DNA of 64,000 bases from Veleropilina oligotropha (lineage: Eukaryota): NCBI GenBank assembly GCA_048128005.1, contig JBEUKZ010000006.1, forward strand, positions 62,001 to 126,000. The letters are read 5' to 3'. Every line of letters starts with the position of its first letter. The stretch's first letter is position 1. The position numbers were made by a program, and so were the translations under genes. Positions 1 to 64,000 of the stretch are shown here, in pieces. Under the pieces are notes generated by a model. That model ran no database searches. It was not told the DNA's origin and saw only the letters and a list, made by a program, of their open reading frames with translations.

Positions 1-577
1 TGCAAACTCTCACTGTTTGGTCCCTGTTTCTGATGCACAAGAAATACATTCAATGAACTTTTGGTGTAAAATGGATAAATACATACTGGCAACCAGTTCT
101 ATATTAATGTTGTAAACAGATATATCTACATGTACATTTTTCACAAATTTCTGTTTGGAATAAAACTACTAAAATAACTACTGTTTGTCCACTTCTTTCA
201 GAACAATGCATTCAACGAAAATCTTCAAAAGAGATACTTATTTTGTTGCCGTCTCCTGTACATATATAGCATGATAACGTTTTGAGTGTGCATGACAGAT
301 TAATGAGAGAGGAAAACATACAAATTTCTTTTAGAAAGACTGGAATAACCATCTGCCGGTTACAAATCTGCAGTTGAAATCATTTGACATAGCTCTTGCA
401 AGATTCAACTGTCCTCGATTGTTCAACTGGTTGAGCATCTGAAACACTGTACTGAACAGTAGGAAGCATTCCCGTGACGCCGGTATGGCTTATTCTGATG
501 CTAAAAACTAGAACGGATCGTTTACCCATCATTCAAATGGAGAGATTAATCCAACGTTCAGACTACAGACATAACTT

Positions 578-1610
578 AACTATGTTCCCCGGAACATGGG
601 TATGCCCCGGCAGCATCAATATATTAACTACCAAAGTATGTGTATACAAAAAGCGTCTTGATCACCCATATGAACTCCTTGAAAATATTTTAACTGAAAA
701 CTTTAACAAAGTTTCTGTCTAAAAATACCAATTTTATGCAATACTTAAATTAAATTTTAGTCACGATCACTGCGATGCGACATCCATATAATAATACCAA
801 AGCATATAAATATATTCAGAATACAGCCTTCTGCAGCCCATACACATAAACAGGAAAACTTTAACCAGATTTTACTGTTAAAAAAACACAAATTTATTTG
901 CAATTATTATAACAAATTCAATTTTATTAAATATCACTACCAGAGTCCCCGGTAACATCCATATAATCAATACCAAAGCATACATATGCCGAAAAGACCC
1001 TTAATACAAACTTTAACTGAAAATTCTAATAAAAATTTCTATGTTAAAAATCACCAATTTATTTGCAATAATTAACTCCATTTTATCAAATATCACTGCC
1101 AAAGTCTGAGGTAACATTCATATAATCAATACCAAAGCATATAATATATGCCGAAGAGTCCCTTAAGCAGCCATATATGCTCAATGAAAAACTTCAACCA
1201 AAAATTCGAACCAGAATTTCTATGTTAAAAAACACCAATTTATTTGCAATAATTAAATTAAATTTTATTCAATATCATTGCCAGAGTATCAGGTAACGTC
1301 CATATAACCAATACCAAAGATTATATATGCCAAAAAGTCCCTTAAGCAAGCCATATACGATCAATGAAAAACTTTAACCAAAACTGCGGACATACGTACG
1401 TACATACAGACAGAGTGAAAGCAATATGCCCTCCGGACCACCGTCCCGGGGCACCCTCCGGACTATCGTCCCGGGGCATCCCTCCGGACTACCGTCCCGG
1501 GGCATCCCTCCGGACTATCGTCCCGGGGCACCCTCCGGACCACCGTCCCGGGGCATCCCTCCGGACCACCGTCCCGGGGCATCCCTCCGGACTACCGTCC
1601 CGGGGCATAC
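578..1610 (+). mobile_element. Helentron/HINE-like non-autonomous element (~180-bp core repeats, microsatellite, terminal palindrome tandemly amplified)
   Basis: 5' hairpin plus tatgcccc motif, diverged repeats at 700-1385, cata/gaca microsatellite, 24-25 bp palindromic units at 1428-1608. Confidence 0.65.
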
Positions 1611-1740
1611 AAATTGGTAGAATGTGGCCATAAAATATTCCAACCAAATTCTGCAAGATTCAGTTAATAGCACATAGGACAAGTATTACGTGTATGGGCA
1701 TGTGTGACAACTACAAAGCCCTGGAGACATTGACAAATGC

Positions 1741-1996
1741 GGAGGAGGAGGAATTATGCTTAATGTCCTGCATGTTTATAACATCGAGGTTAGGACATGT
1801 CCGTGTTATCGCGGGAGGAAACCCCGGTCGCCGGGTAAACCCGCCCTCTTCGGCCAGTCACGGACAACTGTGCTTCATAACTTGAACAAATGTGTGCTGC
1901 CTCAGCCGGGGGTCGATCCCACTACTGTTCGCGTCAGTGGAAACAAGCCAGTGAATTTAGAGTGGACACTCTACCCACTGCGCTACCGAAGCGGCC
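1741..1996 (-). mobile_element. Young tRNA-derived SINE, full length
   Basis: A-box TAGCGCAGTGG, B-box-like GGATCGACCCC, V-domain-like GGGTTT...GGTTTCCTCCC core, (TCC)n tail. TSD cattgacaaatgc. Confidence 0.9.
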
Positions 1997-2088
1997 TCAT
2001 TGACAAATGCACCAAACATGTTCGATCAATTCATAGCGAGATTCTTGGAATAGATTATAAGATAAATGATCAGGATCAACCCTAACCC

Positions 2089-2624
2089 TTAACGTCATCT
2101 GCTCCACATTCATCAGTAGAGAAACATTAACGTCATCTGCTCCACATTCATCAGTAGAGAAACATTAACGTCATCTGCTCCACATTCATCAGTAGAGAAA
2201 CATTAACGTCATCTGCTCCACATTCATCAGTAGAGAAACATTAACGTCATCTGCTCCACATTCATCAGTAGAGAAACATTAACGTCATCTGCTCCACATT
2301 CATCAGTAGAGAAACATTAACGTCATCTGCTCCACATTCATCAGTAGAGAAACATTAACGTCATCTGCTCCACATTCATCAGTAGAGAAACATTAACGTC
2401 ATCTGCTCCACATTCATCAGTAGAGAAACATTAACGTCATCTGCTCCACATTCATCAGTAGAGAAACATTAACGTCATCTGCTCCACATTCATCAGTAGA
2501 GAAACATTAACGTCATCTGCTCCACATTCATCAGTAGAGAAACATTAACGTCATCTGCTCCACATTCATCAGTAGAGAAACATTAACGTCATCTGCTCCA
2601 CATTCATCAGTAGAGAAACATTAA
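2089..2624. repeat. 38-bp perfect tandem repeat, 14 copies
   Basis: Unit ttaacgtcatctgctccacattcatcagtagagaaaca, with no spacers. Confidence 0.95.
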
Positions 2625-3324
2625 TCAGATCACATTTTACAACATTCCATTTAAGTTGATGAAATCATTGTTGATTTACAAAGAAGATCAAGACATTATT
2701 ATTCAAAATATATCACATCCTTAATGACATATCAAATGTTACAGTTACGGAAAATCACATAATAACATCTTATTACAGAAACATGAGACAACTGCCACTA
2801 ACAACCTGGGCCGACCGCAACAAAACTCTGATACCAAAACCATTGTTAGTGTATATACATGTATAAACTGTCTGCCAAAATTGACTTCTTCTGAGTAGCT
2901 TGAAGCCTGGCAAATACAACTATTGCTAGTATATATAGGCTTACAGGGTATTAAGTGGTCTCCCTCTTTATCAACATAAAATAGTTTCACGAACTTAGTT
3001 TATCAATGACTATGATGACTTTGGTTTTGAAGATAATTTTCCGTTAGAACTCTGTTACGGTTTTCAGGATTTTGCTGCGGTCGTCTCGGTTTACTGCAAT
3101 GCATTTCATAAGGCACTTCCAGCCTCCAGCCTCCAGCATATCAGAGACCATTATCAAGGTTAGGCAAACATCACTGATTCAGAGGCACTTGTAACATAAT
3201 ATGCATCAACAATATGTTCTCCTATGGTTTAAACTATTTTCAAGGTACATTTATTTCAGTTGATTAGAATCACCACTGCCACGGATTAATTCATATTATT
3301 ACTTCAACTCACCACATGGATCGA

Positions 3325-3560
3325 TGGATCGACGCTTATTGTCCTGTATACATACAACCCTCAGGTTCAAAGCAGGCCATATTATCGCGGGAGGAAACCC
3401 GCCCTCTCCGACCAGTTACGGACAACTGTGATTCATACATGAACAAATAATGTTATGTCCCAACCGAGATTCCAACCCGCTCCTGTTCGCATCAGTGGAA
3501 TCAAGCCAGTGATATTCCGAGTTTGCAACCGAAACCACACGACTGTCGGAGTGGCTCGGA
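3325..3560 (-). mobile_element. Older SINE subfamily copy (shared body, different 5' head)
   Basis: Shares the ggacaactgtg...actgttcgc..cagtggaatcaagccagtg body with the young family. Confidence 0.75.
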
Positions 3561-5454
3561 ATAGCAGGTGAAACTAACATGCCTCCGCTGGATTTGATTC
3601 ACAATTACTGCTTCATAGCTCTGAAGTGTTATTTCCCAAAAATCGAACACACACTGTCGACGTATCGAAATCAAGCGAGTGGAGGCAGGGACACTGTTAG
3701 AATCAGCCAATATATAAATAAAACTGAAGGACCTTTTCAACTGGACATCGATATGTGAAAACTGACAAAACAAAGTACAGCACAATATTGTTCAGCATTT
3801 TCATTATGCCTCTTCTGTATGAATGCACAAAATATTTCTAGATTACAAGATTGTACAACACAGACTAGAACACTCCTATTAGCACCTGTCAAAGAAAAAC
3901 ATGGCAAAAACCTTATCACATAAGAAAATGTTTAGTTTGGTTGGATCAACGCTTAGCAACCTTCAGGTTCATACCACATCCATGTTATTGTGAGAAGGAA
4001 AACTTGGTTGGTAGGAAAAGATTACCCTCACAGGTCAGTGAAGAAAGAGTGCAGTCGAGCTAGTGATATCAGAGGCTGCTCTCTTAACCACTCAGCAACT
4101 AGTACGGCTTGTATGGTTAGTAGATTCATGATCAACACATGTATGAACGAATACGGCCACTGGGATAGTAAATACATATGTCTGCCTAATACATGTACTT
4201 GCAACAGCCATTACGTGACAACAGACAATATATCAAGAATAGTTATCTTCACCACTGAAGTAATGTTGTTTTATGAAAATATTCAGAGTACATTGTAACA
4301 CCGTAACATGTTCAGAGTACATTGTAACACCATAACATGTTCAAGACAAAATTACAAATCACATGAAGAATGATTGAACGAACTAGAAACAAAAGAAACC
4401 AAATGATCCACCAAAAATTACAAAACGGAATGTATTCAACATCAACATCAGATAAAGATAACATTATGTAACAAATCATATCAAAATTTTATCTTAATTT
4501 AAATATACTCAATAATGGAATTAAATTAATCACACTGTTCAGGCAAATACTCCGACCTGTTTCAGCATCCACATTGTACAAAAATAAGGTCCATTTTAGT
4601 TCAGTTTCCAGATATTGTTTAAAGGTATATAACCAATATTTGTTTTTTTCACATGCATTACTGCACTAGAACATGGAGACAGCTCGGTGGCTTTAACTTG
4701 ATCAAATATTAAGAATACATGAAAATGCAGAACACTCTCTGAGTCTCATCATGTCATCCTGCACCAACAGTCAGGTTATAATAGTTAAGTACAGTACATG
4801 TATATGCAAACAGCACATATGGTTTCATTGGTAATTTTTATTTTGGGTTTGCTGTATAAATGTTCATATTACCGGTACATGTGCATATTCTAGACATGGT
4901 TTGCATGACACACCGCAAGACTGGCGTGATTCTTACAACTCACTTCACTAACAGTGTCGTTATCTCTCTATTATAAATCCATGTAACATTAAAAATGTGA
5001 TTTTCGTTCTCGAATGACCCGTGGCTACTGAGACATTGAAAAACATTCTGTTGTAAGCTAATTAGGAACAAAGGCTTATAGTGCAATTCCTTAACTAAAT
5101 ATTGTCATTAATATCAAGAAATTTCCAATGGTTGACCGGGCTATCTGTCTGATTGTGTATTTGAAATAAATCTGTCAACCTTTCCATGCAATTGAAAACA
5201 TATTTACTTTATATTTACAGACCAATTGTTGGCACATTTGGACTGTGACCAACAGCTTACAATTAAACTGTAATACGAGATTAAAAACCAATTATCATCG
5301 ACAGAAATGCACTGTGATATCATCAATGAAAGAAGTAACTATATTTGTTCCTTTTCTACTTGAAGATACATACTTTGTTCCAAGATCCAAGCATCCAAGC
5401 ATCACCGTTATGATATCACATTGATACTATATACATAGCATACATTGATGTGTG

Positions 5455-5712
5455 AGGGAGGAATGATGCTTAATGTCCTGTATATTTACAACATCGAGGT
5501 TCAAGGCAGGACATGTCCGTGTTATCGCGTGAGGAAACCCGGTCGCCCGGGTAAACCTGCCCTCTTCGGCCAGTCGCGGACAATTGTGATTCATAACTTG
5601 AACAAATGTCAATGCCTCTGCCAGGTATTGAACCCACTGCTGTTCGCATTAACGGAATGAAGCCAGTGAATTTAGAGTGGACACTCTTAGCCACTGCGCT
5701 GCCGAAGCGGCC
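5455..5712 (-). mobile_element. Same SINE family, slightly diverged
   Basis: Colinear with the other copies; degenerate TSD cataca(t/a)tgatgt. Confidence 0.88.
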
Positions 5713-6317
5713 CTCATACAATGATGTACGTAGCCATGAATGAAAGCGGACCGCTTCTTATCCTTGCGTAATGTAGAGTCACACAGCTTGTCATGTGCAC
5801 CACAATGCAATGCTGATTATAATATCTTCATTGTGTACGTAACTTCCAGCAAGTAGACAGAATAATAACATTTCAGTTTATATCTAAGCTGTGTGTCAGA
5901 GACATACCGAATCCGTTACAGTGATAGGCTGTGTATATGATCCATACCAATAGAAGGAATGATTTTAACACACTATTACCTAATAAATAAATATTAATAT
6001 TATGTATGTACCATTCTATCAATGCTCACGACCGTTCTATGTTATGACCCTGCTTGCATCGTATGTCTGTCATTATAGAATATCTTTCCACTTTCTGAAT
6101 TCTGGATTACTTTCCTGACCAATACTTTATCAGTAATGAAGCAAGGTGCAGCACCTCTTCGTCAATTTGTTTCACAAAACTGTTAGTTTTAAGCAAAATC
6201 ACCCTCTAACTAGAGGCAAGTTGGCGACATTGAAATACAGCCTCCAATAAATGATTTGTTGATCACGGTTTGATTTACCTCACTTTGTTATACATTGTTC
6301 ATAATGTCATACAATGT

Positions 6318-6539
6318 TCACAAAGTCGTTGACTCCGTTGAGTCCAGAATGCTCTGGAATATGTTGATGATGTTGTCGAGGCCGAACAGGTACCCGTCCT
6401 CGTGGTTGCCCTCGATCCATTCCTGCCGATGGTCGATCGTGATTTTGTTTTTAAGGGGAATTGTCTTTCCAAAGTCTATCATCCACACACAGGCATTGCC
6501 GGACTTATCGTGAACAAACAACAGCGAACTGCCGATAAC
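6318..6539 (-). CDS. ITPK: IP3 3-kinase, last coding exon ([11 protein letters not shown]...WMIDFGKT...[12 protein letters not shown]...stop)
   Basis: SSLL and IDFG catalytic motifs of inositol polyphosphate kinases. AG acceptor at 6540-6541, 222 nt, phase 0, ends in TGA. Confidence 0.97.
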
Positions 6540-6639
6540 CTAAAATACAGGCGCTATTACTGCAATTATCAAGTTTTACATACTATGTACATTAGGAGTT
6601 CACACATAATTAAACCCTCCTCTGAAGATTGGATTGGAT

Positions 6640-6876
6640 TAGATCTATACTTAATATCCTGTACATATTATCATGGGAGGATAGCCCATTTGAGGAAAGC
6701 CGGTCGCCCGGGAAAACCAGCACTCTTCGACTAGCTAGAGACAACTGTTTTCATGACTGAACAAATAATGTCATGTCCCAACCGAGATTTGAACCCACTA
6801 CTGTTCGTGTCATTGAGATCAAGCCAGTGATTTTCGAAGTCTGCAACCGAAACCACGTGACTGTCAGAGCAGCTCC
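6640..6876 (-). mobile_element. Older SINE subfamily copy
   Basis: Similar to 3325-3560. Confidence 0.75.
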
Positions 6877-6936
6877 TCAAAATAATTCTGCACATGAATG
6901 GTGTCCATTTTATCTCTGAAGAACAGCCTTGATATT

Positions 6937-8753
6937 AAGACAGAAGTGAGCACAGCTTACATACCCCCGTTCGGTGCTTTCAATAATTATAGTCTCTGTC
7001 AATGTTATATATGCCATTATTCTTTAAAAAATAAGAAATCTCTGCAGACGCTGCAGCGAAAAGATGACTAAACCATCGTGTCCTCGACTATAGTCCAGGG
7101 ATTCAATTATATATGAACCCTGGTCAGTTGAGAAGAGTGATATTAGACACTGGACATACAGTGACAGTCTGTTCTTGTAATGGCAATATACAATCTCATT
7201 TTAAGATACCCATGGAAAAAATCGATGAAGAAGTCAGTTTTCAATATCCATTCAATCCATCGGTTTTGATAATCCCAGCTCCACAGAGTGACGAATAAGC
7301 TTAACAGCTTACTGTACTTAATCATGGTGAGCAAGTCTTACATATAAGCACGTCCCTTTCATCGTACATACATACTATTTACATAAGTCAACAAAAGAAA
7401 TAAAGTTACACTTCAAAAATTAAATTTCAATACTCTAAAGCATTATTAGAAAAAACTTTGCACTTGTTGTTTTTGACCATTGTAGCTCAGGTCAATATTA
7501 ATTTATTAAATTATATCAGCAATTTTTTAAAAATATATATTTCAGAAATGTAAAAGTAGCAAAAGACATAACTACTTAACCTAGTTAGTGTGTGTACCAA
7601 GTTTCGTGAAGATAATTGGTACGGTTTGGGAGATATGCTCCGGTCAGAAGTGTCGCACATTATAGTCTATGTCAATCTTATATATGCCATTTTTTGTAAA
7701 AATACAAATTTCAGAAACCTGAAAATAACAAAAGGCACAACCACTTAACTTAGTTAATGTTTGTATCACGTTTTGACATGCTAGCGTTTTCGGTTTGGCA
7801 GATATGCTCTGGACAAAGGCGTCGTCCATTATAGTCCAAGTCAAACTAATATCCGCCATATTTGTAAATAAAAATTTCAGAAACCTGAAATTAGCAAAAG
7901 GCACAAGTACTAAACCTAGTTAATGTGTGTACCATGTTTCGTGAAGCTATCCTGTATAATTTGGGAGATATGCTTCAGACATATAACCCATTCAGTGCCT
8001 TTGTTCATTGTAGTCTATGTTAATCTTATATCAGCAACGTTTTTAGACATAAAAATTAAAACACCTGAAAATAGCAAAAGGCACAACTACTCAACCTAGT
8101 TAGTGTGTATACCAAGTTTAGTGAAGGTAGCCTGTACAATTTGGAAGATATGCTCCGGACAAAGACGTCGCCCATTATAATCTATGTCAATCTTATATCC
8201 GCCATTTTTTTTTAAATAAAAATTTAAGAAACCTGCACAAGTACTCAACCTAGTTAATGAGTGTTTGAAGTTTCGTGAAGGTAGCATGTACGGTTTGGAA
8301 GATATGCTCCGGACAATGTCGTCGCACACTCCATTCATTGTAGTCCATGTCAGTATTACATCAGCAATTTTTTGTAAAAATAAAAATTTCAGAAACCTCA
8401 AAATAGCAAAAGGCACAACTACTCAACCTAGTTAGTGTGTATACCAAGTTTAGTGAAGCTAGCCTGTACGGTTTTGGAGATATGCTCCGGACAAAAGCGT
8501 CCTCAATTATAGTCTATGTTAATGTTATATATCCACCATTTTTTTAAATAAAAATTTCAGAAACCTGAAAATAGCAAAAGGCACAAATACTCAACCTAGT
8601 TAATGTGTATGAAGTTTCGTGAAGCTAGCATGCACTGTTTTGGAGATATGCTCCGTACAAAGTCGAATGACCGGAAGGACGGATGGACAGATGGAAAGAC
8701 GGACGAACGGAACGCTATATACCCCCAGCTACTTCGTAGCATGGGGTATAATA
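6937..8753 (+). mobile_element. HINE-like element with ggagatatgctccggacaa core repeats
   Basis: Subterminal atacccccg, tandem ~160-180 bp repeats, ggac microsatellite, 3' palindrome tatacccc...ggggtata. Confidence 0.7.
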
Positions 8754-8880
8754 AGGTAATTTTGATATGAACGAGAGCTTCTTGTGTCGCTTAACGTCAA
8801 AAGTGGACATGTACAAATTAACATGACAAAGAAACATGGAATATCTGGTGATCGAAACAACAAAATCAATATAAACAAAC

Positions 8881-8952
8881 CTCATGTCTGCTGAAGAATT
8901 CAGATGTTTCTAGAGTGGCTCTAACTGCTTTTAACCGATGTATATACCGCTC
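8881..8952 (-). CDS. ITPK: IP3 3-kinase internal exon (ERYIHRLKAVRATLETSEFFSRHE)
   Basis: 72 nt with cag/gtttgt boundaries. Matches the IP3K YxxRLxxxRxTLExSxFFxxHE segment that precedes VIGSSLL. Confidence 0.95.
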
Positions 8953-9296
8953 CTGAAAAGATGGAAGAGAAAAGTTAAATTTATTAAGCCAATAGCCGAA
9001 TCTCTAGTTGCTTCACACTTACAAAATGTCTAAGTCAGCATATAAATTTTAATTATGCTTATTTAAATGTCTGTCACAATCAAACAATCAGAATGTGAGA
9101 GATTATTTTTGATAACCAGGACCTTTTAAAAGAGCATTAAAATGATAATCTGCTTGTATAAAATTGTGCCCTCCAAATGACATGACCATTTTAACATAGC
9201 ACTTCTTTAGAGAAGTGAAAACTCAGTAATTTCCTTCAAATTAAACCACCCTTGTACTTACGAATCGTTTACATGCAATGAAAATATAATACTGAC

Positions 9297-9398
9297 CAAT
9301 AATAAAGCATTTCCTTCTGCATAATCCCTCAATATTGAAGTAACTTGCTCTGCAGTTTTTGTTCTTTTAAAATCTTTGCTGGACGTTCCATCTGAATT
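9297..9398 (-). CDS. ITPK: IP3 3-kinase internal exon (NSDGTSSKDFKRTKTAEQVTSILRDYAEGNALLL)
   Basis: 102 nt with cag/gtcagt boundaries. DGTxxxDFKxTKT motif typical of IP3K; frame preserved. Confidence 0.93.
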
Positions 9399-9631
9399 CT
9401 GAAAAGATACAATTTTAAAGTTATTTATCTATATTTAATTAATAATATAGAATTATGCATTGAATAGCTTAAAAATATACAAAATAAAAACATCTATTTG
9501 GTGAGTTTATTAATTCATGAAAGCAAGCAAAGACAGCATATTTTAGATTTCAAGAAATTTGATTATATAGCCCTCACAATATTGGGTATTTGCATTTAAG
9601 ATTTTGGGAAGAAGGGTATTGCAATTGACTC

Positions 9632-9637
9632 TATATG

Positions 9638-9671
<34 letters not shown>

Positions 9672-9950
9672 TATCTGTATGTATGTATATATGTATACAT
9701 GTATGTATGTATATCTGTATGTATGTATATTTGTATGTAAGTATATTTGTATGTATGTATATCTGTATGTATGTATATCTGTATGTATGTGTATCTGTAT
9801 GTGTGTATCTGTATGCATGTATATCTGTATGTATGTATATCTGTATGTATGTATATCTGTATGTATGTATATCTGTATGTATGTGTATCTGTATGTATGT
9901 ATATCTGTATGTATGTATATCTGTATGTATGTGTATCTGTATGTATGTAT
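9632..9950. repeat. Compound (GTAT)n microsatellite
   Basis: Direct reading. Confidence 0.95.
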
Positions 9951-9952
9951 AG

Positions 9953-10103
9953 GGATTGAACTGCAGTTTGGTTGCATTAATGCTGGTATGAACGCGAGCA
10001 GCAATTACAGTATTCTATGGAGCGCGTTAGTGCTCCATATAGAATATGTAATTGCTGCTTGCGTTCATACCAGCATAAATGCAACCAAACTGCAGTTCAA
10101 TCC
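9953..10103. repeat. Long inverted repeat (hairpin), ~70-bp arms
   Basis: ggattgaactgcagtttggttgcatt... pairs with ...aatgcaaccaaactgcagttcaatcc. Confidence 0.9.
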
Positions 10104-11928
10104 TTATATTTACATTAGCCTTTAACCACAATCCCGTAAAAATAAACATAATATTTAGTTTGTTATGATGTAGTTATTATTGTATATCGTCAGGTAACGT
10201 CCAATTAACGGAACAGCCTTTCCATTGAGCCAAAAAATAGTTATGTAAGGACTTCATTCTGTGGTAAAAATAATGAACACGATTGTTAAATTCAATTCAT
10301 AAATTTATTTGATATTAAATATATATGTAAATTTTACATTAGAGACAAAACTTTTATGCATAACAATTTTATTATAACAAGAAACATAGTGCGATATTAT
10401 ACTACGCCTTGCCTATTTTCTCTATTGCGCTCATAGTAGTATGAACGCAATCAAACTAGTGAGCTAAATAGCAGACGATGTAAATATATCTGTATGTATG
10501 TATACATGTATGTATGCAAGTCTATTCCCATATGTATGCATGGCCTTTCGCTACTCCAACAACGTTAGAGCCTGCTATAGTTCCTTAAATCAGACTCTAA
10601 CGGCTGAGCTAAAATTTCTCACCGCAGAATATTCTAATGGTGAAAATCATGGCCCGTGGCGAAAAATACTAAATTTCAATAAAGTAACTCCAGTTTATCA
10701 CTTACTTGCATTGGTATAAGTTTCTTTATACCAAATAACACCGATAAGCTACTTTGGAACACAAAACGGGCGGTTTAACTTTTACAATATAAACAAAAGA
10801 CGGTCGCCATTTTGTGACGTTAGCATTTCGTTTGACGGCTAAACATTGACAAATAATGCGTTTTATCATACATTATGACAACAAAATCACTAAAAACTAA
10901 CAGGTATGTATATATTCATGCATATTTATACAATTTAAGTATTTACTGTTTGTTTCACTGTATTTTTAATTAGTAATTTGCTCCAAAACCGTTCCCGACG
11001 AAATCCGTCGGGAACCTGCTCGTCATAAAAGGTGCTTAGGATATATGAGGTAGGGGGTAATGTATGAAAGGCCCATCAACCCGGTCTCATATGTTATAGG
11101 AGTAGGCCTTTCCCATAAATCCGCTTTGCAGTCGGAACCTCGCTTTAATCTATCCTTTGGAACGATGGGTAACATGTTTTAAGTTATCCGTCATATTAGT
11201 TATAAAGGGTATAAAAGGCACGATGTTGTGGGAATTATCGCAATCTACCATCTCCATTAATGTTACGATGCTCAACCAGTTGACCTATCAAGGGCCATGC
11301 CTTTGCCATAGTAGATCAATTAAACAAACAATCTGTGCAAATTAAAACCAACATTACTCTTGGGCTATGCTGATAGATTGCATTTTCTCAATTGTCCATT
11401 AAGATAAATCAAGCCATGAATAATCCAGAGTATGGTAACATTGCTACAGTTATCTCCCCTACACTACAGACTATAAAGTTGCTTGCACAATTCGATGAGA
11501 ACTTTTGTACATGAGCTATTCCGCAGCTTTTCAAATATCCTTATTTTGCATGGAATAATCCCCAAGTTATAATGATTACGATATTATTCCAGCCCTCAAG
11601 ATTTCCTCCTGTCCCCTGATACAGCCCATGTACCTCATTCCTCCTGGTCTCTTGTTCTTCGACTATACCTAACTTTCATGCCTTAGCTTTCCTCCCGGTA
11701 TCTTACATATACTGCCCTCGCCCTATACATTCCTCTCAGCCCCTTTTACTGATCCTTACAGTGATGCCCTAGCGCTTCTCCCAGCCTCTTATATATCCCA
11801 TACTCCATACTTTGACCTCCAAGCCTAAGATAACCAGCCCCTTATTACTCCAGCCCCTTATTTTGTCCCACTCCTTCCTTTGATTTACTAGTTTCCTCTC
11901 AACCCCTTATTCTGCCCCTGCTCCTTAC

Positions 11929-12078
11929 TTTGATGCCCTCGATCCTGAAGCCCAGCCCCGTGGAGCTGCTCATGGTCTCTCTCCACTGCATGTAGCGGGG
12001 CTTAGTCACCCCCTTATGCTGGTGCTCCTCCTCTGTAGGGGCAGTAGGGTCCACCTCGATCATCTTCTCGTACATATC
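11929..12078 (-). CDS. ITPK: IP3 3-kinase internal exon ([11 protein letters not shown]...[26 protein letters not shown]), inositol-binding lobe
   Basis: 150 nt with cag/gtaagg boundaries. Highly characteristic IP3K sequence. Confidence 0.97.
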
Positions 12079-12759
12079 CTGCAACGTGTACAATGTATAA
12101 ATAATCACATGCATTCGACATTAATACTTGATCACGAAAAACCGATGAACAAAATATATATCAGTAAACGACGAACCAGGATGTACTCAAAGCCTAACAA
12201 GAATGTGTGTTATGCCAGCTATGAAAGGCATACGGTCAATCAAATCCTCCAAACTTATCCTAGGAATCTTAGTTTTGCCTTTCAGTGTCCTATAACATAG
12301 GTTGCAGTAAGTTTTAGCAATTTTTCAGCGATATCATAGTCGATACCAAAATAAAACAAGTTTATCTCAAAAGAAATTTTTTGGCTACATCATCCAGCCA
12401 GTACCCATTGCCAGGAAGCCCGTCGCCAATCCATACAGTGCTGTCTGGGTTTATTGTTGATTAATTAATCTCAGTGATTTGGTGAGAACCCAGGCATGCC
12501 CATTTAAGTGGCACAAACGGAAAATACCAGCAAACAACAGACAAGTTCCAAATTAAGCAAGACATAGTCACTAATATTCCCTGCAAGTCGGTTGGACGGG
12601 CGGAACTCGTTTAATTATCCACTGACAAATTCGGTGTTGCGGGAAATAATAAGGTGAAAGAATTAACATCATGACTCATTATGTTTTCAAGAACTACTGT
12701 TCATATATATGTATTTCATCATTCAATTGATCTAGTGTCATTCCATCCGCATTCATTAC

Positions 12760-12887
12760 CTTCCTGAGTTTGGGATTTTCCTTGGCCTTTTCCAATTCTT
12801 CTTCAAGATACGTTCGAACACCCATTTTAACATCCATGACACTTGGGCATTCAAACCCACAGAGCAAATCTTGAAGCTGTAGAAATC
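12760..12887 (-). CDS. ITPK: IP3 3-kinase internal exon ([31 protein letters not shown]...PKLRK)
   Basis: PxxxDxKxG signature (PSVMDVKMG). 128 nt, phase 1 to phase 0, gtaatg donor. Confidence 0.97.
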
Positions 12888-13301
12888 CTGGATTTAATTA
12901 AAGATCAATATCCAACATTTTTAGTAACAAGGTAAAGTCGAATATACAGAGTCTGAGAGTTAATTTAACCAAAGCTTACCAATAATAAGAGGTTCTTTTC
13001 TTTTAATAATGAACAAACCCACTGATTTTAGTCATTTATACGGATATTAAATACAGCAAATAATACTATAGGTGCTTTATGGCAATAGTGTAAATAACCA
13101 AACAACCATCTAGATTGCATCATGTGATGTACTATAGATTGTATAACAATATACGTCAATTAGTCAAGCGGTTTTCCATAAAATCACTCCATCAAATAGC
13201 ATTGAAGCTATCAGGTCAGTAATATGCCACCGGTTTATAATATACACAAAACAATTCTTTCAGATATATATACATCAGAACACCTCGATAAAAAAGGATA
13301 C
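12888..13301 (-). other. U12-type (minor spliceosome) GT-AG intron, phase 1
   Basis: 5' splice site GTATCCTTTT. Branch-like TCTTTAAT (12897-12904) with A residues 11-12 nt from the AG; no polypyrimidine tract. Confidence 0.88.
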
Positions 13302-13442
13302 GCTCTCCATCTTTTTCTATGTCGCCCTTGAATTCGGGGATGTATGGCCGCAGCACATCTAACATTAATTTAATGAAGCATTTCTGCTCTTTTGAGTTGT
13401 ATGCCTTTAATATATTTCCTGGATCACCAGCGAGAAAGCTTC
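13302..13442 (-). CDS. ITPK: IP3 3-kinase internal exon (GSFLAGDPGNILK...LRPYIPEFKGDIEKDGER)
   Basis: 141 nt, cag acceptor, GTATCCTTT donor. Matches the IP3K N-lobe and is in frame with both neighbours. Confidence 0.94.
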
Positions 13443-13496
13443 CTGTTAAAAGAATAAACAAACTGTGAATGTAAACTGTTTCAGAGAATCTCTTGA

Positions 13497-15611
13497 CATG
13501 GTGAGTAAACCCCGTCATGCAGAATCTAATGGTGAGTAAACCCAGTCATGCAGAATCTCATGGTGAGCAAACCCATCATGCAGAATCTAATGGTGAGCAA
13601 AACTCGTCATGCAGAATCTAATGGTGAGCAAACCCATCATGCAGAATCTCATGGTGAGCAAACCCATCCTGCAGAATCTAATGGTGAGCAAACCCATCCT
13701 GCAGAATCTAATGGTGAGCAAACCCATCCTGCAGAATCTAATGGTGAGCAAACCCATCAAGCAGAATCTCATGGTGAGCAAACCCATCCTGTAGAATCTA
13801 ATGGTGAGCAAACCCATCCTGCAGAATCTAATGGTGAGCAAACCCATCATGCAGAATCTCATGGTGAGCAAACCCGTCATGCAAAATCTCATGGTGAGCA
13901 AACCCATCATGCAGAATCTCATGGTGAGCAAACCCATCCTGCAGAATCTAATGGTGAGCAAACCCATCATGCAGAATCTCATGGTGAGCAAACCCATCAT
14001 GCAGAATCTAATGGTGAGCAAACCCGTCATGCAGAATCTCATGGTGAGTAAACCCAGTCATGCAGAATATAATGGAGAGCAAACCCGTCATGCAGAATCT
14101 CATGGTGAGTAAACCAGTCATGCAGAATCTAATGGTGGGCAAACCCATCATGCAGAATCTAATGGTGAGCAAACCCGTCATGCAGAATCTCATGGTGAGT
14201 AAACCCCATCATGCAGAATCTCATGGTGAGCAAACCCGTCATGCAGAATCTCATGGTGAGCAAACCCGTCATGCAGAATCTAATTGTGAGCAAACACATC
14301 ATGCAGAAGCTAATGGTGAGCAAACCCATCCTGCAGAATCTAATAGTGAGCAAACCCATCATGCAGAATCCCATGGTGAGCAAACCCATCATGCAGAATC
14401 TAATGGTGAGCAAACCCATCATGCAGAATCTAATGGTGAGCAAACCCATCATGCAGAATCTCATGGTGAGCAAACCCGTCATGCAGAATCTCATGGTGAG
14501 CAAACCCATCCTGCAGAATCTCATGGTGAGCAAACCCGTCATGCAGAATCTAATGGTGAGCAAACCCATCCTGCAGAATCTAATGGTGAGCAAACCCATC
14601 CTGCAGAATCTAATGGTGAGCAAACCCCATCATGCAGAATCTCATGGTGAGCAAACCCATCATGCAGAATCTAATGGTGAGCAAACCCGTCATGCAGAAT
14701 CTAATGGTGAGCAAACCCATTCTGCAGAATCTAATGGTGAGCAAACCCATCATGCAGAATCTAATGGTGAGCAAACCCATCATGCAGAATCTAATGGTGA
14801 GCAAACCCATCATGCAGAATCTAATGGTGAGCAAACCCATCATGCAGAATCTCATGGTGAGCAAACCCGTCATGCAGAATCTAATGGTGAGCAAACCCGT
14901 CATGCAGAATCTCATGGTAAGCAAACCCATCATGCAGAATATAATGGTGAGCAAACCCATCATGCAGAATCTAATGGTGAGCAAACCCATCATGCAGAAT
15001 CTCATGGTGAGCAAACCCGTCATGCAGAATCTCATGTTTACTCAATAATCATGTGCCCAAATATCTCATGGTGAGCAAACCCATCCTGCAGAATCTCATG
15101 GTGAGCAAACCCGTCATGCAGAATCTAATGGTGAGCAAACCCATCCTGCAGAATCTAATGGTGAGCAAACCCATCCTGCAGAATCTAATGGTGAGCAAAC
15201 CCCATCATGCAGAATCTCATGGTGAGCAAACCCATCATGCAGAATCTAATGGTGAGCAAACCCGTCATGCAGAATCTAATGGTGAGCAAACCCATTCTGC
15301 AGAATCTAATGGTGAGCAAACCCATCATGCAGAATCTAATGGTGAGCAAACCCATCATGCAGAATCTAATGGTGAGCAAACCCATCATGCAGAATCTAAT
15401 GGTGAGCAAACCCATCATGCAGAATCTCATGGTGAGCAAACCCGTCATGCAGAATCTAATGGTGAGCAAACCCGTCATGCAGAATCTCATGGTGAGCAAA
15501 CCCATCATGCAGAATATAATGGTGAGCAAACCCATCATGCAGAATCTAATGGTGAGCAAACCCATCATGCAGAATCTCATGGTGAGCAAACCCGTCATGC
15601 AGAATCTCATG
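13497..15611. repeat. 30-bp minisatellite, ~70 copies
   Basis: Unit atggtgagcaaacccatcatgcagaatct(a/c). Confidence 0.95.
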
Positions 15612-16352
15612 TTTACTCAATAATCATGTGCCCAAATATCTCTACAAAATTGTGCAAACTATAAACGAACTATGTTGTGACAAATTTGAGACTATTAACT
15701 CGTTGGTGTCGTAACATCCAATGCACAGAGTGTTCTGTGTGTTGCAAGGTTTTGAGCAATTTGGTCGCAGTAATACTGGTACAAAACTCAATATTATAAT
15801 AGGCAATTAAACCATATATATTCTGAAAGGTCAGTGTTATGGGAGTAAAAAAACCTTTCAATAATATTGATATCATGTGGTTACCATGACGACAATACAT
15901 GAACACGTGGTCATGACATAAAAAACACAACATTTATCTATTTATTTAGTCATAAACGATATACATTACAGTATACAATACTATGTAAGTTGGGTAGAAA
16001 ATCATATACTAGATTATATTATACCAGGGGTTACAAAATAAAATCAGGATAATATATGTAACAACTAACATAAACATTATGACATCATGGTGGTAACCAT
16101 TTTGACAATTTGATCATGTGTCAAAACGTGGTTATATATGTATGGCAATAAATTATTTCATGGTGCAAAGGAAGTAACTTTGTTTGGATTATCATTCGAA
16201 CATAGTTGTTACTGGCGTTGAAGTCGGCTTCATACATATCAAATATATAGTATTTAGTGACCCCCAAACAGAAAAACGACTTGATACGTCATTCGACTTT
16301 TGTGGAATGGCAGGAAATACACTTAACAGGTGTCGTTCGACTCCAAAGAGTT

Positions 16353-16612
16353 AGTTGCTTCGACAGCTGTGTGGTATCGTTTGTAAACTCTGAAAAATCA
16401 CCGGCTTGATTCCACTGACGCGAACAGTAGTGGGTTTACACCTCGGCTGGGGCATCACACATTTGTTTACGTTATGAATCACAGTTGTCCATAACTGGTC
16501 GGAAAGGGCAGGTTTCCCGGCCGACCGGCTTTCCTTCCGCGATAATATGGACATGTCCTGGTTTGAACTAAACGATGGTTGGAAATATACAGGACATCAA
16601 GCATCGATCCTT
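16353..16612 (+). mobile_element. Older SINE subfamily copy, opposite orientation
   Basis: Reverse complement aligns by eye with 3325-3560 and 6640-6876. Confidence 0.78.
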
Positions 16613-17161
16613 TCCTTTCCAAAGAGTTAATCAATATTAATATAAATATCAATATTAATACTGTGTAAACAAGGCAGAGGTTTCAGAAAGTCCAGAAAAT
16701 ACCACATATGCTTTTTGTGCAAAATGAAGAAGCAAGAATGTCTTACAATCTGAAATGTCAAATTGAATGTAACATTTGACAAATAGAAACTCATAATTTC
16801 AGAGATTTAGAGCTATATATATGACTAAAAAATATCGGATTATTCAGAGACAACTGTCGTAGCCTACTGGCGAACTTCAACCCACTACCTTATAGTTTGT
16901 GTTTCTTAGTAGATGTCATATACGTGATGGGAATTTATTTAACGATTTAGTCAAAACAGCTTCAATTTGGTTGGATGCATTTATTTATGTACATGTATTG
17001 GCTAGATTACCAGTCTAATGACCATGTCAGCGGATTACATTTTTCAATCATGCTGTAACTTTCCGTCAGAACCTTAATTCAACATCTACATGCAGTAGAA
17101 AGAGGGTTTAATGGTTTATATTGTCATTCCTCCTTTTGCACATCATACATAACACTGCATT

Positions 17162-18046
17162 AAACTAGATGTTGTTATTGTCCCAATAACAGGAATGTCT
17201 CCCCTGCTTGAAATTCTATTTTTAGCAACAGGTCATGTGACCTTTGACCCCAAATGCAATTCCAAGCATCCTTTCTTCATATGCAACATGCCTGCTAAAT
17301 ATGAAACAGTAGTTACTGTCTGGATAACAAATAAAACAAATTTCTGAAAAATTATATTTTAGTAACATGTCATGTGACCTTTGACCGATTGACCTCGAGC
17401 GCAATCCCAAGCATCCTTTTCACATATACAACCTGCCTGCTAAATATGAGGAAGATTGCTAAATATGATCGGTAGTTATCGACTGGAAAGCAAATTGCAA
17501 TCAAAATTCTATTTTTAGCAACAGGTCACGTGACATTTAAATATTTGACCCCAACTGCAATCCCAATGATCCTATCCTGATAGGCAACCTGCCTGGTAAA
17601 TATGAGCATGTTTGCTAAATATGAACAGTAGTTATCGTCCGGAAAGCAAATTGCAATCAAAAATTTAGAAAATTCTAATTTTAGCCATGAACGATTACCC
17701 TCAAATGCAATCCCATGCATGCTCTTCTCATGGGCGAGCTGTGTGCCAAATATGGGCATGAGCATCCAATCTAAAGAGTGGTTATCGTCCGGAAACCAAA
17801 TCGGAACCAAAATTCTATTTTTAATCATAGATCACATGACCTTTGGCATACTGACCTGAAAAGCAATCCCATGCGACCTCTCCTCATAAGCAACCCGTGT
17901 ACCAAATATGAGCATAATCGTTGTAAGGGAACGGTCGTTATCATCCGGAAACCAAAGTATGAGACAGACAGACGGACAGACGGACGGACGGACAGACAGT
18001 ACAAAAGCAATATGTCTCCCTACAGGGTAGCTAGGGGAGACATAAA
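17162..18046 (+). mobile_element. HINE-like element
   Basis: atgtctccc subterminal motif repeated in the 3' palindrome, ~150-bp core repeats, (gaca/gacg)n. Confidence 0.7.
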
Positions 18047-19732
18047 TATGCCAAACCAATCGCGACTTTTGAATGAATGACATATTGAGCACCAATTAAC
18101 ATTTTATGACTATGCGACCTGTTTAGCTAACAATTATTAAAGTACGGTTTTAAGTAAATATTTGCAATCAAGATATATTAAAATTTATATGATAATCAAT
18201 AGTGTGATGATATCCACATGTCACATGACATCTATATATTTAGCTAGATAGATCGCACAATACATAACACTGAAAATATTGAGCATTAACAAACCACAAC
18301 TGCATCAATCATATGATAAGAGCTTTGTGGTGGCCATGTTTAATCAAAGATTTGAAATGTTTATACATATCATTAAATGCTCCAAATTACATGAACAAAC
18401 TTGCTGTTTTATTATTAAAGATAATGCGTGGCGACATTAGCATATTTATCTATGTCTAGAGCAACGTTTAATTGGACCGTTAAAATGATATATGCATGCG
18501 AATAGTTGGTAACTACTGCAATGACCTCTATACACCTGGGTCTGCACTTGTAATACATTATAGCCGTCAACTGTCAACTTGTGCGCTGGAATATTGTTCG
18601 TTTATAGTAAATAGGTAAGAGATCCCCATAAGGTAATCGGTTACCAAACAAACGCAGACTACCACATCATCTATATCTACTAAATATAAACACGCTATTT
18701 GCTCAGAACGGATAGATAAGTCTTGGTTCTCGCTCCGGATCATACTGTTTGCTTATCTGTCAAAGGAGACAACACACCGCAGTCATTTTAGTGGGCCAAT
18801 GACGTCAATGGCGGTTTACTTTCAATTAAATTTGGCATTTTACACTTGACCACAAGACAAGCCCATACATTAATCCCTTAGATACAGAAAAATCGCAGAA
18901 AGAAAGTATTTCTCAGGCAAACTTTAATATCTCTGCATTGACCTTGCTTCATGTGTTGTAGCTATTCTTAGGACAAAGGAGTAAGCCCGCATTTCTCTCA
19001 GACAAACTTTAAATGTAGCATGTATGCACAATGAAATCAGACGGAAATGAAAATCGGTCACAAACAGCCATAAGATGTTGTCTGGCCAACGTTATCCTGT
19101 CTGTCTATATATACAGCAGAAAGTAGAGTCACTTCCTTCATTACGAATATAGTTACTTTCCCGGAAAATAGTAATTCAGAACAACTGCAACTGAAAGTGA
19201 GTCAGATCCCTCATGAATAGTGTACAGACGACTAAGTTAACGCTATATTATAATTAGTATTGATGATTTTAATGGCCACTTAAACTCTGAGAACATAGTG
19301 CATATTGATTCCCGATGAATAGTAGTAGGTTGCTTATTTATAGAGCTGCACGTCTGTATTCAAGAGGAGACACTTACATTATATAATATCTATGCACCGT
19401 ATAGAGATCATTTAGAACAAATTTATCTCAATGTGCGTCAGGTGTCTCACAACGGTCGTAAGAAGAAAACACCTTACTGCACATTGATGATTTACACTTA
19501 AAAATACTTAATTTATTTTAACAATTACAGAGCCTACATGTGATTAATTAGAAACAATGACATTAAAGTTGCATTGTCCTTAAAGTTCGCATATTGCCAT
19601 ACAATGCCTTACTTGCATATTTGTGGATGTTACACAAAGTTTTCATGATTCAAATTGGAAGATCAAACATTGTTTACTGTTTTATAATAAACAAGAGTGT
19701 CATGTCACAATATACGCCCATCTCAATGTTCT

Positions 19733-19993
19733 GGGACGGAGGAATTATGCTTAATGTCCTGTATATTTATAACATTGAGGTTCAAGGCAGGACATGTCCG
19801 TGTTATCGCGGGAGGAAACACCGGTTGCCGGGTAAACCCGCCCTCTTCGGCCAGTCACGGACAACTGTGCTTCATAACTTGAACAAATGTGTGCTGCCTC
19901 AGCCGGGGGTCGATCCCACTACTGTTCGCGTCAGCGGAAACAAGCCAGTGAATTTAGAGTGGACACTCTACCCACTACGCTACCGAAGTGGCC
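19733..19993 (-). mobile_element. Young SINE copy
   Basis: Near-identical to the other young copies; TSD tctcaatgttct. Confidence 0.9.
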
Positions 19994-20809
19994 TCTCAAT
20001 GTTCTATTGATGTCATGGGCAAATTGTTTGCAAAATAATGAAGCATTTTCGCATGAACAAATGTGGTGAATGATGGATGAAATTTGCTCGAGTCGTCAAT
20101 CAGACCCTGGAGAAAGTCAATTTTGAATACTTTACATAATTCAAGAGCCATATTACCTGATAATTTGGACCCTTACCAGTTGACCAGAGCGACATTAGAC
20201 ACTGGATACATTCTGCTCTTGCATAATGGCAACATATACTGACATTTCAAGATACCACTGGAATGAACCAATGGGAAGGCAGTTTTCAAAATCAGTTTAA
20301 TTTCTGATTTTGATAATCCCAACTTCTCAGAGTGACCATTAAGCTTAACAGCTTACTGTGCCTATCGGCAGTGAGCAAGTCTTACAGATAAGCATACGTC
20401 CCTGTCATACAAACATAATACTTACCGTACATACTCTATCTGCTTCTTTCTATCCTCAATATTTCAAGGCATAATTATACTTTTCAGAATAACTTATATA
20501 GTGTGTAGGCATAACAAAAATAAATCATGTAACTTCTTCATAAATTTTTTTGGAGGGTGGGGGAGGGGGTGGGAGGTGCGACAAATCGGAATGACATGTA
20601 TGTGCCTCCCTCAGCTCAGTTTCAGAAAGCTACCATTTCTCTAAATGAAAAGAAAGATGTGAGAAATAGACCACTTTCAGAGACTATGTTCAAAATTGCC
20701 AAAAATCACCAAAAAAACAATAAATTTTTCCCTTTCATCATACAAATATAATACTTACATAACAATATCTGAGCATGAGAGGGGGGGGGGGGAATCGGAA
20801 TAATTAATA

Positions 20810-21352
20810 TGTATGTGCCTCCCTCAGCTCATACACTTATGAAGCATCTATGGTATAAGTTTAATTGATCTAGAACACATACTTTTTGAGATTCAACAGA
20901 GCTAAATGCAAAAACTTAAAAAACTTAACACAGATTACTATGTTGACAAAGTCACGGTACATAAAATCTAGGTTATATATCAAGCATCTGAAGCATTCAT
21001 TAAACAACAGTACCCATGAAGTATCTATGGTCCAAGTTATGTTGATCTAGATCTTATACTTTGTGAGAAACAGAGCTAAACGCAAAAACTTAATGTAAAA
21101 ACTTAACACAGATTACTATGTTGACAAAGTCACGGTACATAAAATATAGGTTATTATCAAGCATCCGAAGAATTCCGAAAACAGCAGTGCGCATGAAGCA
21201 TCTATGGTCCATTAGTTATGTTGATCTAGAACATATACTTTTTGAGAAACAGAGCTAAACGCTAAACATTAACAATTTTTGACGATCGCAGTCGCCGCCG
21301 CCGACAGAAAAGCAATACCAATAGTCTCTTTCCCTACGGGCGAGACAAAAAT
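20810..21352 (+). mobile_element. HINE-like element (3' part) ending just before an IP3K exon
   Basis: ~180-bp repeats, gccgcc microsatellite, gtctc...gagac terminal hairpin. Confidence 0.55.
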
Positions 21353-21395
21353 TACTGATTCCAATCAAATCACAACCCGATTGGCTGCACCTTAC

Positions 21396-21498
21396 CTTGG
21401 TGCCCGGCCAGTTGCACCCATGGATACTTCTGCTTCTTGAAATGTTGGATAAAGGGAGACCATCGCACCATGTTTCGGATTTTCTTCCATGAACTTTG
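21396..21498 (-). CDS. ITPK: IP3 3-kinase first shared exon ([35 protein letters not shown]), calmodulin-binding region and start of the kinase domain
   Basis: WKKI.NMV.WSPF...YPW.QLAGH motif. ttttttcag acceptor (phase 0) and gtaagg donor (phase 1); 103 nt. Confidence 0.96.
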
Positions 21499-21560
21499 CT
21501 GAAAAAATTAAAATTCACATGTATACAATTTTAACTCCTGACAGACACGACAAAAGCAGT

Positions 21561-22525
21561 GGGGAATCAAGCCACACCAAGAGAGATGCGGCGTTTTTAA
21601 AACACACCCGCCGTGTTTTTAACTCTCCATTATTTTTCAGGAATGGAGCGTTATATTTCCTTTGTTAGGTGAACAATAGGGTGTGAAATCTGGGGTGGGT
21701 TGTATAGCCACGTCGCTGGACAGCATGCAGTTACATAATCATCAGTAGGCCTAATCGCTATCAAGCGCTGCTTCCATAAAACCCGCTCCAGATAACGTGC
21801 AGTAAATCCAGAATGAAATAAAACTAGATGGTCATTTGTCAGTTAAACATCTGTTACGAAACGCACAATTAATAAATATCCGAAGTAATCGTATCGTCGT
21901 AAACACGTAGTATGCTGACACCAGCTGAAATGCTATCTCTGCTGCACATTCACATTTATTTTCATATATTTCCATTGTGTCATCGTAGACGCTTCTTATT
22001 GCGAACAGAAGGTGAAATACCATCCCGTATACCATCCAGAGTATTAAAATCCAGCTGAATTGACATTGAATTTGTATATTTCCTTCGGACTGTTGCAATA
22101 AGTTGTGTCACGTATTAAAAAATCCCACGTATGGCTCATAAACTCCTGTTCGACGTCCTAATAGTAAATCCATATAAGCGATATTTCCACATCCAAACGC
22201 AATGCTGTCGGTGTTTCAACAGATTAAAACGTGCTAAAATGGAACAGATAGCTCCAATATTAGTGGTCAAATGACAACCCGTGCGAATCGTCCATTTCGG
22301 GTCAGATTTTACATGAATTATCCGTGAAGGCGCAATTAACACGAAATTAATTACGCTCCTCGTCATTGTTAACAACCTATTGTATCTTGAAAAGGCGCAT
22401 AATGGGTTTTTGGCTGTGTTTTAAGTCGCGGAATGTCTTCGCAACTCTCCATTCCTTAAAAAGAATGTGACTCGGCCCTCGTCTCCATTATTTTTAAGGA
22501 ATGGAGAGTTGCTTGGACATTCCCC
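21561..22525. mobile_element. Non-autonomous TIR element
   Basis: ggggaat / attcccc ends and subterminal ctccatt...ggaatggag palindromic repeats at both ends. Confidence 0.55.
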
Positions 22526-23696
22526 TCAACGTAATCTTGATAAAATGGGGGATTATTTAATAACAGCATTGAAGCACCAGGTGAAGAATTCATGTTCGAG
22601 CATGTACAGTAGTGCATTCACATTAATTAGTATAGAAAATGTAAAAATATTTTTTACCATAATATTACAAGAAATGAAGCCACCATTAGCAGCAAGACCG
22701 AATGATGGTTTATTTAATTGAGCACAGTTTGAAATATTGCCAATAGAATGTGATGGAGAATAAACTAGAAATATGTCCATCGGACACGAATGCCCCCACT
22801 GGCAGCCTTGACCATAGGGGCAGTGTACAAAGTATCAAGTCAATCCATGAAGGCAAATAGAAGTTATAGCAGATTGGAGTTGCTTACACGCAAATACTGG
22901 TTTCGGGACGGACGGGACGGGACGGACGGAGCAGATTGGGTAGACACCAATTTCTTTTGAAAAATAGAGAAACTACACAAATTGCATTATGCATAAAACA
23001 AGTTTTTATTAATATCAAAGGAGTCTTTTGCACTTCACCAAATTTTTCTCCACCTATAACTAAGATCATCAATGCAACATACCTGTATACTTCTAACAAC
23101 TATGCACGCATTAGCTTCAAACAAATAATATTATGGCTAATCATAAAGAGTGGACAAATATCCTATCAATATTAATATATAATATATACATTCATGTATG
23201 CATATAAATGATTACAATATGTATACACTGTAAATAGTTGATTGTAGTTAAAAGTCTAGCTGGTAACGTGTAATGGAGTGAAATAAAGGGGCAGTCAACC
23301 GACAAATGAGTTAAAAATGCTGTGCGTACTCATAAAGTAGTCGGTTGGTCTCCCCGGCGTAATTGTTAACAATATTATTAATACCGCTAGTCAAACTGTT
23401 TGGCTAAGTAAGATTGATGACAACTATGTTAATTCCATATTAATTTACACAATTATTAATGCGTTACAGGCTATCTCGTCTTAAGAAACGATAGTTACTC
23501 AGGATTCATGGCACAGTAACATTTAAGTTATATCTGAACACAGGTTTCAAACTGTTAACAATACAAACGTGCCAGCAAAGATATCACAATAAATATGCAT
23601 AAAAACATTGAATATGCTATATACAAGACGACATAAACAGACCTAGGTGTTAAAAGTGCACTGTCCCTGAAGTGAATGTCAAATATTAACATTAAA

Positions 23697-24143
23697 TAAC
23701 AAGTGTGGGAGCCACACATTATCCCATCGGGTTTGTCATAATTGATGGAGTGTACATTTTTAAGTTGATAAAGGGGAATAACTGTGCACATACTTGGCAA
23801 AATTTTAGTAAAATGTAACATGACCCCGTGTTTTATTTGAAATCCAGATACAAGATGTGAACAATATCTGAGGCGAGGTTATGAAGATATTTGACGGAAA
23901 CTAAATATTAATGTCGAAAAAGGGAAAGTTTATATCGAAAAAGGGGGGTAACTGTGCAAATATTTGGCGGAAAAATCTGAAATTCATTAGCAACCTAGTT
24001 TATGTCCCAATAAACCTGCATACCAAATTTGAATTCCCTAGCTGCTATGCTTTTCTTGATATCGTGATCACATCGTCTATACGGACGGACGGACGGACTA
24101 CGTGACGACATAATCCCAACGTTTTTTCAAAACAGATGGGATA
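23697..24143 (+). mobile_element. HINE-like element, single-core version
   Basis: gtgtgggagccacacattatcccatc head, (gacg)n, atccca...tgggat terminal hairpin. Confidence 0.7.
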
Positions 24144-25608
24144 ACAAGAGTCATCAGAAGCTGACATATCTCCCCGGTGCAACGTTAAGTTTAACACTAG
24201 ATCCCGCTTTTAAGTTGAAGCAACAGAAGACAAGAGCAATCAATATCCCGCAATGGTACAAGGAACATAGCCCCATACACCCAGCAAGCTTCGGAAAAGA
24301 TAACATTCACGAATTTACAGCAAGGGCAATAACTCTGTTAATAATCGTCGCACAACGTCGAGACTGGCAGAAGGCACCAGTTTACATACTAAGTAATACA
24401 CCCAGCAAATTTTGTAAAGTTATGTTGAATGGTGTACGAGGTATGGTCTGGAAATGCTATCGATTACAGATGGCGCATGCAATCTTTAGGGACATCAGCA
24501 AGTCGTACAAGTGTTTCCATTCACCTTAATGGTAAATTATATCTTTTATACTAATTAGTATATTATACTAATACTGTATATACTAATTTTTATTCGGCCC
24601 GGGTGAATACAGAAATATAGACTGTGGCTAATGACACATGAGTGTGGCTCAAGAAATTCAATGCCAATTAGCCACAGTGGCTACATGGGAAAAATTCCCA
24701 TCGCTAGCCCAGACATCCAGCATGTTTCGTAAAGTTATGTGGAGCGGTGTGCGAGATGCGCTCCGGAAGAGAAAACATTCACGAATTCACTGCAACGGCA
24801 AATTTCCACACAACGTCGCGACTGGCAAAAGGCATCAGTTCACCTACTACGTAATACACCCAGCATGTTTCATAAAGTTATGTCGAGCGGTGTACGAGAC
24901 ACGCTCAGGAAAAGATAACATTCACAAATTTATAGCAAGGGCAATACCTCTGTTATTAATCGTCGCACAATGTCGAGACTGGCAAAAGGCACCAGTTCAC
25001 CTACTACGTAATACACCCAGTAAGTTTCGTAAAGTTATGTCAAACGGTGTACGAGATATGCTCCAGAAACGATATTGATTACATACAGACAGACGGACAG
25101 ACAGACATACGGACAGACGGATGGACGGACGGACAGACTGAGCGATCTAGCCTAGTACACCCAGCAAGATTCATTTAGTATTGTCGAGCGGTGTATGAGA
25201 TATGCTCCGGAAAAAATAACATGAACAAATTTACAGCAAGGGAAATAACTCTGTTAATAATCGTTGCACAACGTCGAGACTGGCAAAAGGCAACAGTTCA
25301 CCTTCTACGTAATACACCCAGCAAGTTTCGTAAAGTTATGTCAAACGGTGTACGAGATATGCTTCGGAAACAATAACATTCACGAATTTACAGCAAGGGC
25401 AATAACTGTTAATAATCGTCGCACATTGTCGAGACTGGCAAAAGGCACCAGTTCACCTTCTACGTAATACACCCAGCAAGTTTCGTAAAGTTATGTCAAA
25501 CGGTGTACGAGATATGCTCCGCAACGATATAGATTACATACAGACAGACGGACGGACAGACAGACTGGGCGATCGCAAGATCCCCCGGTTATCATCGGGG
25601 GGATAATA
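24143..25608 (+). mobile_element. HINE-like element abutting the previous one
   Basis: aacaagag start, ~150-bp core repeats, duplicated microsatellite block, atcccccg...ggggggat hairpin. Confidence 0.7.
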
Positions 25609-25920
25609 ATAATATAATAATACTCCGGTCTTATATAGCGCTTTATTATGCTAGTGTCTCAATGCGCTGAACGTTATTACCCCTGGTTAATACCGTTATT
25701 GGCCTTTTCCACTCGATATGCCATCTCAACTCCCTCTGAGAGCATTACAGTCATTTACACGCGGGTAGCGCCATGACATACGACCCATTCAGATCGGAAG
25801 AGTTGACCGAGGCAAATATATGATTATTTCCTTGCCCAAGTGAAATCGCCGAGCTCTGGGTGTGAACGCGAGACTCTGTGACCAGAGTCCTGTGAACAAT
25901 CCACTGAGCCATGACGGCAC
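25607..25920 (-). mobile_element. Second SINE family: tRNA head, CORE-like centre, L2-type tail
   Basis: TGGCTCAGTGG A-box, cttgggcaag core, and an aagcgctatataa...(TAT)n tail typical of L2-mobilised SINEs. Confidence 0.7.
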
Positions 25921-26252
25921 AATTTACAAAGAATTGGGGCAATCATAAGAGATGCAAGCAAACATCAGAATGGGCGCGGTTTACTGTTTAATTATCCCAT
26001 GTCAAATATTCATCATTCTACATTAATTATAGATACTCATTTATTGATGTATATTACATTGCTTGCATTGATGGATTTCGTTTGTATCGATACTTTTAAT
26101 GTTTCATTTTATCACCGTTCAGGGATCATATTATCCCGAGAAACCCTGTCCATACGGTCAGTTTCAGATAACTATGAATGTTATATTGAACAATACGCTC
26201 AGCCAAGTATTCCAACACACGGCTGTTAATCAGAGCAGTCAAGCGACTGAAT

Positions 26253-27476
26253 TGAGAGACACGAGCGCTCTCATCCACTACACTACAGGGTGGCCTTGAC
26301 AGACACGCTCTCATCCACTACACTACAGGGTAGCCTTGAGAGACACACTCTCATCCACTGCACTACAGGGTGGCCTTGAGAGACACACTCTCATCCACTA
26401 CACTGCAGGGTGGCCTTGAGATACACACTCTCATCCACTACACTACAGGGTGGCCTTGAGAGACACACTCTCATCCACTACACTACAGGGTAGCCTTGAG
26501 AGACACACTCTCATCCACTACACTACAGGGTACCCTTGAGAGACACACTCTCATCCACTACACTACAGGGTGGCCTTGAGATACACACTCTCATCCACTA
26601 CACTACAGGGTGGCCTTGAGAGACACACTCTCATCCACTACACTACATGGTGGCCTTGAGAGACACACTCTCATCAACTACACTACAGGGTAGCCTTGAG
26701 AGACACGGTCTCATCCACTACACTACAGGGTAGCCTTGAGAGACGCGCTCTCATCCACTACACTACAGGGTGGCCTTGAGAGACATGCTCTCATCCACTA
26801 CACTACAGGGTGGCCTTGAGACACACTCTCATCCACTACACTACAGGGTAGCCTTGATAGACACACTCTCATCCACTACACTACAGGGTGGCCTTGAGAG
26901 ACATGCCCTCATCCACTACACTACAGGGTGGCCTTGAGAGACACACTCTCATCCACTACACTACAGGGTGGCCTTGAGAGACACACTCTCATCCACTACA
27001 CTACAGGGTAGCCTTGAGAGACACGCTCTCATCCACTACACTACAGGGTAGCCTTGAGAGACACGCTCTCATCCACTACACTACAGGGTGGCCTTGAGAG
27101 ACACGCTCTCATCCAGTACACTACAGGGTGGCCTTGAGAGACACGGTCTCATCCACTACACTACATGGTGGCCTTGAGAGACACGCTCTCATCCACTACA
27201 CTACAGGGTGGCCTTGAGAGACACGGTCTCATCCACTACACTACATGGTGGCCTTGAGAGACATGCTCTCATCCACTACAAGGTGGCCTTGAGAGACACT
27301 CTCTCATCCACTACACTGCAGGGTGGCCTTGCATGTATGAGACACGCTCTCATCCACTACACTACAGGGTGGCCTTGAGAGACATGCTCTCATCCACTAC
27401 ACTGCAGGGTGGCCTTGCATGTATGAGACACGCTCTCATCCACTACACTACAGGGTGGCCTTGCATGTATGAGACA
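26253..27476. repeat. 40-bp minisatellite, ~30 copies
   Basis: Unit gagagacacactctcatccactacactacagggtggcctt. Confidence 0.95.
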
Positions 27477-30111
27477 AAATGAGTTCATTAAAATATTACT
27501 AATAATTCAGTGTCAGATATATCATTCTAAACATGCTAAAAGTTACTCCCAGATTACAGAGAAAAGGATAGCAAACGTGTAAAGATCATTTTGGTATAAC
27601 TTCTTCAAACCTTTGATCACCAATGAAGAAAAATGTTCACAGCCGATACTGCCTACGATCTCGATAGTGCCTATGATCTTGAGAGCATACATGCCAAGGG
27701 GACACTCAAGGCCAAGTATCATCGGAACACATGATTAAAAATACCCTAATGACAGACTATAATCACTCAGACAAAGTACATTATATATGTGCAGAATGGA
27801 CAGTGAAAAACTCCAACCAAAAATAATTTATACATCATTTTACATCGAAGAGGTGACCGTGCCACCAATTTTGAAAGGCAACTTTATTGTACTATCATGT
27901 GACCAGGGCAGGGTAATAACATATACAAAGACATTTGCATATATTTACATCGCGCCAGTATTAAGTGATGCACGAACACTGGCAGCTGTTATATTATTCA
28001 AGAAGGCAGCTCCGAATGGTCACTAACACATACAGCCAACCACTAAATGAAAGATACGGAGGTCACTACAAACATTCAACCAGCCGCTACAGCAACGATC
28101 CCATGGTCACTCCCCTACACCGTTACTCAAATCTGGGCTAATTCATGCAGTTTATGTATACCTGCCTACTGCAAAGAAGTTTGCTTTAGTTTCACTATAA
28201 ATAAACTTGGGACCATGTGAAAATTGTTGGAAATGTATACACATTATTATGATGACAAATTAATATTGAATGACAACTCGCAATCAATTTGTCATGAAAG
28301 AATTACCACGTAGAATTTTGACATGGGTCACTTGACCATAGGGGGGTCATTTTACCCTAGTGATGAAATGACCCACAGGTCATATTAGCTTAATGGAAAA
28401 TGACCCGCGGGTCGTTATACCATGGGGTCAAAATATCATATGACACAGTACTTAATTTACTCATCTACTACGATTATCTTATCGACCCAATTATGACCGA
28501 AATATTCTTGGCGTGGTCGTTAAACATCAATTCAATCAATTCAGTCTACTACGATTAATAATCAGAAAGATTGTTGTCAGAGCTCTAAGATTTATACTTA
28601 ATATTATAAATAAAAGTAATGGTGAACTATAGGATATTAATGAATCATCGTCACTATTAAAGGCATGGAATACTATATATATCTGGTATCCTTTACACTT
28701 TAAAACGATCAAAAGAAATATTTTCCATATTTTCTACCATCAAATTTAGTCCAAAAATCATGTCAGTGTGATAGGGTTTTACAAGTACAGAATAACTGTA
28801 TACGAATTCATTGTGTTAATGTATTCAGCTACTGACGTAAAAAAATAAGGATCACAAAGCAAGTCGCTTGAACATCACAGCTCAAGGATTTGACCCAGCA
28901 GTTTATGTCATTTGCCATGCATGGTTGGATTCTAATTGAAATTGAAGCTGAAAATATTCGCCATCATTGAGCATGCATGGAGAGTCCATTATAATGGATC
29001 AGATTATTAGCGAAAGTTACTTAATTCCATTGACTTATAAACAGCAACGATCGGACAATATACACATGCAGAATTCGAAAGGCAATGTCATCACCATGTC
29101 ACAGTTGGTGTAAATCTTGCCAATTTAATTACTGACATGTTATAAAATTGACCATATCGTATAAGGGTGTACCATCACAAGTACGTTTTGGGTAGATGCT
29201 TAAATACGTTTTGGGTAGCTGCTTAATATCACATGTTAATACCCTCCAGGGTCTAATATAATGCTTCTGTTAATCAATGCAGTGAAGTTAGTAAATTGGG
29301 TGATTTAATATTGTGAAGTTGTTCACATTTTGTTGTGAGCAGACTCGATCGATATTTCAATATAGAGAATTCAGTAAATAACAATTGCCACTAAAAGCAT
29401 ATATCACTTATTGTATTAGCCAAGTCACACCAAAGAATATGACATCAATTATTCACATTATTGAGAGTGCTTATTATTTTGCAAATGTGTCGTTATAAAA
29501 GCCACATTATAATAACAACTTTGTGTCAAATATATAAATCATATATTTGGTCAAATATTTAACGTGATTCCAAGCTCAGAGAAAAATTGTCAACATGTTT
29601 CCATCCCTACTTGTGTACATTTTTCATGACTTGATTTGATTCAATCCGTCTAGTTTTTCGACTACTTTATAACAATTTTTCTGGTTGGTCTGTAGTCGTG
29701 GGCCATATACACGTACAGAATGGAGACTGAGTGTACATATGGAATCGAAATCGGGTAACTAGTGTCGTAGCCCAGTATCGTAAGTTAACAACTAGGCCAG
29801 TCCACCTTTCTAGTAATTAAATGTATCTCGATTTTAACAGGCTCCTAATAAGGGAAGGTATTTGTGAAGTCATGTGAGAAATTACCTTATATCTGTATAT
29901 CACAGTTTGCAAAAGATAACAAATATACTTACAAAAATCCAAATTTAATTTTACTCCAATGAACATATTCATATAAAACATCAGCACATTAGGATACAAT
30001 TGCGAGATTTTTACTCCTCAAGTATCGATGTTTTCATGACAATACTGTATGCATTCTATTAAGATAATAAACATGCAGCGGTCAACAGGACTTGCGAGCA
30101 CGTCAACTTAC

Positions 30112-30597
30112 GGCAATGTCGACGTCAACAGGGGCCTCCCAATCGCTGCCATCATCGCTGTCAGATTCATCGTGGTGTTTACGAGGCGATATTGAATTAT
30201 CGGGGTGTTCACAAGAGGGACCTGAATCATCTTGTTCACAAGACATATCTGAGTGGTGTTCAGGAAACAGTTCAGATTCATCATGATGTTCACATGACAG
30301 TTCATCGTGGGGTTCACAAGATAGTTCTGATTCATGAGATGGTTCCAAATCAATGTTGAGTCCCTCAGATGGTCCTGGTGAAGCATTGTTGCCATTATTC
30401 TCACCCATTTCACGCTCTGGTGGGTATGTATTCCCGTTGAACGAAGCCAAACTGGTCGTCAAAGACCCACTTCCTATCTCCGACACCGCGATCTCATTTA
30501 CATTCATATCATAACGATTGCTGCAAGTATCCACGTGCGCGATTAGCCTATTTGAATTCATTGCGGCTATTTCCTCTGCGCGATCCTCCATCTCCAT
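30112..30597 (-). CDS. ITPK: Putative alternative first coding exon of IP3K (162 aa, acidic with His/Cys-rich repeats)
   Basis: ATG in good context (actATGG) with an in-frame stop upstream. Open frame ends at GCC|gtaagt, phase 0, matching the 21498 acceptor. Confidence 0.75.
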
Positions 30598-30867
30598 AGT
30601 GAAGCAACCACTAAATTATTGACTTTGACAGCTTGACCAATGTGTAGATGTCAAGTGATAAGGCTATGTCCAGGTAAATTGCCTCCTTGAAATCGCCAAC
30701 AAGAAGTATGTCTATACAGCAAAAATGTGGCAGAACAGAGCACATACAGACAAGAGACCTGTTGCTTCTCATGCATTATAAGTCAATAGTGACGTAATTG
30801 GATTTCAATTCATTATGGTAAAGCCTCCATGAATACAATCGCAGCACAATCGATAACACACAGTGGT

Positions 30868-30876
30868 CTATATATA
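30868..30876 (-). promoter_or_regulatory. Candidate TATA box for the 30112-30597 exon
   Basis: TATATATAG ~270 bp upstream of the ATG. Motif match only. Confidence 0.3.
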
Positions 30877-33800
30877 CGTTATCAACAGTGTTATTAATGG
30901 ACGAGATTTCCTGTTAACAAGCGGTGTGGTTTTATAGCTTGTAGCTGTACACATCTATAAATCTAATCTAATCTGACTGAAAGACAAGTTGCATTGAACC
31001 TGCTGGGATATGAATGCTCCTAGAAAATAACTATTTCTGATGGCATTTCCCAGGTGGAAGTCACACCTTTCCAGGTCACATCCATAATTAACCATACCAT
31101 TAGTTCACGCGTCATTAATTTACAAAGCTCGATTGCACAATGCTGATATGGAAGAACAATTAATACAATTAGTCGTACATCTGACACATTTAAAAGTTTT
31201 GTGATCCTTCATTCAGACAGGTTTTGATTGGCCAATCCTTTTACCTCAAGGATTTTGAATTATTAAATCAATAATTAATTGCAGCTTATAGAATTAAATA
31301 AACTTATCCAGGTGGAGAGCAGATCATCTAACGACAAATGACGTCTACATGCTCCTGTATATGTCACATTACCTACATCAAAGGTTACAGCTACGTCAAT
31401 AAACAAAATCAACGTCATATTCTGTTGTTGTCAAACAAGAAAGAAGTGAGCACAGCTTACAAGCATCCGCTAGCGCCTTGTCAACATGTCAACACCAGAA
31501 AATGTTGTTTTCACCTATACTAGAGAATAGGGGGGAAAAAGAGAAAGTTTGGGTCTCAGATGAAGCAAAAGTAGCCTTGTGGTATGCTTGACCTGCTTCA
31601 GGCAAAATCATCATACATCAACCCTCACATCATTCAAGTTTTACTTTTAAAAATGTTAATTTCATAAACTTGAAAATAACAAAATGCACAGTTTTAACAC
31701 TTATGAATTATCCTACTTTACTTTGCTAGTATCTGGTATATCGCTGCGATCGATATAAAACTTTGGAAACTAAAATGTCAAATAAATTGAATGCATCTTC
31801 TTTAAAATACAATATCTGTCTAATATTAGATCTAGCAAACAATTGCAGTTCATATATGTTCACAACCCAAGTGTTTTTTATATTCAATTGCAATATTCCA
31901 TTGAGTATCAAATATGCTATTAATAACACAATCATTGCATCATTATATATTTTTTTATATCTGTGCTTGTGTAACCACACATTGCATTAACAGCATTATC
32001 GTTCATACCAGGACATGACCATTTTATCGCGGAAGGAAAGCCTGGTCACCCGAGAAAACAAATTATTTCTCAAGACTCTCTTATAAAAAGTCAATGATTA
32101 ATTTAGGCATATATCATACATACTAGTATATGAGTTTGTGACTCCTAACTCTTAGATATCTGGGTCATGCATGTATCCCTCCTAATATGTATAACTGAGT
32201 TTCTAGGCAATTACATTAACGTGTCTTGAGATATGCTTGCAAATGTTCAGACAGACCCTTAAGGAGAAGACAAATCTCCTATAGATTAAATATAACTCAA
32301 CCTTTTGAGTGCTCACAGCCACAATGGTGGCTTTGACATACAGTGCGTAGCACCCGGGGCCTGCCCGATTGTCAGGTTTCACTGATATAGCCTTAGAAAT
32401 ACTGCAAAGCATACTTAATTGCCATCACACATCTGGCATAATGTATTGCATGTCATTTTAAGTAACATATCACAAGCACTGTATAAATTTACGGAAGCAC
32501 TCAAACAGTTAAGCACCCAGTAAAGCACCACATCGGCCACCAGATCAACATTTTCAGGCATCCTGATTAGATTATTCCTGACTGAACTTTAATCAGCTAG
32601 TCCCTGGGTATAGGTCAACAATTCCTGAACGTTTTATTTAAATCTGTTCATTACTTTGTCAACATTCATCTCCTGGACTCTTCATCAAGTGCACAATCTA
32701 ATCAAATGAATGCATTATCCAGGTGTAGCATCCCAGACTATATAATACCCCCCCCCCCCCCCTTGAGTTTATACCAGGTAGATTCTGGGAGACTCCAGAA
32801 ACTACCCCGGGGTTGATTCTAGTTTCGACCCCGGGGTAGATTCTGGTGCTATCCAGAATCTACCGCCTAATTCCAGAAACTACCCCCTAAAACCATACTG
32901 ATTGGAAGATAGAACAACCTATAATGTCTTGATGAGTTGAATCAAAAGTATCACTGCTTATAGAAAAAACATCACAATGGCCAACACATTGCAAATTGCA
33001 CAAATTTTAATAATTGCTTTAATATTCCTTCATGTCTTTTAAGAATGCTATAAATTCCATATATTCAGAATATTTCATTTTATTTATTTTACAAGAATAA
33101 GAAAATCTTCATTCGCTGTTGGGTTTGTGTCCAATCATTTCTGATCGGTTCATCCAGGTTGGTGCATAAGTTTTTGTGCGATCATGCTATCAGACAAAAA
33201 TTGAACTGAAGAAACTGCAAAAACTGTAACCAATATATCATTAAAATTGGCAGAAGTATTTATCCACCAGTTTAAGATTCATTTTGTTCGTGTTGTGTAT
33301 ATGTGAAGTGGCCTTAATACAAAGTTAACCCCTGACTCTATCTGTGCAAAATTTCAATTATTTTGAACTCGTCCATTAAATTGAACCGTGCTATTCCGCC
33401 TCGGTGGCGCAGTGGTAATAGCATATTTCAGAGTCTCGGTATGCATGCACTCTGTAGATGGCTTACTAATGATAGTCCATGACACGCAGAATCGGGTGGG
33501 TTTCACCATATCCTACCGACTTTGTTTCATGAAAATATGGACATGTCCCAGCATTCCTGTGTTACTAACCGGTTACCAGGACAAGAGACATCTGCGTACC
33601 GGTACCGTGATTGATAGACATATTATAATATAGTATTATCACATATCTAGGTCATTCTCCCATAGTGCAACACCGTGTATTATTCGTCGTATTACACGTG
33701 TGTTTTTGCCATATCCAAATGCGATTGGATGAATTAATGAATGAAATTAGAACAGCCAATAGAAATGCGTGTCACTAAAGGTCGAGCGGACTTCTTGTTT

Positions 33801-34401
33801 GTACTACGTTTTGTTTAATGAGATTGCCGCCAATATTTGTAATGTTGACAATATGGCAGCGATAGTGGAAACATTTATAGCAACGGCCAAAAAACAACAA
33901 CATGTTAGAGATTATTGGAACTGATTTTGAGGTAACGAGATTGCGGACGCGACAATCACATATATGCAGGACCCGAGGTACGTATACATGTATACATAGC
34001 TTCTCCGCGATAGCAGACGTCATTGACAGATTCTAACCGGTCAGCGACACATAGTCTATCCACCGTTACTGTTTTTGGCAGATAGTTTTAAATCCTAATG
34101 AAAATTGTTATTCTAATATGTTCATATAGTTTATATAAAGTTACATCGGTTCATTTTCAAAGAATATTTATTAATTAACTTAATTAATCAACTACTTTCG
34201 CACTCTTTTTAGACGGCATTAATGTTAATAATTTATGTAATGAGTAAACACGTCCTTTTTGCATTAAACTGTTTACATATCACTACGCCGTAATGTCGCC
34301 TTCAATCTGCCGCTGATTCTTCGTACCGGTGAGGCAATTTCGTGAGTTTGTAGTTTGTTTCCTACCGAAGAGCGATATGTGATAAACAGAACCTCACACT
34401 C

Positions 34402-34523
34402 GTGGTAATGTAATATCACATTTATGAAACTCGTTTAACTAATTTTCATATTTTCCTCGGCAAGCCTCGGAAAATATGAAAATTAGTTAAACTCGTTTCA
34501 TAAATGTGATATTACATTACCAC
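34402..34523. repeat. Long inverted repeat, ~55-bp arms around cctcggcaagcctcgg
   Basis: Near-perfect palindrome read directly. Confidence 0.9.
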
Positions 34524-35392
34524 TCATATGAGATCCTCTATTTATTAAATATTAACCAAAGAGTAGAGTTTATGTTCATACACCAATTGGAGAACCTCAA
34601 AAGAAGAATCCATAATTATTATACCAACTACATTGTGATTTTGCAAATGAAGTATAAAATATTTCGCATTTTCAATGAATTTATATTATGTTTTAAAAGA
34701 AGTTGTTAGTTTGCATACTCACCAACCAGCTTTCTCTCATATTAGGCATGGTTATTTATCATGGTATCCGCATCGCATGTACGCATAGCAGTTGCCTGAC
34801 TAGTCATGTCATCTTTATCCATACTAATATTTAATCGCTGGCACAGAAGGCATCCAAAGTCTATATTGCATAATATTTTGCACCCTCACAGAACCCCCAG
34901 TACTACAACGCTCCGACATTCTATATTTATTTCGTTAGCTTCACTTAAAAAATCCATTATGTTTCTCGGAGTATAAACTATAATTAAGGTATTAAATAAT
35001 TACTCACTTAAAGACTTCTTGGTCCATTGCAATCAAAGAAATTAGCTCATTAGCCAGACTGTTTGATAATTACATGCCCTGTGGTATAGCTGCAGAATGA
35101 CCCTATCATTGTAGACATAAAATCCCTGTATTAGTCCATTTGTTATCAATAATTAATTAGCAATGTGTACTGACATGACCGAACAACAAAATACAACATC
35201 TGGTCCGTCATCCAATAATGGGCGACTTCCTTTAAGTCGATATATGCAGATTTAGCGAGCCTGCCTTAGAATATGATGTAAGAAATGAATATCACCTCAA
35301 AATCTTACATAGCGATAATTCCGATACTCTCAGTTTATATTGTTGTTGTATAATCACCAAAAGTTAGTAAGGAATAATGCATGTATGGAAAC

Positions 35393-35536
35393 TTGGAAAG
35401 GAAATTTTAATGGTATAATTTTGATTTGTTGGAAAGAAAATTTTAATGGTATAATTTTGATTTGTTGGAAAGAAAATTTTAATGGTATGATTTTGATTTG
35501 TTGGAAAGAAAATTTTAATGGCATGATTTTGATTTG
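35393..35536. repeat. 36-bp tandem repeat, 4 copies
   Basis: Unit tggaaagaaaattttaatggtataattttgatttgt. Confidence 0.9.
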
Positions 35537-36395
35537 AATATGTGTAACTTTAAGAGCAAAATACTCATTCATATCAATATATAAGTCTCAGTTTGTAGAA
35601 TGGATAATACTTGTCGCTTATGTTAGATTTAAGCATCAGAATAAGCCAAACCGGCCACAAGAAGTAAACTTATATCCTACCAGCCCATTGCAAACGACTT
35701 TATTTTCGAGGGCATTAATTTTCGTGGTATTGCATAAAAAGACATTTTCGAAGGCTGGTAATTTCGTGGATTTCATATTTTGGAATACAATAAATTATAT
35801 ACAATGTGTACTTCTGACAAGCCATTGTCAGTTTACCATCATTTACAATGGTAATTAATTAAGATAAAGGTGACACCTTCGCCCTCAGTGCTGTTTATAA
35901 TTCTAAACAACTTAACGTAATCGCAACATAGGAAAGTGTTTTCACATTGAAAGGTTGGACAATGTCGTTGTCGCCATGTTAACAGAGCCATCATTGCAAA
36001 CTGAAACCTATTCATGCAAATTGGATTATCCCTGTGCACCAGGAAGTATATCATTGTCATTGCAAACATTTTATAACAAATGGTTTAACCAAAGTGGGAC
36101 TAATTGGCAATAAAATGTTGTTTTTGTAACACTGACTTGCAATTGAATCATATAAGTGTCAAACATAATTAGCGCAGACTCATGTTTATAAATATCTACT
36201 ATATACATATTTAATTATGCATTTATTTGATCGGCCCCTGATCTAAAGAACATTTTGTGCCTTATTTGAAGTTTGTACGACGAAGCATTTTAATGCTACA
36301 TCCAAAAATCGGTAAACCGGATTTGCATCATAAAATCCGAACCGGATCACAATCCGGACCATCTTCGAGGCAAACCGAGCCACGGAGAAACCTTA

Positions 36396-36593
<198 letters not shown>

Positions 36594-37280
36594 TTATATA
36601 ATAAATGCACTGTTCATTGCTGATGATTATAAAATGCCACCCTGTCGTGATTCTTTTATCAGGACTATATACAACCGGACGTGTATAATGACGAAATAAG
36701 ACGATGTAGTGTCACGAAACTTCGTTTATGATATTGCTAGTTAGACCACGTTTTTAAACTAAAAATGGATTTATTAGTTTATTAAAATCATATTTATTTT
36801 ATTGTAAATTTTGGCAATGGTTCAAGACAGTTATATCACTCGGAAGAAGCCTGTGCACTTGGAGCTCGCGCCATGTGGTTTAATAACTATACTTATCACA
36901 TGCCAAACCTATTATGGAACGGTAGAAGCCGTTCCATAAATTTCGATACAAAAGACACGTGCCACAAGTATGCAAATGAGGGTGAGCATGATGCCCGATC
37001 GTCGCATCTGGCACCAAGTTGATTAGGCGGCGCATCACTATCATTAACATATTGAATAATTCATACGCATTGACTCATCGATTACTGATAAAGCAAAGAT
37101 GTTGAACTATTTTTTATTGGCGTACTGGCGTGGCGCGTGCTTTCGAGGCGTGATGTGTCCGAGGCATGGCAATTTATGGCTGAATGTACTGACAGAAATG
37201 AGTTTTAAAACGTAAAGAAATTAGTTTAAAAACGTAATAAAATCAGTTTAAAGGTAAATAAAGTCATGTGATAAAGAAGA

Positions 37281-37523
37281 GGAGGAGGAGGAGGAATTAT
37301 GCTTAATGGTTCAAGGCAGGACATGTCCATGTTATCGCGGGAGGAAACCCCGGTCGCCGGGTAAACCCGCCCTCTTCGGCCAGTCACGGACAACTGTGCT
37401 TCATAACTTGAACAAATGTGTGCTGCCTCAGCCGGGGGTCGATCCCACTACTGTTCGCGTCAGCGGAAACAAGCCAGTGAATATAGAGTGGACACTCTAC
37501 CCACTGCGCTACCGAAGCGGCCC
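37281..37523 (-). mobile_element. Young SINE copy with a short internal deletion near the tail
   Basis: TSD tgataaagaaga; (TCC)n tail. Confidence 0.9.
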
Positions 37524-39535
37524 TGATAAAGAAGATATCAAACTTGTTTCCATTTCATATGAGAACAAGAGCAATCAGAGGAGATTGCAAACACTCGCCA
37601 CGGGGCCAAAGAAGACGATGGTGAAAGTCAGAAATGCCGACGATAAATATTTTTAAACATGAATTACAATCATAACAAGAACGACGAGTTCGGAATATAT
37701 CTTGACTTTTCTTTTTATTTCCGTCAGAACAGTTATAACGTTACAATGGCGAAGTGTACATTTAGACTTTACGACCCCATCGATTGTGATGTCCCACAAT
37801 GATGATTAATCTAAAGCGTCATCGTAATGATGTCATTGCTATTTACTAGATATAGTTGACATACGTTATATAGCATATATGCATAAAAGTGCCTAATAAA
37901 TGCATATTTTTACAATATTTTGTCACGAAAGTTATATACAAGACCTACAAATAGTCGTGGTAATGTATATACCAAATTTGGTAAAAATTGGGCCTGTAGT
38001 TTTCACATAATCCTGCGGATATATATCTATATATATATATATATATACGTATATTTAAATCACAGCTGTGACGTCACCCATTGTTCTTTGCAACCATTAT
38101 GTGGCATAATGTACTGCAAGCATGAAGTAACAGTCTATTATTAATTGTTTGCTGTCCATTATTTCAGCTAGGTGTCTATTATTATAATAATAGACAGTGA
38201 AATAATAGACAGTGAAATAATGGACAGTGACAAACTAAAAATAGACTATTATTTCAGATATAATGTACAAATGATCAGCAAGGTAACAAACAATTGCCTT
38301 TTACATGAGCTAAAGCAACAACAAAAAGGCAATTTGTAAAGCGTTTAATGGACACTTACTCCAGTTTGCAGAAGTTCAAAATAAATATGACAATACAATA
38401 TATACAATATATATTTTTATCGATATAATATTATGTATATCCATTGAAGAAATATTTTTTCTTTATCACGAGTTGTAGGTAGCATTTTTTCTTTCTATCA
38501 AGAATTTCATCTTGGATATATGTCCTTTATATATCCTCCAAATACGACCGTAAATATCACATATAATGTTGACGATGATGATGGCGACGACGACGACGGA
38601 GACGAGTATTTCGTATAACGTGTTTGGATTATATTTGATCAATCACAATTCATAATTCCATCTATGGGATTCCGAAAAGAATGCGTGATAATCCAATAAA
38701 CCTTGTAAATCAAATGCATATTGCTCCATTATTACCAGATTATGAGTACATCCATTCGGAGTGATTAATCCATCGCATAGGTCCATCCAATGCCAGAAAT
38801 TCTCTTTATGGTTTAAATTATAATCCATTACAGATATGGGACGCTGAAAAATACAGAAATAATATTAAAGAAAGAACGAAAACAAGTACCCAAAATCAGT
38901 AAATGTCTTGTTTCACCAATACAAGCAAAGTTTAGGTGGAACCAATTCCAGAAATGATTCTGATCGTCCGCAATCGGCCAGGTATCATTTCTAGATAAAA
39001 ATTAGTTCACCATAAAAATATGTTCTCTGTCATTCATGCCAACGCTATGCAACTGTGTTTTTACATTTAATTTTAAGTGCAGAATCAATGCATAAACGTA
39101 ATTAATGTTTGGATGATTCCGTGCAGCTAAACACCAATATTATATTCCCCGTGAAAATTATACTCTAACATTATAGTTTTGTGTTTTCAGCTGTTGATGA
39201 TAGTCTAAAACAGTATATATAACTGAAACAGCACCAATATTCAATACAAATTCAAATTTGCTATTTTAAATATCTTACCTTTTGTAACTGAGACCGGAGG
39301 TTTACACCGCTATGAAGTCCAAACAAATGTCGGTGAATGTTGACAACATTGAGAAATGAACATCCATGCGCAGCATGCTTTTTCAGCATTGTCAAATTAT
39401 CCTGCATGTTTGTCTAATTAGGATAACAAAGACTGTCTGCTGATGATTGTCCATTGATATGACAAATTAGGAAACAGAGACGTATCCAATATGAAGACAA
39501 TGGGGAAGCAGTGATTTAAGTCGGAAATACGCCTC

Positions 39536-39619
39536 AAAGTGTCCATTATGTCAGATAATAGACAGTTCTCGGCGCTAACGCGCCTCAAGCTGTCTATTAT
39601 CTGACATAATGGACACTTT
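39536..39619. repeat. Perfect 30-bp-arm inverted repeat
   Basis: aaagtgtccattatgtcagataatagacag / ctgtctattatctgacataatggacacttt. Confidence 0.9.
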
Positions 39620-39717
39620 TCGGCCTATCTTCTTCACATATACACACAGACCATTTGATAATGTCTTGTCCTTTTTTACAAAAAGGTCAAGACATAAAAA
39701 TGTTATAACAAATTATA

Positions 39718-40037
39718 AACAAGAAGTGTGGGAGCCACACATTATCCCATCGGGTTTGACATAATTGATGGAGTGTACATTTTTAAGCTGATAAAGGGGA
39801 ATAACTGTGCACATACTTGGCGAAATTTTAGTAAAATGTAACATGACCGCCTGTGTTTTATTTGAAACACAGTCACAAGATGTGAACAATATCTGAGGCG
39901 AGGTTATGAAGATAATTGACTAAATATTAATGTCGAAAAAGAGAAAGTTTATATCGAAAAAGGGGGATAACTGCAAATATTTGGCAGAATAATCTGAAAT
40001 TCAATAGCAACCTAGTTTATGTCCCAATAAATCTGCT
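39718..40037 (+). mobile_element. 3'-truncated copy of the 23697 family
   Basis: Near-identical head sequence. Confidence 0.7.
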
Positions 40038-40375
40038 TATTTCAACATTTATCTGCCTTCTAGCCAGCGATTGGCTAAGACGTGTTTTTCGACGTCACGT
40101 GCTGTGAGGATAAAACTCCATACCCTCCTCCGAGACAATTTATATCGGACTTGTAAACGTCACGGAAATATCCGAAGTATAAATTGTTCTCGTCTGCGCT
40201 GTTTTCAAAACAAATCGATCAATAATTTTGTAGAATAGACATAAGTGTTGATTGCAGCGACATGTTTGAAGGTCTTGGAAAGATATTTAGAGTCTTAAAA
40301 TATGTATCGTCTTAAAATATGTACCATATAATGCTTCAATGTTTTTATTGCACTGTCCACATCATCTTCAGATAT

Positions 40376-41268
40376 AACAAGAATACAAAGCCATCAATAT
40401 CTCCTGCAATGGTACGTTCACAATAATTACTATATGCTGTATGTTCTTGAAATAATAAATAATAACGAGGGCAATAACTCTGTCATTAATCATGACGCCA
40501 CGTTAAAACTATGAAAAATCAACAGTTAACCAACTACTGAATACACCCACCAAGTTTCATAATGATACGTCAAGCACTGTATGAGATATAGTCGGGAATA
40601 ACAAAATTAAAGCAAGGGCAACAACTCTGTGAATATTTGATGTACAACGTCAAAATTAACGAAAGGTACCAGTTCAACAACTGCTTAATATGCCCACCAA
40701 ATTGCATAAAGTAATGCCGAGCAGTTTAGGAGATACGCTTTGGAAAGGAGAACAGTAACAAATTAACAACAATGGCAATAACTCTGTTTATGATCACCAC
40801 ACGTCGAAACTAGGAAAAGGCACCAGTTCACCGACTACTTCATATATCCAGCAAGTTTTGTAAAGTTATGTCGAGCGGTGTATGAGCTATGCTCCGGAAG
40901 AGAGAACATTTAACGAATTTAGAACAAGGGGAATAACTCTGTTAATGATCGCCGCACAACATCGAAACTAGCAAAAGGCACCAGTTCACCGACTACTGAA
41001 TACATCCAGCAAGTTTCGTAAAGTTAGGTCAAGCGGTGTATGAGCTACGCTCCGGAAAAGATAACATTAACGAATTTAGTACAAGGGAAATAAATCTGTT
41101 AATAATAGCGACACGACGTCTAAAGTAGCAAAAGGCTTCAGTTCACCGAGTACTTAACACACCCAGGAAGTTTCAAAAAGTTATGTCGAGCGGTGTATGA
41201 GATAATTTGCACGGATGGACGGTCTGCATTTTAATATCTCCCGCAATTTTTTTTTTGCGGGGAATAAT
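40376..41268 (+). mobile_element. HINE-like element related to 24143-25608
   Basis: ~150-bp core repeats and a tcccgc...gcggggaat hairpin. Confidence 0.65.
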
Positions 41269-41479
41269 AATGTTACGCAGTGTACTAGGAGTTTGCGCCT
41301 GTATGATCATCAATATTACTGTCATCAACAGAGGATATTTCACAGAAGTGTTTATTAAGAATGTTTGTCGTGGCTTTGTTGTCTGTTATCTGTTCGTTTT
41401 CTTTATTTTTAATAGAACTAAGTGATTCATGCTGCAATGGCCTACACGTAGATTTCAACAGTTACCACCAAGTTTTGCA

Positions 41480-42410
41480 TATTGTTGTTTGTGGTATTTA
41501 ACTGATTATATACTTTGTCATAATAATTTCGTATCGCCATGCAAACAAGGTCAATAACTTTGTTGCGTATTCTTTGAAATTTCGCCCACGAATCTGTCAA
41601 GTTTTGTAGAGCGTGTGCTCCATTACATGGCATATCTCTGGGGCAGATTGTTATTATTTCAGATCATGATGGATAAAATATCCCATCATTTCTCTTAATG
41701 TAGATGTAAATTTGGAACACAATATGTTCGCATCAGGTTCCTCGAGTAAGACTTCCCATTGGAAATGACCAATTTGTCCTGAGAGACCGTGGTAGTCTTC
41801 TAGATTAATGGTCGCTACAAATCGGATCAAGTACGGAGGTGGTAGTCATGATATCAGGGCAATTATTAAAAACAACATCGATTAATGTCGCCGAGTTAAT
41901 TGTGATTCTGGTCGGCAACTCGACATGGTGATTATAATTAAACATCGAGAACAAATTTGTAACTGGTATTGAAGTTACAGATAAGATATTCACATTAATG
42001 CCTCCCAAAATAACTACTGGGACATTTAATTGGTCGGTATTTTCAAGAAATTCATAAAAATCATTCATCCAGGTATTTAGAGGTTTGTTGGACGGTCGAT
42101 AAACGGGGGGGGGGGGGGGAATTATGCTTAATGTCCTGTATATTTATAACATCGAGGTTCAAGGCAGGACATGTCCGTGTTATCGCGGGAGGAAACCCCG
42201 GTCGCCGGGTAAACCCGCCCTCTTCGGCCAGTCACGGACAACTGTGCTTCATAACTTGAACAAATGTGTGCTGCCTCAGCCCGGGGTCGATCCCACTACT
42301 GTTCGCGTCAGCGGAAACAAGCCAGTGAATTTAGAGTGGACACTCTACCCACTGCGCTACCGAAGCCGCCGTCGATAAACGCAGCATACAATAAAGGAGG
42401 TATTGTTAAT
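41480..42410 (-). pseudogene. Decayed CR1/L2-clade LINE ORF2 fragment (APE endonuclease plus linker)
   Basis: VYRP, ILGGIN (degenerate GDxN), PTR, LID and SDH motifs, then W.KF..IRNKV.....IRNYY. Stops and frameshifts present; interrupted by a SINE. Confidence 0.85.
42106..42370 (-). mobile_element. Young SINE copy inserted into a LINE relic
   Basis: TSD gtcgataaacg; poly-C tail. Confidence 0.9.
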
Positions 42411-43078
42411 AAGAAATATTTGCACATATCATTTAAGGATATATGTTGGGGATAATAATTAAGTTGATTTTCCTTTTACGGCAAGTAAACATGGCAATGA
42501 CCCCTAGTAAATAAGCTTTAGAGATCACACTTTTAGCACAAATAATTATTCACATAGATCCTAACATTGGTGTAATATATATCTACTCTTAATAGGTATT
42601 GGCATATTGTTTACCACATTTTCCAGGTGGTAAACAAATTATTAAAAGTCAATCTGTTGCCTTTTAAACATAATATCAGCAATATAACAGTTAAATGTCA
42701 ACTGATATGGATCACTGCCCGATATAAACCACACTTAATTCCATGTCCCATTAATAATACAATCCCCATGCACTTGTAATTAAATGCTACACATTACATA
42801 AATTATTAAGCAGAAATAAAAGTGTTGTTGCTTTACATCAGTGCACACGACACAAACAAGCATCTTCCAATCATATGAAGCTTAATTCAGACTCCATCAA
42901 ATTTTAAGTGAAATCAGATTTTATTAATGCATATCATTTAATCTTTGGTTTTCTTGCAAATAAAATAAATAAGCGCATTTATTACATAGGTATACATCCT
43001 TAAGGTTATAACATCACAAAACATGCCAAATTGAAAAAATCTCCTTTGCAAACCCAAAACGAACCATTTGTTCCTTAC

Positions 43079-43375
43079 CGTTCTCCGTCTGCGGGTGAGT
43101 TTCCGCCGGAGGTGTTTCTTCCGCCCCTCCGTGGGGTCCATGAGGCAGTCATCACAGTCGCATGACGATAGTTCTATCTCCGATATACTGCTATCCGAGT
43201 CGTGCCTCTGAACAGACATGCAGTTTCCAGTAGATTCATTTGATGGAATTCGCTGGTTCAGAGATTCTGGCATGGTATTCTGGTTTTCTTCATCACAAGG
43301 TATCATTGTAATGGACGGCACCCTTGACTGCAGATTATGTGTGCCTACACTAACGTGCTCACTGCAGTTGGTCAT
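43079..43375 (-). CDS. ITPK: Putative alternative first coding exon of IP3K (99 aa; SSCDCDDC and a basic RKKHLRRKLTRRRRT end)
   Basis: ATG preceded by an in-frame TAA. Ends at ACG|gtaagg, phase 0. Confidence 0.8.
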
Positions 43376-44053
43376 ATCGTTGGCTTACATTCGCAATGAT
43401 GAACTTTTTCCCATAAATCATTCAATCAAGAGCCATGTTGTGTTAAGATTAAGGCATATGAATATTCCACCTGAATAATATCTAGATGCTCCAAATGTCC
43501 CTAGCTTCTCCAGCCTCAGTATGCAACATTAACATGCATAGCATAGCTAAGCGCAACAGAATGCTTGCTTCCATGCAAACAAAGGCAGCAAGGATTAAAT
43601 CTCCAACACATGTGTGAAGAAATCAAATTGCTCTTCTGGTGAGTGTTGGCTTCAAACACATGCAGATTATAATCAAACGAATCTCTTGTAGACAACCAAT
43701 TTAGTTAACTGTCGCAGAATAACACATATCTTGGTATTCCAAAACAAGATGCCATTTATCGATTAACTTGTCTTGATAATATCACTTTTCTGTTATGCTT
43801 TTAAGAAGTGTCCCCTGTCATCATGAATCTTTCATCTGATCCTTCACAGTACTGAACCCCCCTAACAGCTGGTGATACCTTGATGTGCTCTAGCGCCTTC
43901 TTCTTTTCTAGTCGATATCCCCACTGGCAATTTGTCCCTTGAATCGCTGTGATATTCTAAACACTAATATTGTCTAATCGCTGTGAAATGAGAAGATGAC
44001 CGATAAAATAGCAAATAGCGACAACAGACTGCTGGCCTAAAAAAGCACGCTCT

Positions 44054-44063
44054 CTATAAATAG
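44054..44063 (-). promoter_or_regulatory. Candidate MEF2/TATA-like element (CTATTTATAG) upstream of the 43079-43375 exon
   Basis: Exact CTA(A/T)4TAG match ~680 bp upstream of the ATG. Motif match only. Confidence 0.3.
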
Positions 44064-45479
44064 CAACAATCCATCTCCTCTGACAAATCAGCTTTCAGCT
44101 TGATCAAGTCTCAGTGCTTGTGATCTGACCACAGACCCAGCTGCACTCCAAGTATAGGACATGAGGTCTGTGTTGGCCCTGGGACGGCCAGTCAGCTAGC
44201 ATTCAATGCAAGACAAGTGTCAAAACCCCAGCTATGTATAATCGGCCATGTAGTGAACTGCCTACTCTCAATAGGGTGAATGTAGGCAGGAAATGTTGGG
44301 TCTGTTTCCAACAAACAAACCATTGTCAGATGGTTGACACCTAAGTAAACATATGATATATGATGTAAGGTGCTAAGCTGTATAATTGGCTTAGTTGTCA
44401 TGGAATCATGACTTAAATCCTATACAGCTGAGAAAAGAAACAGGAACACGAATAGTACGAAAAATCATTAAGAAGCAATGGACATGTAACAATATATGCC
44501 ATAATAATGATTTTATATATATGCATAACATATGGGCATAAGATTTCTGCATGCTAGTTCATATCATTTTTAAAAGTACCTGCATCTCTTTGAAGTAAAT
44601 TATCATTAGGAGTGGCAACTATGATTGACAGTGCCTATATTAAATAGGACTATGTAAAACTAAAAAAAGAAGAAGAAGATAGAACCATCTCCATGGTGCA
44701 GTCCTCAATCCTCCTTCCTGATGGATTGTGGAGCAGTGTGATCCATACAGTCAGGCAATCAATTATGCAAATTTCTTTGTTAATATGATGACCAGGCTGA
44801 ATGATTATGCCCCTTGCTGAAGGACAATTAGTTTATTGTAGACTAATTGATCACTCTCCATGAACAAAACATGGTACATATTGATGTGCAATGACACCGC
44901 ATGAGTAGATCAATTAAGTTTCATAATTGCACTATCTCTGTTATTATAATGACTATAGTCTAGAGGTATATCCTGTTACCGCGACAGGATTGGAGTTTTA
45001 ATAGTCAGAAGAGGCAAATCTGTTATTTAAATTAAGTTATAGCTTTGCATCCACATTGCAAAAAAGATATTCATGTTTTACTCTCTTACATGTATTTCAT
45101 GACAATAATTATTGATCTCATTTTTGAAGAAGGAAGATCGATAGCGAGGGATCAACTAGTATCACGAAATGATAGCAAACCGATTCTGTTCTTTATTCAC
45201 CATTGATCAACTACAATGTATCTCGAAATAGTAAGCCATCTTTCATTTATGTGCTTATTAGCATGCCGCTTGGTCGAAAAAATTTATGTTTGTCCCGAAT
45301 TGTTAGAATGCTATAATGACAGTGTCTCTTGAATGCTATAATGACAGTGTCTCTTGAATGCTATAATGACAGCTCGTGTCTCTTGAACAATTTTACAGTT
45401 CTTTTAGTACTTTTATAATTTCTATTTTTTAATGTCCCATGGAATCATGCAGCTAGGATCTTATCGAGACTTTCACATA

Positions 45480-45690
45480 TTATCATGAGAAGACAGCCAG
45501 TCTGAGAGTTGCATGTCCAGTGAACCCGGTCAGTCCGGTCAGTTGAACCCGGTCAGTTATAGACAACTGTGACTATTAACTCCAACAAGTACCTATAGCC
45601 AAGGATTCGAACTCGCCTGTGAAGCGCGGAGCTATCGAACGGGTGAACTGAGATCGAGTCACCCTCTTCTTCACTCAGCAGCCTCTCTCA
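45480..45690 (-). mobile_element. Decayed tRNA-derived SINE
   Basis: GAGTTCGAATCC B-box on the minus strand and partial body similarity to the main SINE. Confidence 0.5.
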
Positions 45691-47832
45691 ATTATATGTA
45701 ACTTTAAAATGTCAACTAGAGCTTGCAAGTTAGAGAGCTGATTTTGTAACTAAAAATCATACATAATTTTATAAGTGCCTCGCGGATTGAAAGAATAGAA
45801 GCAGCTTGTTTTGACAGCGATGATTGTCAAATTGAAAATTGAAGGGCAAATTCAACATGGAGTTGATATAATAACAGAAGCGTTTAATATAATATAAAAA
45901 AAATTCCTGTCAAGGCCTGCAAAAATTCTACACTGTTGAATGATTAATCCTCACCAAAAAAAGAGTCAATTACAGAATTTATTAACTAAATGTTTAAATG
46001 ATAACTTCCCTATATGCATCACTGAAATTGTATTGTGAAACTTTATAGATTAAGGGAGACAATTATGTATGCCTAGTTAATTGTCGCCAGGAGTTACTTC
46101 CCTTTAACCAGCCAACATTTTCAGAACAAGTATCCAAAATATTACGATGTAATGAACACAAGCGATCAAATGATAACCTAGGCTATCATTAAATGAAGTG
46201 CTAAATTAGTCCACCAATAACACAACACAATGTACATTTTAGGCAATTTTAAGTGGGCCAACAAATTAGGCTGCCAAATGTGACACGACGGGATAACTAT
46301 TTGATTTCACAATATGGTGGTTCTTTTAATTCAGCAATATTAGCGGTATGCCTGACAAAGTTCACACTCGCAAATTATGGAAAATTTTAATATTTGAATA
46401 ATGGGATGGCATATATTGTTTAACGAATAAAAATTGATGTTGATCGGATATGGTACTTCAGATGCTGTGTCGAAAAGTGTAAAATATGTGGTAAAAATAA
46501 ATATTTTCATTCAATATTTGAACTCATGACAGTTAATACTTATATCTAATAGCATATTGAGTTTGAAGGAGATGGCTCTTGATTGACATCGAAAAAGATA
46601 GGTGGGTTTCTCAGAAATAAGAACCATGCCATAAATTCTTTAATGTCTACGTCAATGTTGCGTTTCACAAATCTAAAATCACCATTCAAGAGAATTAATT
46701 TCTAATCTGTCAGTTTCAAGCAAATGTGACCCCATTATGACAATAATTACGGTAGTCTGGTGTCTTGCGTTTACTGTACGTACCAATTAGCATACACTGA
46801 CCCACAGCCTTAGTCTGTTTTTCTCTCAGTAGATGTCATATGTATGCACCAAATTGTCCATTGAACCAATGTTTATCAATATTTGGCACGACCATTTACA
46901 GCAATTCATCTACTTACGAAAGCTGTAAATTTGAATGTAATTAATATGATTATCATAACCTATTTTATGATTTAAATTATAGTAGTAAAGCAAAAGTTAT
47001 CACTTATTATACATGTTCACATATCAATAAACATTATCACCTTTAATGATGAGTGAAATAAAAGATCATAACTTATCTATAATACAATTAACACGCTAAT
47101 AATAATTGCAGCACAGCCTGAGACTGCTAAGCCTGCTTCACACAGATCTCATCTGTGGACTCTCAGACCAAATAAGCCATCAAGTCAGACATATGCACTG
47201 CACAATATGATCGACATATTAGTCTATGAAACTTGACAATTTTGACTTTCATAGAAAACTTGAGAATTTTATGATACCGCTACTTACTGGTATCAAAATT
47301 TTCCAAAAATGTATCTGTTGTAATGAGACTACACTGGTCCGGATCAAAATGATACTGCATGCATTTGCACACAAGAGATTTTTTTAGAACTTTGGGTCAA
47401 CATAAACATAAAGCCTGGCACAAAAGAGCAATTTCAGTCCCTGACGACGACTTGCAGAATATCAAAATTTGCGTGATATATCGAGACATGAAATTGTTCG
47501 TCGCTCATGAATTGCTACTAGCTCACTGTGTGTGTGCTGATGGTGATCTGTAATGCTGAAAGCAGTATTCATCAACCAATGAACACACACACTGATATCA
47601 TGTGGTATTACAAAATGGAGGTACCCAGGTCAAGCGTGTGGATGGAGGACAAAAGTTGAAGTCATAATCGTCAATTACACTCGTCTACTGTCCTGGGGAG
47701 AAACATTATTTATATATTGACATTAAACTTATCCTGCTGCTCACATAATATTATGTCACCGAGCTGATCACTCTTTGCCAATTTACTTTAAATTAATATG
47801 ATAGACCAATTATAGTATACAAACAATGTCAT

Positions 47833-49000
47833 TATTACCTTCGCCCACGTAGTGGTCACGGGGAGAAGATATTGCAATTGGGTCGGTTTGTCTGTCTGTG
47901 TGTGTCTGACTGTCCACGAGTATATCTCAGCAACCATTGGGTCGGTTTGTCTGTGTGTGTGTGTCTGACTTTCCACGAGTATATCTCAGCAACCATTGGG
48001 TCGGTTTGTCTGTCTGTGTGTGTCCGTCTGTCCACGAGTATATCTCAGCAACCATTGGGTCGGTTTGTCTGTCTGTGTGTGTCTGACTGTCCACGAGTAT
48101 ATCTCAGCAACCATTGGGTCGGTTTGTCTGTCTGTGTGTGTCCGTCTGTCCACGAGTAATCTCAGCAACCATTGGGTCGGTTTGTCTGTCTGTGTGTGTC
48201 CGTCTGTCCACGAGTATATCTCAGCAACCATTGGGTCGGTTTGTCTGTCTGTGTGTGTCTGACTGTCCACGAGTATATCTCAGCAACCATTGGGTCGGTT
48301 TGTCTGTCTGTGTGTGTCCGTCTGTCCACGAGTAATCTCAGCAACCATTGGGTCGGTTTGTCTGTCTGTGTGTGTCTGACTGTCCACGAGTATATCTCAG
48401 CAACCATTGGGTCGGTTTGTCTGTCTGTGTGTGTCCGTCTGTCCACGAGTATATCTCAGCAACCATTGGGTCGGTTTGTCTGTCTGTGTGTGTCTGACCT
48501 TCCACGAGTATATCTCAGCAACCATTGGGTCGGTTTGTCTGTCTGTGTGTGTCTGACTGTCCACGAGTATATCTCAGCAACCATTGGGTCGGTTTGTCTG
48601 TCTGTGTGTGTCCGTCTGTCCACGAGTATATCTCAGCAACCATTGGGTCGGTTTGTCTGTCTGTGTGTGTCTGACCTTCCACGAGTATATCTCAGCAACC
48701 ATTGGGTCGGTTTGTCTGTCTGTGTGTGTCTAACTTTCCACGAGTATATCTCAGCAACCATTGGGTCGGTTTGTCTGTCTGTGTGTGTCTGACTGTCCAC
48801 GAGTATATCTCAGCAACCATTGGGTCGGTTTGTCTGTCTGTGTGTGTCTGACTGTCCACGAGTATATCTCAGCAACCATTGATCCGATTTACTCAATGTT
48901 TGTACACGAGATAGCATCCTCCATACGTTCAGTCCTCCTCAAATTTCCGGATTGTCTGTCTGCGAGCATATCTCAACAACTATTGATCCGATTTACTTAA
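47833..49000 (-). repeat. ~59-bp minisatellite (~17 copies, 47878-48880) inside a HINE-like element
   Basis: Unit ttgggtcggtttgtctgtctgtgtgtgtctgactgtccacgagtatatctcagcaacca. A single-unit relative lies at 57200-57382. Confidence 0.9.
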
Positions 49001-49012
49001 ATGACATGAACA

Positions 49013-50655
49013 ATAAATACATACCCCCGTTCAGCACTTTCCATAATGATATCTTATGTCAATGTTCTATCAGCCATTATTCGTTAAAAAATACGAAATA
49101 TTTTCAGATGCTACGGCGAAATCAAGTTTCTCTTCAAAAAGTATATTTCAAATTCTTATCTATCCTCAATACTCCAAAGCATAATATAAAAAAAAATTGC
49201 GCACTAAGACTCAGTTCAGTGATTTTGTCCAGATCATTATTAATTATATCTGCGAAATATAAATTTCAGAAAAGTAAAAGTACTCACCATAGCAGGGATG
49301 TGCCCAGGAATTTTTGAGTGACGGTATAATAATTATCAATGTCAATTTTCGGCGCCATACGAATAAGTTTTACAAATTAATACTGTATTATTATGCATCT
49401 CAAAAGCAATTTCTTAGACCCGAGTGACATTTAGATCATACATTTACAATGTATATTATAAAATGTACATTTAAAATGTATATATGCTTGTTTTTAACAT
49501 AAATTATTCAAATATAGTGGTGGGAAATCTAAATATTTTTGTAAGTGCTGGGTGGAAGCAAAGGCTGCCAGGTGGGACCACCCAGTGCCACCCGGTGTGG
49601 GCACATCACTGCCATAGTTAATGTTTGTATCAAATTTTGTGAAGAAAACCTGTACGGTTTGTGAGATATTCTCTGCACAATAGTGTCGCACATTATAGTC
49701 TATGTCAATCTTATATCCGCCCTTTTTTTTAAATAAAATTTTACAAACCTGGAACTAGCAAAAGGCTAGTACTCAACCTGGCTAGTTAATGTGTGTATCA
49801 TGTTTCGTGAAGCTATCCTGTATGGTTTTGGAGATATGCTCTGGACAAAAGCGTTGCACACTCCGTTCAGTGCCTTCGTACATTGTAGTCAATTTTATAT
49901 CAGAAATTTAAAAAAAAATTCAGAAACCGAAACCTGAAAATAGCAAAAAGCACAACTACTCAACCTAGTTAGTGTGTACCAAGTTTCATGAAGCTAGCCT
50001 GTACGGTTTGGGATTTAGGCTCTGGACAAAAGCATTCTCCATTACAGTCTATATGATATCCACCATTTTTTGTAAATGTAAAAATTTCAGAAACCTGAAC
50101 ATAGCAAAATGCACAAGTACTCAACATAGTTAATGAGTGTACGAAATTACGTGAAGCCATCCTGTAATAATATGGTTTGGGAGATATGCTCCGGACAAAA
50201 TCGTCACACACTCCGTACGTTTGGTGCCTTCGTTCATTGTAGCCAATATCAATCTTATGTCAGCAATTTTTTTTAAATAAAAAAGGCACATCTATACTCA
50301 ACCTAGTTAATGTGTGTACCAAGTTTCGTGAAGCTGTCCTGTACGGTTTGGGAGATACACTCCGGACAAAAGCGTTGCACACTCCATTTGGTGCTTTCAT
50401 TCATTATAGTCTACATCAATATTATATATCCGCCATTTTTTGTAAAAATAAAAACTTCAGAAACCTGAAAATAGCAAAAGGCACAATTTAAGTACTCAAC
50501 GTAGTTAATGAGTGTATGAAGTTTCGTGAAGCTAGCATGTACGGTTTAGGAGATATGCTCCGGACAAACTACTGGAAGGACGGAGACAGAAGGATGGATG
50601 AACGAACGGAACGATATATATACCCCCAGCTACTTCATGGCACGGGGGTATAAAT
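49013..50655 (+). mobile_element. HINE-like element of the same family as 6937-8753
   Basis: Same subterminal motif, core repeats and 3' palindrome. Confidence 0.7.
49293..49611. mobile_element. MITE nested in the HINE-like element
   Basis: TIRs cagggatgtgccca / tgggcacatcactg, flanked by the direct repeat ccatag. Confidence 0.75.
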
Positions 50656-51013
50656 ATAGTGTCCACCTTAGGCTCAGTCTCATCAAAGATGATCCAATTC
50701 GGAAAGTGGATCCGGATTTCATGACGCAAATTTCAGATTTTTGACTTTAGTACTAGAATGCTTCACCATAACAACTTTAAATTAGGCTCAAAATGCTCTT
50801 TAATTATTAGTCACAGATATATCTGACTTTTCCACTGAGGCAAAGGTTTGCAATATTGGATTGCCGGTGCTCTTTCGGTACTTCCCCCACAGTTCCGGCT
50901 TTTATACATATTTAGGAGCTCCGGCTTGTATTTGTCTAAAATTTTCACACTCCGCGTATTATCTTCTACTAAAGGCAAATGCAGCTTGCGATAAGATACA
51001 TGTGATGGGTACG

Positions 51014-51276
51014 GGAGGAATTATGCTTAATGCTTAATGTCCTGTATATTTATAACATCGAGGTTCAAGGCAGGACATGTCCGTGTTATCGCGGGAGGAA
51101 ACCCCGGTCGCCGGGTAAACCCGCCCTCTTCGGCCAGTCACGGACAACTGTGCTTCATAACTTGAACAAATGTGTGCTGCCTCAGCCGGGGGTCGATCCC
51201 ACTACTGTTCGCGTCAGCGGAAACAAGCCAGTGAATTTAGAGTGGACACTCTACCCACTGCGCTACCGAAGCGGCC
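51014..51276 (-). mobile_element. Young SINE copy
   Basis: TSD tgtgatgggtacg. Confidence 0.9.
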
Positions 51277-52038
51277 ATTTGTGATGGGTACGTAGTTGTA
51301 TTGGCTTTACAAATTTATATACACCGGACCGTCTTAGAATGTAGATCTAGTGGCATTGTATATATCCATACCATACAAAGGAACCTGGTAGACTGTTGCT
51401 ATTATTGAATATCCCGCCACTAATTTGTCAGCCAATCAGAACGGTCACATTCTCCAGTAATAATTTATGAACACTTCTAGTTTTCAACTGGTTTTCAACT
51501 GGTTTTCAACAGGAATCATCAGCTGCATGTGAATAAAAATAGCACAAGTCAAGTTTTCAACATGTTTTCATGTGGTGGTAAAATCAATGTTCTAATTTTC
51601 AACTACTTTTCAACTTGGAAAATATCAAAGTTCTAGTTTTCAACAAGTTTTCAACTGGTGAGAATAATGAAGTTCTAGCTTTCAACTAATTTTCAATTCT
51701 AAGATATTTTATACCAGTTGAAAAATAAGTTTCTAACTGCAGTTTTCAACTATTAGTTAGTTTACATTTGAAAACTTCCTGTAATACAGTTGAAAACTAA
51801 CTAGTCTTTTTTGTAAGGGGGCCATTTCCACATATTTCCTTCACATAATAAACAAGACACTCCTGAGATTGCAATCCTTCGCCCCGGTAGAAAGAAATAT
51901 GGTGATATGTCTGCAAATAATAGTCAAAGAACATTGTTTTACGTTGACTTTAGAAAGTTGAATAAAGACAATCGCTACTGTTTTAACCTGTCGACAGGAA
52001 TTCTTCATCTAGATCAGTGGTTTGAATAACAAAAAGAA

Positions 52039-55000
52039 ATTAAAGCTGCAAGGCAGCTGTAGAGGGCTTCAAGCTGATCGCATCATATAGCCCGCAGCAA
52101 TCTGCCCAATTGATTTTTCGCTCGCAATATAAAGCCATAAATCGTATTTTTTCATAGGCTTTATTTCAGCCTTCATATTATCGTATTTGAGTGTAAAAAT
52201 CGGACAAAATAGGATTAAATTGTACTGGTTGGCACCTCTGCTACACCCATAATCTCTAGGCGTCGTGATACATATTTTTTCAAATTTTATTAATATATAC
52301 ATATGGCCACTCTGAATCGAATGCCGCAAATTGGCGGAGTTGGCCATTTCCTGGCCAACATGTCTTTTTTCCTTAATTACGCCATTTCCTGCAATGTAAG
52401 TCAACTGCGGTCAAAGGCCAAGGTCACATGTGAAAGATCAACCATGACTTCCCATAGGCTCCCCATAGTAACTATGTGTCTACGAAGCATCCGTCTTGAT
52501 ATATTGCCACTTGTAACAAATGCTTTAATGACCACCGAGGCACTTCCTGTTTTTCAATTTTATCTGGCAAATGTGGTAAATGTCGACTCCACACGTCAAT
52601 AGGAGTTCACTTTATCCATTATAGGCACACATATATGCATTTTTCCTTAATTAGGTCATTTAGAGCAATGTAGGTCATCTGAGGTCAAAGGTCATGGTGG
52701 CATTTGAAAGCCCAACCATGACTTCCCATAGTAACCATGTGTCTGCGTTACATCATTTTCAAGATAGATCCATTTTAAAAAAATTAACTTTTAAATGCCC
52801 GCCGCCATCTTCAGACGCTCGCAGCGGCCTCCTTTTACGAACGATCGATTTTTCGCTTTCAATTTAAATTCGCCTTAATACGTCAATCATATCTGGAAAG
52901 TCTTCCCTCGCTGTCATTGGCGGTTTTTTAGATTTTTTAATATATTCAAGATGGCGGCCGAACACCGTGGACTATGAAGTAAAATTATTGCGCCGACCTG
53001 CTTTGCTTATAGACCAATGTTATCTGAAAGTTTGAAATGCCTGGTTATTGTCGTTTTCAAGTTACTTCTGGAAGGAAAAACACGTTAAACTTCAATATAT
53101 TCAAGATGGCGGCCGAACAACGTGCACTACGAAGTCAACTTATTGCGCCGACCTGCTTTGCTCTGGTATCCATGTTATGTGAAAGTTTCAGACCCCTGGC
53201 TACTGCCGTTTTCTAGTTGCACTTGGAAGGAAAATAGTGACAATAATAATAATAATAATTAAAGCTGCGAGCAGCTGTGAGGGCTTCAATCAGATAAACG
53301 AAATAAAAAAAAGACGTAAAATAAAAAAAAATAAAAAAGTTTAATTTAAAAAAAAAAAAAAAATTACAAAAAAATACTAAATTTAAAAAAATATTTTTTA
53401 TATTTTAAGATATACATATGGCCACTCTGAATCGAATGCCGCCAATCTTAGATTTCTACGCCGAAAGTGCTAGGGGGGCCGGAAAATTTTGAAACCTAGA
53501 TGCTATGAAATCTATTATCTTGTGCATTAACCTATGATGGAAATTAAGAAGTATCTATAATAATGAATGCGCAACTGGACTACCAACAGAATATCAATGT
53601 TTTCACCATATATTAACAGTTAATGAATCATGTAGCCTTCTGTTGGCTAAATGTTTACTTAAGCCTGATAGCAGAACTTCTCAAGGGCCTTGCTGTCCAC
53701 TGGACAGGGTTGCCACGCGGCTTTATGACACCTCAAAGAGACAGGCTCATAAACTGCCTACTTCATCTGATAAGGCAATTAGCACTGAGCTGGTCGCGCC
53801 GAAATGAGACGAGGAATTAAAATAGTATTTTTTAAACAATGAAAGTACTTATTGTATTCTTGTCACAATTCTCTAATATAACGATCTTTATATAGTATAT
53901 TTTATGCGAAAATCTGGAAGAAAAAGGACGATTTTTAGAGGCGCTATGAAGCAATATTCATCTAAAAAAACTAAGTCTAATAACTCTCAAGCAACTCATT
54001 TTAGCGATGTATTCTATAGATATTACATTAGATATTTTCGATACGAATAAAATGAATTGCGTCACGTTTCATATAAATGAAAATTAAAGAAGTTACAGTC
54101 AATTTAATATTAAATTTAATGTCTTCATAACTCCTTTTTAATTTGTCTCACAAAGTATTCCATTAGAACAACATATACCGATATAATGCTTTGTCAAAAC
54201 TACCAAGTGTCGATAAGATCACGCTACTCAGTTCTGAGAAAAGCGCATTTTAATGTTTTCAAAAAATCAAAGATTGCGACGAAACCATGGCATTTATTGG
54301 CTAAAATTTTGCGGCAAACATTACTTGATATCGATGCGCACTCACCCTGGAAGATTGGAAAGATTTCGTGGAGTGCATTGAAAGATACTGCAGAAATGAA
54401 AAATTGAAAAAACTTCAAAATTTTGTCAAGATTAGGACGCCCGTAGCGATCTTAGCATTGCAAAAATGAAAATTTCATTTCCAAGAGATTGTTGTCTCAA
54501 TAGTCTAGATCATGCCTTTGAAGATTTTGTCTCGATCTCGTAAGCCGTGTAAGACTTATATCGTTTTTGAAAAGAGGTCATTTTTTTACAAAATTGAAGA
54601 TTACGACCAAAGCAAAAAATCCCGAAACTTGAAAATGGAACGAGGCAATGCTTCAATGATGTGCCCAAGCACACATGAATTTTGACTGCAGAAATGAAAA
54701 ATTTAAAAAACTTCAAAATTTTGTCAAGATTAGGACGCCCGTAGCGATCTTAGCATTGAAAAAATGAAAATTTCATTTCCAAGAGATTGTTGTCTCAATA
54801 GTCTAGATCATGCCTTTGAAGATTTTGTCTCGATCTCGAAAGCCGTGTAAGACTTATATCGTTTTTGAAAAGAGGTCATTTTTAATTTTGTCAAGATTAG
54901 GACGCCCGTAGCGATCTTAGCATTGAAAAAATGAAAATTTCATTTCCAGGAGATTGTTGTCTCAATAGTCTAGATCATGCCTTTGAAGATTTTGTCTCGA

Positions 55001-55330
55001 TCTCGAAAGCCGTGTAAGACTTATATCGTTTTTGAAAAGAGGGCATATTTTTTTACACAATTGAAGATTACGACCAAAGCATAAAATCCCGAAACTTGAA
55101 AATAGAACGAGGCAATGCTTCAATGATGTGCCCAAGCACACATGAATTTTGAAAGCTGTAGCTATAGCCGTTTTCGCGCTAAAGTGCCCACAAAAAAACG
55201 TCAGAATAAGAATAATAACCGGTACAATTTCAATAGGGCTTCAAGCTTGAAAGAGCTTGAAGCCCTAATAATCCTTACAATTTCAATTGGTCTTCAAGAC
55301 TTTCATACGTCTTGAAGCTCTAATAATAAT
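52039..55330 (+). mobile_element. Two nested Helentron-like elements (inner element 53258-55272)
   Basis: Two attaaagctgc...gggcttcaa heads and two consecutive ttcaat..cttcaag...cttgaag..ctaat terminal hairpins. Confidence 0.65.
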
Positions 55331-55532
55331 AGAAATATGACCACTGTTGCCAATACCAGCTAATGGCACAGTGTTGAAATATCTATATTTACCTAACGAC
55401 ATATAATGCAACAAGCATAGCCACTGTGAGTGAGTGACATATGTGGCTGGGCGATGTGTGACATGATCAAGGACAGTTAAAACAAGCCTGCACTACAGAG
55501 CGAGCCTGAGGTCAGCACAATTGACCTTTACT

Positions 55533-57091
55533 TGTTATCCCATCGGTTTTGAAAAAACGATGGGAATATGTTGTCACATAGTCCATCCGTCCGTCTGTCT
55601 GTCTGGATGACGTGAACACGATATCAGGAAAACCATATCAGCTAGGGAATTCAAAATTGTATATGCAAGTTTATTGGGACATAAACTAGTTTGCTATGGA
55701 ATATATGATTATTCTGCCAATTATTTGCACAGTTATCCCCCTTTTTCGACATAAAATTTCTGTTTCTGACGACGTGAACAGGATATCAGGAAAACCGTAT
55801 CAGATAGGGAATTAAAATTTGGTATACAGGTTTATTGGAACATAAAATAAGTTTCTATTGAATTTCAGATTATTCCGCCAAATATTTGCACAGTTATCCC
55901 CCTTTTTCAACATAAAATTTCCGTTTCGGACGACGTGAACAGGGTATCAGGAAAACCGTATCAGCTCGGGAATTCAAATTTGGCATACAGGTTTATTGGA
56001 ATATAAACTAGGTTACTATTGAATTTCAGATTGTTCCGCCAAATATTTCCACAGTTATCCCCCTTTTCGATGAAATTTTCGTTTTGGCCGACGTGAACAG
56101 GATATCAGAAAAACCATAATAGCTAGGGAATTCAAACTTGGTATGTCGGGTTATTGGGACATAAACTAGGTCGCTATTGAATTTCAGATTATTTCGCCAA
56201 ATATGCACAGTTATCCCCCTTTTTCGACATAAAATTTCCATTTCAGGCGACGTGAACAGGATATCAGGAAAACCGTAACAGCTAGGGCATTCAAATTTGG
56301 TATGCAGGTTTATTGGGACATAAACTATGTTGCTATTGAATTTCAGATTATTCCGCCAAATATTGGCCCAGTTATACCCCTTTTTCGATAAACTTTCCTT
56401 TTCGGACGACGTGAACATCATATAAGGAAAACCGTAACAGCTAGGGATTCAAATATGGTATGCAAGTTTATTGGGACATAAACTAGGTTGCTATTGAATT
56501 TAAAATTATTCCGCTGAATATTTGCACAGTTATCCCTCTTTTTCGACAAACTTTCCTTTTCGGACGACGTGAATATGATATAAGGAAAACCGCAACAGCT
56601 AGGGAATTCAAATTTGGTATGCAGGTTTATTGGGACATAAACTAGCTTGCTATTGAATTTTTGATTATTCCGCCGAATATTTGCACAATTATCCCCCTTT
56701 TTCGACAAACTTTCCTTTTCGGACGACGTGAACATGATATAAGGAAAACTGTAACAGCTAGGGAATTCAAATTTGGTATGCATGTTTATTCGGACATAAA
56801 CTAGGTTGCTATTGAATTTCATAATATTCTGCCAAGTATTTGCACAGTTATCCCCCTTTTTCCACAAACTTTCCCTTTTCTGACATAAATATTTAGTTTA
56901 CGTCAATTATGTTCATAACCTCGAATCAGATATTATTCGCATCTTGTGACTGTGTTGCAAATAAAACACAGGGTGTCATGTTAAATTTTTCAAAAAGTTT
57001 GCCAAGTATGTACACAATTATTCCCCTTTATCATGTACAGTCCATCAATTACGACAAACCTGATGGGATGTGTGACTCCCACACTTCTTGT
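55533..57091 (-). mobile_element. 23697-family HINE-like element with ~7 tandem ~180-bp cores
   Basis: Reverse-complement termini match 23697-24143; core array expanded. Confidence 0.75.
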
Positions 57092-58642
57092 CAATTCTGA
57101 CAGCGATGTCAACACATTGTATTTTGATACAGATTAGCGACAGAGGAATAGATTTTTAAATCTGAGAAATTACGAAATTGCATAATAAAAGCAGCTTCCG
57201 CTATCCGGTTCGGATCATCTTTGAGGACTGAGCATAGGGTGGGCCCTATCTCGTGTGCAAAAACTGGGTTGATCGGAGCAATGGTTGTCGTGATATGCTC
57301 GCGGACTGACAGACACACAGAGAGACAGACAAACCGACCTGATTGCAATACGTTCTCCCACCACTACGTGGGCGAAGGTAACTATGGTGTTTGATATGCA
57401 TTGATTACTATCTCCTGATCTACATAAATTTTTGACAACATTTGTAGAAATGCCTGTAAATTTTGATATCTGCCTATCAAATTATTTCTGGTTGCTAGGC
57501 AATGACTCCACCCTACTTTTAATGATACTTATCCTTGTCGAACAATGAATAATGCACCTGGACACAGCCTGATATTAGAGGCACTTAGGGTCATTATCCG
57601 CTGTAATCTGACAACACTTATTAATGTAGAAGGCTGGAATTTTACTTATTACCACTGTATGAATATCTGCATCGCTATAGCAACCAGCAAATTGCATATA
57701 AGCCATTAATACTCATTCACATATGATGTGCAATCATTAATGCATGTTACAGGTGTCAATCTCAAATTTTCTTGCACGTCAAATTTATTAGAAAGGCTAA
57801 ATTTATATAGTAAAATATTCAATGGATAAGAAAAAATTACTGAAAAATGACATTATATATTAAATATATATATATAATAACCTTGTCACTCACATAATTA
57901 TATATAGTTTTAATTATCCTAATTAAATTACTTCGAGTATTTCAGAAATTACACCCGGACAGGAATGAGGGAATGGAGAGAGAAAAACTCTGACAAACAA
58001 TATATATCTCCTCAGTATGTCAGCCTATATCATTTGATTATTTTTTCAGTTTTACATTAATTTATTAATACCAAGTACATGTATTAATTATAAGTTATTT
58101 TTTTTAATTTCAAGTTACTTTTTACCCCATTGTTCAGATTGTGAAGGTAAAAATATTAATTATTTAAGTCAGTTGAGGTTTTCTGATCTTAAACTGGAAG
58201 TGCAGTTGACACTGTAAATATCAATTGTTTTAAAATATGCATTGTTGTCAAAACAGTCCCTTCCATCATTGTAAGTCAATAACATTAACTCAATGATTTT
58301 GTTACCTTGAAACATCATAATATTGTACTAATGTACTAATATATTATTTTCACAAATCAAGATGGATTCACAAATACGAAAGTAATAAATGTTTTATTGA
58401 TGCCATTTTTAGCTCAGGTTAATATTTTACGATATTTATATGTTGTAAAATCTTAATGAATAATGATTACTGACTAACGTAAGCATCAACACCAGAGGAT
58501 CATGAAGTATCATGAAGTATCTGCTGGAAAGAAGAATCTTACTACATAAGTATTATTTGCATATTTTAAAATTTATACTCTTGTCGGCATCACAGTAAAT
58601 CCTCAATGCCAATCTGGTGCAATTGATGCTTGATTTTGGAGA

Positions 58643-60533
58643 GCCGCCATCACCGGCCAGTTATGAGCAATGCCACCATCACCAGCCAGTTATGAGCAGC
58701 GCCGCCATCACCAGCCAGTTATGAGCAATGCCGCCATCACCAGCCACTTATGAGCAATGCCACCTCACCTCCATCATCAGCCAGTTGTGAGCAACGCCAC
58801 CATCACCATCACCAGCCAGTTATGAGCAATGCCACCATCACCAGCCAGTTATGAGCAATGCCGCCATCACCAGCCAGTTATGAGCAACGCCGCCATCACC
58901 AGCCAGTTATGAGCAATGCCACCTCACCTCCATCATCAGCCAGTTATGAGCAACGCCACCATCACCAGCCAGTTATGAGCAACGCCGCCATCACTAGCCA
59001 GTTATGAGCAATGCCGCCAACACCAGCCAGTTATGAGCAACGCCGCCATCACCAGCCAGTTATGAGCAATGCCGCCATCACCAGCCAGTTATGAGCAATG
59101 CCACCTCACCTCCATCATCAGCCAGTTATGAGCAACGCCACCATCACCAGCCAGTTATGCGCAACGCCGCCATCACTAGCCAGTTATGAGCAATGCCGCC
59201 AACACCAGCCAGTTATGAGCAATGCCACCATTACCAGCCAGTTATGAGCAATGCCGCCATCACCAGCCAGTTATGAGCAACGCCGCCATCACCAGCCAGT
59301 TATGAGCAATGCCGCCATCACCTCCATCATCAGCCAGTTATGCCTCCATCACGGGCCAGTTATGCCTCCATCACGGGCCAGTTATGCCTCCATCACGGGC
59401 CAGTTATGCCTCCATCACGGGCCAGTTATGCCTCCATCACGGGCCAGTTATGCCTCCATCATGGGCCAGTTATGCCTCCATCACGGGCCAGTTATGCCTC
59501 CATCACGGGCCAGTTATGCCTCCATCACGGGCCAGTTATGCCTCCATCACGGGCCAGTTATGCCTCCATCACGGGCCAGTTATGCCTCCATCACGGGCCA
59601 GTTATGCCTCCATCACGGGCCAGTTATGCCTCCATCACGGGCCAGTTATGCCTCCATCACGGGCCAGTTATGCCTCCATCATGGGCCAGTTATGCCTCCA
59701 TCACGGGCCAGTTATGCCTCCATCACGGGCCAGTTATGCCTCCATCACGGGCCAGTTATGCCTCCATCACAGGCCAGTTATGCCTCCATCACGGGCCAGT
59801 TATGCCTCCATCACGGGCCAGTTATGGGCAACACCTGCATCACCTCCATCACGGGCCAGTTATGAGCAACACCTGCATCACCTCCATCACGGGCCAGTTA
59901 TGCCTCCATCACGGGCCAGTTATGCCTCCATCACGGGCCAGTTATGCCTCCATCACGGGCCAGTTATGCCTCCATCACGGGCCAGTTATGCCTCCATCAC
60001 GGGCCAGTTATGCCTCCATCACGGGCCAGTTATGCCTCCATCATGGGCCAGTTATGCCTCCATCACGGGCCAGTTATGCCTCCATCACAGGCCAGTTATG
60101 CCTCCATCACGGGCCAGTTATGCCTCCATCACGGGCCAGTTATGCCTCCATCATGGGCCAGTTATGCCTCCATCACGGGCCAGTTATGCCTTCATCACGG
60201 GCCAGTTATGCCTCCATCACGGGCCAGTTAAGCCTCCATCACGGGCCAGTTATGCCTCCATCATGGGCCAGTTATGCCTCCATCACGGGCCAGTTATGCC
60301 TCCATCACGGGCCAGTTATGCCTCCATCACGGGCCAGTTATGCCTCCATCACGGGCCAGTTATGGGCAACACCTGCATCACCTCCATCACGGGCCAGTTA
60401 TGAGCAACACCTGCATCACCTCCATCACGGGCCAGTTATGCCTCCATCACGGGCCAGTTATGCCTCCATCACGGGCCAGTTATGCCTCCATCACGGGCCA
60501 GTTATGCCTCCATCACGGGCCAGTTATGGGCAA
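58643..60533. repeat. Two-phase minisatellite: 29-bp units followed by 22-bp units
   Basis: gccgccatcaccagccagttatgagcaat up to ~59340, then gcctccatcacgggccagttat. Confidence 0.95.
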
Positions 60534-60999
60534 CTGTGACTGCTAACTAACCAGAGAGGGGATCACCGATGGTTCAACCCACTCCTGTTATACAGAGCAA
60601 TCACGTGAGTTAATGTTTAGTCCGCATTCTTATCCACTCGGCTACGTACCGTTGCAGCGATAAACACATGTACGTTTGTCCGTACACAAACACAGTATTA
60701 CATACATGCATACATACATTATCATACCATATATTTTTTGCTCACATATATAACCTGATGATTTTATAGTGAAAATGCGATTCCGTCAAGTCATAGCAAA
60801 GTAGCGCATATAGAGTTGTTAAGATATTTGCTTCATATTCACACATTATATAATATAATAATAATAATAATGGACATTTGTATTGTGCCATATCCACCCA
60901 CGAATGCATGCTCATAGCGCTACAATATTCATCTTCAAAGCTTAAAAAGTACATATATTTCATCTTTAGGCTTGGACACTTGTCATGTGGTCCAGATAA

Positions 61000-61308
61000 T
61001 CTTAATATAATGGAGCTATAATTGTATGCGGGTCTGTCTGTCTGTCTGTCTGTCTGTCTGTTTCAAGTTGAACTCCTCCCAGACGCTTTGACCTAGGACC
61101 TTCAAACTTTGGGGGGTTAATCGGGGTCCCCCAAGGAAGGTTTACCACGAAAAAAATTCGGAAAATTCGCGAAAAAAAAAAAAATTTACTATCATTTTTA
61201 ATATAATGGAGAAAAAAAAAAAAAAATTTAATGGAGCACTATCCAAAAAAAAAAAAAAAAAAAATGGGGTGGGGGGACTTACCCGGCGGAGACGGGTACC
61301 ATTGCTAG
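61000..61308 (+). mobile_element. Non-autonomous mini-Helitron
   Basis: A|TC 5' end, tacccg...cgggta hairpin (61280-61298), CTAG|T 3' end, no TSD, internal (GTCT)n. Confidence 0.8.
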
Positions 61309-62131
61309 TGGGCATTAATGGCGGGAGATGAATAATGCACAAATGAAGATGGATTGCCATGGCAACGCATTAATAACTGAACAGATAGCAAGGATAAACA
61401 GGTAGATCAAAGCAAGGTACGGACACGCAGCATCACAGAAAGGTAATCCGAAGAAATAATAATCGGGATTGCAATGAGTTGCGTCTGTGGCTATTACGCT
61501 CCAAGATGCATTCAGCGATACGAAAGTACATGTACACGCGTAACGTTTTTCAAAATATATTTTTACATCCAGATGAAAAGAAATTAATGAACATGTCAGT
61601 ATTCAAGTGTCATTGGAAACTTTGTTTTACGACCACTTTGGCAATTTTTCAACCGTAAAGCAGTCTGCGCAACCGTTTTAAGGTCTCGCTCCGATCTGAC
61701 GAAATACATTAGGGATATGAAATATATCATTAAAGCGGTAGAATAAGCCGCCGGCTGGCCTCAAACTCGGGCAGTGAAAACTCCAGGCTGTCTCAGTGAG
61801 TGTCTGACGCGCTATCCAATCACCCACCGAAGCAGTTATTCAAGTGTCAACAGCTTTGCCTTATGTCAGGCAAGGATATTCCACATTTCTTCTTTCATCT
61901 ATACATGTACCATTAACAGCCCTAATTTGACATGGCTACGATCATAATCCCGGATACTTTGTCATGTGCTACAGTGCATATTTAAATTTTAATGAAAACA
62001 ATGCAACTGGATCCCGTACACGGCTATTTTATATCTATTAAAACCCCTGATTAAAGCTGCTTCTCATGAATACAATAAATGAGACTCGAGAAATGCAATC
62101 AATGGATTGGAGATTATTCTCTTGATTTACA

Positions 62132-62642
62132 AATTCCCCTCCTATATGCAACATGTAGTGCCATGTCATAGGGACAAGATATCTCATCCCTGGCAGTGAA
62201 TGTGTTAATTCCCCTCCCATATGCACATGTAGTGCCATGTCATAGGGACAAGATATCTCATCCCTGGCAGTGAAGGTGTTAATTCCCCTCCCATATGCAC
62301 ATGTAGTGCCATGTCATAGGGACAAGATATCTCGTCCCTGGCAGTGAATGTGTTAATTCCCCTCCTATATGCACATGTAGTGCCATGTCATAGGGGACAA
62401 GATATCTCGTCACTGGCAGTGAATGTGTTAATTCCTCTCCTATATGCACATGTAGTGCCATGTCATAGGGACAAGATATCTCGTCCCTGGCAGTGAATGT
62501 GTTAATTCCCCTCCTATATGCACATGTAGTGCCATGTCATAGGGACAAGATATCTCATCCCTGGCAGTGAATGTGTTAATTCCCCTCCTAAATGCACAGT
62601 GCCATGTTATAGGGACAATATATCCCTGGCAGTGAATGTGTT
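62132..62642. repeat. 74-bp tandem repeat, ~7 copies
   Basis: aattcccctc recurs at 62207, 62281, 62355, 62430, 62504 and 62578. Confidence 0.92.
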
Positions 62643-62664
62643 CAAGCCTACGGCCTTCGACGGA

Positions 62665-62917
62665 ATGATGGATGCTTAATGTCCTGTATATTTACAACCA
62701 TCAGGTTAAAGGCAGGACATGTCCATATTGTCATGAGGAAAGCCTGGTCGCACGGGAAAACCCGCCCTCTCCAACCAATTACAGACAACAGCGATTGATA
62801 ACTGAACATATGTTAAGGCCCAAGTCGAGATTTGAACGCACTCTCGTTATTTAGCGCAGTCGAGCCAGTTTTTTCCGAGTCGACAACTCCATACCACATG
62901 ACAACTGGTGCGGCCTC
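62665..62917 (-). mobile_element. Older SINE subfamily copy
   Basis: atgcttaatgtcctgtatattt...ggcaggacatgtcc tail plus a diverged body. Confidence 0.72.
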
Positions 62918-63113
62918 CGACGGTTGTGGTCTAGCAGGACACATAAATCGAATATGTCTATTGAAAGTCAAAGCCTAATAATTGTAGATCAGTGTCTTGG
63001 GCTAAAACTTATAACTTTGTGTAAATTACATCTACATGTGAAATCTAACTTCGTAATAGCAGATGTGTGGACAATAATTAACACATAAAAAGATATAACT
63101 TATTTTTACTTAC

Positions 63114-64000
63114 CGTTTGCATCTTCATCCGTATTGGAGACGTAAAGCATTTAATATTGTCTTCAACTTCATCCAGAGAAACGGAGGAGTCAGATAGGCG
63201 ATTCCGGTACCCGTCATCTGAGATGCTCGATAATGAGGAGTTCAAGGAATTGGCTGACGACGTCCTTTGGTGGCCTGATGGTGTAGGTAGCAGAGAGGTC
63301 TGTCGACCGGCTGATGATGGAAAGAGAGAATTGTTATTACTCGGCGACATCGGAGAATTGGCGGTGAACACATCGTCGTCAGACTTGGGCGGGTTACTGT
63401 AGTCGCTGACAACCACACAAGGCACAGAAATGGGCGCTGCGCTGCAGACAACATCCTTCAAGGTTTCAGATGCAGATGTGAATGAAACATAAGCATGATG
63501 GTCTCTTGCTTTGTTCCGAGAAGACTCTTCTGGTTTTTTAAGGCTCTCCGACCGTAGCCAGTCGATGGTGTATTGGTTGTTATCACCGCAATACTGCACG
63601 TCGTCTTCCGGACCCCGCATGTCGACAGCCGAGTCCGCGTTGCTATAGGAACTGCCAACGGGACTTACAGAGGTCTGGCGAACGTCGAGATAGGGCTCAG
63701 AGAGGTGACTGACAACGGGCCTCAATGAATTCCTTTCATTAACAAGGGGATCCTTGAGGTACACAGTATGATGGTCGCCAACCGATTGTCTGGTTGAAAG
63801 GTGAGATTCGGGTGAGGTTTTGGTGAGGTAAATTTTTGGATGTTCGCTGTCCAACTGTTTCGCTACCTTGTGAGATTCAGGTGGTGGTTCGTCATGGTAA
63901 ACACTAGCATATCCACTGGCATATTGCCTTGCTACCGTGTGAGATTCAGGTGGTGGTTCGTCATGGTAAACACTAGCATAGCCACTGGCATATTGCCTTG
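63114..64000 (-). CDS. ITPK: Large upstream coding exon of the long IP3K isoform (Ser-rich, >295 aa, runs off the window)
   Basis: Frame is open from the window edge to ACG|gtaagt, phase 0. GC-richer, low-complexity protein sequence typical of long IP3K N-termini. Confidence 0.8.

What the first reader, a model, noticed from the sequence alone, without database searches (positions are those of the whole stretch)
12888..13301. Minor-spliceosome (U12) intron in the IP3 3-kinase catalytic domain
Seen: the frame-preserving donor reads GTATCCTTTT, a TCTTTAAT branch-like motif lies 11-12 nt from the AG, there is no pyrimidine tract, and the intron is phase 1. Established: these are U12 hallmarks, and U12 introns are rare and often rate-limiting for expression. 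Inference: every isoform of this kinase depends on the minor spliceosome, just upstream of the PxxxDxKxG exon. I do not recall this intron in vertebrate ITPK genes but cannot verify that.
Basis: partly seen in the sequence, partly recalled or inferred. Interest (0 to 1): 0.7.

Follow-up and report, generated by a model that had tools for sequence, protein, structure and literature searches.

The report
U12-type intron in invertebrate IP3 3-kinase
A 414-base intron inside the catalytic domain of an invertebrate inositol-trisphosphate 3-kinase gene carries the sequence signals of the rare minor (U12) spliceosome, at an old intron site that other animals have converted to an ordinary intron or lost.

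Summary
On the minus strand, intron 13301..12888 (414 nt, phase 1) splits an IP3 3-kinase gene just before the exon that encodes PSVMDVKMG (the PxxxDxKxG motif).

- Junction: the 13302|12887 join gives the same 18-residue spacing as 55 of 55 homologues that carry both anchors. The only other frame-preserving donor would add 6 residues.
- Donor: GAGC|GTATCCTTTTT is a 9/9 match to the U12 consensus, has C at -1, and matches the U1 consensus at only 4/9 positions. The five neighbouring introns match at 6-8/9.
- Branch site: TCTTTAAT puts its branch A 10 nt from the 3' end. Only 0.37% of AG sites in the window have such a motif at that distance.
- Other organisms: unnamed genomic contigs show the same site and phase as U12-like (L078), U2-type (L052, L051) or absent (L058).
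- Catalogues: human/mouse minor-intron lists have no ITPKA/B/C entry but do list IP6K1/2/3.

Not obtained: RNA-seq runs, the host genome (so no snRNA check), or an intronIC score.

Verdict: a genuine U12-type intron by sequence criteria (about 0.87), a new member of a known kind. The "no pyrimidine tract" cue does not discriminate in this gene.

The parts
12888..13301 (-). Candidate U12-type (GT-AG) intron, 414 nt, phase 1, 30% GC
   Evidence: Best-scoring junction against orthologue P0022. The join gives spacing 18, as in 55/55 homologues. The sequence was read. Folding is no better than shuffles (z -0.35).
13293..13301 (-). 5' splice site GTATCCTTT, preceded by exon ...GAGC (-1 = C)
   Evidence: It matches the U1 consensus at 4/9 positions, against 6-8/9 for the neighbouring introns.
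12897..12904 (-). Branch-site-like motif TCTTTAAT; presumed branch A at 12898, 10 nt from the last intron base
   Evidence: Human and mouse minor introns with the same TCTTTAA core are catalogued (CACNA1C row).
12888..12889 (-). 3' splice site AG
   Evidence: No other AG occurs in the ~30 nt upstream (read).
13302..13442 (-). Upstream exon (141 nt, phase 1 in and out) encoding ...SFLAGDPGNILKAYNSKEQKCFIKLMLDVLRPYIPEFKGDIEKDGE + C of the split Arg codon
12760..12887 (-). Downstream exon (128 nt), which begins the Pfam IPK domain
   Evidence: Pfam IPK PF03770, E 7e-10, profile positions 1-37
12820..12846 (-). Codons for PSVMDVKMG (PxxxDxKxG motif)
   Evidence: Translation; coordinates counted from the exon frame
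13282..13283 (-). Rival U2-type donor GAG|GTGTTC. It preserves the frame but would add 6 residues.
   Evidence: spacing 24 against 18; score 243 against 259
13443..21395 (-). Intron 1, U2-type (AAG|GTAAGG ... TTTGTTTATTCTTTTAACAG), phase 1; contains a 30-bp satellite
12079..12759 (-). Intron 3, U2-type (AAG|GTAATG ... GTTGCAG), phase 0
   Evidence: The acceptor was corrected by eye from the printed sequence; one search's own coordinates were 3 nt off.
9399..11928 (-). Intron 4, U2-type (AAA|GTAAGG ... TATCTTTTCAG), phase 0
8953..9296 (-). Intron 5, U2-type (TTG|GTCAGT ... CTTCCATCTTTTCAG), phase 0; the donor is less certain
6540..8880 (-). Intron 6, U2-type (GAG|GTTTGT ... TGTATTTTAG), phase 0
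6321..6539 (-). Last coding exon (SSLLFVHD...WMIDFGKT...[10 protein letters not shown])
   Evidence: Pfam IPK, E 2.2e-13
21396..21501 (-). Exon encoding [34 protein letters not shown]; the 5' limit is approximate

Best explanation
The stretch 13301..12888 (minus strand) is a GT-AG U12-type intron of an inositol 1,4,5-trisphosphate 3-kinase gene. The host is a lophotrochozoan, most likely a mollusc.

Proposed mechanism, inferred from established knowledge of minor splicing:
- U11 snRNA pairs with the donor GTATCCTTT.
- U12 snRNA pairs with TCTTTAAT and bulges the branch adenosine about 10 nt from the AG.
- U4atac/U6atac-U5 then catalyse the joining of 13302 to 12887. This restores an Arg codon (C|GA) and links the N-terminal part of the kinase core to the exon that starts the Pfam IPK domain and carries PxxxDxKxG.

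The donor has C at -1, lacks +5 G and matches the U1 consensus at only 4/9 positions, so the major spliceosome should use it poorly. Any transcript that encodes an active kinase must therefore pass through minor splicing.

The site is an old, shared intron position. It is U12-like in the window and in L078, has been converted to U2-type in L052 and L051, and is missing in the bivalve-like L058. This matches the published one-way U12-to-U2 conversion and loss model.

Shown here: the junction, the motifs, their rarity, and the states of the orthologous site. Inferred: which spliceosome acts, and any kinetic or regulatory consequence.
For: - Gene identity: exons match Pfam IPK. The best protein matches are annotated IP3K A/B/C-like proteins of molluscs, echinoderms and vertebrates. 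tblastn with P0002, P0022 and P0046 tiles seven exon blocks on the minus strand.
- Junction: it is the top-scoring of all candidate junctions. Of the 120 homologues, 55 have both anchors and all 55 have spacing 18, the same as the U12 join. The other 65 lacked one anchor, being fragments or regex misses.
- Donor: GTATCCTTT is a 9/9 match, -1 is C, and U1-consensus matches are 4/9 against 8, 7, 7, 6 and 6 of 9 for introns 1 and 3-6.
- Branch motif: it lies 10 nt from the 3' end, and only 24/6519 AG sites in the window have the like. Bona fide human/mouse minor introns with a TCTTTAA core are listed in the Olthof 2019 tables.
- Phase and -1 base: phase 1 with a non-G at -1 fits the reported bias against phase 0, and against -1 A/G in phase 1/2 GT-AG U12 introns (Moyer 2020 passages). 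A lack of -1 G is associated with real dependence on the minor spliceosome (Olthof 2024 passages).
- Orthologous site: L078 has TGCCTTAAC 13 nt before CAG|AG at the same site and phase.
- Host clade: molluscs and Lingula are reported as relatively enriched in minor introns among protostomes (Larue & Roy 2023 passage). The window gene is closest to Lottia, Patella and pectinid proteins at 60-67% identity.
Against: - There is no transcript evidence.
- The host genome is not held and the window contains no Rfam family, so the presence of U11, U12, U4atac and U6atac in this organism is assumed from its likely clade.
- The branch motif departs from the recalled consensus TCCTTAAC at 2 of 8 positions. 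In a PWM scheme the intron might therefore score as 'minor-like' rather than 'minor'. I could not run intronIC or the MIDB matrices.
- The pyrimidine-tract criterion does not separate this intron from introns 3 and 6.
- The bare donor motif is no more frequent in the window than chance allows.
- L078 shows only the 3' 49 nt of its intron. Its donor is off the contig.
- The bivalve-like L058 lacks the intron, so it is not universal even among molluscs.
- Species identity is inferred only from 60-67% protein identity.
Confidence: 0.87

Rival explanations
1. It is a real intron with these boundaries, but it is removed wholly or mainly by the major (U2-type) spliceosome. That would make it a 'minor-like' or hybrid intron whose U12-like donor is a relic or a coincidence.
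For: - The branch motif matches the consensus at only 6/8 positions.
- Olthof 2024 reports that only about 55% of expressed minor introns and about 10% of minor-like introns respond to minor-spliceosome inhibition.
- The same site is U2-type in L052 and L051, so conversion has happened repeatedly.
- Minor spliceosome genes could not be checked in this organism.
Against: - The donor has neither -1 G nor +5 G and matches the U1 consensus at 4/9 positions.
- The 3' end has no pyrimidine run between the branch motif and the AG (TAAATCCAG).
- The chance of ATCCTTT after a GT is about 1-3e-4, and of the branch motif 0.37%.
- According to Olthof 2024, unresponsive minor-like introns typically carry -1 G, which is absent here.
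Confidence: 0.08
2. The intron is U2-type and uses the downstream donor GAG|GTGTTC (13284|13283) with the same acceptor. This would give a kinase with a 6-residue insertion, and the GTATCCTTT would be exonic.
For: This donor preserves the frame, has -1 G, and is the second-best junction found (score 243). The extension is free of stop codons.
Against: - It gives spacing 24, whereas 55/55 homologues have 18.
- GTGTTC lacks +4 A, +5 G and +6 T.
- The score is lower than for the U12 junction (259).
Confidence: 0.03
3. The locus is a decaying or unexpressed gene copy, so its splice signals have no present function.
For: No identical or near-identical protein is in the 5.8-billion-protein collection; the best match is about 67% identical.
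Against: - All seven mapped exon blocks are open, in consistent phase and flanked by plausible splice sites.
- The catalytic motifs are intact.
- A perfect 9-nt U12 donor would not be expected to persist without selection.
Confidence: 0.02

Closest known systems
Canonical GT-AG U12-type (minor) introns, e.g. those catalogued in human/mouse CACNA1C, SCN5A and MAPK genes
   Same: The donor is |GTATCCTTT. The branch motif has a TCTTTAA core close to the 3' end; CACNA1C is listed with ATTGTATCCTTT / TTTTCTTTAAGA. It is one minor intron among several U2-type introns, it is not in phase 0, and -1 is not G.
   Different: The branch motif ends in T instead of C and has T at the third position. The classification rests on sequence only: no expression, lariat or knock-down data exist for it.
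U12 introns of mammalian IP6K1, IP6K2 and IP6K3 (paralogues in the same IPK superfamily)
   Same: They belong to the same protein superfamily (Pfam IPK). All three are listed as minor-intron genes in mouse and human, with donors ACA|GTATCCTTG/TCG, ACA|GTATCCTTT and ACC/ATC|GTATCCTTA/TTG (human IP6K1/2 also). Papers describe exon 6 of IP6K1 and IP6K2 as encoding the kinase domain. In the window, the U12 intron directly precedes the exon that starts the Pfam IPK domain.
   Different: IP6K is a different subfamily. I could not map the IP6K introns onto their proteins, so whether the position is homologous is untested.
Orthologous U2-type introns at the same site (L052, L051): class-conversion sets like those in Table 1 of Moyer et al. 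2020
   Same: They share the same codon position relative to the [YF][ILV]x[LMF]xDLL block and the same phase 1.
   Different: L052 has G|GTGAGT and a TTTTTCCTCAG acceptor. L051 has T|GTAAGA and a long T-rich tract. Both are clearly U2-type. L052 has acquired -1 G, as the conversion model predicts.
'Minor-like' introns (Olthof et al. 2024)
   Same: They combine a strong minor-type donor with a branch site that may score below the best minor introns.
   Different: Minor-like introns that do not respond to minor-spliceosome inhibition usually carry A-2 G-1. Here the exon ends in G-2 C-1.

Membership tests
U12-type (minor-spliceosome) intron | 5' splice site matching |RTATCCTTT (consensus recalled; it agrees with the catalogue rows seen) | tested here: met
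   GTATCCTTT at 13301-13293, a 9/9 match, located exactly at the homology-defined exon end
U12-type (minor-spliceosome) intron | Branch-site motif resembling TCCTTAAC, with the branch A roughly 10-15 nt from the 3' splice site | tested here: met
   TCTTTAAT matches 6/8 positions and both differences are C to T. The branch A is 10 nt from the last intron base. Only 0.37% of AG sites in the window have such a motif. The same core occurs in catalogued minor introns.
U12-type (minor-spliceosome) intron | Terminal dinucleotides GT-AG or AT-AC | tested here: met
   GT...AG
U12-type (minor-spliceosome) intron | No polypyrimidine tract between branch site and 3' splice site | tested here: inconclusive
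   The stretch between the motif and the AG is TAAATCC. However, the overall pyrimidine fraction (0.60) and longest run (5) do not differ from U2-type introns 3 and 6 of the same gene.
U12-type (minor-spliceosome) intron | Poor fit to the U1/U2-type donor, with -1 not G | tested here: met
   4/9 matches to MAG|GTRAGT against 6-8/9 for the neighbouring introns, and -1 is C.
U12-type (minor-spliceosome) intron | High probability from a trained classifier (intronIC or the MIDB matrices) | not testable with these tools
U12-type (minor-spliceosome) intron | Host genome encodes U11, U12, U4atac and U6atac snRNAs | not testable with these tools
   No genome is held for the window and no Rfam family is found in the 64 kb. 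The only support is indirect: molluscs are reported as relatively rich in minor introns.
U12-type (minor-spliceosome) intron | Excision depends on the minor spliceosome (junction reads, retention on knock-down) | not testable with these tools
   No sequencing run was available to lay on the window, so neither junction reads nor retention could be examined. A knock-down is a bench experiment.
Inositol 1,4,5-trisphosphate 3-kinase (IPK superfamily, Pfam PF03770) | IPK domain with PxxxDxKxG and the C-terminal SSLL / IDFG-type motifs | tested here: met
   Pfam IPK hits on three exons: E 7e-10, 2.8e-3 (18 bits, below the 22.2-bit curated cut-off) and 2.2e-13. [17 protein letters not shown] and WMIDFGKT appear in the translations.
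Inositol 1,4,5-trisphosphate 3-kinase (IPK superfamily, Pfam PF03770) | Closest relatives are IP3K A/B/C rather than IPMK or IP6K | tested here: met
   1205 hits. The named ones among the 120 listed are overwhelmingly 'inositol-trisphosphate 3-kinase A/B/C(-like)'. Identity to mollusc IP3Ks is 60-67% across the domain.
Inositol 1,4,5-trisphosphate 3-kinase (IPK superfamily, Pfam PF03770) | Phosphorylates Ins(1,4,5)P3 at the 3-position | not testable with these tools
   This needs an enzyme assay.

The most novel reading that the evidence does not exclude
The U12 intron at this site is not lineage-specific. It would be the same ancient minor intron that survives in vertebrate IP6K1, IP6K2 and IP6K3.

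On this reading, a phase-1 U12 intron sat one codon before the hydrophobic strand leading into PxxxDxKxG before the IP3K and IP6K subfamilies diverged. It has been kept as U12 in all three mammalian IP6Ks and in this invertebrate IP3K. In vertebrate ITPKA/B/C and several invertebrate IP3Ks it was converted to U2-type or lost.

Support so far:
- All three IP6Ks carry a GT-AG U12 intron. The preceding exonic triplets are ACA, ACA and ACC/ATC. That variation pattern is what a phase-1 intron after a TAY codon would give.
- As I recall (from memory, from no call), IP6Ks have a Tyr followed by Lys or Gln directly before that strand.
- Exon 6 of IP6K1 and IP6K2 is described as the kinase-domain exon.

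Probability: 0.4. Interest if true: 0.6.

Novelty: new member of a known kind. Interest (0 to 1): 0.4.

Why it matters
U12 introns make up well under 1% of introns, and their slow or regulated removal is thought to gate the expression of their host genes. One paper on this turned up in a listing (Younis et al. 2013, PMC3728624; I saw only the listing and the start of the abstract).

A minor intron inside the catalytic core of IP3 3-kinase would make this calcium and inositol-phosphate signalling enzyme a minor-spliceosome target in this lineage. According to the catalogues I could search, its human and mouse orthologues are not.

The site also offers a compact natural series for studying class conversion: U12-like, U2-type and absent, all at one codon position. 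If the IP6K link holds, it would be an example of a minor intron conserved across an ancient paralogue split. The practical consequence is modest, since this is one more minor intron. It also warns gene predictors that this exon junction needs U12-aware models.

Tried and rejected
- RNA evidence: the look-up of sequencing runs (kind rna, window 11900-13500) listed no RNA holder.
- Own genome: none is held, so no search for U11/U12/U4atac/U6atac was possible. An Rfam gathering scan of the window gave 0 matches.
- Whole-window motif counts: RTATCCTTT gave 2 against 1.71 expected, and RTATCCTT gave 5 against 5.83 expected. The motif is not enriched. The two other same-strand ATATCCTT sites (61879, 42442) have stop codons in all upstream frames and are not exon ends.
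- Prokaryotic genome-contig scan with alignment A1: 23 pattern matches, none confirmed.
- Metagenome scan: only the best 80 of 224 confirmed loci were kept, and 70 of those 80 have a single HSP across the site, being mostly transcript-like or intronless. Single-exon genomic contigs probably fell below the cut.
- Uninformative or unreadable supplements:
  - PMC7507305 gave 0 hits and I had no valid positive control.
  - PMC6865273 gave 0 hits, including for the SCN5A control, so it holds no gene lists.
  - The supplements of PMC10639083 and PMC7367187 are PDFs that cannot be read here. They may hold per-species or orthologous intron tables bearing on molluscan ITPK introns.
- PMC9636908 mentions ITPKB and minor introns, but separately. 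Its ITPKB case is a branch-point deletion in intron 3, with nothing said about intron class.
- PMC11000326 gives exon counts only: 23/31 animal IP3Ks have six introns. It gives no intron types or positions.
- Literature search for IP6K2 with U12/minor-intron terms: none of the 15 papers listed held 'IP6K2' in the main text.
- Intron RNA fold: z -0.35, so there is no structured element.
- Earlier notes of this scan: nothing by place, sequence or words.
- Alternative N-terminal exons: only weak matches, 63689-63390 to an oyster isoform at E 3e-4 and 30141-30112 to a Patella isoform at E 0.64.

Full report
**What is there.** The finding's coordinates delimit an intron on the minus strand. Read 5' to 3' on that strand, the sequence is ...GAAAAAGATGGAGAGC|GTATCCTTTTTTATCGAGG...GGATATTGATCTTTAATTAAATCCAG|GATTTCTACAGCTTCAAGATTTGCTC.... 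Joining 13302 to 12887 gives one open frame...[59 protein letters not shown]. The Arg codon is split after its first base, so the intron is phase 1. The downstream exon matches Pfam IPK (PF03770) profile positions 1-37 at E 7e-10, and the last exon matches positions 126-190 at E 2.2e-13. The intron therefore sits exactly at the N-terminal edge of the Pfam kinase domain, one exon ahead of PSVMDVKMG (PxxxDxKxG).

**The gene.**
- A search with the last exon returned 1205 relatives. The named ones among the 120 listed are mostly annotated as inositol-trisphosphate 3-kinase A/B/C(-like), from molluscs, echinoderms, brachiopods, tunicates and vertebrates.
- tblastn with a unionid, an oyster and a Lingula protein tiles seven exon blocks on the minus strand from about 63.7 kb down to 6.3 kb.
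- Across the catalytic region the gene is most like Lottia, Patella and pectinid proteins, at 60-67% identity. The host is probably a mollusc or another lophotrochozoan without a close annotated relative.
- No whole genome is held for the window.

**Is the junction right?**
- I scored every GT/GC/AT...AG/AC pair within +/-45 nt of the exon cores by global alignment of the resulting peptide to the oyster orthologue. The 13301..12888 intron wins with 259. The runner-up scores 243 and uses the donor GAG|GTGTTC at 13284|13283.
- As an independent check, I measured the distance between two conserved anchors ([FY][VI]Px[FY] and [LM]QDLL) in the 120 homologues. 55 have both anchors and all 55 have a spacing of 18. 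The other 65 are fragments or miss the regular expression.
- The U12 join gives 18 and the rival donor gives 24. The junction is well supported without RNA data.

**Is it U12-type?**
- Donor: it matches the recalled consensus |RTATCCTTT at 9/9 positions. The exon ends in ...GC, so -1 is C.
- Fit to the U1-type consensus MAG|GTRAGT: the site matches at 4/9 positions, while introns 1, 3, 4, 5 and 6 of the same gene match at 8, 7, 7, 6 and 6 of 9 and look ordinary (GTAAGG, GTAATG, GTAAGG, GTCAGT, GTTTGT).
- Branch motif: TCTTTAAT lies with its second A 10 nt from the last intron base. It differs from the recalled consensus TCCTTAAC at two positions, both C to T.
- Catalogue precedent: minor introns with the same TCTTTAA core are listed for human and mouse, for example CACNA1C with ATTGTATCCTTT / TTTTCTTTAAGA.

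**Chance.**
- The bare donor motif is not enriched in the window: 2 found against 1.71 expected for RTATCCTTT, and 5 against 5.83 for RTATCCTT.
- Only 2 of 7311 GT dinucleotides on both strands are followed by ATCCTTT.
- Only 24 of 6519 AG sites (0.37%) have a T[CT][CT]TT[AG]A[CT] motif with its branch A 9-15 nt upstream.
- Both signals coincide at the one junction that homology demands.
- The other two same-strand ATATCCTT sites are not at exon ends.

**The pyrimidine-tract cue.** This cue is weak. The candidate's pyrimidine fraction at -23..-4 is 0.60 and its longest run is 5 nt, which is the TCTTT of the branch motif. Introns 3 and 6 are no richer (intron 3's 3' values there were computed 3 nt off).

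**Agreement with the literature.**
- Moyer et al. 2020 (passages) report that U12 introns avoid phase 0, that GT-AG U12 introns in phases 1 and 2 avoid A or G at -1, and that class conversion runs from U12 to U2.
- Olthof et al. 2024 (passages) report that -1 G lets the major spliceosome take over minor-like introns, and that introns responsive to minor-spliceosome inhibition are biased against -1 G.
- The intron here is phase 1 with -1 C.
- Larue & Roy 2023 (one passage) name molluscs and Lingula as relatively enriched in minor introns among protostomes. A working minor spliceosome is therefore expected in the likely host clade, though I could not verify it for this organism.

**The same site elsewhere.** A scan of metagenome contigs with an alignment of 16 catalytic domains (A1) confirmed 224 stretches and kept the best 80. 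In 70 of the 80 a single tblastn segment crosses the site; these are mostly transcript-like or intronless contigs. The informative genomic contigs are as follows.

| Locus | State at the site | Details |
|---|---|---|
| L052 | U2-type, same codon position and phase 1 | ACTG|GTGAGTATAA...TATCTTTTTCCTCAG|AATAC; has -1 G |
| L051 | U2-type, same site and phase | AAAT|GTAAGAAG...TTTTTCTTTTTGTTGTTGAAG|AT |
| L078 | U12-like 3' end, same phase | Contig begins inside the intron. The visible 49 nt end in ...TTTGATTTGCCTTAACAAGTTGTACACAG|AGTACCTGCAG. A near-consensus branch site lies 13 nt before the AG, with no pyrimidine tract in between. The donor is off the contig. |
| L058 | Intron absent | One exon covers query residues 42-131 without a break, and introns at residues 42 and 131/132 are kept as in the window. 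It is 70-79% identical to heterodont bivalve proteins. |
| L079, L034, L076 | No break at the site | |

The position is therefore old and shared. It is U12-like in two divergent lineages, U2-type in two, and lost in others, which is the pattern the conversion and loss model predicts.

**Vertebrates and paralogues.**
- In the supplementary tables of Olthof et al. 2019 (human and mouse minor-intron genes), words beginning with 'ITPK' occur 0 times, while SCN5A, MAPK1x and CACNA1C are present.
- In the 2.6-million-character table of Olthof et al. 2024, 'ITPK' again occurs 0 times, while MAPK14 is present.
I could not determine whether vertebrates have a U2-type intron at the site or none.
- The same tables list all three IP6K paralogues as minor-intron genes in both species. 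Their donors are ACA|GTATCCTTG/TCG (IP6K1), ACA|GTATCCTTT (IP6K2) and ACC or ATC|GTATCCTTA/TTG (IP6K3) (for human IP6K1/2).
- Two papers describe exon 6 of IP6K1 and IP6K2 as encoding the kinase domain (passages).
- The C/T variation at the middle base of the exonic triplet looks like a wobble position. That would fit a phase-1 intron directly after a TAY codon. From memory only, IP6Ks have a Tyr followed by Lys or Gln directly before the strand that aligns with [YF][ILV]Q[LM]QDLL.
- If so, the IP6K minor intron and this one occupy the homologous codon. I could not map the IP6K introns to their proteins with the tools available, so this remains a lead.

**Mechanism.**
- Shown: the exon junction, the motifs, their rarity, the poor fit to U1, and the mixed states at the orthologous site.
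- Inferred from established knowledge of minor splicing: U11 pairs with GTATCCTTT, U12 pairs with TCTTTAAT and bulges A12898, and U4atac/U6atac-U5 carry out catalysis.
- The intron separates two exons that both encode core kinase sequence, and all N-terminal exons lie upstream. Any catalytically competent isoform must therefore remove it.
- Evidence for alternative N-terminal exons is weak. Whether removal of this intron is slow or regulated is not addressed by any result here.

**What could not be done.**
- No RNA run could be listed, so no reads were laid on the window.
- No host genome is held, and no snRNA was found in the window.
- No intronIC run was possible.
- The supplements of the two broadest surveys are unreadable PDFs.
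- The prokaryotic genome scan found nothing.
- Earlier notes of this scan held nothing relevant.
- The intron RNA has no unusual structure (z -0.35).

**Verdict.** This is a GT-AG U12-type intron (confidence about 0.87) in the catalytic domain of an invertebrate IP3 3-kinase, and so a new member of a well-known kind. Its interest lies in the evolutionary series at one codon and in the possible link to the IP6K minor introns.

Noticed in passing
window 13498-15611: A 30-bp satellite of 70 copies with 92% matches (unit ATGGTGAGCAAACCCATCATGCAGAATCTA on the + strand) fills the 3' part of intron 1. It ends only about 55 nt upstream of the acceptor at 13443. It reads as long stop-free 'ORFs' (GLLTIRFCMM...) in several minus-strand frames.
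   Followed up: partly
window 9634-9951: A 16-bp tandem repeat (TATGTATATCTGTATG, 20.5 copies) lies inside intron 4 and gives spurious open frames.
   Followed up: partly
window 19754-19918, 5473-5757, 37229-37447 (minus-strand frames): Three copies of a dispersed repeat encode nearly the same peptide (...AEAAHICSSYEAQLSVTGRRGRVYPATGVSSRDNTDMSCLEP...) within introns of the kinase gene. It is probably a transposable-element fragment (and ORF lists).
   Followed up: no
window 7514-8513 and 49972-50259 (minus-strand frames): A second repeated element has the recurring peptide ...SISPKPY.LASRNF.H.LTRLS.CAFCYF.VSEI.IFTKNGGYKIDIDYN.... It appears as several tandem or dispersed copies in introns.
   Followed up: no
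window 63081-63998, 42941-43384, 30106-30615 (minus strand): Three long open frames lie upstream of the catalytic exons. The first runs off the window end and matches the N-terminal region of an oyster IP3K isoform (E 3e-4). The second contains a CDCDDCL motif like the one in the Aplysia and Lingula N-termini in alignment A1. The third ends in SDWEAPVDVDIA, like Patella isoform X3 (E 0.64). They may be alternative N-terminal exons.
   Followed up: partly
window 28686-28694 (+ strand): This is the only other GTATCCTTT in the window. It is on the opposite strand to the gene, inside an intron, and is consistent with the chance expectation of 1.7.
   Followed up: partly
protein P0001 (EukProt record, 610 aa): This is the top-scoring database hit, and it looks like a misassembled or duplicated model. 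The catalytic region appears twice, and the first copy has a 42-residue insert between HRNSW and GNREDG that looks like a retained intron.
   Followed up: no
L058:3578-3847: This bivalve-like genomic contig has exons A and B fused, so the intron at the U12 site is precisely absent, while the flanking intron positions are kept. It is a candidate case of clean loss of a minor intron within molluscs.
   Followed up: partly
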